From assembly GCA_951406725.2 (NCBI GenBank), contig OX597837.1, positions 31,682,001 through 31,746,000 on the forward strand: 64,000 nucleotides of DNA. Direction: 5' to 3'. Each line of letters begins with the position of its first letter. The first letter of the stretch is position 1. Position numbers and translations under genes: made by a program. Below the pieces are notes generated by a model. The model saw only the letters and a program-made list of their open reading frames with translations, had not been told where the DNA came from and searched no databases. This stretch comes from Octopus vulgaris (Eukaryota). This document shows positions 1 through 64,000 of the stretch, piece by piece.

Positions 1-111
1 AGGATGAAAGGCAAAGTTGACCTCGGCGAAATTTGAACTCGGAACGTAACGACCGACGAAATACGGCTACGCATTTCGCCAGGCGTGCAAACGTTGCTGC
101 CAACTCGCCGA
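1..111 (-). mobile_element. SINE family A (tRNA-derived head, Meta-like central domain), partial at window edge
   Basis: Reverse complement matches the GGCGGCGAGCTGGCAG...CCGAGGTCGACTTTGCCTTTCATCCT sequence of the copies at 47688 and 47961. Confidence 0.85.
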
Positions 112-388
112 GCTTCAAAAACGGGCATATAAATACAAATATACATCTGTAATTATAAAGTAAAATACTCACACACACACACAGGAACACAAACACTCAC
201 ACTCATTCACATTGAAGCACACACACACATGTGACAATACGTACCAGAACCCTGTTTCGCACACATAGAAATGAATATACACCGCCCTTGTATAAATACG
301 TATGTATACATGTAAATATTATTAGAATATATGAACTTACACATATGTGCACACACTTATATACAGCATTATATGTACGTACACACGC

Positions 389-419
<31 letters not shown>

Positions 420-651
420 TATATACATATATACGTTACATGTACATATATACATATATATACATATATATATATACATATATGCATATATATGTAAATA
501 TGTGCGTATATATATATGTATATATATATGTGTATATATATATACATATGTATATATATATATGTATATACACAAACACACATATATATATGAACATACA
601 TTACATATATACGTATAGATAAATATATTTGTGTACACACATAAATATATA

Positions 652-698
<47 letters not shown>

Positions 699-938
699 TG
701 AATTCCCCTAAAGTAACAGTATGTGTTTTGCTTGCTTATTCTCTCTTCTCAACAGATTTTATATATATATATATATATATATCTATATATATCTATAAGA
801 GTATATAAATAGATATATATATATATATGTATATGTATATATATATATAAATGTATACATAAATATATATCTATATATATATATTAAACACAAAGTAAAT
901 TAGGGGAAATGGGTGCAACCCACTAAGGGATAGTATTT

Positions 939-983
<45 letters not shown>

Positions 984-1281
984 AGGCTGGAGAGTTTCTA
1001 TTTTAGATATATTTGGGGTACTTAATCGTGCTCATGAGTGTTTGCTTCTTCCATGGGTATGAGTATTTCATTTGCCGCATTTATCATTGAGGAAAGGAGG
1101 GTTCTTATGAACTAATCATGATATCTGTCCGATATGGTAATAAGGGAATTTTTTAGAAATTTCTCTCGACCTTTTTCGAGTAGCGTACTTGTTGTGATGA
1201 ATTATATGGTTATGGACAATGTGTCTAGTTTCGGCATATTTGGCGTTGAAAGTTTTTTCGTTTGCTCTCACTTATAAGTTG

Positions 1282-1319
<38 letters not shown>

Positions 1320-1590
1320 TACATTATATTATATATGTATATCTAACTACAAACGTGTTTGCGTGTATATTGGCATATCTGTGTATGCCTTTATGTGTAT
1401 CTATGATTGTTTATATATTTTAAGTGTATATGTATGTATTTGTGTGTATGTGTTTATATATATATATGTAAATGTATGTACGTATGTATATTTATATAAG
1501 TATATATATACATATACATATTTTTATATATATTTTATATATATACGTAAATGATAGTACGTATGTATATTTATATAATTATATATATAC

Positions 1591-1641
<51 letters not shown>

Positions 1642-1794
1642 CATATTTATATATATATATATATATATGTACATATATATAGATATATAGATGTATATAT
1701 ATATATATACATATATATATGCATATATATATAAACTTATACAAATATACATCGATGTGTGTTATAATATCCCAACTTATATTTTTATGTGCAT

Positions 1795-1827
<33 letters not shown>

Positions 1828-1916
1828 AACACACACACTCTGACTTACTCATATACAAGCATGCGTGTATAAGCATTATGGACACAATGTATACAAGAAA
1901 AAACATTTACTTGCAG

Positions 1917-2008
1917 ATCTGGTGATTTGTTGGATGAGGAGTAAAGTGAACTTTCGGGATACATCCCAGAATTCCCTGCATGGTGCAGGCGGCATTTGCT
2001 CCTGGAAG
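1917..2008 (+). other. Candidate orphan exon
   Basis: TTACTTGCAG acceptor and AAG|GTAAGA donor around a 92-nt GC-richer island. Only the frame from 1919 is open (LVICWMRSKVNFRDTSQNSLHGAGGICSWK). Confidence 0.4.
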
Positions 2009-3035
2009 GTAAGAAATAATTGGACAAAATAAATAAGGTTACTTTGAAATATTTGTATATAATTGGCACCATTTATTGTCGTTATTATAATTCTAATTGT
2101 GTATTTCCTCTCCAAGTAGCTATAATTCCACTGCACAAAGTTTGATATTAGAGTCCGCAGCGTTTGCAGACTTACATCAAACAGGAGTGTTTCAAGTTAA
2201 ATACTCGTACAACATACAGAAAGTGATCTGCCTCGTACAATTTATTAACTATTGTACCATGTTAAAATGTTAAGGCTCATTGAAAGCTGTCAGCAACACA
2301 CGGAGACAACAGTGACAGATTGTAGTCTAGAAACTATAGCCATTTACTTCAACAGTAGCTATAGTGTGAAGAAGAAATCGTTGAAGGAACAAGAGACAAT
2401 AGGTCACAAAACCTTGCCCATCTACACATAAGCTAACACTCACTGGCAGGCTAGCATTAAAATGTGTTTATACGTATAATATATTTTAAATATACATATT
2501 TGTATATATGTCTGTATATCTTGTATTACATATATATACATATATAATCTACATATACATGTGTGTAAAAATTATATATATATATCATTTATACCTATAT
2601 GAGTGAGTGTATTGAACAATGCAATCATTATATTAATTTAAAGATAGAAGAAATTCATGTTGTCGCTATTGTAGCTAAGAATGGGCTACACTTCCAAGAA
2701 TCGCTCGAAACCTATTGGGGTCACGGTGTTGTAAGGGATTGTAATTCATTTCTAATTCATTTATCACTCTATCAACTACTAAACTGATGTAATGATTGCA
2801 TTGTTCAATTAAATGGAACCGCTTGATACGTTCGTACTGCATCACTACTTGATATCCTGTTGCTTATCTTGACATATATATGTATTATTACATATACAAT
2901 GTTTACACAAACATATATATATATACACACAATATTTATATAACGATCACACACACACACATATATATATATATACATATATAATAAATACATAGATATA
3001 TATATATATATATGTATGTATATATATTCAAATAG

Positions 3036-3083
<48 letters not shown>

Positions 3084-3100
3084 ATAAACATTGTTTCCAG

Positions 3101-3185
3101 GTCTTCGAACTTGTACAACCGGCTACTCTGTGGAAGTGATCGAGATCTCAACGTTCCCACCAGCTATGTGGGTCTCCAGTCTGTG
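3101..3185 (+). other. Candidate orphan exon
   Basis: TTGTTTCCAG acceptor and GTG|GTATGT donor around an 85-nt unique island. Two frames are open. Product unknown. Confidence 0.35.
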
Positions 3186-3194
3186 GTATGTCCA

Positions 3195-3330
3195 CTTATT
3201 TGTAGCTGAGTGGACCGGAGCAAAGTGAAATGAAGTGTTTTGCTCAATTACACAACGTTGCGCGGAGAAATCGAAACCACACTCTTGCTATCGTGAGTCC
3301 AACACACAAAACACTAGGCCGTGCACCTTC
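3195..3330 (-). mobile_element. Degenerate SINE family C (tRNA head, CORE-like domain)
   Basis: Reverse complement resembles TTGAGCAAAACACTTCATTTCAC...CTCAGCT of the copies at 9227, 25917 and 52658. Confidence 0.6.
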
Positions 3331-4764
3331 GCTGCATATGTGTGTAATGAAGACAAGGAAGAGGGATTGTGTCGACGGCACCGAAGCTTCGTTAGAAGGA
3401 ATATGACGGATCAACTGATATATGTATCAGCTTCTCAAGTCTTCTGAATGCCGCTTGCTTCATTAATTGCATCTACGAAACGAAAACCTATACAGGAGCA
3501 ATATAAACACACCGCATATATAATCATATACAACAGGATTAATAAACATATATACGTGATACTTAATGCTTCTTCAAATTTAAATAACAACATCATCTAA
3601 GAGAATGACATAGAAGCGGACATACCGACAATGCAGATGGCGACAAGTACGATAAACTTCAACATTCTTGATAGATTTTTATCTTCTCGGAGACGGTCTC
3701 TTCAGCTGTGTTGTGATGTGAGTGTTTTACAAGCAGCAATAAGGCATATTTATAAGAGTGGAACGTTGAATCGATAGGCTAATTTATTCATTGAAATATC
3801 TTTGAATGAAAGACTTGCACAAAAAGAGTGTAACATATGTCACAAGGTCTTTTTCATAATCTATATGGAGGCTTTGAATTTCATTTCTCTTCATTATCGA
3901 AAGTTGATTTTAATTACATTAATTAGATGTTATTGATTAATTATTTACAATAATAATTCTTTTAGCTGAAATAATTCTTTACAAAATGTGACACATTAAA
4001 TGAAATGTTAATTTGTTTCTAAATTATTCAAAATAAATGTTAAGGTTTCGAAATCAGAATGGGTGAAATATCTATATATGATATTTATTAACTTTTATCA
4101 ACTGACCAAGTATCAAGATTTTAATCTTGTTAATGAAAGATATTTCAATTTTATTTCAATATTTGTTTCCTCATAAAGTGATATCTGTCATCGTTAATCT
4201 TTGAATAATAAATTCCTTTGCATATATAGGTATAAATCTTCATACAAGTTAATTAATTACCTTGATACTTTCTTTAAATACATTTTAAGAAATATCCATT
4301 TGTACCTATATGACAGATTCTAATTCTTGAAAATTTCCAATATAATCAGTAAAACGGATAAAGGAATATTTTTTTTCATATAAATATTTCGAAGATATCA
4401 TACAGGATTAACAGATAAACATTTATAATCCGTAACTTTGTTGATATAAAGAATAAAATTTAAAGACAAACTAATTCTGGTGGTCATTATTGAATCATGA
4501 AATTAGTTTAAATTTAGGTTATTTTTAATTCTACTTTTCGAGTTCAAAATTTCTCAATCTAATTACCAGTTTTTTCTTGCAAAAAATTACAGAGATAAGG
4601 AGAGTGATTTTGAAATATTTTACCTGTAATTATATAGATCTATACTGAAGTGTGAGCAGCCACTACATTTGAAATATTCAGAATTATAAGTCAATAGTAG
4701 TAGAGAGAAGAAAAAAGATAATGTTAAGGAGGAATCTACGGGGCCAGCTCCACAGAATCACAAA

Positions 4765-5089
4765 CTTTGAGTGGTGTCCCTCAGGGCACAGTCTTAAGAC
4801 CATTACTATTCATAGTATCCCTCTCATATATGCCCTGATTCACATAGCGAACCACTCTCACAATTTATGCACATGACTTAAAAGTTTCACAGGTTACAAA
4901 GAACGCTGAATAGGTCATGCACCTTGGGCTGAAGGCAATAATATGCCGTTTAATGAGTAAGAACTCTAAGATTTGCGCTATTATCTGACAAAGTTCAATG
5001 CAATCCGGATAAAATATACTGGATCTAGAGGGATTACAGTTCTAGAATCACAAACGGTTTGTGATCTGGGTACTGATCTGGGCACTGAT
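4765..5089 (+). mobile_element. Old CR1/L2-like LINE RT remnant, left part
   Basis: Translates SGVPQGTVLRPLLF... and ...ESQTVCDLGTD, with stops. Continues after 7527. Confidence 0.75.
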
Positions 5090-7487
5090 ACTCGAAGCGA
5101 TAAGATTCGTTTCAGCTTCGCATGACTGTTTGGTACTAGGAGACTTCAACGCTCCCACGATCGATTGGCCCGCATCAATTTGTACAACATCTTCCCGGTT
5201 CGGCCAGGCCCTTCTTGACGTGGCTAAAGATTGTTTTCTATCGCAACATGTTGAATATCCGACAAGGCATCGGTCTGGGCAGCAGCCATCTATGCAGGAT
5301 CTGGTATTCTCCCGCTATCCAACATCAGTGTCAGACGTATCTGTGTGCGCCCCTCTTGCCAAGAGTGATCATGCGGTCCTGAAGTTCGTCATGCACACAA
5401 CTTTTTCTATGCCCACGACTACTTCGCTGCCACGTAGAGTCTTCTCTGCAATTAATCTTGAAATTCTAACCGAGGCTTCCGCGCTTCTGGACTGGCGATC
5501 CCTGATGACGTTGCCCTCAGTTGACGAACTATGGTCATCCCTCAAAGCATATGTAATCTGGTTGACTGACCAGGCAGTTCCCGTTGGGCTTCCCAAGAAG
5601 AAGAAACACAAGCCCTGGGTGACGAAGAAGGTTAAACGAGAACGTCGACTCAGAGATATTGCTTGGGCTGAATTCAAAAACTGGATTCGACTGCTGCTTT
5701 TGAGGTGTACAAAACTCAACGAGATCGAGCCGTGAAAATTGAAAAGGAAGAACGCTTCAGTTATGAATACAAAATCGCGGCAAATGCCAGTAGCAATCCA
5801 AAAACCTTCTTTGCCCATGTCCAACGGAATTCCCGCTTGAACAACCAGATTGCAACGTTGGTAGACTCAACAGGCGTATCGATTGAGGACCCTTATCAAC
5901 AGAGTCAATTATTTGCCGAGGCTTCTTCAACTATTTTCAAACAAGATGATGGTCGTGAACCCCCTCCATTTGATAGATCGGTACCACCAATGCCTAGATT
6001 GGTCATCACGCGGGACGAAGTCAAACGTGCTATTCAATGCCTTGATGTCAACAAGGGTCACGGCCCTGATGGCATACACCCACGGGTTATCAAAGCGTTG
6101 GCTCCGGTCATCTGCGAGCCCTTAACACGTCTATTCAATATGTCATTGGCGACGGGTGTTATACCTGCGGACTGGAGAACAGCGATAATCTGCCCAATTT
6201 TCAAGAAAGGGAGCCGCGAAGACCCGCTTAACTACCGACCGGTTTCCCTTACATCAATAATCAGCAAGATGTTCGAAACCATCCTTAAGAAAAGTATGAT
6301 GCTCCACCTCCAAAACACAGCCTCTATCTCTGATTCCCAACACGGCTTCGTGCCGAAGAGACCAGGCTTGACCAACTTACTGGTAATGGAAGAATTGGTG
6401 ACGCGCATCCTCGATGATAGTGATGCTGTTGACATCGTTTTATTGGACTTTGCCAAAGCTTTTGACTCGGTAAACCACCGCCTATTACTTGTCAAGCTTC
6501 AAGCATATACTTTCCATCCGGATATTGTACGATGGGTTGGTGCCTTCCTCTCAGATCGCTCCTTCCAAGTCCAAGTTAATGGTTCGCGGTCCGACGTCTC
6601 CAGTGCGAGCAGTGGCGTGCCTCAAGGTTCAGTGCTTGGGCCCTTATTGTTCTTAGTCTTCATAAATGACTTGCCCGACGACCTCACGCAACACACCCTT
6701 CTATTTGCCGACGATATCAAACTGGTCGCTCCTCGCGGTGATATAGAGGATCTTCGTCGATGCCTCCACCAAATTTGGAAGTGGTCTAACGAATGGGACC
6801 TGTGTCTGAACGTGTCAAAGTGCTGTCATCTGCCTGTTGGCTCTCCTCCTGCAGCTCAACTTGATTTCGAGCTGGGTCGTCTGCTGCTGGAGAGGACCGA
6901 TCAGGTAAAGGACCTGGGTATCTTGGTGGATTCCTCCTTTTCGCCTTCGGCCCAGTGCGTCCATGTTGCCAACAAAGCACGCGGAATTCTGTTCTTGATT
7001 CGACGGTCATTCGGAATGCTCACAGCAGCCATATTCCTACAACTCTATGTCACGCTGGTGAGACCCATATTGGAGTACGGGATTCAAGCCTCTTCTCCTT
7101 ATCTCCTCAAAGACATACAGCATCTCGAAAGAGTCCAGAAGCTGGCTACCCGCATGGTTCATGGTCTCAAAAATTTGTCCTATGAAGAAAGGCTGAGGAC
7201 GCTCGACCTTTATTCTCTTGAAAAACGCCACCGCTGTGGTGATCTCATTCTCGCCCACAACATCATAAGCGGAAAGTGTAACCTCTCGAAAGAGCTGTTC
7301 TTCACTCCTGCTCCAGAGCGTCGGCTGCGGGGTCATTCCGAAAAGCTCTACCTGCGACGATTTCATCTCAATCGAAGGAGAGGAGCTTTCTCCGTCCGGG
7401 TTGCGGATCCGTGGAACAAGCTGCCAGACGAGATGGTGAAGATGCCGACGACCGCTTTGTTCAAAGCCTCCCTTGACCTCAAGTGGC

Positions 7488-7527
<40 letters not shown>
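5090..7527 (+). mobile_element. Young 5'-truncated CR1-like LINE (APE endonuclease C-half plus RT), one frameshift, (AACT)n tail
   Basis: ORF 5061-5735 has GDFN, DLVFS and SDH. ORF 5705-7495 has NYRPVSLTS, QHGF, LDFAKAFDSV, SGVPQGSVLGPLLF, LFADD and RGH...WNKLP. Tail at 7488-7527. Confidence 0.95.
5705..7495 (+). CDS. Non-LTR reverse transcriptase ORF of the CR1-like LINE (frameshifted from the endonuclease part near 5680-5710)
   Basis: 596-aa ORF with canonical non-LTR RT motifs. Confidence 0.85.
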
Positions 7528-8140
7528 GTTACGCATTCTTCCATATGCATATTATTAAGTAGGCAATGATAAGCGGGCAGTTGGCCGAATGGATTCTTAT
7601 AACGTTTAGAGGAGAGCAGGAAATCATGATGGTCCTCTGGAGGACATTTTGTCTTAAGCTGTTTTGTTTGTTGCTTCCAAATATGGTCAATGCACATTGT
7701 AGAATTAACAGCGTACCTGGAAGCAGTCCAGCGAGACTACACAAGGAAAATAGCCTCAATGGCGAAAACGAATTACTAGGAAGGACTGAAGTGGTTAAGA
7801 CTAATCCCTGAAACGACGGCGGGAAAGATATACTGCAATATACACCTGGATGATCCAGGAAGGACTTGTCCCAAACTGATAGTTATACAAACATTAGAAT
7901 AGAGTGCCATTGCATAGTACCTAAAATCCCGCCTCTGTCGACAAACTAGAGGATCAAATATTGAATAGGTTGGGATTCAAAGACACACACCTCATCAGTA
8001 TCTTCCTAAAGGAACTGAGAGACCTTCATGTTGTGAATGTATATGTCTTCAAAACTAACCTGGATCACCTACTGTCAAGAGCCCTAAATGAGCCAATTTA
8101 GGGGAATTGTTAGCAACAACAAACACCTTCATTTACTAAA
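7528..8140 (+). mobile_element. Old CR1/L2-like LINE RT remnant, right part
   Basis: Translates AEWILITFR, LEAVQRDYTRKI, RRRERYTAIYTW and FKTNLDHLL with stops and frameshifts. Collinear with 4765-5089. Confidence 0.75.
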
Positions 8141-8241
8141 TGTCAGCAGATAAAGAAGAATTAATAAAAGGTGTAGCAATACTAGTTAATGGTGGCCCAT
8201 AACAGCCACAGACGTAGAGATGAAGGTAGGGAAAACTAATA

Positions 8242-8305
<64 letters not shown>

Positions 8306-8325
8306 GTATGTGTGTGTGTATATAT

Positions 8326-8704
<379 letters not shown>

Positions 8705-9177
8705 TACAGTCTTTCAAATTATTGTAACATTGTTTTGTTTTATTTACAAATTACGCGTTGGAATACAACGTAACATCCACAGAATGATAGTAAGAGTTTT
8801 ATGCGTGTGGGGGCATAAAAACCTGAGACTTTGCTCTAGTGTAGACAAACCTCGACCATTTGCATGATGACCACTACGTGGACATCAAAGGAATACTGAT
8901 GAGCTACGGACAATTACGCAAGTAATTTGCGTAAATGTTAATAGCGAAATTAGCTTATGATAAATCTATATTTTGTTTCTTTTCATTTGTCTTGCTCGCT
9001 TACATTCTGGCGTTTGTTAAACTTTCTTGAGAACATTCCTTTCTTAGTGGTAAGACCATAGCGGAACTACTTCTAGCATAATGGATGTCCACGTAGAGCT
9101 TATCTCTCTTATATGAATGTAATATATTTTTTCTGAATCTTCAGGTTTTCATATAGTTTAAATTCATATATGCATAC

Positions 9178-9226
<49 letters not shown>

Positions 9227-9228
<2 letters not shown>

Positions 9229-9522
9229 TTGTGAGCTCGAATCCCGGACCGGGCTGCGTGTTGTGTTCTTGAGCAAGGCACTTTATTTCACGTTGCTCCA
9301 GTTCACTCAGCTGTAGAAATGAGTTGCGACGTCACTAGTGCCAAGCTGTATCGACCTTTGTCTTTCCCTTGGATAACACTGGTGGCGTGGAGAGGGAAGG
9401 CTGGTATGCATGGGCGACTGCTGGTCTTCCATAAACAACCTTGCCCGGACTTGTGTCTAGAAGGGTAACTTTCTAGGTGCAATCCCATGGTCATTCATGA
9501 CCGAAGGGGGTCTTTACCCTTT
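9227..9522 (+). mobile_element. SINE family C, 5'-truncated
   Basis: Near-identical to 52690-52988. CORE-like TGTTCTTGAGCAAGGCACTT...CTGTAGAAATGAG. Confidence 0.85.
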
Positions 9523-9589
9523 TATATATATATGTAAAAAAGAAGTTTGAAAGCGCCACTATATTAGATAAATTCTAATTTTCTTATGA

Positions 9590-9634
9590 ATTTTACATGT
9601 TTCGGTTCTTGAAAAAACGAACCTTTTCAAAAAT
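9590..9634 (-). ncRNA. Type I hammerhead ribozyme motif, U3-A8 core variant
   Basis: AUUU-UUGAAAA-GGUUC-loop-GAACC-GAAA-CAUG-UA-AAAU. Confidence 0.65.
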
Positions 9635-9934
9635 ATTATAAAAAGTGCAATAGAAAAGTTCTTAGTTGTTTCTTACTGGTCTCAATAGAATCCGTGTGGT
9701 GGTGTTTTGTTGGTAGGTGGTATAATCGCTATATTATAGTTGCGGGGTTGCCACTATTCCATTGGAACACAAGCACGGTTCCTTTTGATAACAGCAAGAA
9801 AGAATAATGAACTTCTTTACTACACGCAACTATAATATAGCGATTATACCAACTACCGACAAAACACCACCACACGGATTCTATTGAGACCAGTAAGAAA
9901 CAACTATGAACTTTTCTATTGCACTTTTTATAAT

Positions 9935-9981
9935 ATTTTTGATAAGGTTCGTGTTTTTTCAAGAACCGAAACATGTAAAAT
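9935..9981 (+). ncRNA. Type I hammerhead ribozyme motif, U3-A8 core variant
   Basis: AUUU-UUGAUAA-GGUUC-loop-GAACC-GAAA-CAUG-UA-AAAU. Helix III is the palindrome ACAUGU. Confidence 0.7.
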
Positions 9982-10194
9982 TCATAAGAAAATTAAAATT
10001 TATCTAATATAGTGGCGTTTTCAAACTTCTTTTTTACAAATATATACCCACTCGTACACGATCTACTCTTATTATAAATATATATATATATATATACATA
10101 TATACCTATTTAATAAATGCGCCCTTTTCCCGACTAACCAGTTTCATGGGCCCGGTTTCTCGGTTTCAATGGCGTATGTGTTCCCCAGCTGGAT

Positions 10195-10260
10195 GACCAG
10201 CGATGTGTAGCAAAATCTGATAGCCTGGACGGTCACGGTGATCACGGTTATCACGGTGAT
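10195..10260 (+). mobile_element. RTE-like LINE 3' end with (TCACGGTGA)n tail
   Basis: TGACCAGCG...tail resembles the 3' end of the RTE at 43242-43300, whose tail is TCAAGGTGA. Confidence 0.5.
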
Positions 10261-10326
10261 ATTCATGTATATATATGTATACGTATATATGTGTATATAT
10301 ATATATGTGTGTGTATGTATGTATAT

Positions 10327-10383
<57 letters not shown>

Positions 10384-11049
10384 CATGTATATATACATAC
10401 ATGTATATATACTTATATATATACATATATATGTATGTATATTTATCTAAAGGTTGGGCCAAACATCCCGCACGAAAACATTTGCCGTTATATTTATATT
10501 ACGTTATTATTACTGTTATTCATTTTGTTCATCTTGTTCGTGTGTATTCATTGTAGTTTTTACTTTATTCAACTTTAGAAAAATTGTAACATGTCTTTGA
10601 GCGTGACTTTTGACTCGCCTTTGAAATATATACACACATATACAGAAACACACACACACACACACAAACACATATGTATAGGTTTGAAAATATGTAGAAA
10701 ACATATATAGAAGTGAAAGAGAAATGCCTTCGTTTCTCATGGTTTAATATCTTTTTATAAAGAAATTTTTTTAGAATATATGCATATCTTTTGGATGTAG
10801 TGATATCCAACCGGTTTTGCCATTTATATTAGCTTTTCAAGGGACGTGGGGATGTAATCAATTCTGGTGTCAAAGGGGTCTCACCATTTTGGATGCTTGA
10901 AAAATAAGAATGAGTCTGGAGTGTGGATCAAGGGAGGTGAGAGGAGGCAATGGGGACAGATACACAGACATGCAGGAAGTAAATAGACACATTTAATATT
11001 CAAAATCTCTGATCTAACCGTCTTAATACTTTTTCAGAGGTGTAGAATT

Positions 11050-11880
11050 TACAATGTAATTATTCGTTTTCATTCCAGGTGCCATTATATTAAACATTTG
11101 CGAAAATTTTCAAATTCCTCTTGTTAGTGTTAATAGAGTTATAGTGCAATTCAAAAGTCAAGTAAAAGAATCAACAGATTCTCGTCCCGGCCGACCTGGG
11201 CCCTCGGAAAGGTAGCTTCGCTGTTTGCAGAGAAGTGTGGAAAACGAATCCAGATCGAACGCTCCTGACATTGCTAAACAGCTAGAAGTTAGTCCAAGAA
11301 CGTGTGTTACATATCTGGATGAGCTTGAGTATTATGGACGAGCAGCTAGAAGAAAACTTCTCCTTCAACCAATTAATATCATAAAAAGAAAGAAATGGGC
11401 TCTGGAGATGTCAGAAAAATCCAGTTCATTTTTGGATAGAGTGATTTTCTCAGATGAATCCATATTTGCATTATTTTCAGACAGTGAACGTGTTTGGGAC
11501 AGGAGGCTTCCAAATCAAGAATTTGATTTGAAACGACTCCAACCAACTGTGAAACACGGTGGTATCTCTGTAATGGTATGGGGAGCTGTCATCAGCAATG
11601 GTCGTTCTGAGCTGATCGAATGTGTTGGAACCATAAACTCTGAAAAGTACATCGAAATTCTAAAGCAATGACAACTTCCGATGTATTCACACGATAACAT
11701 AAGGGAAAAAGTGCTTTTATTCATGGAAGATGGGGCTCTGTATCACACAGCGAAAGGGTATCAACAATGTCTGACTGAAACTGGGATCAAAAAGGTTCCT
11801 TGACCAAGCCAATCTCCTGACATGAACCCAATTGAAAATCTTTGGAGCATTCCTGATAGAGCTATACGAAAATCTCGACA
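11050..11880 (+). mobile_element. Tc1-like (DD34E) transposase relic
   Basis: [30 protein letters not shown]...*PSQSPDMNPIENLW, with 34 residues between D and E. In-frame stops present. Confidence 0.92.
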
Positions 11881-12713
11881 GCGTAAAAGCAAAATATTAT
11901 CGTTTGTTGGTTTTTCATTCCCCTCCTCATCCCGGCACCACCAACACCACCCATTAAATTCAGTCAACCAGATCAATCATTAATGGCATTGAAGTCATGG
12001 CCATCTTACACTTTTGCCTAGCTAGGTCTCCAAAGTTGTTCCTTCCAAAAAGTAGTTATATGTGGAATGAGAATGATTTTGCTGCTATTATTGGCAGGTC
12101 AAGACACCACATACGCTAGTTGGTTAATTTATTTGTGGATATTTTTTTTGCTTTCAGAAAAGTCTGTAATTCTTCACCAACATTGCCACTATTCTATAAT
12201 CCTCGATTTTAGATTGAGAAAGTTTTGAGCTCCAATGGTCCTTGCGCCTATTCCAGAAATCGAAACCGTATTACAAAGTCGTCAAGTTGTATGATAGTAT
12301 GCTTTCTTCAATTGTAGCACCTGTTAATTATAATTAGGTAGGGAAATAATTTATTTGGCTTTTGTTCTTAATTTCAAAACTTTATTCATTGATATCGATA
12401 TTCATAGTTTACAAATTGAAAGGAATTCTAAAAACAAAATCTATATTACTAGTATTAATTGAGGTGTAAAAGTACGACAGATGCTTATAAAGTAAAGCTA
12501 ACGGTATTGGGACTTTAATTGTGAACATTGAGTTATGGGTAATTAACATATTTACATATTTATTTACACAAAAGCTAAAAAATATCTTGAAAGTGCTCTA
12601 TTGAAATATTTGAATGAAATTTAATTAATGTTCAAACAATATCGCAATGAATGGTAAAACATATGTTGTGTAGCAATCAATAACGTATTTAATATTAATT
12701 AGGTATATGTACC

Positions 12714-12721
12714 TATAAATA
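12714..12721 (+). promoter_or_regulatory. Candidate TATA box (TATAAATA) of the secreted-protein gene
   Basis: Lies about 90 nt upstream of the ATG at 12808, which has a CAACATG context. AT-rich background lowers specificity. Confidence 0.5.
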
Positions 12722-12807
12722 TAACGAGAGTTTTCACTATAAGTATTCAACGCCTTCCTGAACTACTGCTGAGACCGTCTGAAGTCACACTAAAACCATC
12801 TTTCAAC

Positions 12808-12847
12808 ATGTACAAGTTTATGCTTATTGCTGCCCTCTTTGTTGCCG
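12808..12847 (+). CDS. Small secreted Cys-rich protein, coding exon 1 (signal peptide MYKFMLIAALFVA-G)
   Basis: ATG, hydrophobic signal peptide, and a phase-1 donor G|GTGAGT. Confidence 0.85.
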
Positions 12848-14025
12848 GTGAGTCCAGATTTGAATAATATTTTGCTTTATATCTTTTATAGTTTATACTT
12901 GAAAACCGTTGCAATGCGCTTAGCAAGTCCCTAAATATATGACATAACTTGTTGTTGAATGATAGATTTATTGATTATAGAGAGATGAAAGTAGAGTTTG
13001 AGTTACATACACACGAGATATGCTGTGAGAATGATAAGGCCTACATGAAGTGCAATAATTTGAAGAATCCTCATCCAAAACAATACCATTCAGGGGAATA
13101 AGACGGTCGAAATGTTAAACATTGTTCAATTGGAACCAATGACTACCCACTGTTCAGTTGATCTGAAAGTTGGGTTGTATTTGTAGAAATCGAAAACAGA
13201 CGAAACATTGTAGATGACGACGAATTGTTAATAGATAACATGTTCTTTGTTGATATTATTTCTTAAGGTCGATGTCTCTATTTACTATTACGCTGTGTAT
13301 TATAAGGGGACAAATGAAAATGCTGACATGAGTCAAGACAATGGCATAAAAAGTAAAAGACCCTGAAATGGAGGCAGTCAAGGCAGAGAGTAAGACGCGA
13401 GAAACGAAAGATAGGCACCAACTTCCACCAATTAACCCATTCATAAAATTATACTAAATTAAAAATGTGAGCGTTTGTGTGAGTGTCTGTCTTTCATCTT
13501 CCGATGTAATCTGTAATTCGATCAGCCACCAATGAATAGAGAGCGTTTAATAGATTCCCACCCTACCCAGTAGATTTTGGATTATAAGCTACCTTCAATC
13601 GTTTCCTCTACATAAGTACAGATATACATAGGTTTAACAAGCCATGGATATTAGTGTATAAAATTATGCACTATCTTAATTTAATCTCTACACGTGCATT
13701 CCGTTATGTAACCCATTAATCCAAATATATATTTTAATGTTTAATCTATCGATATATTGATCTTTCATTGGTGACTATACCAGATTGATATTTTAAGGTG
13801 TCAATAAGTCAATTTCATTTTTTTCATCTTGCAATAGAGCTGATGTACATGTTAATGTGTGAGTATATTCAATACATGTTTAAACCTCTGTATATATAAC
13901 GAATACTTTCCTAGTAATATCGTATAATTTACTACAAATATATTATCACATAGATTTATATATTTGTAGGAATTAAAAATCCCCAGAAATATTTACATTT
14001 CTAAATATTTAATCATTGTTTTCAG

Positions 14026-14122
14026 GTGCATATGGCGAGTGTAATACAGACGTAGCCATCGGTTGTCTTGTTGGCAAAATTAACGAAGTAGCAACAAACC
14101 TTAACCGTTCTGATTTATGCAG
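14026..14122 (+). CDS. Small secreted Cys-rich protein, coding exon 2 (G-AYGECNTDVAIGCLVGKINEVATNLNRSDLC-S)
   Basis: TTGTTTTCAG acceptor and AG|GTAAGA donor. Phase 1 in, phase 2 out, frame open. Confidence 0.85.
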
Positions 14123-15350
14123 GTAAGATGATGAATTTCTTTCTGGAAGGAGTCTTTGATTCTTACCTTTGCTTTTGATCCTACCTCACATAATCTAACG
14201 TCTGCGGGCTTTATACTATTTGAAAAAGTGTCCCTTTCAACATTCGATTTGAAGTGTGTATGCGCGTATGTGTGTTTGTACGTATGCATACATACATACA
14301 TACATACATACATACATACATACATACAAACATACATACATACATACATACATACATACATACATACATACATACATACATACATACATACATACATTCT
14401 ACATACATACATACATACATACATACATACATACGTTCTACATACATAAAAACATAAATACATGCATGGAATATATGTAACATACTAAGTACCATTCTTG
14501 AGAACATGGGCATCTCAAAACCAGAAAGGAGAAAGCTGATTCCAAAACTACAGTCCCAAGTCATCAATGGCACTGTAAATATCTGTAAAACGTTCCAGAG
14601 GTTTATCATTGAAGTATATATGTGCTTGTCTGGATATGCAAATACATGGATGAGAATACATAACATAAAACAAAACATACACATTTACACACGTACTGAC
14701 TCCAAATACTGCACATATACAGACATGCATGCAAAAATACCGTTTTGATGTTGTTGATGCTGCAATAAAAGAACTTTGGATTTAAGTTAGAAACCGGCTC
14801 TTTCTCTATTGGAAAGGATTCTTGAATTAAAACTGAATAATGACGTGCATACGTTCATAAATACATACATACATATATACATACATACATATATACATAC
14901 AGGTATACATACATACATACATACATACATACATACGTACATACATACATACATACATACATACATACATACATACATACATACATACATAAATACATAC
15001 ATACATACATACATATATACAGATATACAGATATACATGTATATATGTATTTATAGATGTATGCATGTATATGTTTACGTATTATCCGTATCTGATTACT
15101 GTGTGTATATAAATAATTAGAGGAGATAATTTCAACATCAATCACCATCATTTCTTTGTGTTTTGGATTAGAAACATATTCTATTGGTTACACATAAACA
15201 TTTTCGTAAATAATTTTAACGATGCGACCCTAGAGACAATTATCATTTGAGACAAACAAACAACATTTAACATTCAATATCTCATTTACGCATTCTATTC
15301 GTATTTAGTACAATGTAGAAATAACCATGTTTATTGCGATTCTATTCCAG

Positions 15351-15427
15351 TGACTTGGCCAGCGTTGCTCATTGCATGACCGCAGCAGGCTGTGCAGGAG
15401 ATGCAGGATTCTTGACCTCCATGTGCG
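15351..15427 (+). CDS. Small secreted Cys-rich protein, coding exon 3 (S-DLASVAHCMTAAGCAGDAGFLTSMC)
   Basis: CTATTCCAG acceptor, phase-compatible with exon 2. Ends either at a G|GTATGT donor or reads GM then TAA TAG (stop ending 15435). Confidence 0.8.
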
Positions 15428-15579
15428 GTATGTAATAGTTTAATATTCATCATCACACACACGTATACACACGTACAGAAGGACATACACACAATCACAC
15501 ACAGTGGCACGCACGTACACACACATACACACACCAGCTGGCACGCTTGCACACGCCTACGAACTTTATATGTATATAT

Positions 15580-16297
15580 TGCATCTGCTCTCTCTCCCTG
15601 CACCTGTTTCGCCGTCACCCGTCTCCAGATTCCCCTCACCTACCACCCCTACACCCTTCCTCTCCAGCAATATTCTCCGGGTTTTCCCGTGACTCAAGTC
15701 CGACCCCTCCACTTCGCACATATTACCTAACCTCTCCTTCCCATCCTTCAGACGAGCACACAACCTACGTGACTTCCTAGCCCACAGTTTCTTCCCTCAC
15801 CCCACCTACCATCCCGGCTAGTTCCTCTACTCCCGCCTACGCTGCCGCACCTGCCTCTACCGCTCCAACACCACACTCATCACAGGTACCCATCATTGAC
15901 CATTATCATATCATTGACTTCTACACCTGCACCTCTAGCAACGTTATCTACTGCATCACCAGCTCTCCCACTGTCCTTCTCTATACATCGTTCAAACGGG
16001 ACGCCGCTTGGCTGACAGGTTCCCGGAACACCTCCGAGGGATCAGACACCTCGGCCTTGCGCTATTTCCGCTCTACCGGTCATTCTTTACAACCCCTATC
16101 TTTGTTCGGATCGTGCACCTCTCTTCTCTTGCTCTGACTTCCTTTCTTCAATCTGTTTATTTTCTCGTGATCCTTTCTGTTGAAGAGCGTAGGCTTGAAA
16201 CGTAAAAGACTGTCTCACCTTCTCAAGCGTTAAACTAATACACATCTATGTTGTTTACACACGCGTCTTCGTCCTTAGGCTTTTTGTAAATTCCAAC

Positions 16298-16300
<3 letters not shown>
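15580..16300 (+). mobile_element. Penelope-like element remnant (GIY-YIG endonuclease plus 3' terminal repeat)
   Basis: Translates SFRRAHNLRDFL, CRTC, YTCTSSNVIYCIT and LYIVQTGRRLADRFPEHLR. The 3' end is shared with 26440, 33870 and 56835. Confidence 0.85.
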
Positions 16301-16336
<36 letters not shown>

Positions 16337-16373
16337 ATGCATATATGCATGAATGTATGTACACATATACGAC

Positions 16374-16473
16374 NNNNNNNNNNNNNNNNNNNNNNNNNNN
16401 NNNNNNNNNNNNNNNNNNNNNNNNNNNNNNNNNNNNNNNNNNNNNNNNNNNNNNNNNNNNNNNNNNNNNNNNN
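16374..16473. other. Assembly gap (100 N)
   Basis: Direct reading. True length and contiguity are unknown. Confidence 1.
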
Positions 16474-19400
16474 TCCTTTCCAGACCATAAAAGCACATTC
16501 ATGTTATATCCTTTCCAGACCATAAAAGCACATTCATGTTATATCCTTTCCAGACCATAAAAGCACATTCATGTTATATCCTTTCCAGACCATAAAAGCA
16601 CATTCATGTTATATCCTTTCCATAAAACCATAAATCCTTTCCAGACCATAAAGACACATTCATGTTATATCCTTTCCAGACCATAAAGACACATTCATGT
16701 TATATCCTTTCCAGACCATAAAGACACATTCATGTTATATCCTTTCCAGACCATAAAAGCACATTCATGTTATATCCTTTTCCAGACCATAAAAGCACAT
16801 TCATGTTATATCCTTTCCAGACCATAATCTCACATTCATGTTATATCCTTTCAAGACCATAAAGACACATTCATGTTATATCCTTTCCAGACCATAAAAG
16901 CACATTCATGTTATATCCTTTCCAGACCATAAAAGCACATTCATGTTATATCCTTTCCAGACCATAAAAGCACATTCATGTTATATCCTTTCCAGACCAT
17001 AAAAGCACATTCATGTTATATCCTTTCCAGACCATAAAAGCACATTCATGTTATATCCTTTCCAGACCATAAAAGCACATTCATGTTATATCCTTTCCAG
17101 ACCATAAAATCACATTCATGTTATATCCTTTCCAGACCATAAAAGCACATTCATGTTATATCCTTTCCAGACCATAAAGACACATTCATGTTATATCCTT
17201 TCCAGACCATAAAAGCACATTCATGTTATATCCTTTCCAGACCATAAAGACACATTCATGTTATATCCTTTCCAGACCATAAAAGCACATTCATGTTATA
17301 TCCTTTCCAGACCATAAAAGCACATTCATGTTATATCCTTTCCAGACCATAAAGCACATTTATGTTGTATCCTTTCCAGACCATAAAGACACATTCATGT
17401 TATATCCTTTCCAGACCATAAAAGCACATTCATGTTATATCCTTTCCAGACCATAAAAGCACATTCATGTTATATCCTTTCAAGACCATAAAGACACATT
17501 CATGTTATATCCTTTCCAGACCATAAAAGCACATTCATGTTATATCCTTTCCAGACTATAAAAGCACATTCATGTTATATCCTTTCCAGACTATAAAAGC
17601 ACATTCATGTTATATCCTTTCCAGACCATAAAAGCACATTCATGTTATATCCTTTCCAGACTATAAAAGCACATTCATGTTATATCCGTTCCAGACCATA
17701 AAAGCACATTCATGTTATATCCTTTCCAGACCATAAAGACACATTCATGTTATATCCTTTCCAGACCATAAAGGCACATTCATGTTATATCCTTTCCAGA
17801 CCATAAAAGCACATTCATGTTATATCCTTTCCAGACCATAAAAGCACATTCATGTTATATCCTTTCCAGACCATAAAGACACATTCATGTTATATCCTTT
17901 CCAGACCATAAAGACACATTCATGTTATATCCTTTCCAGACCATAAAGACACATTCATGTTATATCCTTTCCAGACCATAAAAGCACATTCATGTTATAT
18001 CCTTTCCAGACCATAAAGCACATTTATGTTGTATCCTTTCCAGACATAAAGACACATTCATGTTATATCCTTTCCAGACCATAAAGACACATTCATGTTA
18101 TATCCTTTCCAGACCATAAAGACACATTCATGTTATATCCTTTCCAGACCATAAAGACACATTCATGTTATATCCTTTCCAGACCATAAAGACACATTCA
18201 TGTTATATCCTTTCCAGACCATAAAAGCACATTCATGTTATATCCTTTCCAGACCATAAAGACACATTCATGTTATATCCTTTCCAGACTGCATAAAAGA
18301 CACATTCATTCATGTTATATCCTTTCCAGACCATAAAGACACATTCATGTTATATCCTTTCCAGACCATAAAAGCACATTCATGTTATATCCTTTCCAGA
18401 CCATAAAGACACATTCATGTTATATCCTTTCCAGACCATAAAGACACATTCATGTTATATCCTTTCCAGACCATAAAAGCACATTCATGTTATATCCTTT
18501 CCAGACCATAAAAGCACATTCATGTTATATCCTTTCCAGACCATAAAAGCACATTCATGTTATATCCTTTCCAGACCATAAAGACACATTCATGTTATAT
18601 CCTTTCCAGACCATAAAGACACATTCATGTTATATCCTTTCCAGACCATAAAGACACATTCATGTTATATCCTTTCCAGACGACAAACCACATTCATGTT
18701 ATATCCTTTCCAGATCATAAAAGCACATTCATGTTATATCCTTTCCAGACCATAAAAGCACATTCATGTTATATCCTTTCCAGACCATAAAAGCACATTC
18801 ATGTTATATCCTTTCCAGACCATAAAGCACATTCATGTTATATCCTTTCCAGACCATAAAACACATTCATGTTATATCCTTTCCAGACCATAAAAGCACA
18901 TTCATGTTATATCCTTTCCAGACCATAAAAGCACATTCATGTTATATCCTTTCCAGACCATAAAGACACATTCATGTTATATCCTTTCCAGACCATAAAG
19001 CACATTCATGTTATATCCTTTCCAGACATACAATTCATGTTATATCCTTTCCAGACCATAAAGCACATTCATGTTATATCCTTTCCAGACAGCAAATATG
19101 TTATATCCTTTCCAGACCATAAAGAGCACATTCATGTTATATCCTTTCCAGACCATAAAAGCACATTCATGTTATATCCTTTCCAGACCATAAAGACACA
19201 TTCATGTTATATCCTTTCCAGACCATAAAGCACATTCATGTTATATCCTTTCCAGACCATAAAGCACATTCATGTTATATCCTTTCCAGACCATAAAGAC
19301 ACATTCATGTTATATCCTTTCCAGACCATAAAAGCACATTCATGTTATATCCTTTCCAGACCATAAAAGCACATTCATGTTATATCCTTTCCAGACCATA

Positions 19401-21105
19401 AAAGCACATTCATGTTATATCCTTTCCAGACCATAAAAGCACATTCATGTTATATCCTTTCCAGACCATAAAGACACATTCATGTTATATCCTTTCCAGA
19501 CCATAAAGAGCATTCATTCATGTTATATCCTTTCCAGACCATAAAAGCACATTCATGTTATATCCTTTCCAGACCATAAAAGCACATTCATGTTATATCC
19601 TTTCCAGACCATAAAAGCACATTCATGTTATATCCTTTCCAGACCATAAAGACACATTCATGTTATATCCTTTCCAGACCATAAAAGCACATTCATGTTA
19701 TATCCTTTCCAGACCATAAAAGCACATTCATGTTATATCCTTTCCAGACCATAAAGCACATTCATGTTATATCCTTTCCAGACCATAAAAGCACATTCAT
19801 GTTATATCCTTTCCAGACCATAAAAGCACATTCATGTTATATCCTTTCCAGACCATAAAAGCACATTCATGTTATATCCTTTCCAGACCATAAAAGCACA
19901 TTCATGTTATATCCTTTCCAGACCATAAAGACACATTCATGTTATATCCTTTCCAGACCATAAAAGCACATTCATGTTATATCCTTTCCAGACCATAAAA
20001 GCACATTCATGTTATATCCTTTCCAGACCATAAAAGCACATTCATGTTATATCCTTTCCAGACCATAAAAGCACATTCATGTTATATCCTTTCCAGACCA
20101 TAAAGACACATTCATGTTATATCCTTTCCAGACCATAAAAGCACATTCATGTTATATCCTTTCCAGACCATAAAAGCACATTCATGTTATATCCTTTCCA
20201 GACCATAAAAGCACATTCATGTTATATCCTTTCCAGACCATAAAGCACATTCATGTTATATCCTTTCCAGACCATAAAAGCACATTCATGTTATATCCTT
20301 TCCAGACCATAAAGACACATTCATGTTATATCCTTTCCAGACCATAAAAGCACATTCATGTTATATCCTTTCCAGACCATAAAAGCACATTCATGTTATA
20401 TCCTTTCCAGACCATAAAGACACATTCATGTTATATCCTTTCCAGACCATAAAGCACATTCATGTTAATCCTTTCCAGACCATAAAGCACATTCATGTTA
20501 TATCCTTTCCAGACCATAAAAGCACCACATTCATGTTAATCCTTTCCAGACCATAAAGCAATTCATGTTATATCCTTTCCAGACCATAAAAGCACATTCA
20601 TGTTATATCCTTTCCAGACCATAAAAGCACATTCATGTTATATCCTTTCCAGACCATAAAGACACATTCATGTTATATCCTTTCCAGACCATAAAAGCAC
20701 ATTCATGTTATATCCTTTCCAGACCATAAAGACACATTCATGTTATATCCTTTCCAGACCATAAAGACACATTCATGTTATATCCTTTCCAGAGCATAAA
20801 AGACACATTCATGTTATATCCTTTCCAGACCATAAAGACACATTCATATTATATCCTTTCCAGACCATAAAGACACATTCATGTTATATCCTTTCCAGAC
20901 CATAAAGACACATTCATGTTATATCCTTTCCAGACCATAAAGACACATTCATGTTATATCCTTTCCAGACCATATAGACACATTCATGTTATATCCTTTC
21001 CAGACCATAAAGACACATTCATGTTATATCCTTTCTAGACCATAAAGACACATTCCTGTTATATCTTTTCCAGACCATGTTATATCCTTTCCATTCATGT
21101 TATAT
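16474..21105. repeat. 35-bp satellite, about 130 copies (TCCTTTCCAGACCATAAAAGCACATTCATGTTATA)
   Basis: Period 35 (units start at 16474, 16509 and so on). Two main variants, AAAAGCAC and AAAGACAC. Confidence 0.99.
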
Positions 21106-21119
21106 ACCCTGTCACCAGA

Positions 21120-21450
21120 TCGGAAAACTTATGTGGTTTCAAATGTGGTTTCAAATACTTCCAACAGATCACAGCATGCTTCTACACTTCTTTTCTTTCA
21201 ACCGGGTGCCAACTGCCGAGGTACCCACTTTATACATATTTTTCGATACCCAAAGTTTTCCATCATCTTCTGTAATACATTGCGCCTACATTCCAATTGA
21301 GAAGCAAGATCACAAATTGGGATTCATCTGTACTCACAAATTAATTCGTTCACTCGCTGGTGATTCGAATCGATGATCATAGTTGATTGTCTCCCACTGC
21401 ATGGTTTGTATTCAATGCTAGTTTCCCCATTTTTAAGCATTTTCATTAAA
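21120..21450 (-). mobile_element. Mariner transposase N-terminal relic
   Basis: Minus strand reads LKNGETSIEYKPCSGRQST...RVNELI and GYRKICIKWVPRQL (WVPHEL-like motif). Confidence 0.8.
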
Positions 21451-22026
21451 CAGTACATATTGCTCTTGCAATGGTGTCATTGAAGTACAGTAAAGGCACA
21501 AATCAACTCGTAACACAGAATTCCAAAGATAGACATAACAATTCTTTATGCAAACAGACCTATATTTCAGTTGAAAAATATGAGCCACTACACTAGCTTT
21601 CACATATACGTGCATATGTATGCGTGTGTGTGCGTGTGTGCGTGTGTATGTGTGTGTGTATGTGTGTGTGTGTGTGTATGTATGTGTGTGTGTGTGTGTA
21701 CGTAGATGGTCTATACTAGGTACTCAACTATTTAATGAACGATAAGAAATAATTGTTATTCCTAATGCGTCATACGGATGTGAAGACAAGAGGTCTCCTG
21801 ATTCTGCCCAACTAAAGCAGTTCTTCTAAATAAACATTTACTGAAACAGCACTGACCCATTTAACGATGTTAAAAGACGATTGAGCAAGATCGCAAGCGG
21901 TATATCAAACTTGGTACCTCATGACCGCGAAGGGAACTTTAAAATAAAAATACATACATGCATATACTCACACGTACACACACATACAAACACACACACA
22001 AACACGTGCATACACACAGATCGATC

Positions 22027-22027
<1 letters not shown>

Positions 22028-22125
<98 letters not shown>

Positions 22126-22126
22126 T

Positions 22127-22161
<35 letters not shown>

Positions 22162-22173
22162 GATGGATGGATG

Positions 22174-22204
<31 letters not shown>

Positions 22205-22300
22205 GATGGATTGATAGATAGATGGATTGATAGATAGATGGATAGAGAGATAAATAGATAGAAAGATAGATAGATAGACAGACTGATAGATAGATAGATG

Positions 22301-22357
<57 letters not shown>

Positions 22358-22359
22358 GT

Positions 22360-22408
<49 letters not shown>

Positions 22409-22415
22409 TAGATAT

Positions 22416-22500
<85 letters not shown>
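22028..22500. repeat. (GATA)n/(TA)n compound microsatellite
   Basis: Direct reading. Confidence 0.95.
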
Positions 22501-22502
<2 letters not shown>

Positions 22503-22551
22503 TACTTGCAGGCAACAGCTGCTTGGTTAAGACTTTGCCCTCGCATAAATA

Positions 22552-22604
<53 letters not shown>

Positions 22605-22620
22605 ATGTGTGTATATGTGT

Positions 22621-22678
<58 letters not shown>

Positions 22679-22699
22679 TTACATATATATATATATTCC

Positions 22700-23088
22700 G
22701 AAATTCAGAGAAGCTATATTTTGGGTCAATCTGAAGTTGGACTTAGCGTAAAATCACAGAATATCTCGGGATCCCACTTTCTACAGTTAATAGAGTGATT
22801 GTGTAATACACCATAGAGGGCAAGGAGTCCACATCACCCAAGTCGACCAGGAGTCTGACAGGAGCCTTCACTTTGTTAAGAGAAATGTGGAAGATAATCC
22901 TCGTTGCAAGGCCTCAGACATAGCAGAATAAGTTGATGTCAATCTCAGAAAAGTTGTCAGGTATCTCCACAAACTTTGTTACAATAGCAGATTGGCAAAA
23001 AGCAAACTAATTTTTCGACAGCCAATATCAAGCAGCGAAAAAACTGGGGCAGTGAGATAGTGGAGAATCAAGTAGCATTTTGGAACCT
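22700..23088 (+). mobile_element. Tc1-like transposase N-terminal relic, related to 11050-11880
   Basis: IPLSTVNRVIV*YTIEGKEST aligns with [21 protein letters not shown]. Confidence 0.75.
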
Positions 23089-23120
23089 ACATACATACAT
23101 ACATACATACATACATACAT

Positions 23121-23188
<68 letters not shown>

Positions 23189-23301
23189 GTAAAAAGTGAA
23201 AAAACTACAGAAGGCTTGTTTTAAAAGGTTAAAAAATATATATTTGAGTCAATATGTCTGAAGAATATCATAAATTTTTTTCTTACAATGACATAGTTTA
23301 G

Positions 23302-23340
23302 AAGAAAGACCGGTTTCGCGTTTAGCTTTTCAAATTTCTT
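23302..23340 (-). ncRNA. Minimal hammerhead motif, U3-A8 variant
   Basis: AAGAAA-U-UUGAAAA-GC-UAAAC-GC-GAAA-CCGG-UC-UUUCUU: 6-bp helix I, GUC site, palindromic ACCGGU. Confidence 0.55.
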
Positions 23341-23978
23341 ACGTCGTTATGTTTATGTTGAGAAGAGTTATCGTTATGTTTATGTTGAAAAGAGTTCTAA
23401 ATAAGGGGAGGTAATAAGTGATTTCTTCCGGTGTAAGGGAGATATATATATATATATATGCACGCGCGCGCAGAAAAGAGAGGAAAAGAAGAAAAATTGT
23501 GGGAGGTGAGAATCGCATTAATGGATAAATATACAATTCGACACATTCACAGCCTCATATAATAATTATTTCTACTATAGGTACCAATCGTTGGGGCGGA
23601 GTTACATAATAATAATGATATAAACAAATATATACATTTACATACGACGATGTTCTTATCAAAATAATATAAATATAAATGATTTTACAGTCAGTTTCAC
23701 AAAAACCGCGGACCATTAGTGATGATATTAAATCAATTAAAGAAGCCAAAATATTGAGTGCCTGTATGGATTGATCTATCGATTAATTTTTTTTTTTAGC
23801 GAAAAACAGTCGAAAAGAGAAAAATTCCAAGATTAAGAAAATTTAATATCATAACATCAGATAGCAAACATAGTATCTGAATTTGAAAACTAAGGAAAAT
23901 TATAAACGTCTAATCGTATTGTTTCTAATTCTGTTATTTTTTTTACCTTTGCAGGGTATGTAAATATGAGATGTAAAT

Positions 23979-24160
23979 TATTTCGTCTGCGTTACGTTCT
24001 GAGTTCAAATTCCGCCGAGGTCGACTTTGCCTTTCATCCTTTCGGGGTCGATAAATTAAGTACCAGTTACGCACTAGGGTCGATGTAATCGACTTAATAC
24101 CTATGTCTGTCCTTGTTTGTCCCCTCTGTGTTTAGCCCCTTGTGGGTAATAAAGAAATAG
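23979..24160 (+). mobile_element. SINE family A, 5'-truncated, with 17-bp TSD
   Basis: TSD GGTATGTAAATATGAGA at 23955-23971 and 24160-24176. Confidence 0.92.
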
Positions 24161-24460
24161 GTATGTAAATATGAGAAGAGTTTTGTGATCGCAGTTAATT
24201 ATTAGGTGAAGGAGGCGTGTGACCTAGAGGTCATGGTGCTCTACTCGTGATTGCAAGATCGAAGTTTTGGCCCTCAGACCAGGTGGTGCAATTATGCTTT
24301 TGTGTAAGCTCAATAAACCTTAAATCATTAACCCTGCGACAGAATGGTGAAGATCATTGTATGCATTCCCAGATTACACACGCAAATTTACAGGTAAAAT
24401 ATGTATTTAAAAAAATTAATGAATAAATAAATTCATGAATCGATGTTGTTTTCACACCGA

Positions 24461-24480
24461 TATTATTATTATTATTATTA

Positions 24481-24541
<61 letters not shown>

Positions 24542-24552
24542 CATTATTATTA

Positions 24553-24617
<65 letters not shown>

Positions 24618-25078
24618 GAGTGAGAGAGCAGTGCATGCCATCAAAGTGATACTAGGGTAAAATACACGAAGCCCAGTATACCCATCATGACTACCCGTCT
24701 GATAAGGGTACACTCGGCACTTGCATCACAACCATATGTGCACGACATGGTGATCTCATATCAAGATAAACAGCACATGACTTTGCAGGTGGGGCTCAGT
24801 TAGAATTTTCTTCAGGTCGAGTAACCCATCCCACTCGAAAGGTCCCTGATTAAGGGTTGTTTAAGGATGTTGAACGAAACACCCATATTTCCAGAGGTGA
24901 ATTATTCAAACCCCAAAGAATCCCTCTCAACACATGGCTATGATGCTCCCCCACTACTTCTGCTCGTGATCAGAGATGCACATATCGTCAGCCATCAAGG
25001 GATATGCTCAACTGGTTAAGGTCAAACAACTGACAAGCAAATCTGTGGTATTGAGCAGAATATTTGCTGTAGCCCTGT
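24461..25078 (-). mobile_element. Unclassified non-coding retroposon-like element (24618-25078) with an (AAT)n tail (24461-24617)
   Basis: GC-richer unique block abutting about 155 bp of (ATT)n. Single copy in this window, so the class is inferred. Confidence 0.45.
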
Positions 25079-25647
25079 CGTTGTTGTTGTTGGTATTGTT
25101 ATCGTTGTTGTTATACTTGTTCTTATCTTTATATTATAATTTCGCTGAAAAAGCAGCAATTCTAAAAACTCAGTCGTTAGAATTCAATATAATGATAGGT
25201 TTAGAGTAAAGCGTCAGATGGTTACAGTGCGTGATATCTATTGACGAATGAATGACAAAGAAACAAACAAACAAACAAAAAAATGAATGAAATAAACAGG
25301 AATTCCGCAATCCCTTACTTTAACTAACAGCTGTTTCTGTAATAGGAATTAATGAGTGCTTGTGTAACGTCACGTAGCAGAAACACATATAAGCAAATGG
25401 ACTTGATTACGTAGTCCTGTTCTTTTGACTTTCATTGATAGACGTATATATATGAATCTGTAGAATGAATAACAAATAGATCCAACACCACCACGCACAC
25501 CTCCATCCCCATATTACTACCATTCCTATACTTCTATCACTTACCTCCCTCTACCAAGTACATAAAGAAATATGCACATAGCTAGAATGGCCTTCATGCT
25601 AGCAAGAAGGGAAAAACATCCCTCTGTGATTCACCCAATAATGCAGT

Positions 25648-25770
25648 ATCGCCTGATGAAATGAATCAATGATGATGATCAACCGGATGCCCAGGGATAA
25701 TACGGACTAATTCTAAGGATACCGACTCTCCTGCCAAAATCATGCGATTTGTAGAAACGCGCGTAGTTAT
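25648..25770 (+). ncRNA. Hammerhead motif with long helix-II insert
   Basis: CUGAUGA at 25653, AUGAAUC/GAUUUGU helix, GAAA at 25754, CGCGCG-UA. Helix I is imperfect (AUCGC/GUUAU). Confidence 0.5.
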
Positions 25771-25916
25771 GTATTACATATTTATAAATTCCATCTTAGA
25801 ATTATTATTATTATTATTATATATAAAGATATACATACATAAATACATATAATATATACAATATGCAAATGAATACACACACATGCACACATATAATATT
25901 ATATTATAATTAATGT

Positions 25917-26033
25917 GGAGGCGCGTGACTTAGAGGTTAGGGTGTTGAACTCATGATCGTAAGGCTGTGGTTTCGATTACTGGACCGGGCGATGCGTTAT
26001 GTACTTGAGCAAAACACATCATTTCACGTTGCT
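25917..26033 (+). mobile_element. SINE family C head, 3'-truncated
   Basis: A-box- and B-box-like head, then TTGAGCAAAACACATCATTTCACGTTGCTC. Confidence 0.7.
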
Positions 26034-26043
26034 CACACGCACA

Positions 26044-26117
<74 letters not shown>

Positions 26118-26162
26118 GAGAGAGGGGGGAGAGAGAAATAGATAGATAGATAGATAGATAGT

Positions 26163-26262
<100 letters not shown>

Positions 26263-26364
26263 CAGATTGATAGATATACATATATGCATTAACATACATA
26301 TTTACAAATATATATACAGACAGAGAGAAAGAGAGAAAGAAAGAGGGAGAAATAGAGATAGATA

Positions 26365-26439
<75 letters not shown>

Positions 26440-26441
<2 letters not shown>

Positions 26442-26627
26442 AGAGTTTACGAAAAAAAGAAAAGACGAAGACAGGTGGTGTACAAAGCAAACAGATGTAT
26501 TAGTATAACGCTCAGGAATAGAAAAAGTCTTTTACGTTTCGAGCCTACGCCCTTCTACAGAAGGGACACAGAAAAAACAAGGAGAGGAAAAAATGTGTGT
26601 AGTGGCTAACGATCTATCTTGGCGACT
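26440..26627 (-). mobile_element. Penelope-like terminal-repeat fragment with HHR-like motif (26527-26565)
   Basis: Homologous to 16150-16300 and 56835-57020. Abuts (TA)n. Confidence 0.75.
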
Positions 26628-26639
26628 GATATATATACG

Positions 26640-26699
<60 letters not shown>

Positions 26700-27018
26700 T
26701 ATATATATTTATAAATTTAAAATTAAGATTCTAGGTAATTAGATTGAGGCACGTTGCTATGTTGATATAATCCACACGACCAAACAATATTAATTGAATA
26801 TTGAGTATCAAGACTCCATACAGGAGTGTTATACATGATTTTCCTACAGTCTGTGCAAACAATGCAACCCAGCTAAGTGAAGATATCCGCCCTTGGTAAT
26901 TCAGATGTGTACTTTTTATAAAGATACTTTTTATAAAGTTACTTAAAAAGGCACTTTTTATTACTTGTCCCTTTGTTGCTTTTTTTAAATTATATTCCCA
27001 TTTAATATTTCTTTCTTT

Positions 27019-27413
27019 CTTTTCTTTTACTTGTTTCAGGAATTTGACTGCAGCCATGCTGGAGCACCGCCTTTAGTCGAGCAAATCGACCCCGGAACTT
27101 ATTCTTTGTAAGCCCAGTACTTATTCTATCGGTCTCTTTTTGCCGAACCGCAAAGTGACGGGAATGTAAACACACCAGCAATGCTAGGGGGACAAACACA
27201 GACACACAAACTCACACACATACACATATATATATATATATACATATATACGACAGGCTTCTTTCAGTTTCCGTCTACCAAATCCACTCACAAGGCATTG
27301 GTCGGCCCGGGGCTATAGCAGAAGACACTTGCCCAAGATGCCACGCAGTGAGACTGAACCCAGAACCATGTGGTTGGTTAGCAAGCTACTTACCACACAG
27401 CCACTCCTGCGCC
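27019..27413 (-). mobile_element. SINE family B (tRNA head, CORE-like segment, internal TA/TG microsatellite, AAAAGAGT-type tail)
   Basis: Matches the other family B copies, e.g. 58641-59027 and 61889-62343. Confidence 0.92.
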
Positions 27414-27895
27414 TATGATAATCAAAATAAGTGTTGGCCATCAATATCCTTTTTTTTTCCAATTATCAACCTCTCCCCATCAGTTATTACCTTACTACTA
27501 ATCCTAAGCCCTACCCTCTTGTGTAGATAAATGTAGATATATGGTTCCAGTACCTTGAGAGTCTAGTAGCTTGATATGATATTAATTGATTTATCTCCAT
27601 AAGCTAGAATACAGTTGATAAGTCCCAGCGGATTTGATTCTATATGGCTGAAGACTACATTCTACATAAAGTTTTCTAAATGGAAGTAACCATGTCACCA
27701 CTCTTATTAACCTGTCCCTCACCAATTCCTCTGCTACCCTCCCAATTATAGCAGACTTAACAAGGTATGCATTATTTTCTAAACTCATTCTGCTGCAGAT
27801 ATGACAAAAGAAACAATGTAAATATTTCGAGTTCTGTTATTGATGTGAATATGTTAAGAAAATGGCTGTATCCTTTATGTTTGAAGTCTACGAGG

Positions 27896-27980
27896 TCATC
27901 TGACGAGAACGGTTTCTTTCAAATGATGTAATGTTTTTTCCTTAATCAGTTAAAAGAGTCGCTTGAAACGGCCGTAATGA
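27896..27980 (+). ncRNA. Hammerhead motif with extended helix II
   Basis: UCAU-CUGACGA-(58-nt stem-loop)-GAAA-CGGCCG-UA-AUGA, about 30 nt before (TA)n. Confidence 0.65.
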
Positions 27981-28004
27981 ACTGATACCTGTACATCTTT
28001 GTTA

Positions 28005-28040
<36 letters not shown>

Positions 28041-28149
28041 TACATGAATACATAAAATATTTGAAAATATTTATTTATATATATATATATGATTATTATT
28101 ATTATTAATTATTATCTTAAGTAAAATGAATAATAGCAACAATGATAAG

Positions 28150-28221
<72 letters not shown>

Positions 28222-28995
28222 GTATATACATGCACTTGTTTACACATGTATCTACTTAAAATATATACATGAATCTATGAATTCAAACCCATTCAACCTC
28301 TCGAGAAGCCGTGTTAATAAATTAAAGTTAATCTTCAAAGTCTATTTTAAGTCATCTCTGGAATAAAAAGTTACATTTATCCGAAGTGTTTGGGGGTGAA
28401 ATGGCAATGACAATCATTCAATCATGGAAGAAAGCTATATTCCAAGCTTCCATGCATTTTGAATGAAATTTAAGTAAACGCGTAAAATTGAAATGAGAAT
28501 CAAGAAAAATAAATTGAACGCATGTCAAAGAACTCTGTAAAAGTTCGACTTATAATCGAGCTTGCCATTCTAAGGCCGTTCCTTTTATCCACTCGGGGAC
28601 ATAAAATCCGAGGCAATTTAGTCATCATCCCGTAAAAGAGCGGATATACGCAACACCTTCAAATATGTGGTGTCTTTCTCTGTTGGTGGTCTGAAGAATC
28701 ATAGGTCCAGCAAATGCTGATTGCCAGGACTCAGTACACAATTTAACTAAGAGGAAACATTTATGTGATAAAAGATGCCTGTAACCTGCTATGTCAAAAT
28801 GTCAGCTGCAATTTGCTACTCATGAACGAGCAATGGCCACATTAATTGTATGTTCCATCGTGTATGTGTGCATGTGTTCAGGTAGGAATATTTGTGTACG
28901 TATGTATATATATGTTTGTGTGAGTGTTAGTATATACACATATGCACTATCTTTTTTTTCTCTCTCACTGTATGTCCATACATATGTATGCAAAT

Positions 28996-29049
<54 letters not shown>

Positions 29050-29537
29050 TTACTGAATATCAGTTTTTTATGCGTTAAACTGATATCATTAAATTAATAT
29101 ACAGTTTTTCACCCTCATTTTGATTTTAATTCTTAATTAATATTGTTCTCAAACCGGCGTTAACTACTGCAGTGAATTGTTTTATGCGGTATTTATTTCC
29201 GGAAATTTGGCGCGCTGGACGAGGGCATTTGAATATAACTATGAATGTAATAGGTCGTACTGCTCGCATTTTTGGCCTCGTGTTAATATATGGCGTGCAG
29301 TTCAACAAATTATATTCTTGACAGACTCTACTGACGACCTGCGAATTAATTGTGTAAGTAAATTTGCATAATTTATTAACAGTGAAACAATTGTATAGGG
29401 TTAATCTATATTTTTTTTTTCATTTGTCCTGCCCGCTTACATTCATGGTGTGCTAAATTTTTTCTTGAGAACAACTTTTCGTGGCTAGCGTAAGGGAGTT
29501 CACTTTTAGCGGATTCCCTCTCATATATGTATAAATA

Positions 29538-29576
<39 letters not shown>

Positions 29577-29775
29577 TTAAAAAAGGAGATGTGGAACACG
29601 AGTTGTGATATATAAAAAAAGGAAATGAAGAAAATGCTGACAAAATAATTTAAGTAAGGGAGAGTGTATTTAATTAGGTGAAAGTTCTTTTTACCGGTTG
29701 CGCATTTGTTATGCTTATCAAAAGATATTTTGAGTGAGATAGAGTTCCTTTCTGATTGATTTTTTTCTCTTATCT

Positions 29776-29823
<48 letters not shown>

Positions 29824-30108
29824 TATGTAAATGTATATATACACGTACATATACATATACACTAATGAGTGGACAAACGAAATAAAGTGGCACTGAACCA
29901 ATTTGGTAGGAATTAAATGTATTGTTTAATAGCGGTTTGATTTGGTTCAATGAAACGTAAAGTTTCGTAGGCTGACCAAATGAACCTAACAGCTGAGGAT
30001 CGTAGAAACCGTATGAGACAAGTCTAAGACGACTTCTGGATGTTGTGCCGCTATTGGTCAACGCAGTTCTCATGCTGTTATTGATCTCATAGCGACGTCA
30101 ATTTCAAT

Positions 30109-30182
30109 CTGTATTCCAATCAGGACCACGAGCGAGGACAGATTGCTGTATTCCAATCAGGACCACGAGCGAGGACAGATTG
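30109..30182. repeat. 37-bp perfect tandem duplication
   Basis: CTGTATTCCAATCAGGACCACGAGCGAGGACAGATTG x2. Confidence 0.95.
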
Positions 30183-30241
30183 TTTGTGACAACTCTCTAT
30201 CTAGAAAGTGAGGTGTGGTTTTTAGCAACATTAGATCAATA

Positions 30242-30278
<37 letters not shown>

Positions 30279-30717
30279 TGTATGTGTGTCTGGTGTTTGT
30301 GCGCGTGCATCTGATATCTTAGCATTCGTTTCTCTGTTGAGACATACTGCTGATTGGAGGAGCATGTGTATATATCTGGTGTATGTATGTATGTATGTAT
30401 GTAGTTATGTATGTATGTATGTATGTATGTATGTATGTGTGTATGTATGTATGCATGCATGCATGTATGTATGTATGTATGTATGTATGTATGTATGCAT
30501 GCATGCATGCATGTATGTATGTATGTATGTATGTATGTATGTATGTATGTATGTGTATGTATGTATGTATGTATGTATGTACGTACGTATGTATGTATGT
30601 AGTTATGTATGTATGTATGTATGTATGTATGCATGTATGTATGTATGTATGTATGTATGTACGTATGTATGTATGTATGTAGTTATGTATGTATGTATGT
30701 ATGTATGTATGTATGTA

Positions 30718-30823
30718 TGCTTTCCTAATTCTATATGGAACTTCATCATCCACATTGCCATATCTATTAATAGTGCTTCCCAGGTAGACAAACTGATCGA
30801 CTACATCAAGTCGTTTACCATTG
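30718..30823 (-). mobile_element. RTE-clade RT fragment embedded in (TATG)n
   Basis: NGKRLDVVDQFVYLGSTINRYGNVDDEVPYRIRKA (F.YLGS...RI.KA motif). Confidence 0.8.
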
Positions 30824-31248
30824 TATGTATGTATGTATGTATGTATGTATGTATGTATGTATGTATGTATGTATGTATGTATGTATGTGTGTATGTATGT
30901 ATGTATGTATGTATGTATGTATGTATGTATGTATGTGTGTGTGTGTACGTGATGCAAAAATTTAACGTGGATAGAGTAATGACATTTAAGTCATATGGTA
31001 AGTTGCCGGTTATTATATCACAAGCTATTTCTGTAGCAGACGAAGTCTTCAGCAGAGGCGGTGATACTTCTTTGCTACTTAACCGTATACATCTATATTA
31101 GATGCTTTCTCAAGACAAACACCGCAGTATTGTGGCTTCCTGTTGTATATCCATGTTAAATGAGATATATAGATTCATACAGGTGCGTCTATATATATAT
31201 TTATGGCCTCGAACACACGAGTGCAAACAAGGGAGACAGAGAAAGGCA

Positions 31249-31340
<92 letters not shown>

Positions 31341-31351
31341 GTATATATATA

Positions 31352-31646
31352 GGCATAGGAGTGGCTGTGTTGTAAATAGCTTGCTTACCAGCCACATGGT
31401 TCCGGGTTCAGTTCCACTGCGTGGCCCCTGGGGCAAGTGTCTTCTACTATATCTTCGGGCCGACCAAAGCTTTGTGAGTGGATTTGGTAGACGGAAACTG
31501 AAAGAAGCCCGTCGTATATATGTATATGCATATGTATGTGTGTGTGTGTATGTTTGAGTGTCTGTGTTTGTGCCCTCAACATCGCTTGACAACCGATGCT
31601 GGTGTGTTTACGTCCCCGTAACCTAGCGGTTCGGCAAAAGAGACCG
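31352..31646 (+). mobile_element. SINE family B, 3'-truncated
   Basis: Matches the family B sequence. Confidence 0.9.
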
Positions 31647-31694
31647 TTATTCATTATATTTGGGGTTGTTATTATTTAGAATTTATTCATGCAC

Positions 31695-31725
<31 letters not shown>

Positions 31726-32300
31726 TGTATGTATGCATGTATGTATGTATGTATGTATGTATGTATGTATGTATGTATGTATGTATGTATGTATGTATGT
31801 ATGCATGTATGTACGTATGTAAGTATGTATGTAGGCATGTAAGGTGCACGCATTTGTGTGGGAGTATTACATCAGAGAAGAAGTAAAATAAGGGAAAATA
31901 ATTCTACCTTTTTATATTCTTATGATGATGTGAATGATCATCAAATCCTGGGTAAATTTCTGCTTCTGGCTGGCCATGGGCGAATACGGGTTCTCTGGTC
32001 GTAAAATAATAGATTAACTGTTAGCAAAGTTCGGAGGAATACGAAGATAAATTTGACAAAATTTTTGCTAAATGTTGAGATGGTAAGATTTTGATAAAAT
32101 TCATTATTCGCAAATTTGCATTTATGATAATTCGATCCTGTACATTGAAAGTGACATCGATTAATCTGTCAATAGTCTGATTTAATGGGTTATTAATAAT
32201 GTTAAAGATCATTTCCAGGCGTGTAATCTTTTTTTACGCTAAACACAGGTGCAAATAAGGTAAACTTTTCTTACCAAACTTTTGTTGAAATACGCCTTTA

Positions 32301-32629
32301 TTACAATTAATATTGAAAATATTGGGAAATTTAGTTAAATCCCTTAGACATTTTTAAACTTTTGCTATCATATTTTTGTTAAAATACACAATTATTTCTT
32401 TCAATAATTTTTACAATTAATATTGAAAATATTGGGAAATTTAATTAAATCCCTTAGTCATTTTTAAACTTTTGCTATCATATTTTTGTTAAAATACACA
32501 TTATTTGTTTCAATAATTTTTACAATTAATATTGAAAATATTGGGAAATTTAATTAAATCCCTTAGTCATTTTTAAACTTTTGCTATCATATTTTTGCTA
32601 AAATACACATTATTTGTTTCAATAATTTT
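32301..32629. repeat. About 110-bp AT-rich tandem repeat x3
   Basis: TTACAATTAATATTGAAAATATTGGG starts at 32301, 32411 and 32520. Confidence 0.95.
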
Positions 32630-33348
32630 TGAAAATAATGAAAAATTTAGATAATGAAACCTTTTAGTTGAATTATAAATCAACAAGAAATTTTAGAGGA
32701 AGATTTTAATTAAGATTAGTTTAGATCAGTTTAAAGCAGTAAGTGGTCTGCGGTAGATTGTTATCAAATGATAGGTTTGATACCAACTTTGCCCTGATCT
32801 GAATTTAAACTTTCCATCTTAATACTAAAGGGTATTTTGCGCTATACTTAGAGAATTTATAATACACTGCGTTCATAAATAAGTTGAATAAATTATGTTG
32901 GTATGGTTGCCTGGTTTAGATGCTCGCTTTGCAACGTCCCATCGTGTGGCACCATAGCTAAGTATCTTCCACTTATCTCTTCGTTGGCAGATAGTTCAGA
33001 TATACAAAGACAACTATTTTCAATGCTAGAACCAGTAATATTTTTAAGGCTGATTTGAAATTTTACTTACGCACTTTCATTGGTTTTGTGGTAAGGTTGG
33101 TGTACCCGTGCCCAAATTCAAATTAACATCTAGAAACTTAACCTTACTGTTATTTTCCAATGGAAATAGACAGGCCCAGACTTTTAAATAATTTAAGAAT
33201 TTTTTCAGGGATTGTTTCCAGATTTTCGTTACTAATTTAAGTTTGAACCCACTAAATGTACTGAAATGCTACGTCAAAGGACAAAAAAAAATTTATCCTG
33301 CAGAAACACAAGTTGGATTGAAAATTGATGAGAATAATAAGTAGATAA

Positions 33349-33511
33349 GGCGTAGGAGTGGCTGTGTGGTAAGTAGCTTGTTTACCAACCACATGGTTCC
33401 GGGTTCAGTCCCACTGCGTGGCACCTTGGGCAAGTGTCTTCTACTATAGCCTCGGGCCGACCAAAGCCTTGTGACTGGATTTGGTAGACGGAAACTGAAA
33501 GAGGCCCGTCG

Positions 33512-33550
<39 letters not shown>

Positions 33551-33758
33551 GTGTATATGTTTGTGTGTCTGTGTTTGTCCCCCCAACGTCGCTTGACAAC
33601 CGATGCTGGTGTATTTACGTCCCCGTAACTTAGCGGTTTGGCAAAGTAGACCGATAGAGTAAGTACGAGGCTTACAAAGAATATGTCCTGGGGGTCGATT
33701 TGCTCGACTAAAGGCGGTGCTCCAGCATGGCCACAGTCAAATGACTGAAACAAGTGAA

Positions 33759-33760
<2 letters not shown>
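33349..33760 (+). mobile_element. SINE family B, full length
   Basis: Matches the family B sequence. Confidence 0.92.
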
Positions 33761-33834
<74 letters not shown>

Positions 33835-33884
33835 ATTTAGAAGAAAATTCGGACGCATTTCCAACTTTTTCTTAGTATATTTCC

Positions 33885-33966
33885 ATTTTTCCCGAGCGTT
33901 AAACTAATACGCTTGCTTGTTGTTCCTACACCAGTCTTCGTCTTTTGTTTTCAGTAAATTTGTACT
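33885..33966 (+). mobile_element. Penelope-like terminal-repeat 3' tip
   Basis: AGCGTTAAACTAATAC...GTCTTCGTC...GTAAATT matches 16226-16295 and is followed by (TA)n. Confidence 0.65.
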
Positions 33967-34068
33967 ATATATATATATATATATATATATAATAAATATT
34001 AGGGAATAAATCCAAACTTACAGGGAAAAATCAGATTTAGGATTGAATCCAATTTTATGCTAAAATAT

Positions 34069-34325
34069 TATATTATATTAAATTAGAGACAAAACCACTA
34101 TTAGGCAAATCATACAATGAAAACCTTAAGCCAATACATAAGATTATTTAATTTATATTATTTAAATATATAACAAAATTATTAAAAAAATATAATTAAT
34201 ATTATTATTTATATTTTTTTAATAATTTTGTTATATATTTAAATAATATAAATCAAATAATCTTATGTATTGGCTTAAGTTTTTCATTGTATGATTTGCC
34301 TAATAGTGGTTTTGTCTCTCATTTA

Positions 34326-34335
<10 letters not shown>
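34069..34335. repeat. Near-perfect hairpin/palindrome (arms about 127 bp, loop about 13 nt)
   Basis: GAGACAAAACCACTATTAGGCAAATCATACAATG and its reverse complement. TA-flanked. Confidence 0.92.
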
Positions 34336-34375
<40 letters not shown>

Positions 34376-34377
34376 TA

Positions 34378-34426
<49 letters not shown>

Positions 34427-34608
34427 GAAGATAAGGAGATAAAAAGAAGTTGTCATTGAAATATATTCAATACTTACAAAGGTCCTACATCATCCGATAA
34501 TTTGAATACATTTCCCAAACTACTATTTACTGATGGATTTGTATGACAGCAACAGGCTGCTAATAGCAACTGGTAACGAGAATAATAATGATGAGGATAA
34601 TAATAATG

Positions 34609-34672
<64 letters not shown>

Positions 34673-34675
34673 TAA

Positions 34676-34823
34676 TATTTTAATTTAACCTTAAAAAAAT
34701 GAACGAACTATTGAGTTTGGTTTGATGGCCTACCAATGTATACTATGAGTTTCTTTGCCCTAGGAGTCGGGAAGACGCTCGGCAAGAAATGGAAGCAAAT
34801 TTGAAAGAAGAAGAAAAAAAAAC
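34676..34823 (+). mobile_element. R4/Dong LINE, 3'UTR-only copy inserted in (AAT)n
   Basis: Nearly identical to 36535-36649, with (AAT)n on both sides. Confidence 0.85.
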
Positions 34824-34870
<47 letters not shown>

Positions 34871-34947
34871 TAATAATAATAATAATGATGATGATGATGA
34901 TGACGATGATGATGATGATGATGACGATGATGATAATAATAATAATG

Positions 34948-36649
34948 ATAAGCCATCTATTTTATATGGATGACTTAAAACTCTATGGTAAAGACGATAA
35001 TGAACTTGAAGGCCTATTGCGCACTGTGAAAGCATTCAGCGATGATATCGGGATGGAGTTTAGGCTTGAGAAGTGTGCCAAGGCCACTTTCCAGAAAGGG
35101 AAAGTGAAGACCACAAATTCAGTCGTGTTAGATGTTGACACAGTCATAAGAGAGCTTGAGCAAGAACAAACATACAAATATTTAGGGATAAATGAAGGCT
35201 CTGGTATTCAGCATGCAAGCATGAAAGAGAAGATCAGGAAGGAATGTTATAGGAGAGTTTGTGCAGTCCTGAAATCTGAACTAAATGCACGTAACAAGGT
35301 GTTAGCTATAAATTCCTTAGCAGTTCCAGTTGTTACTTATAGCTACAATGTGTTGAACTGGAATATGAGTGAAGTAAAGAATATAGATAGGAAAATACGC
35401 AAGCTGCTGAGTTGTACTAGGATGCACCACCCAAAGGCAGACGTAGATCGCCTTTACCTTCCCAGAGCCCAAGGAGGTCGAGGCCTGATCCAATTTGAAC
35501 CAGCTTACAAAACAACCACAATTGGACTGGCCAAATATCTTGAAATAACGAATGACTGGATGCTAAAGCTCGTGGAAAATCACGAGAGACGAAAGAAGCT
35601 TCATTCTATCATAAAGGAAAGCAAAAAATTTGCTATTGATCTCGTGCAGGATACCCAAACTGAACAACCCGAGGGAAGTACGGCAACTATTGTTGCAAAG
35701 AAGGTGAAAATAATGGCAACGAAAAAAGCGCACGATCAATTGGCTGATAGGTGGGGGGAGAAACCTCTGCACGGCAAATATGTGGCCCGTAGCAAACAAG
35801 CTGATGTTGACCAGGAGCAAACCCATCAGTGGCTACGGGGCTCAGGGCTAAAAGCAGAGAGCGAAGGTTTCATCCTGGCTGCTCAAGATCAAAGCCTATT
35901 AACCTGGAACTACCAGGCCAATGTGATGAAAAATGGAGCAGACCCAAAATGCCGATTCTTCAACGACATGATTGAAAAAGGGGACCACCTAATCTCTGGA
36001 TGTAAAGTCTTAGCACCAGTGGAGTATAAATTAAGACATGACAGAGTTGGCCAATATCTACACTGGCTAATAAGTTGGCATTACAATATCAAAACTGCCA
36101 ACAAGTGGTATAATCACCACCCTGAAGCTGTAACTGAAGGAGAAAATGTAACGATTCTGTGGGACTTTCCAGTACATACAGACCGAACCATCAAAGCCAA
36201 AATACCAGATATTGTTGTGAAAGACAAAAACAATAAAGTTTGCTTATTGATCGACATGAACATCCCCTGTGATCATAATATCTCGGCGAAAGAGTTTGAC
36301 AAGCTCAGAAAATATAAAGACCTGCTCATTGAAATTGAGAAAATGTGGCATCTCAAGGCGGTTACAATACCAGTGATCGTAGGAGCACTAGGAATGATCA
36401 AGAAGGGAAGCGAAAATTATATGAGAATGATCCCTGGCTTACCATCCCTGCAAGAAGTGCAAAAGATTGTCTTAACTGGTACATCACACGTATTGAGAAG
36501 AGCATTGTCAATGTGAGAACTATTACTACGCATGTATTTTAATTTAACTTAAATAAAAAAAAATGAACGAACTATTGAGTTTAGTTTAATGGCCTACCAA
36601 TGTATACTATGAGTTTCTTTGCCCTAGGAGTCGGGAAGACACTCGGCAA
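34948..36649 (+). mobile_element. 5'-truncated R4/Dong-clade LINE (RT C-half, degenerate CCHC knuckle, restriction-like endonuclease)
   Basis: ISHLFYMDD, YKYLG, GGRGL, AAQDQ, CRFF..E..DHLISGC, RHD, WD, PDIVV, LID and K..KY. Starts in an (AAT)/(GAT) microsatellite, consistent with Dong targeting of (TAA)n. Stop at 36516. Confidence 0.93.
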
Positions 36650-37469
36650 ATTTTGGAGTTGCTCTTGTCTTACAAGTGTCTTCACCTGAGACTGTGTTGA
36701 AGCTAAATCAATTGCAGCGTTGAAACAAATTTTAGCTCTTGAAAAGCATACAAAGACTGTTAATAATCAAGTATTATAATTAATTAAAGTTTATATTAGG
36801 AAAAATATGGGGTAATTACCATATTCCAAATCAAAAACTCTTTCTCATTCAACTAACAGTCTCTCACTTTACTCGTCACAGTGGCAAGACTACTCGAACA
36901 AATCTGACCCTAGCATTTGTTTTCGGCTTGACACTGATGCCATCGGACCCTTTTGCTGGACCACCAAGTTATGAAGATGTAAACAAACCAACAAAAGATG
37001 TCAAGCCGTGGTGGTGATGGTGGGGCAAGCTCAAATTTACATACACACACAATCGCGCACATACACAAGTAGAAGAATAATAAAAAGATATATAGGGGAA
37101 ACTCAAGAAATGAAGTCAAAGGAAAAGTTATACTTACGCAAAAAAGTTTTACAAGAAGCATGTCTTAATGGCAAACAGAAAGAAGATCAGTGAAGAGTGC
37201 AAGTTCTGCAATGGACAAGGAAAGACAGACATAATCACGGCTTAAATGTATGAAAATTCGGCCACGTTTCAATAGTAAAGACTTCTCAACTAACAACAAG
37301 AACACTACATTTCGAAAGGTTGAGTCAAACCTTAATTTTTTGAGGTGATTGATTTGGACAAGTGAACGTTCTCTTTGTTATACTTTGGTATAAATATTGT
37401 GTTGTGGAAAAGCACCTCGTGCACTCACACACACAAACACATACTCACACTCACACATACACACACACA

Positions 37470-37500
<31 letters not shown>

Positions 37501-37529
37501 TCACAGACACACAAACACAAACACACACA

Positions 37530-37675
<146 letters not shown>

Positions 37676-37852
37676 CAGGAATAACCACTAATAGTGGACA
37701 GCCTGTAAGCTAGAAATAGAACGGCAACGAGAAACTCAGAGTAACAGATTTTGTTGAATTTTCTGCTGCTTAAAATAAAGCATATTACTCTACCACTGGT
37801 ATTTGAGTACTAAATTTTTTCCACCTTGTTTCACATTTATGTGTTTACTCCG

Positions 37853-37941
<89 letters not shown>

Positions 37942-38069
37942 GGTAATATCATTCAGGTAATATATCAGATGACATAAAGTAATAGGTACATACGACTAGA
38001 GCACAGGCTGACTTGCTGCCTAAATTTCAGCATGAACTAATCTATCTCAGTGCTTATTTTCTTTTTAAC

Positions 38070-38283
38070 CCTGCTACTTATTCTATCGGGCTCTTTGCCG
38101 TTCCGCTAAGTTACGGGGACGTTAACGCTCCAACACTCGTTGTCAAGCGGTGGTGGACACAAACCCACAGAAATATATATATATATATGTTGTGGAAAAG
38201 CACCTTGTGCACTCACACACACAAACACATACTCACACTCACACACACACACACACACTCACACACACACAAACACACACACA

Positions 38284-38381
<98 letters not shown>

Positions 38382-38558
38382 AATATATACATAAACACGG
38401 CGGGTTTCTTTCAGCTTCCGTTTACGAAATCCACAAGGCTTCTGATCGGCCTGAGGATATAGTAGAAGACACTTGCACCAAGGTGCCATGCAGTGGAATT
38501 GAACCTGGAACCATGTGGTTGGTAAGCAAACTTCTTACCACACAGCTACACCTGTACC
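38070..38558 (-). mobile_element. SINE family B, diverged and interrupted by a copied local segment
   Basis: Family B halves at 38070-38175 and 38395-38558. Confidence 0.8.
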
Positions 38559-38589
38559 TATATATTCAATATATGGAAATTGATACAAT

Positions 38590-38661
<72 letters not shown>

Positions 38662-38944
38662 CCCTCTCGCTTTCTCTTCCACGCTTGCCTTTCCCCCATC
38701 TCTGTCTGTCTTTGTAATCTTCTCCCTCTCTCCCCCTCTCTCTCTTTGTTTCTGTTTCCCTCTCTTCTCTCCCTTTCTCTCTCGTAACCATTACTCATCT
38801 GGTAACTTCAATTAAGCAATAATTATTTCTCCGAAGATTTACAAAGACTCGGATTATCTCACTTGATTACCCAATTCCCTTCAGAAATTTCCATTTCATC
38901 ACAACATAAATCTGCTGAAAGGAAAGAATGAAGAATAGCCCCAC

Positions 38945-39051
<107 letters not shown>

Positions 39052-39098
39052 TTATAAACATATACATATATATATATATATAAATATGTATATATTTT

Positions 39099-39135
<37 letters not shown>

Positions 39136-39161
39136 CGTGTGTGTGTAAATTATATATATAC

Positions 39162-39195
<34 letters not shown>

Positions 39196-39252
39196 GGATG
39201 TACGTACTCTATACACACATCTTTACATATATTTAGACACATACATATATAA

Positions 39253-39312
<60 letters not shown>

Positions 39313-39871
39313 ATATATATATCTATATATGTGTGTGTGTGTATAGGCATGTGCGTGTGTGCGTCTGTGCGTATATATATATGTATACGCATACACACAC
39401 TCACACATATTCGTGTATTTAAGTATATGTAAATCTTACACAAGCACTCACACGCCAATGTCTGTATCGCTGACGCATGCGTGCACGCATACACAACAAT
39501 TATATATAGGCCGACAGAAACAACTCAGTAGGCAAATTCGAACATGTAAGACGCGTTCTCTTTGATACCAGCCCTTGAGAGAAGCAGCTCTCTCTCCCCA
39601 AAGACCAAGTTGAGTGTTAAGCAACCAATGCTGGAATTCAACAAATACGATGTGGATTGATTCGTAAATGGTTTGAGGAATTATTAGAAGATTCGAAATG
39701 TGTAGCCAGTCTGGCAATAGAAATACAATCTTGCTTACAGTCGTTGATGCTGTTGTTAGGATGTTTAGACCCAGGCGAATTTTGATAGTGTAGACTAATG
39801 GGGGTGGGATGGGGTGATCAAAGTGGTTTCTCATGGTGCCATACTGTTATTCTTTTATTATTTAGGCATAA

Positions 39872-40260
39872 GGTGGAGGTGCAATGGCCCAGTGGTTAGG
39901 GCAGCAGACTCGCGGTCGTAGGATTGCGGTTTCGATTCCCAGACCGGGCGTTGTGAGTGTTTATTGAGCGAAAACACCTAAAAAGCTCCACGAGGCTCCG
40001 GCAGGTGGGATGGTGGTGATCCCTGCTGTACTCTTTCGCCACGACTTTCTCTCACTCTTACTTCCTGTTTCTGTTGTACCTGTATTTCAAGGGGTCGGCC
40101 TTGTCACTCTCTGTGTCACGCTGAATACCCCCGAGAACTACGTTAAGGGTACACGTGTCTGTGGAGTGCTCAGCCACTTACACGTTAATTTCACGAGCAG
40201 GTTGTTCCGTTGATCGGATCAACCGGAACCCTCGTCGTCGTAACCGACGGAGTGCTTCCA
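39872..40260 (+). mobile_element. SINE family D (tRNA-like head) with 10-bp TSD
   Basis: A-box TGGCCCAGTGG and B-box GTTTCGATTC. TSD ATTTAGGCAT at 39860 and 40260. Confidence 0.8.
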
Positions 40261-40274
40261 TTTAGGCATCAGTT

Positions 40275-40706
40275 AAGGCAGCGAGCTGGCAGAATGATTA
40301 GCACGCCGGGCGAAATGCGTAGCGGTATTCCGCCTGCCGCTATGTTCTAAGTTCAAATTCCGTCGAGGTCGACTTTGCCTTTCATCCTTTCGGGGTCGAT
40401 TAAATAAGTACCAGTTACCCACTGGGGCCGATATAATCGACTTAATCCGTTTGTCTGTCCTTGTTTGTCCTCTCTGTATTTAGCCCTTTGTGGGTACTAA
40501 AGAAATGGGTATTTCATCTGCCGTTACGTTCTGAGTTCTAATTCCGCCGAGGTGGACAGACAAACGGATTAAGTCGATTATATCGACGCCAGTATGTAAC
40601 TGGTACTTATTTAATCGACCTCGAAAGGATGAAAGGCAAAGTCGACCTCGGCGGAATTTGAACTCAGAACGTAACAGCAGACGAAATTCTGCCAGCTCGC
40701 CGCCTT
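40275..40706. mobile_element. SINE family A composite: + copy with internal restart (40275-40553) fused to a - copy (40554-40706)
   Basis: Family A heads at both outer ends. Confidence 0.85.
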
Positions 40707-40908
40707 AGATACCGTCGGTATTTACATATCAAATTTGAGCGCAATCAGATGAAGGATGCCCGAGATCCTAGAAGACACACATACACACAGACAGAACGGA
40801 TTTTATATAATAGATTATCCAAGAATCATATTGTAACATATTTAAACAAAGTAGGCAAGTTGCTTGAAAGCTAACAACAGAGTAAAAAGTGCAAGTGGGG
40901 GAGAGAGA

Positions 40909-40951
<43 letters not shown>

Positions 40952-41143
40952 TGATATATGTATTGGAATTGTATATAAGTGTGCATACGCATATATATGT
41001 GTGTATTTGCATATATAAATGTGTATATGTATGTGTGTGTGCATTCAGGATTACATCAATTAATTTTAATCGCTTAAAACAATAGGGTCTCACGTGAATG
41101 AGATTTGGCTGCTATTTCTAGGAAGTCGAACAACCATGTAGAG

Positions 41144-41348
41144 CAGTAGTTCTCTAACATTCTGTTACTTACGGACTCATTTGATTCCCCTTTAACTCTA
41201 CTGGACCCTAATAAACATTCGATCTTTAAAAAAGGTCCCATAACATTCGATCTTTACCTTGGGTAAGTGTCTTCTAATATAGCCTCGGGCCGACCAAAAC
41301 CTTGTGAGTGGATTTGGTAGACGGAAACTGAAAGAAGCCCGTCATATA

Positions 41349-41423
<75 letters not shown>

Positions 41424-41790
41424 ATATGTTTGTGTCTGTCCCCCTAGCATTGCTTGACAACCGATGCTGGTGTGTTTACATCCCTGTCATTTAGTGGTTC
41501 GGCAAGAGACCGATAGAATAAGTACTGGGCTTACAAAGAATAAGTCCCGGGGTCGAGTTGCTCGATTAAAGGCGGTGCTCCAGCATGGCCGCAGTCAAAC
41601 GACTGAAACAAGTAAAAGAGTAAAAGAGTAATATTTTTATAATTAAATATTTTTAGGAACCGTATAAAAAAATATTATTAAAATATTTTGGGTTTTGTAG
41701 AAGTATAAGTAATTTATTGAACATAAAATTTAACAGCGAAACCTTATGTGGACCCTCAAGGGCCATATGAACCCCGGTTGAGAATCATTG
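41144..41790. mobile_element. Old hAT-like MITE interrupted by a family B SINE (41257-41630)
   Basis: Degenerate TIRs CAGTAGTTCTCTAAC and GGTTGAGAATCATTG. TSD not preserved. Confidence 0.55.
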
Positions 41791-42423
41791 GGGATGAGGC
41801 TCCCTGTTGGCTTGTTTGATCTCAGCTTCCACAAACAGTTAACGTTATTAAACTGTCGATCCGACTAATTCGTTTCCGACTGTTTCTAAGCAACTCTCTC
41901 CCATTACTAGGTCACGCCAAACTTCCACGTCTTTCGAAGGCGTCGTCTTGGGAGAGCCTCGATTTGATACCGTTACGTCTGCTCTAACATGGACTCCATT
42001 TTAAATAGTCAAACGCGTAATCTTCAATATATATTATTGTTATTTAAAGACGCAGCTATATAGACTTGGTGGCTATTAATAATATACTAGCTATGTCATC
42101 AAAATTTGATTATTATTAAGATTTCATCTTGTTTCCGGTTTCATTTCGCGTTCTTCGGTTTCTGAAATGAGAAAGCTTCAGACATATCAGACAAGTCTAA
42201 AACACACACACACACACACGTACACACACGTACACAAACGCGCACACACACACATACACACACATGCACACGCACACACACGCACGTACGCACGCACACA
42301 CACAGATGCACACAAACCCACACACAAACACAGACACACACACACACCTACGTATAAACATTCCTTCATACAATAACATACAGACATACACTCACATTCT
42401 CTGACGCACAGATTCAAAGAATG

Positions 42424-42638
<215 letters not shown>

Positions 42639-42695
42639 TATATATCTATCTATCTATCTATTATATATCTATCTATCTATCTATCTGTCTGTCTG

Positions 42696-42748
<53 letters not shown>

Positions 42749-42792
42749 GTCTGTCTGTCTGTCTGTCTGTATGTATGTATGTATGTATGTAT

Positions 42793-43298
42793 GTCTATAA
42801 TGGATGTGCTCAACGGAAGGTTGGACAAATCCACCCGTGCCCACCTCATCGAGAGCACAGATCTACCTGCAATGTTATATGGTAGTGAAACATGGACGAC
42901 AACAAAGAGGGAAGAGCAGAGACTGGTAACGGCTCGAAGAGCCATGGAAAGGCCAATGCTTGGAATCTCGTTGAGAGAGCACATCAGTAGCGAAGTCATC
43001 AGAGAGAAGTCCGGCGTGAGCGATGTCATCGCAAAATATACACGCAGCAAGTTTAGATGGGCTGGACACGTCGCCCGGCTCACCGATAATCGGTGGACGC
43101 ACGCAGTTGTCGAGTGGTACCCGCGTGAGCGGAAAAGACCACTAGGAAACCTCCACGACGGTGGAGTTACGATTTCAGGAAGACGATTGGGATCACGTGG
43201 ATGAGAAAGGCGCGATCCAGAGAGGAGTGGACAGCGTGCCGTGACCAGCGGTGTCAAATGGACGCCCCACGGACTGGTCGATCAAGGTGATCAAGGTG

Positions 43299-43300
<2 letters not shown>
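42793..43300 (+). mobile_element. RTE-clade LINE 3' fragment with (TCAAGGTGA)n tail
   Basis: LPAMLYGSETW, RAMER, KFRWAGHVAR, DNRW and WYPRERKRP. Confidence 0.92.
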
Positions 43301-43332
<32 letters not shown>

Positions 43333-43353
43333 ATATAATTTATTTATAGAAGG

Positions 43354-43404
43354 AGCTTCTACAGGACTAGAACTGTTTCATTCAAATGAAATCATCAGGA
43401 AGCT
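43354..43404 (-). ncRNA. Type I hammerhead ribozyme, canonical core
   Basis: AGCUUC-CUGAUGA-UUUCAUUUGAAU-GAAA-CAG-UUCUAGUC-CUG-UA-GAAGCU. Confidence 0.8.
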
Positions 43405-43537
43405 TGGTGTCAAGAATAGTTTTGGCATTTATACATTTCGGCAGATTTAATGGGGTGGTGGTGGGGGACTTTTTTGGGGTAGGCAGGGCACAAACTGTCT
43501 TTCCTAGGGAAGTGGTCAAAAGAATCAGTGATAAAGT

Positions 43538-43571
<34 letters not shown>

Positions 43572-43580
<9 letters not shown>

Positions 43581-44031
43581 TTGTGTTAGAAATACCAGCG
43601 ATTATAATTATTTTTATTTTATCGCAATTTGATTTGTTTACATATTTCTCGATAAATTTTGAGCGCTAGACGATATACCAGAAATCCCTAGTTTTGTCGG
43701 GACGTTCGGAGTCTGCGCAGTGATCTGATTAGTTAGAGAGAGTAAATCATTAGAAGCACATGCTTCTAGTGAGTTAGGATCTCAGAAAAACAGGGTCTCA
43801 CTGAAGAATTCTCCCTGAGCAAATAAATTATCTTTATTGCTGAAAAGAAAGAAACTGCAGTCTGAGAATAACCGAGTTAGTAAACGTTTTTATCTTCATT
43901 TCACTAAATTTATCTAGCTTCTGTGTTCCTAGCACATATTTCGCCTTAATGTACTGATATATGGAAAATATATGGCTTGTGTTAGAAATACCAGCGATTA
44001 TAATTATTTTTATTTTATCGCAATTTGATTT

Positions 44032-44036
<5 letters not shown>
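43572..44036 (+). mobile_element. Retrozyme-like non-coding element: 396-bp period, 69-bp identical terminal direct repeats, one HHR
   Basis: 43572-43640 equals 43968-44036. (TA)n on both sides. HHR at 43796-43867. Confidence 0.75.
43796..43867 (+). ncRNA. Type I hammerhead ribozyme, canonical core, GUC site (cleavage predicted after 43862)
   Basis: UCUCA-CUGAAGA-(43-nt helix II region)-GAAA-CUGCAG-UC-UGAGA. Confidence 0.82.
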
Positions 44037-44109
<73 letters not shown>

Positions 44110-44245
44110 ATATATGTATATATATATATATATGTATATATATATGTATATATATATGTATATATATATATGTATATATATGTATATATGTATATATATA
44201 TATGTATATATATATATGTATATATATATGTATATATATATGTAC

Positions 44246-44287
<42 letters not shown>

Positions 44288-44376
44288 ATATATATGTATA
44301 TATATATATGTATATATATATGTATATATATGTATATATATATATATGTATATCTGTATATATGTATATATCTCTT

Positions 44377-44477
<101 letters not shown>

Positions 44478-45044
44478 GTGTGTGTACACACATATATAAT
44501 ACCATAGGGAAATATACACACCCACACACCCACACATAAATGCAAGCAATGAGCTGCAAAATTTTTAACAGCCGTTTCGTTCTACTACAAGATTTATAAC
44601 ACCGATTCTGAAAATAAAATATTTTGAAATCAGCAATCCAATATGGCTTCCTTGTATTATCTCTTCCTTAATATTATATCAAAATATAGATAAAACAATA
44701 ATTAAAGTAAAAATTAAAGTATAGCTGTGATCGTCTGCGTCGGAAAATATCAGTCGTAAAGTTCGGAAAATTGGTAAAGAAGAATTCCAGCAGTATGATA
44801 GCATATGGTTGCCGATACCAGTGGAGGAGCTTTGTACGTTAAATATTTCCGTCTCAGGAGTTCTTGTGAGTATCATCAATTGATTTCTGTCAGAATGGCC
44901 ATCAATTTCATTGACGTTTTAGTCAGCTTGAAGAATAGAGCGGTTACTGAGCATATAATTCAATAGTATGGCTCCAGGATAACATTTCAAGTTATACAAG
45001 TGGACCACGCTTAATGGCCTGCCAGATTATAAACTTTTTCATTT

Positions 45045-45209
45045 GAGTGGCTGTGTGGTATGTAGCTTGCTAACCAACCACATGGTTCCCGGTTCAGTCA
45101 CACTGCGTGGCATCTTGGGCAAGTGTCTTCTGCTATAGCCCCGGGCCTACCAATGCCTTGTGAGTGGATTTGGTAGACGGAAACTGAAAGAAGCCTGTCG
45201 TATATATGG

Positions 45210-45249
<40 letters not shown>

Positions 45250-45396
45250 ATGTGTTTGTGTGTCTGTGTTTGTCCCCCCAATATTGCTTGACAACCGATG
45301 GTGGTGTGTCTACGTCCCCGTAACTTAGCGGTTCGGCAAAAGAGACCGATAGAATAAGTACTGGGCTTACAAAGAGTAAGTCCTGGGGTCGATTTT
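45045..45396 (+). mobile_element. SINE family B, ending in a (GTT)n/(GAT)n microsatellite
   Basis: Matches the family B sequence. Confidence 0.9.
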
Positions 45397-45403
45397 GTTG
45401 TCG

Positions 45404-45438
<35 letters not shown>

Positions 45439-45740
45439 GATAATGATGATGATGATGATGATGATGATGATGGTGGTGATGATGATGATGATGCTGATGA
45501 TGATGATGATGATGATGATGCTGATGATGATCATGTTGATGATGATGGTGATGATGATGATGATGATAATGATGATGATGATGACGAGGATGATGACAAC
45601 GACGACAACGATGTTGCTGTCCAGATGAAACCTTGATCGGGTTAAAGAAGAAGAAGAAGAGGCGTAGGTGGAGGAGATGAAAAAGTAGAAGGAAAAAAGT
45701 AAGAAAAGGAGAAAGAGATGAAGAAGAAAAAGAAGATAAA

Positions 45741-45902
45741 GCAGGAGTGGCTGTGTGGCAAGTACCTTGTTTACCAGTCACATTGTTCCAGGTTCAGTCC
45801 CACTGCGTGGCACCTTGGACAAGTGTCTTCAACTATAGCCTCGGGCCGACCAAAGCCTTGTGAGTGGATTTGGTAGACGGAAACTGAAAGAAGCCCGTCG
45901 TA

Positions 45903-45946
<44 letters not shown>

Positions 45947-46176
45947 CTTGTGTGTCTGTGTTTGTACCCCCAATATTCCTTGACAACCGATGCTGGTGTG
46001 TTTATGTCCCCGTTACTTAGCGGTTCGGCAAAAAAAGAGACCGATAGAATAAGTACTGGGCTTACAAAAAGAATAAGTCCCGGGGGGGGGGTCGATGTTG
46101 CTCGATTAAAAAAGGCGGTGCTCCAGCATGGTCGCAGTCAAATGACTGAAACAAGTAAAAGAGAATAAAAGAGTAA
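45741..46176 (+). mobile_element. SINE family B, full length
   Basis: Matches the family B sequence. Confidence 0.92.
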
Positions 46177-46260
46177 GATAAAGCAGGAAGAGAAGTAAGA
46201 AACATAGAACAACAACAACAACAACAACAACAAAAGCAACCTGTGCGAGACAATCTAAGC

Positions 46261-46469
46261 CAGGGGCGGGCGAACTTTTTTGATCCTGGGCCGCACAGTG
46301 CGTCTTTGGAACCTTGGCGGGCCTCATTTATAAAAATCAAGTGAAAATATTTTTAAAGGCGGTTATAGACCTATTAATACACACAATTGATTGAAAGGAA
46401 ATTTTGTGAAATATTCCTCTCGGCGGGCCGCATGAAAACCTATGGCGGGCCGTAGTTTGCCCACCCCTG
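46261..46469. mobile_element. hAT-type MITE, 209 bp, with 8-bp TSD
   Basis: TIRs CAGGGGCGGGCGAACT and AGTTTGCCCACCCCTG. TSD ATCTAAGC at 46253-46260 and 46470-46477. Subterminal GCGGGCC motifs. Confidence 0.93.
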
Positions 46470-47054
46470 ATCTAAGCCAACGAATCTATTAAAGATGCTG
46501 CGAACTCCCGATTCACTAAAACTACAGATTTTCTGTGTAACCAACGTCAGTTCAGTCTGAATGTCATGCTTCTCATCAACTCATTACAAGAAGCTGTCAT
46601 AAAGAAGTAAGCAGTTATTGACACAAATAGCGTGCCAAGTTTGTAATGAGAGAGAGAGAGAGGTTATGAAGCGAAATTATTAAAGACCAAATGTAAATAG
46701 ATGTAACCAGGCAGGTCTGTATAACTAATTTTTTTCACTGTGCCTCTGTCAATCTAAGATAATTGTGAAAATCCCTCGTTTGCAATCGACTTATTTGTCC
46801 AGTTAAAATTATGACCAAAAGTAAAATAAAAAGAAACGAAAAGAGAAAAACAAGGGGAAATGGAACATTTATGAAATAGCCATTTTCTTTTCTTTTTTTT
46901 TTTTTTTACTTTCTTGATCCTCAAACGTGAAGGCGGGAGTTTTTCCGTTATATTAATTAGAATCGGAGAGTTCTTAAATCAAATCATGTTTTTATATTTC
47001 ATATTGCCATCGTTAATTAGCCAGTGAGGAATAAAAATGTATGTATGCGAGAGA

Positions 47055-47255
47055 AGGCGCGTGGCTTACTGGTCAGGGTATACGTCTGACGATCGTGAGC
47101 TCGGTTCTCGGTAGCGCGTTGAGTCCGTGAACAAGATATTTCATTTTCCGAAGACGGCGCGTGGCTTACTGGTCAGGGTATTCGTCTCACCATCGAGAGT
47201 TCGGTTCTCGGCGGCGCGTTGAATCCTTGAACAAAACATTTTATTTTCCGAAGAC
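47055..47255 (+). repeat. Tandem duplication (about 100 bp) of a degenerate SINE family C head
   Basis: GGCGCGTGGCTTACTGGTCAGGGTAT...TTTTCCGAAGAC x2. Confidence 0.8.
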
Positions 47256-47687
47256 ATGTGCAAACGGTCACATTCTCGAATCGAACCCGCTACAAGATAC
47301 CTGTAAAGCAGTCACCTAAACTTTCGACATGCTTGGGGCCTTGGTCCTGACCAGACTAATAATTAACGAATATTTATTCGTACATACAATACGAGAGAAG
47401 AATAAGTCTAACTGCTTTACTGTTTTGCTATAATAGTTGTAATTCACGGAATTGCATTTCTGTCTACTTTCTAAACAAGACATTTGTGATTTATATGCGT
47501 TTACACAATCTAATCACCGTGATAAATATTTCTAGCGTATATTTATTCAATAAATGATAATGTCCTGATATGTTAGCGATTATTACCCCAGTGTAGTGTA
47601 CCAAGATAAGGTCAAGAATATTGCAGACCTGAAAATATGAGAATAAACTCTGCATGGTGTTCATTGATACGACGGTATGTGAATAGA

Positions 47688-48194
47688 AGGCGGCGAGCTG
47701 GCAGAAACGTTAGCACACCGGGCGAAATGCTTAGCGATATTTCGTCTGCGTTACGTTGTGAGTTCAAATTCCGCCGAGGTCGACTTTGCCTTTCATCCTT
47801 TCGGGGTCGATAAATTAAGTACCAGTTACGCACTGATGTCGATGTAATCGACTTAATCCGTGTGTCTGTCCTTGTTTGTCCTCTCTGTGTTTAGCCCCTT
47901 GTGGGTAATAAAGAAATAGGTATGTGAATATTTTTTATATTCACATACATATATTCACATAAGGCGGCGAGCTTGCAGAAACGTTAGCGTGCCGGGCGAA
48001 ATGCGTAGCCGTATTCGTCTGCCGCTACGTTCTGAGTTCAAATTCCGCCGAGGTCGACTTTGCATATCATTCTTTCGGGTTCGATAAATTAAGTACCAGT
48101 TACGCACTGGGGTTGATATAGTCGACTTAAAACGTTTATCTGTCTTTGTTTGTCCTCTCTGTGATTAGCCCCTTGTGGGTAATAAAGAAATAGG
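47688..48194 (+). mobile_element. Two full-length family A SINEs inserted successively at the same site (47688-47920 and 47961-48194)
   Basis: GGTATGTGAATA at 47674, 47919 and 48193. Confidence 0.92.
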
Positions 48195-48539
48195 TATGTG
48201 AATATTTTTTCTACTCTAGGCACAAGAACCGAAATTTTGGGGGAGGGGGCATGCATGCATGCATGTATGTATGTATTGCTTCGCATGCGTGCATGTATGT
48301 ATTGCTTCGCAACAACAGGGTTCCTAGTTCCGGGGGCTATAGAAGAAGAAACTTGCTCAAGTGGCAAGTGTTTTTTTAAGATAGCCCCGGGCGGACTGCG
48401 GCCGTGTGACAGGATTTCGTACACGGAAACTGAAAGAAGCCCACCTTATAATATCTTACAGCGCGGTGTTCCAGCATGGCCGCAGCCTGATAACTGAAAC
48501 AAGTAGAAGATAAAAGATACAAGATACATACATACATTG

Positions 48540-48592
<53 letters not shown>

Positions 48593-48610
48593 ATCTTTCT
48601 ATCTATCTAT

Positions 48611-48820
48611 AGTGGCTGTGTGGTAAGTAGCTCGCTTAGTAACCACATAGCTCCGGGTTCAGTCCCACTGCGTGGCACCTTGGGCAAGTGTCTTCTACTG
48701 TAGCCTCGGGCCAACCAAAGCCTTGTGAGTAGATTTGGTAGACGGAAACTGAAAGAAGCCCGTCGTATATATATATATATATATATAAATATATATATTC
48801 ATATATATATGTGTGTGTGT

Positions 48821-48864
<44 letters not shown>

Positions 48865-49089
48865 GTATGTTTGTGTGTCTGTGTTTGTCCCCCCAACATC
48901 GTTTGACAACCGATGCTGGTGTGTTTACCTGCCCGTAACTTAGCAGTTCGGCAACAGAGATCGATAGAATAAGTACTAAGTTTCCAAAGAATAAGTCCTG
49001 GAGTCGATTTGCTCGACTAAAGGTGGTGCTCCAGCATGGCCGGCAGTCAAATGACTGAAACGAGCAAAAGAGTAAAGAGTAAAAAGAGT
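48611..49089 (+). mobile_element. SINE family B
   Basis: Matches the family B sequence. Confidence 0.92.
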
Positions 49090-49106
49090 ATATATATATA
49101 TATATA

Positions 49107-49506
49107 TCTTTATATATAAAAGTGACGTTGTGTGTCTGTCTCCTACGATTTAGATTCCTAACTACTCCCACATTTTGCGGTGCAGTTTAACCAAAACCGG
49201 GTATCTTATAGTCGTGATTCATATCGAGCCCTTCTGGGTATTAGCGCGCGTCTACGATGAGTCTACGATTTAAAAAAAAATTACCATCTGTTTTTTCCAT
49301 TTTAATGCATTTTTTCGCAATTATATAAGGGAAGTAACTCTCTAAAAATGTCTACGATGAGTCAATGATTTAAAAAAAAATTTACCATAATTTTTTTTTC
49401 AATTTTTAATGCATTTTTTTTTGCTATTTTTTGGCTATAACTCTCTAAAAATGCTTATATAGTTATTTCCCTTACAAACCCGAGCAACGGCGGGCGATAC
49501 TGCTAG
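49107..49506 (+). mobile_element. Non-autonomous Helitron, 400 bp
   Basis: 5' TC, 3' GC-rich hairpin then CTAG, inserted between A and T, no TSD. Second copy at 54514-54912. Confidence 0.9.
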
Positions 49507-49803
49507 TATATATATATATACAGAGAGAGAGAGAAAGAGAGAAAGAGAGGGAGAGAGAGATAGAAAGAGAAAGAGGTTATCGTAATGACATCGAAACATA
49601 GAAAATGTGTTATTTGTATACGTGTTTATGCATTAGAATATTAACTTGAATATTACTTAAATAGAATGACCGTACTGTGCATACACACGCAGGCACGTGA
49701 GGGCACACGCACACACGCGCATGCGCAAGCACACACATGCATATCAATTTTCCATTATATATATATCTATATGTGTGTGTGTATATATATATGTATATGT
49801 GTG

Positions 49804-49835
<32 letters not shown>

Positions 49836-49844
49836 AGTATATAA

Positions 49845-49894
<50 letters not shown>

Positions 49895-50027
49895 ATTTAT
49901 ATATATATATGTATATATATATATAAGTATATATATATATACTTATATATATATACATATATATATACATATATATATACTTATATATATATATATACAT
50001 ATATATATATACATATATATATGTAAA

Positions 50028-50148
<121 letters not shown>

Positions 50149-50512
50149 ACTTGCACCTATCAATATTTATTGCATTTATTAATTATTTTCAGTGGATTAC
50201 GATTCCCACGTATTTCACTGCAGACACGTGATAATACTGCGGCGAAGTTATGTGTTTTGCTATTCCACGAGGAAATGTTTGTCATCTCGTACTAATGCAG
50301 TATCGGCGACCATATACGCACATTCATAGTCAAGCGCGCGCACACCTTTTGTCACACCCAAACGCACACACGCACGCACGCACATACACATATAACATAC
50401 ACACACACACTCACGCAAGCATGAATGCATGCATGAGTGCCAACGTACGTAAATGCATAAGCATAAGTATATTTATAAGCATATATACATATATACATAC
50501 ATATATATATAC

Positions 50513-50879
<367 letters not shown>

Positions 50880-51149
50880 TACATTAATATACATACTCGC
50901 GCATATATATGTACATATATATGCATTCATAGACACATACACACACGTATATACCTGCATACATACATACATACATACATACAAACACACATGTATATAT
51001 ATATGTGTGTGTCTGTGTATACGCACATAAAAACGCATATATTCATAAACACACGTATGTATGCATGCTTACAAGCATACATACTTGTACACATAAACAC
51101 AGTGTGTGTATGTATATATATTTATCTCTCTCTTTCTTTCTCTCTCATC

Positions 51150-51212
<63 letters not shown>

Positions 51213-51644
51213 CTGTTCGTCTAGTATGTTGATTTTTGTTCATTTTTATGTATCTTGAATTATGCTTGCACTGAAGATTAAAAAGTGCATTTCGTGCACA
51301 AATTATGAAATCATATGATATGCAGCTGAATTCTGTTTTTAACATACTCGTTTCGAGAGTTGCATTCCCTCGTATTCAGTACAATGTGTTTATTTATTAT
51401 GGTAGTTTTGACTTTAAGAGTCCCTCCTAGCGTGAGCCGTTTATGTATAATAATGCCCTTAATATAAATAAACATATTTAAGAGAAATAATTAATGGATT
51501 TTTCCCTTATGAGGTTTTTCACGCTAGCTACTTAATAAATTCTTGTACAAAATTGATCCGATTCTTCAATTATATATATATATATTTCGTTTTGGGATTT
51601 GGTTTGCAAGATTCTTTATATGAGTTCGTATGTTGAAGCATATT

Positions 51645-51866
51645 CTGTTGTGTCTGGGGAGAGTCATTCTCTGTTAGTGCCTTATTATTTAACACACTCA
51701 CCTGTAAAATTTCCACTTATTTCTTCTTTAGTCAAGACTATTGAAAAGGTTGCAGGACGCAACGAAAATTTTAGGAAAATAAAAATAAGAAATAAGCGGA
51801 AATTTTACCAGTGAGTGTGTTAAATAATAAGGCACTAAAAGAGAATGACTCTCCCCAGACACAACA

Positions 51867-51867
<1 letters not shown>
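51645..51867. repeat. Inverted repeat (arms about 81 bp) with an HHR-like core in the spacer
   Basis: Arms 51645-51725 and 51787-51867. Spacer has UUGAAAA-G-GUUGC-AGGAC-GCAAC-GAAA. Confidence 0.88.
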
Positions 51868-51911
<44 letters not shown>

Positions 51912-51960
51912 TACATACACACACGCACACACACACACGCACATATATATATGTGTATGA

Positions 51961-52009
<49 letters not shown>

Positions 52010-52657
52010 TTCTTACACATATATGTACCTATGTAATCTAGGTTTATTTTTCTGTCACCAAATAAAATACAACTTTCTATCAGTTGCGAATTTCGGTTGC
52101 ACGTCGTTATATACAACACGTATTCACTGATTAATCGAAATTCACACAATTTTCCTTCCGTAGTTTATTCCCTTTTTATCTCCTTATATTTCTTTACGGT
52201 TTAATGTCTATAAATAACAAACTAAAATAATATAAGCGGAATTAATGGGTGTGTCTTACATTAGATATTTATTTCTGTACGATGTTTCTAGAGATGTTTA
52301 TGTTTTGAGCAAATTCACGACGACGTTATTAATAGAATATTATTATTTTATAATTTGTCGCCATATTCTCGATACTTTTAAGACTTATTTTTGGTGGTTT
52401 TAGATAATGACAGGAAATTAAATCATCGATGTTTTTCTAGTTTCTTATTGTTGATCTAACGATTGGGGGGGGGGGGGCGGTTTGTTACGTTAGTGTTAAC
52501 ATGTTTAATGTAAGTACAGTTCAAAAGATAACTGGAAATAATTACGTGAAGAATAAGAAAATAGAATTAATCAGTGATTAATAATATTATTTGCCTACGT
52601 TTGGAAGTAGGGGAGACAACTGCGTAATGTTTCGGTATTATTCTTTTCGGTATTATT

Positions 52658-52988
52658 CAGTGGTTAGAGCGTCGAGCTTACGATCGTGAGGTTGTGAGCT
52701 CGAATCCCGGTCTGGGCTGCGTGTTGTGTTCTTGAGCAAAGCACTTTATTTTTCACGTTGCTCCAGTTCACTCAGCTGTAGAAATGAGTTGCGACGTCAC
52801 AGGTACCAAACTGTATCGACCTTTGCCTTTCCCTTGGATAACACTGGTGGCGTGGAGAGGGGAGACTGGTATGCATGGGCGACTGCTGGTCTTCCATAAA
52901 AACAACCTTGCCCGGACTTGTGTCTAGGAGGGTAACTTTCTAGGTGCAATCCCATGGTCATTCATGACCGAAGGGGGTCTTTACCTTT
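52658..52988 (+). mobile_element. SINE family C, nearly full length
   Basis: Near-identical to 9227-9522, plus the head. Confidence 0.88.
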
Positions 52989-52989
52989 A

Positions 52990-53377
52990 TTCTTTTCTAC
53001 TCTATGTACAAGACCCGAAATTTTGGGGGAGGGGGCGAGTCGATTAGATCGACTCCAATATGCAACTAGTACTTAATTTATCGATCTCGAAAGGATGAAA
53101 GGCAAAGTCGACCATGACGGAATTTGAACTCAGAACGTAGCGGCAGACAAAAATACCTATTTCTTTACTACCCACAAGGGGCTAAACACAGAGGGGACAA
53201 ACAAGGACAGAAAAACGGATTAAGTCGATTATATCGACCCCAGTGCGTGACTGTTACTTATTTAATCGACCCCGAAAGGATGAAAGGCAAAGTCAACCTC
53301 GGCGGAATTTGAACTCAGACGAAATACCGATAAGCGTTTCGCCCGGCGTGCTAACGATTCTGCCAGCTAGCTCCCTT
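52990..53377 (-). mobile_element. SINE family A tandem (two units)
   Basis: Two Meta-like domains joined at AAATACCTATTTCTTT. Confidence 0.85.
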
Positions 53378-53520
53378 ATGTTTCGGTATTGTTTTGACAG
53401 CCATCAACGAAGCTAAGACTTCAACGTTTCTGTGGAAGTTGCAGCGGTTGTTTCATTGTTGATGCTCTGTCAACGACGCTCCAATTGTGCCTATTCAGAT
53501 CACAGTATTAGATATGCATA

Positions 53521-53565
<45 letters not shown>

Positions 53566-54513
53566 GCTGCTGCTACTGCTGCTTCTTACCTCATTTTTCT
53601 TCTTTTTCCACAGTTACTGCAGAAAAACATATATCTACGTATATATATATATATACATACATACTTACATACATATATATGCAAACATACATACATACAT
53701 ACATATATGATGATGATGATACATATATATATATATATATAAACATACATACATATAAGTAGAACGGTGAAAATATGCAAGTCTTTTCTCAAGTTTAAGA
53801 TATGACTTTGTTTTCGTTATCTATATTCCATCGATGAAGCTTTGTATCTTTGTTATAAACCAGCTCTTTCGTCATCAGAGGGAGAATTTAAATAATTAAA
53901 AACAGAAGGAAACATGCATGAACACACAAACGATGGATATCCACACCGTTTCCCTCTACCAAACTCCCTTAGAAGACATTGGTCGGCCCTGAGTTACAAT
54001 AGAAGATACATACCCACAGTGCCGCTCAGTAAGAGGACAGCATCCAAAGCCACGATGCTGCAAAGCCGTATTTAAGATTGTTAGATTTTGGGATGTATCT
54101 TTCTTTTTGTTAAGACGGTGATATTTGAAGATTTGGCTACTATTTCTAGCTGTATCTACCCAGTCTTTTATGTATAACCGGACAGAAGCACGACGTTTAC
54201 TACATTGACGAATGTGTCCTTATCTTGTTACGACAGTAATTATGAACTTGATCGATATTTAGCTGTTATTTCTAGTTTTAACCATCCGCCCTTTTTAGAT
54301 ATCTATAACTACTATATGCTCTAATGTGACCCTTTTAAAAAAAAATAAACGTCAGGCTATTATTTTTTTCAAAATATACGTCAGGCTGTTAAGAAATAGA
54401 CAGACTACATAGACAGACATCTTTCCCTTAGTGGCTAAAGCTATTTGCGGAAAACTTAGCGGCCATTTTCTTCTTTTCCTTTTCTTTTTGTTTTCATATA
54501 TCTTTATAACCAA

Positions 54514-54912
54514 CTAGCAGTATCGCCCGGCGTTGCTCGGGTTTGTAAGGGAAATAACTATATAAGCATTTTTAGAGAGTTATAGCCAAAAACTAGAAAA
54601 AAAAATGCATTAAAAATGGAAAAAAAATGATGGTAAATTTTTTTTTAAATCGTTGACTCATCGTAGACATTTTTAGAGAGTTACTTCCCTTATATATTAG
54701 CGGAAAAACTGCATTAAAATGGAAAAAATGATGGTAAATTTTTTTTAAAATCGTAGACTCATCGTAGACGCGCGCTAATACCCAGAAGGGCTCGATATGA
54801 ATCACGACTATAAGATACTCGGTTTTGGTTAAACTGCACCGCAAAATGTGGGAGTAGTTAGGAATCTAAATCGTAGGAGACAGACACACAACCTTACTTT
54901 TATATATAAAGA
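54514..54912 (-). mobile_element. Non-autonomous Helitron, same family as 49107-49506
   Basis: Reverse complement match with intact TC and CTAG ends at an A|T site. Confidence 0.9.
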
Positions 54913-55698
54913 TTTATGAAAAACTTCTTTCCAACATTACTTCCTTCTGCTGCTACTGCTGCTCTTGTCTATTTGTCTGTAGTTGAAACAGTAGGGGTGT
55001 AATTAAGGAACTGTGATTTTAAGTAGACATCTCAATCACAGTCATACAGATAATCTCAGTGAAACATTCATCTAAATTATCGACATATACATACATATAT
55101 ACATACGTATGTGTCTATGTATGTATTACGTGTGACTGCTGAGATATCAGCTAACGCTTTTCTCACATGGTCAATGACATATGGTAAATTATGGCTGCAT
55201 TTTATAATACTCCACAAAATATTTTTCTATAGATTTTCTAGTTTCAGTCGTTGGACTGGTTACCGTACGATGTGGGAGTTTTTAGTTGGTGATATCTATT
55301 TATTTCAGTCTTATATTTATATTAACGATCTTTGTTAAAAGAATGCTTCAAAGGCAACAACCAAGTTTTATAGACATGTGTAAACTCACTCACACACAAA
55401 CATATATATATTGACTGCCAGAATATATGTGTATATGTTCATGCGAGCGTCTGTGTGAGCGTGTGTGTGTCTGTGTTTGCGTGTATCCTTATTGTACGGG
55501 AGCTAATGTAGGTATATCTAAGTATGTAACGGAAACACAGCACGGTCATCCTCCCAGCGTCTGTCGTACGTTCCTTAAATAAATCACACCACATCCCACT
55601 TCCTATTACAATATGGGATTTGTGTGTGCGTGTGTATATATATATATACATACAAAAACACACATATATGTATAGCGTGTGTGTGTGTGTTGTGTGTA

Positions 55699-56581
55699 CA
55701 GGGTGCGGTTAATAACCTGTCGTCTAAATTACTCCAAAATGAAAATATTACTTACATATCATTTCTACAGGCAGATTTACCAAAATTACATAAAAATACC
55801 TTGAAATACTAAAGAATAAATTTATTCAATAAAATCGCCATTGGCTTCAACAATAACCTCCAGACGACTTTAGATTTTCCTACAACTCTTCTGGACAGTC
55901 TCCTTGTTTAAGTTGGTGGATGCTACTATAATCCTTGCCTTCAGTTCATCTTTGGTATTACAAGGAGTCTTGTTGGTCTCTCGCTCAACTAAGCCCCACA
56001 CATAATAATCAAGGGGTTGCAGTCTGGGGACTTAGGTGGCCAGATGTTAGGGGTGATGTGGTCACAGAAATTGCCTAACATCCATGACTGGATTTTCCTG
56101 CTTGTGTAGCATGGTGTACAGTCCTGTTGCCAGACGTAAGGTCTTCTAGCAGCTACCCTCTTGACGGAGGGTAGCACGACCTCCTCCTGGCACTTGATGT
56201 AGGCCTCTGTGTTGAGTTTGAGGACTTAAGGGAAGACGAATGAGGGCATAACGTAGCCATCATTAGTGATCATTCCAAACACTATGATATTGACTGGATG
56301 TTTGATTTTTATTACTTTCGATACATGTCCTCAGATTGCACTGTCCTAAGATTGACACCCAAACACTCTGAAATGTTCGTATTGGATCTTCCGGCGCAAA
56401 TGCCAAGCAGTACAGCATGTCGTTTCCAACTTTCTTGCAGAGTGACTTGCGTCATGGTGGTGCTTTTTTCTCACAAACGGTGCCCAACTGACCCTACTAT
56501 TCTGTATAGTCGATAAAATCAAAAACAAGCAATACACGAAATTAAGAATATAAAATGCGACAATTTACCCATTGCATCCTC
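55699..56581 (-). mobile_element. Internally deleted maT (DD37D)-type Tc1/mariner element
   Basis: TA flanks, degenerate TIRs (CAGGGTG and CATCCTC), and QQD-x37-D (WPPKSPDCNPLDY after correcting a 1-nt frameshift). N-terminal HTH fragment near 56340-56456. Confidence 0.85.
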
Positions 56582-56613
56582 TATATACAATATATACATA
56601 TATATGTATATAC

Positions 56614-56699
<86 letters not shown>

Positions 56700-56743
56700 A
56701 TGCATATATATATATACACATACATACATAGTACATATATATA

Positions 56744-56834
<91 letters not shown>

Positions 56835-56838
<4 letters not shown>

Positions 56839-57100
56839 GACAAAAAACAACAAAAGACGAAGACATGTGGTGTAGACAACAAACAGATGCATTCGTATAT
56901 TGTTCGGGAAGTGAAAAAGTCTTTAATGTTTCGAGCCTACGCTCTTCCACAAAAAGGAACACAGAAAGAAACAAGGATAGAAAATAGGGAATGTGTAGTG
57001 GCTAGTGATCTATCATGGCGAATGCCGGAGAGAAGGGTCACACAGGAGAGCTGGGGAGAAGGGGAGATAATAAAGTGCTGGTAATCCCAAAACAAAAGTG
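56835..57100 (-). mobile_element. Penelope-like terminal-repeat fragment with degenerate HHR-like motif (56919-56957)
   Basis: Homologous to 26440-26627. Confidence 0.75.
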
Positions 57101-57327
57101 CGTGTGCGTGTGTATAAGAGAATTTGTATGTGTGTGTGTGAAAGAGGGCTGGTGGTCTTGACGCATGCGTGGTGGTGTGTTGTGATGTGATGTGTTGTGT
57201 GTTATTGTGGTGTAAGGTGTAGTATTGTGTGGTATGGTGTGATGATGTTGGGAGGTGAGGGAGACGGGAGTGGGGAAAGCAAGGGTGGGGTGTGGCTTAC
57301 GCTATATATATATATATATATATATAT

Positions 57328-57708
57328 ACTCTTTTACTCTTTTACATGTTTCAGTCATTTGACTGCGGCCATGCTGGAGCACCGCCATTAGTCGAGCAAA
57401 TCGACCCCGGGACTTATTCTTTTGTAAGCCCAGTACTTATTCAATCGGTCTCTTTTGCCGAACCGCTAGGTGACGGGGACGTAAACACACCAGCATCGGT
57501 TGTCAAGCAATGCTAGGGGTAGTACAAACACAGACACACAAACACATACACATACATACATATACATATATATACATATATACGACAGGCTTCTTTCAGT
57601 TTCCGGCCCGAGGCTGTAGCAGAAGACACTTGCCCAAGATGCCACGCTGTGGGACTGAACCCGGAACCATGTGGTTGGTTGGCAAGCTATTTACCACACA
57701 GCCACTCC

Positions 57709-57709
<1 letters not shown>
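57328..57709 (-). mobile_element. SINE family B
   Basis: Matches the family B sequence, with a small internal deletion. Confidence 0.9.
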
Positions 57710-57802
<93 letters not shown>

Positions 57803-58128
57803 ATGTATGTATGTGCATGCGTGGTGTTTGAAAATAATTAATTATCTGCAACAAATGCAAACGATGACCTGATTTCTAGTTGGCCTGCCGGTCTCGAGCT
57901 GTCAGCTGTGAGGAAGTGCCTGGCCAATATGTGCAATTTCCTAACTAAAGATTACACTCCCCACCTCTCTCTCTCTGCCATCACACATCTCTGTTGTCTG
58001 AAGGAAAAACCACACTCACTGCCCAACGTCCATAGACTGACACTGCAGGAAACGCACTTCACAGTCGCAATTATATATTTATATACATATACAGAAATAC
58101 ATGTATATAAACACCGGTGCATATATAT

Positions 58129-58346
58129 ATTTCACTACTGCCCACAAGGGGCTAAACACAGAGGGGACAATCGGATTATGTCGAATACATCGACCCCAGG
58201 GCGTAACTGGTACTTAATTTATCGACCCCGAAAGGATGAAAGGCAAAGTCGACCTCGGCGGAATTTGAACTCAGAACGTAACAGCAGACGAAATACGGCT
58301 ACGCATTTCTCCCGGCGTGCTAACGAGTCTGCCAGCTCGCCGCCTT
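58129..58346 (-). mobile_element. SINE family A
   Basis: Matches the family A sequence. Confidence 0.9.
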
Positions 58347-58421
58347 GCATATATGTATGTGCGGGCGTGTGTGCGTGCGTATTTGTGTGTGTTTGTGTGT
58401 GTGTGTGTATGTGTGTGTGTA

Positions 58422-58459
<38 letters not shown>

Positions 58460-58640
58460 AGTGCGCTTGTGTGCGCACACGTGTTTCGGTGCAAGTGAAA
58501 TAAAGGTGTTCAATTTACGAAGGTACGTTTGATTATTCGCTTGAATCTGATTCCTTCTCGCCGTCACTTCTTAAACATTCTCCCTAAGTGTGAATCGTCG
58601 TGGTGGTCATAGTTGAGATATAAATATATATATATATATA

Positions 58641-59027
58641 GGCGCAGGAGTGGCTGTGTGGTAAGTAGCTTGCTAACCAACCACATAGTTCCGGGTTCAG
58701 TCCCACTGCATGGCATCTTGGGCAAGTGTCTTCTGCTATAGCCCCGGGCCGACCAATGCCTTGTGAGTGGATTTGGTAGACGGAAACTGAAAGAAGCCTG
58801 TCGTATATATGTATATGTATATATGTATGTGTGTGTATGTGTTTGTGTGTCTGTGTTTGTCCTCCTAGCATTGCTTGACAACTGATGCTGGTGTGTCTCC
58901 GTCACTTAGCGATAGAATAAGTACTGGGCTTACAAAGAATATTCCTGGGGTCGATTTGCTCGACTAAAGGCGGTGCTCCAGCATGGCCGCAGTAAAATGA
59001 CTGAAACAAGTAAAAGAGTAAAGAGTA
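58641..59027 (+). mobile_element. SINE family B, full length
   Basis: Matches the family B sequence. Confidence 0.92.
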
Positions 59028-59353
59028 TATGTGTTTGTGTGTTTGTGTGTGTATGGGACTACACGCACATACACACATTCACATACACACATAGACACAC
59101 ACAGACATGCACGCTAATTCACTTCACCTTTGGACACCGAATCGAACGGCGGCTGCTAATCAGTTCGTCCGCAGATTTCCCATATATATATGCATATGCA
59201 TATATTTAGATATATACATACCTATATATATACATGTGTGTATATGTATGTATGAACGAACGAATGTATGTATTTGTGTTTATATATATATATATACACA
59301 TACACATATATGCCTACATGTATATATATATATATCAAGCTATCTAGCTGTCT

Positions 59354-59387
<34 letters not shown>

Positions 59388-59444
59388 GTGTGTGTGTGTA
59401 TGTATATATGTGTGTATATATATGTGTATATGTATATATATATG

Positions 59445-59491
<47 letters not shown>

Positions 59492-59779
59492 ATGCACACA
59501 TACATATATATGTATACACATACATATATGTGTATAAGCATGTATCAGGTATACATATATTTACAACTTTCTATCCATCAATCCATTTACCTGTCTGTCT
59601 GTCTGTCTGTCTATCTACTTCACTTTTTTTATGTATGCATGTTTGTATTTCTGCGCGTGCGTTTACTGTGCTTAAAAACGTTACAGAACCTTATTAAATT
59701 TTGTGTAAGCCTACAGCTAAACTTTCGGGGAACACATTTACACGTGGGCACTAGTTTATATATGTGTATATGGAGGTGC

Positions 59780-59847
<68 letters not shown>

Positions 59848-59910
59848 ATAACACACATATATATATATATACATACATATATATATATATACATTGGCAT
59901 ACATATATGC

Positions 59911-59943
<33 letters not shown>

Positions 59944-60991
59944 TACATACATACATACATACATAAATACATATATACACACACACATACATACATACAC
60001 ACATACATACATACATACATACACACATATACATATGTACATAAATACATACACACATACATACATACATACATACATACACATACATACATATATACAT
60101 ACATACATAAATACATACACACACACATACATACACACATACATACATACATACACACATACATACATACACACACATACATATGTACATACATACACAC
60201 ACACATACATACATACATACATACATACATACGTACGTACATACATACATACATACATACATACATACATACATACATGCATACGTACATACGTATGTAC
60301 GTAAGAACGTACACCTAAATATGGATCTTGCGTTGAAATTAAAAGAAGGAAAATATTTAATAATGCGAGCATTTAAAGGTCGGAAGATATCGATAAATAA
60401 CTATTGAAGTTTTAGCTTCCGTCTCCGATATTGTGCACCTGCAAAATACCTTTAGTTAAATACCTTATTTTTTTTGCAAGTAAATATGCTCGCTATATTT
60501 CATTTTACATTTGTAGTTCAGATGTATCAAAATAAAAAAATAAACATATATAGTGCTTCTCAGATAAACTTCCCTTCATAACTAAACAGAAATCTGTGTT
60601 TTTGCTGTTGTAATTATTTTCCCCCTAAAATAGTTATTCCAATGCAGTAGAGTTACGAAATAAGATATCTTGTTTATATTTTCTCAAATATTCTCTCTTT
60701 CAAAACTGCACATAAACTTCTTTTAATGCCGTTTTTCGTCTTATTTTCCCCTAAAATATTTCAAAATCCTATATTCTGAGCTTTCTTCCTCCCAAACTAT
60801 TATTTCCTTGATGTTTCGATATCCATTTTGATGAAGATAGCAATATTTCTTACATAAACACAAGGTAACTCATCTTTAAGCAATGCTTGTGTATAGTGGC
60901 TTACACCAACGCCCCACAGCACATGACAGGCCTTATTATAATGACCCCTATTGGGTGAAATGCAAACTTAACCACTGGCAGGATTTTGAAC

Positions 60992-61588
60992 CGAGCTGGC
61001 AGAAACGTTAGCGCGCCGGACGAAATGCTTAGCGGTATTTCGTCTGCTGCTACGTTCTGAGTTCAAATTCCGCCGAGGTCGACTTTGCCTTTCATCCTTT
61101 CGGGGTCGATTAAATAAATACCACTTACACACTGGGGTCGATATAATCAACTTAATCCGTTTGTCTGTCCTTGTTTGTCCTCTCTGTGTTTAGCCCCTTG
61201 TGGGTAGTAAAGAAATAGGTATTTCGTCTACTGTTACGTTCTGCGTTCAAATTCCGCCGAGGTCGACTTTGCCTTTCATCCTTCCGGGGTCGATTAAATA
61301 AATACCAGTTACACACTGGGGTCGATATAATCGACTTAATCCGTTTCTCTGTCCTTGTTTGTCCTCTCTGTGTTTAGCCCCTTGTGGGTAGTAAAGAAAT
61401 AGGTATTTCGTCTACTGTTACGTTCTGAGTTCAAATTCCGCCAAGGTCGACTTTGCCTTTCATCCTTTCGGGGTCGATTAAATGAGTACCAGTTACACAC
61501 TGGGGTCGATGTAATCGACTTAATCCGTTTGTCTGTCCTTGCTTGTCCTCTCTGTGTTTAGCCCCTTGTGGGTAGTAAAGAAATAAGT
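60992..61588 (+). mobile_element. SINE family A trimer (one head, three bodies)
   Basis: Bodies restart at GGTATTTCGTCT after AAGAAATA, near 61218 and 61402. Confidence 0.9.
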
Positions 61589-61888
61589 ATGGGTGTTTTT
61601 CTGTACATCCCCCTCTACTACACCTGGAAACATCTTCTGTGATATTTCCTGCTGCCATTAGGTGTTTCGAGCTTTTCAACAATCAGACATCCTCTCCCAA
61701 GTGACCCAGCCGCGATTGAACAAGCCTCAGCTTATGCCCAGTTAGCCCCATCTACGGCTCATAAATTCTGATCCACAGCCAAGTTGAGGCAGCCTCTGCT
61801 GTCTCCACAGTTCAAACAATGATTTGTAACATAAAGAAAATAAGAAATCGTGGACGTAGAAGCATAGCCGTTGGAATTATCTCCAATA

Positions 61889-62056
61889 GGCGCAGGAGTG
61901 GCTGTGTGGTAAGTAGCTTGTTTACCAGCCACATGGTTCCGGGTTCAGTCCCACTGCGTGGCATCTTGGGCAAGTGTCTTCTACTATAGCCTCGGGCCAA
62001 CCAAAGCCTTGTGAGTGGATTTGGTAGACGGAAACTGAAAGAAGCCCGTCGTATTC

Positions 62057-62111
<55 letters not shown>

Positions 62112-62343
62112 TCTGTGTGTTTGTGTGTCTGTATTTGTCCCCTAGCATTGCTTGACAACCGATGCTGGTGTGTTTATGTCCCCGTTACTTAGCGGTTCGG
62201 CAAAAGAGACCGATAGAATAAGTACTGGGCTTACAAAAAGATTAAGTCCCGGGGTCGAGTTGCTCGATTAAAAAAGGCATTGCTCCTGCATGGCCTCAGT
62301 CAAATGACTGAAACAAGTTAAAAGAGTAAAAGAGTAAAGAGTA
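61889..62343 (+). mobile_element. SINE family B, full length
   Basis: Matches the family B sequence. Confidence 0.92.
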
Positions 62344-62666
62344 CATCAATGGCACATTTTCATTGACCCTCAGAACAAGGATGGTCTTCCTGCTTTCCTA
62401 AGGGTATTCCGCCTATTGATACCAAGCATGCAGTAAGCTCTACAGGGGGACTGGCCTGCGAACCGTCTGCATATAACTTCCATGGGTTCAAACCTCGATC
62501 GTTACCCATTGCTTTGCCATCACTTCACCAGCCCTACATATTTCCTCCTCCTTCTCTTACGTGCTTCAGCGAAGCGGTTCTCTCTGGGGACAGAGAGTAA
62601 ATACCTACAGGAACTGTGGCCGTCACCTTTAAGCTTATTCTAGCATTCATTGCTTAATGAAATCCC

Positions 62667-63025
62667 TCATCATCATCATCATTGTTCGACCGTGGTCGAG
62701 ACAATGGAATTTACCATGCTACGCCAGACTTCACGGTCCATCATGGCATTACGGAGGTCCTGTTGCTGGATGCCTGTATCCCTGGAGATTACATCAGAGT
62801 AGGAGAGTGTGCGCCTTCTGGTATTGCGAGTAGATGGCTTTCAGAGAAGAAGAGTAGAAATTACTTCTCTTTCAGCTCTACAACAATGTCCAGCAAACTG
62901 GACTCTCCTACCTTTCACAAGAGATGACACAGGTGGTAGTTTCCCATATATTTGCATATTGGTTGGATGGTGCTTCCACGAGTGATTTTGAGCTCTCATA
63001 AGGAGGCGAGTGTAGGTTCCACCCT
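62667..63025 (-). mobile_element. RTE-like LINE 3' fragment with (TGA)n tail
   Basis: GTYTRLLMRAQNHSW...RRVQFAGHCCR...AMMDREVWR. Confidence 0.85.
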
Positions 63026-63272
63026 ATCACTCCTAATCAGTAATAATAGTAAAAACTTAGCCTCAAGAGTAGATTCGTATACATATATAATTAGCGAAGT
63101 AAATGGAAGGGTTAAAACAGAAATTTGTTCAAATAGAATAACTGTGGAAATATAAGAAAACAATATAAATGAAAGAAAAAAAAAAGAACAAGCCAAAATT
63201 TAGATGAAAGAATTAATATGGGTAGTGAGAGAGCGAACAGTATGTGTGTGTTTGTGTGTATGTGTGTATGCA

Positions 63273-63320
<48 letters not shown>

Positions 63321-63388
63321 TACTTATACATGTGCATATATATATATATATATACATATACACATATACTCACTATATATGCGTGTAT

Positions 63389-63424
<36 letters not shown>

Positions 63425-64000
63425 CATACACGCATATATAGTGAGTATATGTGTAAAATAATCTGTATATAATATATGTATATATATAAACATACACGCA
63501 TATATAGTGAGTATATGTGTATATGTATATATATGTATATATATAAACATACACGTTTCTATATAGGCCATATGTGTATATGTATATATATGTATATATA
63601 TAAATTCATACACACCCTATAATTAATGAGTATATGTATATATGTATATATATGTATATATATAAACATACACGCATATATAGTGAGTATATGTGTATAT
63701 GTATATATATGTATATATATAAACACATATAGTGAGTATATGTATATATATATATATATATATAGACATATATACTGAAGGAGGGGTAGAGAGAGAGAGA
63801 GGGTGAGTGAGAGACAGAGAGAGATTAATTATACAAATTAAAACAAGATACAGCGAGACAGACGGAAAGGTAAAGCCGGAAAAAATAAAACTACCAAAAA
63901 AAAAAAGCAACAAAAGAAAGAAAAAGAGTAGAAGACTTACTAACGGTAAAAAAGAAAAAGAGTAGAAGAAAATAAAAATAGGAGGAGGGAAGAAAAGGGG

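What the first reader, a model, noticed from the sequence alone, without database searches (positions are those of the whole stretch)
12714..15435. Unannotated three-exon gene for a small secreted six-cysteine protein
Seen: three exons with consensus splice sites and compatible phases (1, then 2) splice to MYKFMLIAALFVAGAYG-ECNTDVAIGCLVGKINEVATNLNRSDLCSDLASVAHCMTAAGCAGDAGFLTSMC. It has a signal peptide ending A-Y-G, Cys spacing C-x7-C-x17-C-x8-C-x5-C-x10-C and an NRS sequon. It is invisible in the ORF track. It either ends GM-stop (73 aa) or splices at GTATGT to an exon I could not find, possibly lost in the gap. I do not recognise the family. Inference: a lineage-restricted secreted protein (gland, skin, defence or signalling).
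Basis: partly seen in the sequence, partly recalled or inferred. Interest (0 to 1): 0.7.

Follow-up and report, generated by a model that had tools for sequence, protein, structure and literature searches.

The report
Amplified octopus eleven-cysteine secreted protein
These three exons are the front half of a real, spliced octopus gene that sits in four neighbouring copies and encodes a 136-residue, eleven-cysteine protein with relatives found only in octopuses and the argonaut; it is likely a bulk glandular secretion that would link up through one spare cysteine, but its tissue and job are untested.

Summary
RNA-type contigs from three studies join exon 1 to exon 2 and run on into exon 3. But the gene has six exons and is annotated. 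Three more copies lie within 110 kb upstream and show exons 4-6. The full product is 136 aa with 11 cysteines (P0001, 'hypothetical protein', Octopus vulgaris). The window copy stops at a 100-N gap 32 bases before exon 4; its public model (P0003) splices wrongly into a satellite. Two exon pairs of 174 nt each, with phases 1-2-1, encode two predicted three-helix modules. The second lacks one cysteine in both Octopus and Argonauta, the only other genus found among 1.84 billion representatives. No family passes its cut-off; DUF19/CPG4 is a weak lead. Best reading: a high-dose secreted, disulfide-stapled glycoprotein that likely links covalently through the spare cysteine. Tissue and function are unknown. 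The scan had not found this on other DNA. Modest interest.

The parts
12714..12719 (+). TATA box
   Evidence: RNA-type contig depth rises sharply in the bin 12731-12807
12808..12847 (+). Coding part of exon 1: residues 1-13 of the predicted signal peptide; phase-1 GT donor. The 5' UTR starts within about 12731-12807.
12848..14025 (+). Intron 1 (1178 nt, GT..AG); 0 substitutions against copies B and C, 35 against copy A
   Evidence: joint in X1, X3, X10, absent from X18
14026..14122 (+). Exon 2 (97 nt, phase 1 to 2): end of signal peptide, C19, C27, sequon N40, C45
15351..15427 (+). Exon 3 (77 nt, phase 2 to 1): C54, C60, C71; completes module 1 (174 nt with exon 2)
   Evidence: its first letters are the loose ends at 14122 in 3 runs
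15428..16373 (+). Intron 3, cut by the gap 32 bases before the place of exon 4 in copies B and C
16374..16473 (.). Assembly gap (100 N, true size unknown). Exons 4-6 of this copy are either inside it or absent. In copy B (G000:C24) exon 4 is 31642931-31643018, exon 5 31644315-31644400, exon 6 coding 31644651-31644673.
16474..21078 (+). 35-bp satellite (about 130 units) after the gap; each unit carries a pyrimidine-CAG acceptor look-alike; all 58 exact genome matches to one unit lie here
20411..20556 (+). Last exon of the public model of this copy (P0003, CAI9740243.1); it lies in the satellite and is most likely a prediction artefact
1..16373 (+). Third unit (D) of a tandem array of ~28-kb units; the unit begins 3.9 kb left of the window and carries a LINE and a Tc1-like element shared with units B and C

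Best explanation
The window holds exons 1-3 of one of four neighbouring copies of a spliced six-exon octopus gene whose 136-residue product is predicted to be secreted, and which likely serves as a bulk, non-enzymatic gland product that would form covalent dimers or join a mucus or coat through one unpaired cysteine. Shown: the gene, its splicing through exon 3, the four copies, and 11 cysteines plus the N40 sequon kept in Argonauta. Inferred: (1) the first 17 residues are cleaved, giving an acidic 11.7-kDa chain with one N-glycan; (2) the chain is two three-helix modules from an old duplication of a two-exon unit; (3) module 1 closes three disulfides, probably 19-60, 27-54 and 45-71, judged from where the cysteines fall on the predicted helices; (4) module 2 lost the equivalent of C45, so C129 near the flexible C-terminus would be free to bond to another chain; (5) recent near-identical copies raise the dose, and fast change of surface residues suggests contact with something outside the animal or from another individual. 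The window copy itself may be complete inside the gap or a truncated duplicate.
For: Splicing. Six exons with GT/AG ends, an open 136-codon frame and AATAAA about 85 nt after the stop in copy B. Modules: exons 2+3 and 4+5 are both 174 nt with phases 1-2-1, and both AlphaFold models give three helices per half. Odd cysteine kept: Octopus and Argonauta share 11 mature cysteines; domain-2 spacing is identical (7, 24, 5, 13) although only 5 of 54 other residues match. No C-terminal hydrophobic anchor; highest 19-residue hydropathy 1.38 among windows sampled every third residue. Dose: units B, C, D are 97-99% identical over 28 kb, with 0 of 214 coding differences in exons 1-3; O. sinensis and Argonauta each have two models. 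Abundance: junction contigs have depth 3,930-9,714 against 7-47 for intron-1 contigs, and 2,693 contigs of run X1 fall on 2.3 kb. Fast change: 0 of 17 signal residues but 8-9 of 55 domain-1 residues differ from O. sinensis, 6.5-7.3 per 100 replacement sites against 29 of 1431 intron letters (Fisher p 0.007 and 0.002).
Against: No tissue, no protein detection and no assay. The models are weak (mean pLDDT 49.7 and 53.3; residues 73-136 of P0001 under 50) and give no coordinates, so the disulfide pairing is a geometric guess. The two halves are not detectably alike in sequence (hhalign probability 0.2%; shuffle test 464 of 1000). Contig depth is a poor measure of expression, as the tool warns. 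The rate excess weakens against the most diverged intron contig (p 0.08 and 0.04), is absent in domain 2 (1-3 of 120 sites) and absent between copies A and B (10 of 259 against 35 of 1179, p 0.43); domain 1 was picked after seeing the data. Domain 2 is hydrophobic and Gly/Ala-rich in Octopus but polar in Argonauta, so one shared job is not assured.
Confidence: 0.4

Rival explanations
1. It is a salivary or venom component that acts on prey, one of the short secreted cysteine-rich (SSCR) proteins of cephalopod salivary glands.
For: Conserved signal peptide with a variable mature region on a fixed cysteine frame (59% against 40% and 17% identity to Argonauta), tandem copies, apparent high abundance. 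PMC7693380 (section 2.3 read) lists seven SSCR protein groups, one of unknown function; PMC5554399 (passages) mentions putative toxins without homology.
Against: Acidic (pI 4.3, net charge about -7) with one aromatic residue in the mature chain; no match to any toxin family or fold. No direct link to a salivary gland.
Confidence: 0.2
2. It is a reproductive product: an egg-string cement, spermatophore or gamete-coat protein, or a water-borne pheromone working like the small helical disulfide-rich mollusc attractins (recalled).
For: Fast interspecies change in domain 1 with few differences among copies B, C, D is typical of reproductive proteins (established knowledge); small, helical, glycosylated, secreted.
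Against: No Pfam family other than CPG4 and Pet191_N matched at E<=10. No sex or gonad evidence was obtained.
Confidence: 0.2
3. It is an antimicrobial or membrane-active protein whose Gly/Ala-rich second domain (residues 83-108) inserts into membranes like a class II bacteriocin.
For: Best PDB sequence hit is carnobacteriocin B2 over residues 70-107 (E 0.044); three GxxxG motifs in domain 2.
Against: E rises to 0.66 once Argonauta is in the profile; no YGNG motif; net negative charge; the Argonauta orthologue has no GxxxG and a Gly+Ala+Ser share of 0.15 against 0.36.
Confidence: 0.1
4. It is a low-dose signalling ligand or growth-factor binder whose six-cysteine helical domain works like the RGM N-terminal domain.
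For: RGMB (6z3m_C) is row 11 of the fold search, Z 4.2, rmsd 2.9, 52 aligned, model 21-72; the octopus RGM_N domain shares the C3-x8-C4 spacing.
Against: Z 4.2 is inside the noise of that list (3.8-4.8); hhalign probability 0.2%; 92 of 1000 cysteine-fixed shuffles score as well; apparent bulk expression and gene amplification fit a signal poorly.
Confidence: 0.07
5. About the window copy only: it is not a separate working gene but a truncated duplicate or an assembly duplicate of the tandem array, and the RNA seen comes from copies B and C.
For: Exons 4-5 occur only three times in the genome; nothing after the gap matches the 3' 8 kb of unit C at >=95% over >=100 bp (0 of 29 hits); B, C and D are identical in exons 1-3, so reads cannot tell them apart.
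Against: The break falls exactly at a gap of unknown size; promoter, exons and splice sites are intact; units differ by indels and 1-3% over 28 kb, and B and C are joined without a gap. Argonauta also has a 72-aa one-domain model next to a full one, so a short form may be real.
Confidence: 0.4

Closest known systems
Public hypothetical proteins CAI9740239.1 / CAI9740241.1 / CAI9740237.1 / CAI9740243.1 (O. vulgaris), XP_036368934.1 / XP_036368610.1 (O. sinensis), GAB1601747.1 / GAB1601749.1 (Argonauta hians)
   Same: These are this gene, its copies and its orthologues; CAI9740243.1 is the model of the window copy.
   Different: None carries a name, a domain or, in the searches made, a paper. 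Two models look mis-spliced: CAI9740243.1 after exon 3, CAI9740237.1 after exon 4.
DUF19 / T20D4.11-like (PF01579) and chondroitin proteoglycan 4 domain (PF15481) of nematodes
   Same: Secreted cysteine-rich helical domains; nearest named clusters by language-model features for the Argonauta protein (0.81, 0.80, 0.77); CPG4 E 0.15 over residues 38-72.
   Different: Below both curated cut-offs; feature scores under 0.9 with 140-154 shared features are leads only; the octopus protein itself gave no usable Atlas hit; odd cysteine count.
RGM N-terminal domain (PF06535; RGMB, PDB 6z3m)
   Same: Six cysteines, C3-x8-C4 spacing, small helical bundle; weak fold match (Z 4.2).
   Different: Other spacings differ (4, 22, 8, 7, 21 against 7, 17, 8, 5, 10); no sequence match; the rest of RGM (C-terminal domain, membrane anchor; recalled) is absent.
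Short secreted cysteine-rich (SSCR) proteins of cephalopod salivary glands (PMC7693380)
   Same: Short, signal peptide, 9% cysteine, no known family.
   Different: SSCR is a descriptive class tied to the gland; presence of this protein there is not shown.

Membership tests
DUF19 (PF01579) | HMM score at or above the curated cut-off (23.2 bits) | tested here: not met
   0 of 6 alignment members matched at E<=10; the family search of the genome did not ring at this locus
DUF19 (PF01579) | Two tandem cysteine-rich helical halves in a secreted protein (recalled) | tested here: inconclusive
   Two 174-nt modules, 6+5 cysteines, three predicted helices each; feature score 0.81 is a lead only
CPG4 (PF15481) | HMM score at or above 32.7 bits | tested here: not met
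   13.1 bits, E 0.15; 2 of 6 members at E<=10
RGM_N (PF06535) | Sequence profile match | tested here: not met
   No Pfam hit; hhalign to the octopus RGM_N domain 0.2%; 92 of 1000 shuffles score as high
RGM_N (PF06535) | Three-helix bundle with three disulfides (recalled) | tested here: inconclusive
   Z 4.2, rmsd 2.9, 52 aligned, tied with unrelated rows, on a model of pLDDT 53
Class IIa bacteriocins | N-terminal YGNG(V) motif (recalled) | tested here: not met
   Absent from P0001
Class IIa bacteriocins | Cationic peptide (recalled) | tested here: not met
   Mature chain pI 4.3, charge about -6.7
Cephalopod salivary SSCR proteins | Short, signal peptide, cysteine-rich | tested here: met
   136 aa, 11 Cys in 119 mature residues; signal peptide judged from the sequence, no SignalP available
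Cephalopod salivary SSCR proteins | Found in salivary gland or saliva | not testable with these tools
   Runs carry no tissue label; the proteome supplement was cut when stored and its SSCR table gives transcript ids, not peptides

The most novel reading that the evidence does not exclude
An octopod-only family that is one of the main secreted products of some octopus gland: a two-module helical protein with a cysteine left unpaired since Octopus and Argonauta split, used to build covalent dimers or a cross-linked coat, amplified again and again in tandem, with its first module under positive selection and its second remodelled in Octopus into a hydrophobic glycine-zipper surface.
Probability: 0.2. 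Interest if true: 0.6.

Novelty: new member of a known kind. Interest (0 to 1): 0.35.

Why it matters
If it is as abundant as the contigs suggest, this is a major octopus secretion with no name, family or paper found, and a direct target for the open question of what the unnamed small cysteine-rich proteins of cephalopod glands do. The corrected six-exon model and the predicted free cysteine make that testable in one expression panel and one gel. As a kind of object it is ordinary: lineage-restricted, small, secreted cysteine-rich genes in tandem copies are common in invertebrates, and this one is already in public annotation.

Tried and rejected
73-aa read-through ending: rejected (no poly(A) signal before the gap; homologues continue). 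Public exon 4 in the satellite (P0003): rejected as a likely artefact (126 acceptor look-alikes in the array). More distant paralogues: none in the 264-kb region or the genome (best others E 0.46-2.8, with stops). Fold searches: no Foldseek match at E<=0.001 for either model; best VIA Z 7.3 and 4.8, generic helical bundles that mostly use the signal peptide as a helix; this shows neither a new fold nor a known one. NCBIfam: nothing near a cut-off. Neuritin family: no match in the genome. Homodimer prediction: no answer, score 0.02, alignment not used; no evidence either way. Literature: no main text holds the accessions or five peptide motifs. Supplements searched without a hit: PMC10138644 (skin mucus; file cut when stored), PMC7693380 (cut; 63, 123), PMC9712504 (one file unreadable; 93), PMC9699675, PMC11202624, PMC12607849 (393 characters held; 117). 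These blanks are weak, and unseen supplements may hold the tissue. The RGM structure paper was not held, so its disulfide pattern is not cited. Earlier scan findings: none on this protein or place.

Full report
Observation. A script on the window reproduces every coordinate given: TATAAA 12714, ATG 12808, donor after 12847, exon 2 14026-14122, exon 3 15351-15427, phases 1, 2, 1, and the 71-residue translation. The stop-to-stop frames over exons 2 and 3 are 37 and 36 aa. The window has one gap, 16374-16473.

Transcription. Of 24 runs listed, 20 hold the stretch or part of it and 9 hold half of its words or more; none is on record as RNA. I laid 4 of them on 12500-14800. The GT..AG joint 12847/14026 stands in X1, X3 and X10 (three studies, two organisms) and not in X18, whose contigs run through the introns like DNA. 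In all three RNA-type runs the loose ends at 14122 read the first letters of exon 3. Junction contigs have depth 3,930-9,714; intron-1 contigs 7-47; summed exon-2 depth is 22,000-61,000 times intron depth in these runs and about equal in X18. The tool warns that contig depth measures expression poorly, so 'very abundant' is an inference.

The gene is longer and multi-copy. Exon 2 occurs four times in G000, all on C24 within about 105 kb: copies B, C and D (the window) in tandem on +, copy A inverted. B, C and D lie in ~28-kb units that are 97-99% identical. Reading on in B, C and A shows exon 4 (88 nt), exon 5 (86 nt) and a short last coding exon, all with GT/AG ends, giving 136 codons and 11 cysteines at 19, 27, 45, 54, 60, 71, 76, 84, 109, 115, 129; AATAAA follows the stop in B. 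The window copy matches B and C up to the gap and stops 32 bases before exon 4. Exons 4-5 occur only three times in the genome, and nothing after the gap matches the 3' part of unit C (0 of 29 hits at >=95% over >=100 bp). After the gap lies a 35-bp satellite whose 58 exact genome matches are all here. So copy D is either complete inside the gap or truncated. B, C and D have 0 differences in 214 coding bases of exons 1-3 and 0 substitutions in intron 1, fewer than the 1.22% heterozygosity reported for the species (10.1101/2023.05.16.540928, passages) would give between alleles; this points to very recent duplication or homogenisation, though a duplicated assembly of copy D is not excluded.

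It is annotated. The product of copy B is P0001 (CAI9740239.1, 'hypothetical predicted protein', O. vulgaris); copy C is P0004; two O. sinensis proteins are 89-91% identical. The window copy is P0003 (CAI9740243.1), whose last 47 residues are read from the satellite at 20413 onward, most likely a false exon.

Range. Among 1.84 billion representatives, 4 proteins reach E<=0.001: three models of this locus and one from Argonauta hians, whose cluster holds a 72-aa and a 131-aa model. A profile search added nothing (4 of 1,335 candidates). The Argonauta protein keeps all 11 mature cysteines and the sequon. Identity is 10 of 17 in the signal peptide, 21 of 53 in domain 1 and 10 of 59 in domain 2, where the cysteine spacing is nonetheless identical. 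Absence elsewhere is limited by what is annotated and by the fast divergence.

Anatomy. Exons 2+3 and 4+5 are each 174 nt with phases 1-2-1; in both pairs the phase-2 intron lies eight codons before a C-x5-C motif, and both start C-x7-C. Both AlphaFold models are all-helical with three helices per half, at low confidence (pLDDT 49.7, 53.3). I infer an old duplication of a two-exon module, although the halves no longer align. The position equal to C45 is alanine in Octopus domain 2 and not cysteine in Argonauta. If an antiparallel three-helix module pairs cysteines 1-5, 2-4 and 3-6 (inferred from their places on the helices), C129 has no partner. An odd cysteine kept across two families is the basis for the proposed inter-chain bond. 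The mature chain is 11.7 kDa, pI 4.3, GRAVY 0.6, with no predicted membrane anchor; the Argonauta chain is polar (GRAVY -0.35).

Rate of change. Against the two O. sinensis proteins (residues 1-129 compared) the signal peptide has 0 changes, domain 1 has 8 and 9, domain 2 has 1 and 3. That is 6.5-7.3 per 100 replacement sites in domain 1, against 29 of 1431 intron letters in four contigs of run X10, whose exon letters agree with those proteins (p 0.007, 0.002; against the most diverged contig alone p 0.08, 0.04). Copies A and B show no excess (p 0.43). This is a hint of positive selection, not a test.

Comparison with known families. Pfam gives CPG4 at 13.1 bits against a cut-off of 32.7. The Atlas puts the Argonauta protein nearest to nematode DUF19 and CPG4 clusters at 0.77-0.81, lead level only, with an unrelated archaeal cluster at 0.80, and gives nothing for P0001. 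RGM_N shares one spacing and a noise-level fold match but fails sequence tests. A bacteriocin resemblance in domain 2 (E 0.044) fails on motif, charge and conservation. It may work like other small disulfide-stapled helical secreted proteins; it cannot be filed in any of these families.

Literature seen. PMC7693380: section 2.3, passages, cut supplement. PMC5554399: passages; it notes that anterior salivary mucus holds neutral glycoproteins with SH and S-S groups, which would suit this protein but does not name it. 10.64898/2026.04.09.716377: abstract and outline only; a different, decapodiform family. PMC12607849: passages and a near-empty supplement. PMC10138644, PMC9712504, PMC9699675, PMC11202624: supplement searches only. 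No hit for accessions or peptides.

Verdict. A real gene (near certain), already annotated without function, longer than first read, amplified, apparently abundant and octopod-restricted as far as searched. The likeliest role is a bulk secreted protein linked through a spare cysteine (0.4); venom, reproductive, antimicrobial and signalling roles remain open. Interest 0.35; new member of a known kind.

Noticed in passing
window 16474-21078: A 35-bp satellite of about 130 units directly after the gap; all 58 exact matches to one unit in the genome lie here; it misled a public gene model (P0003).
   Followed up: yes
window 5046-7495 (+): LINE remnant with endonuclease (PF14529) and reverse transcriptase (PF00078) in overlapping frames; 99.6-100% identical copies in units B and C.
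   Followed up: partly
window 11216-11671 (+): Tc1-like transposase fragment about 1 kb upstream of the TATA box, present in all four copies, so older than the duplications.
   Followed up: partly
window 34726-36516 (+): Long frame with a reverse-transcriptase match (PF00078, E 1e-7), a second LINE-type remnant.
   Followed up: no
G000:C24:31588065-31594992 (-), copy A: Inverted copy with an intact six-exon frame and 8 residue changes against copy B; its public model P0002 departs after exon 4 and looks mis-spliced.
   Followed up: partly
P0007 / P0008 (Argonauta hians): A 72-aa one-domain model beside a 131-aa two-domain model, the same pattern as window copy D against B and C; artefact or real short form is unknown.
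   Followed up: no
L052:1501-1707 (-) (G000:C2:46683999-46684205): The octopus RGM N-terminal domain, over the Pfam cut-off; used only as a comparison.
   Followed up: partly
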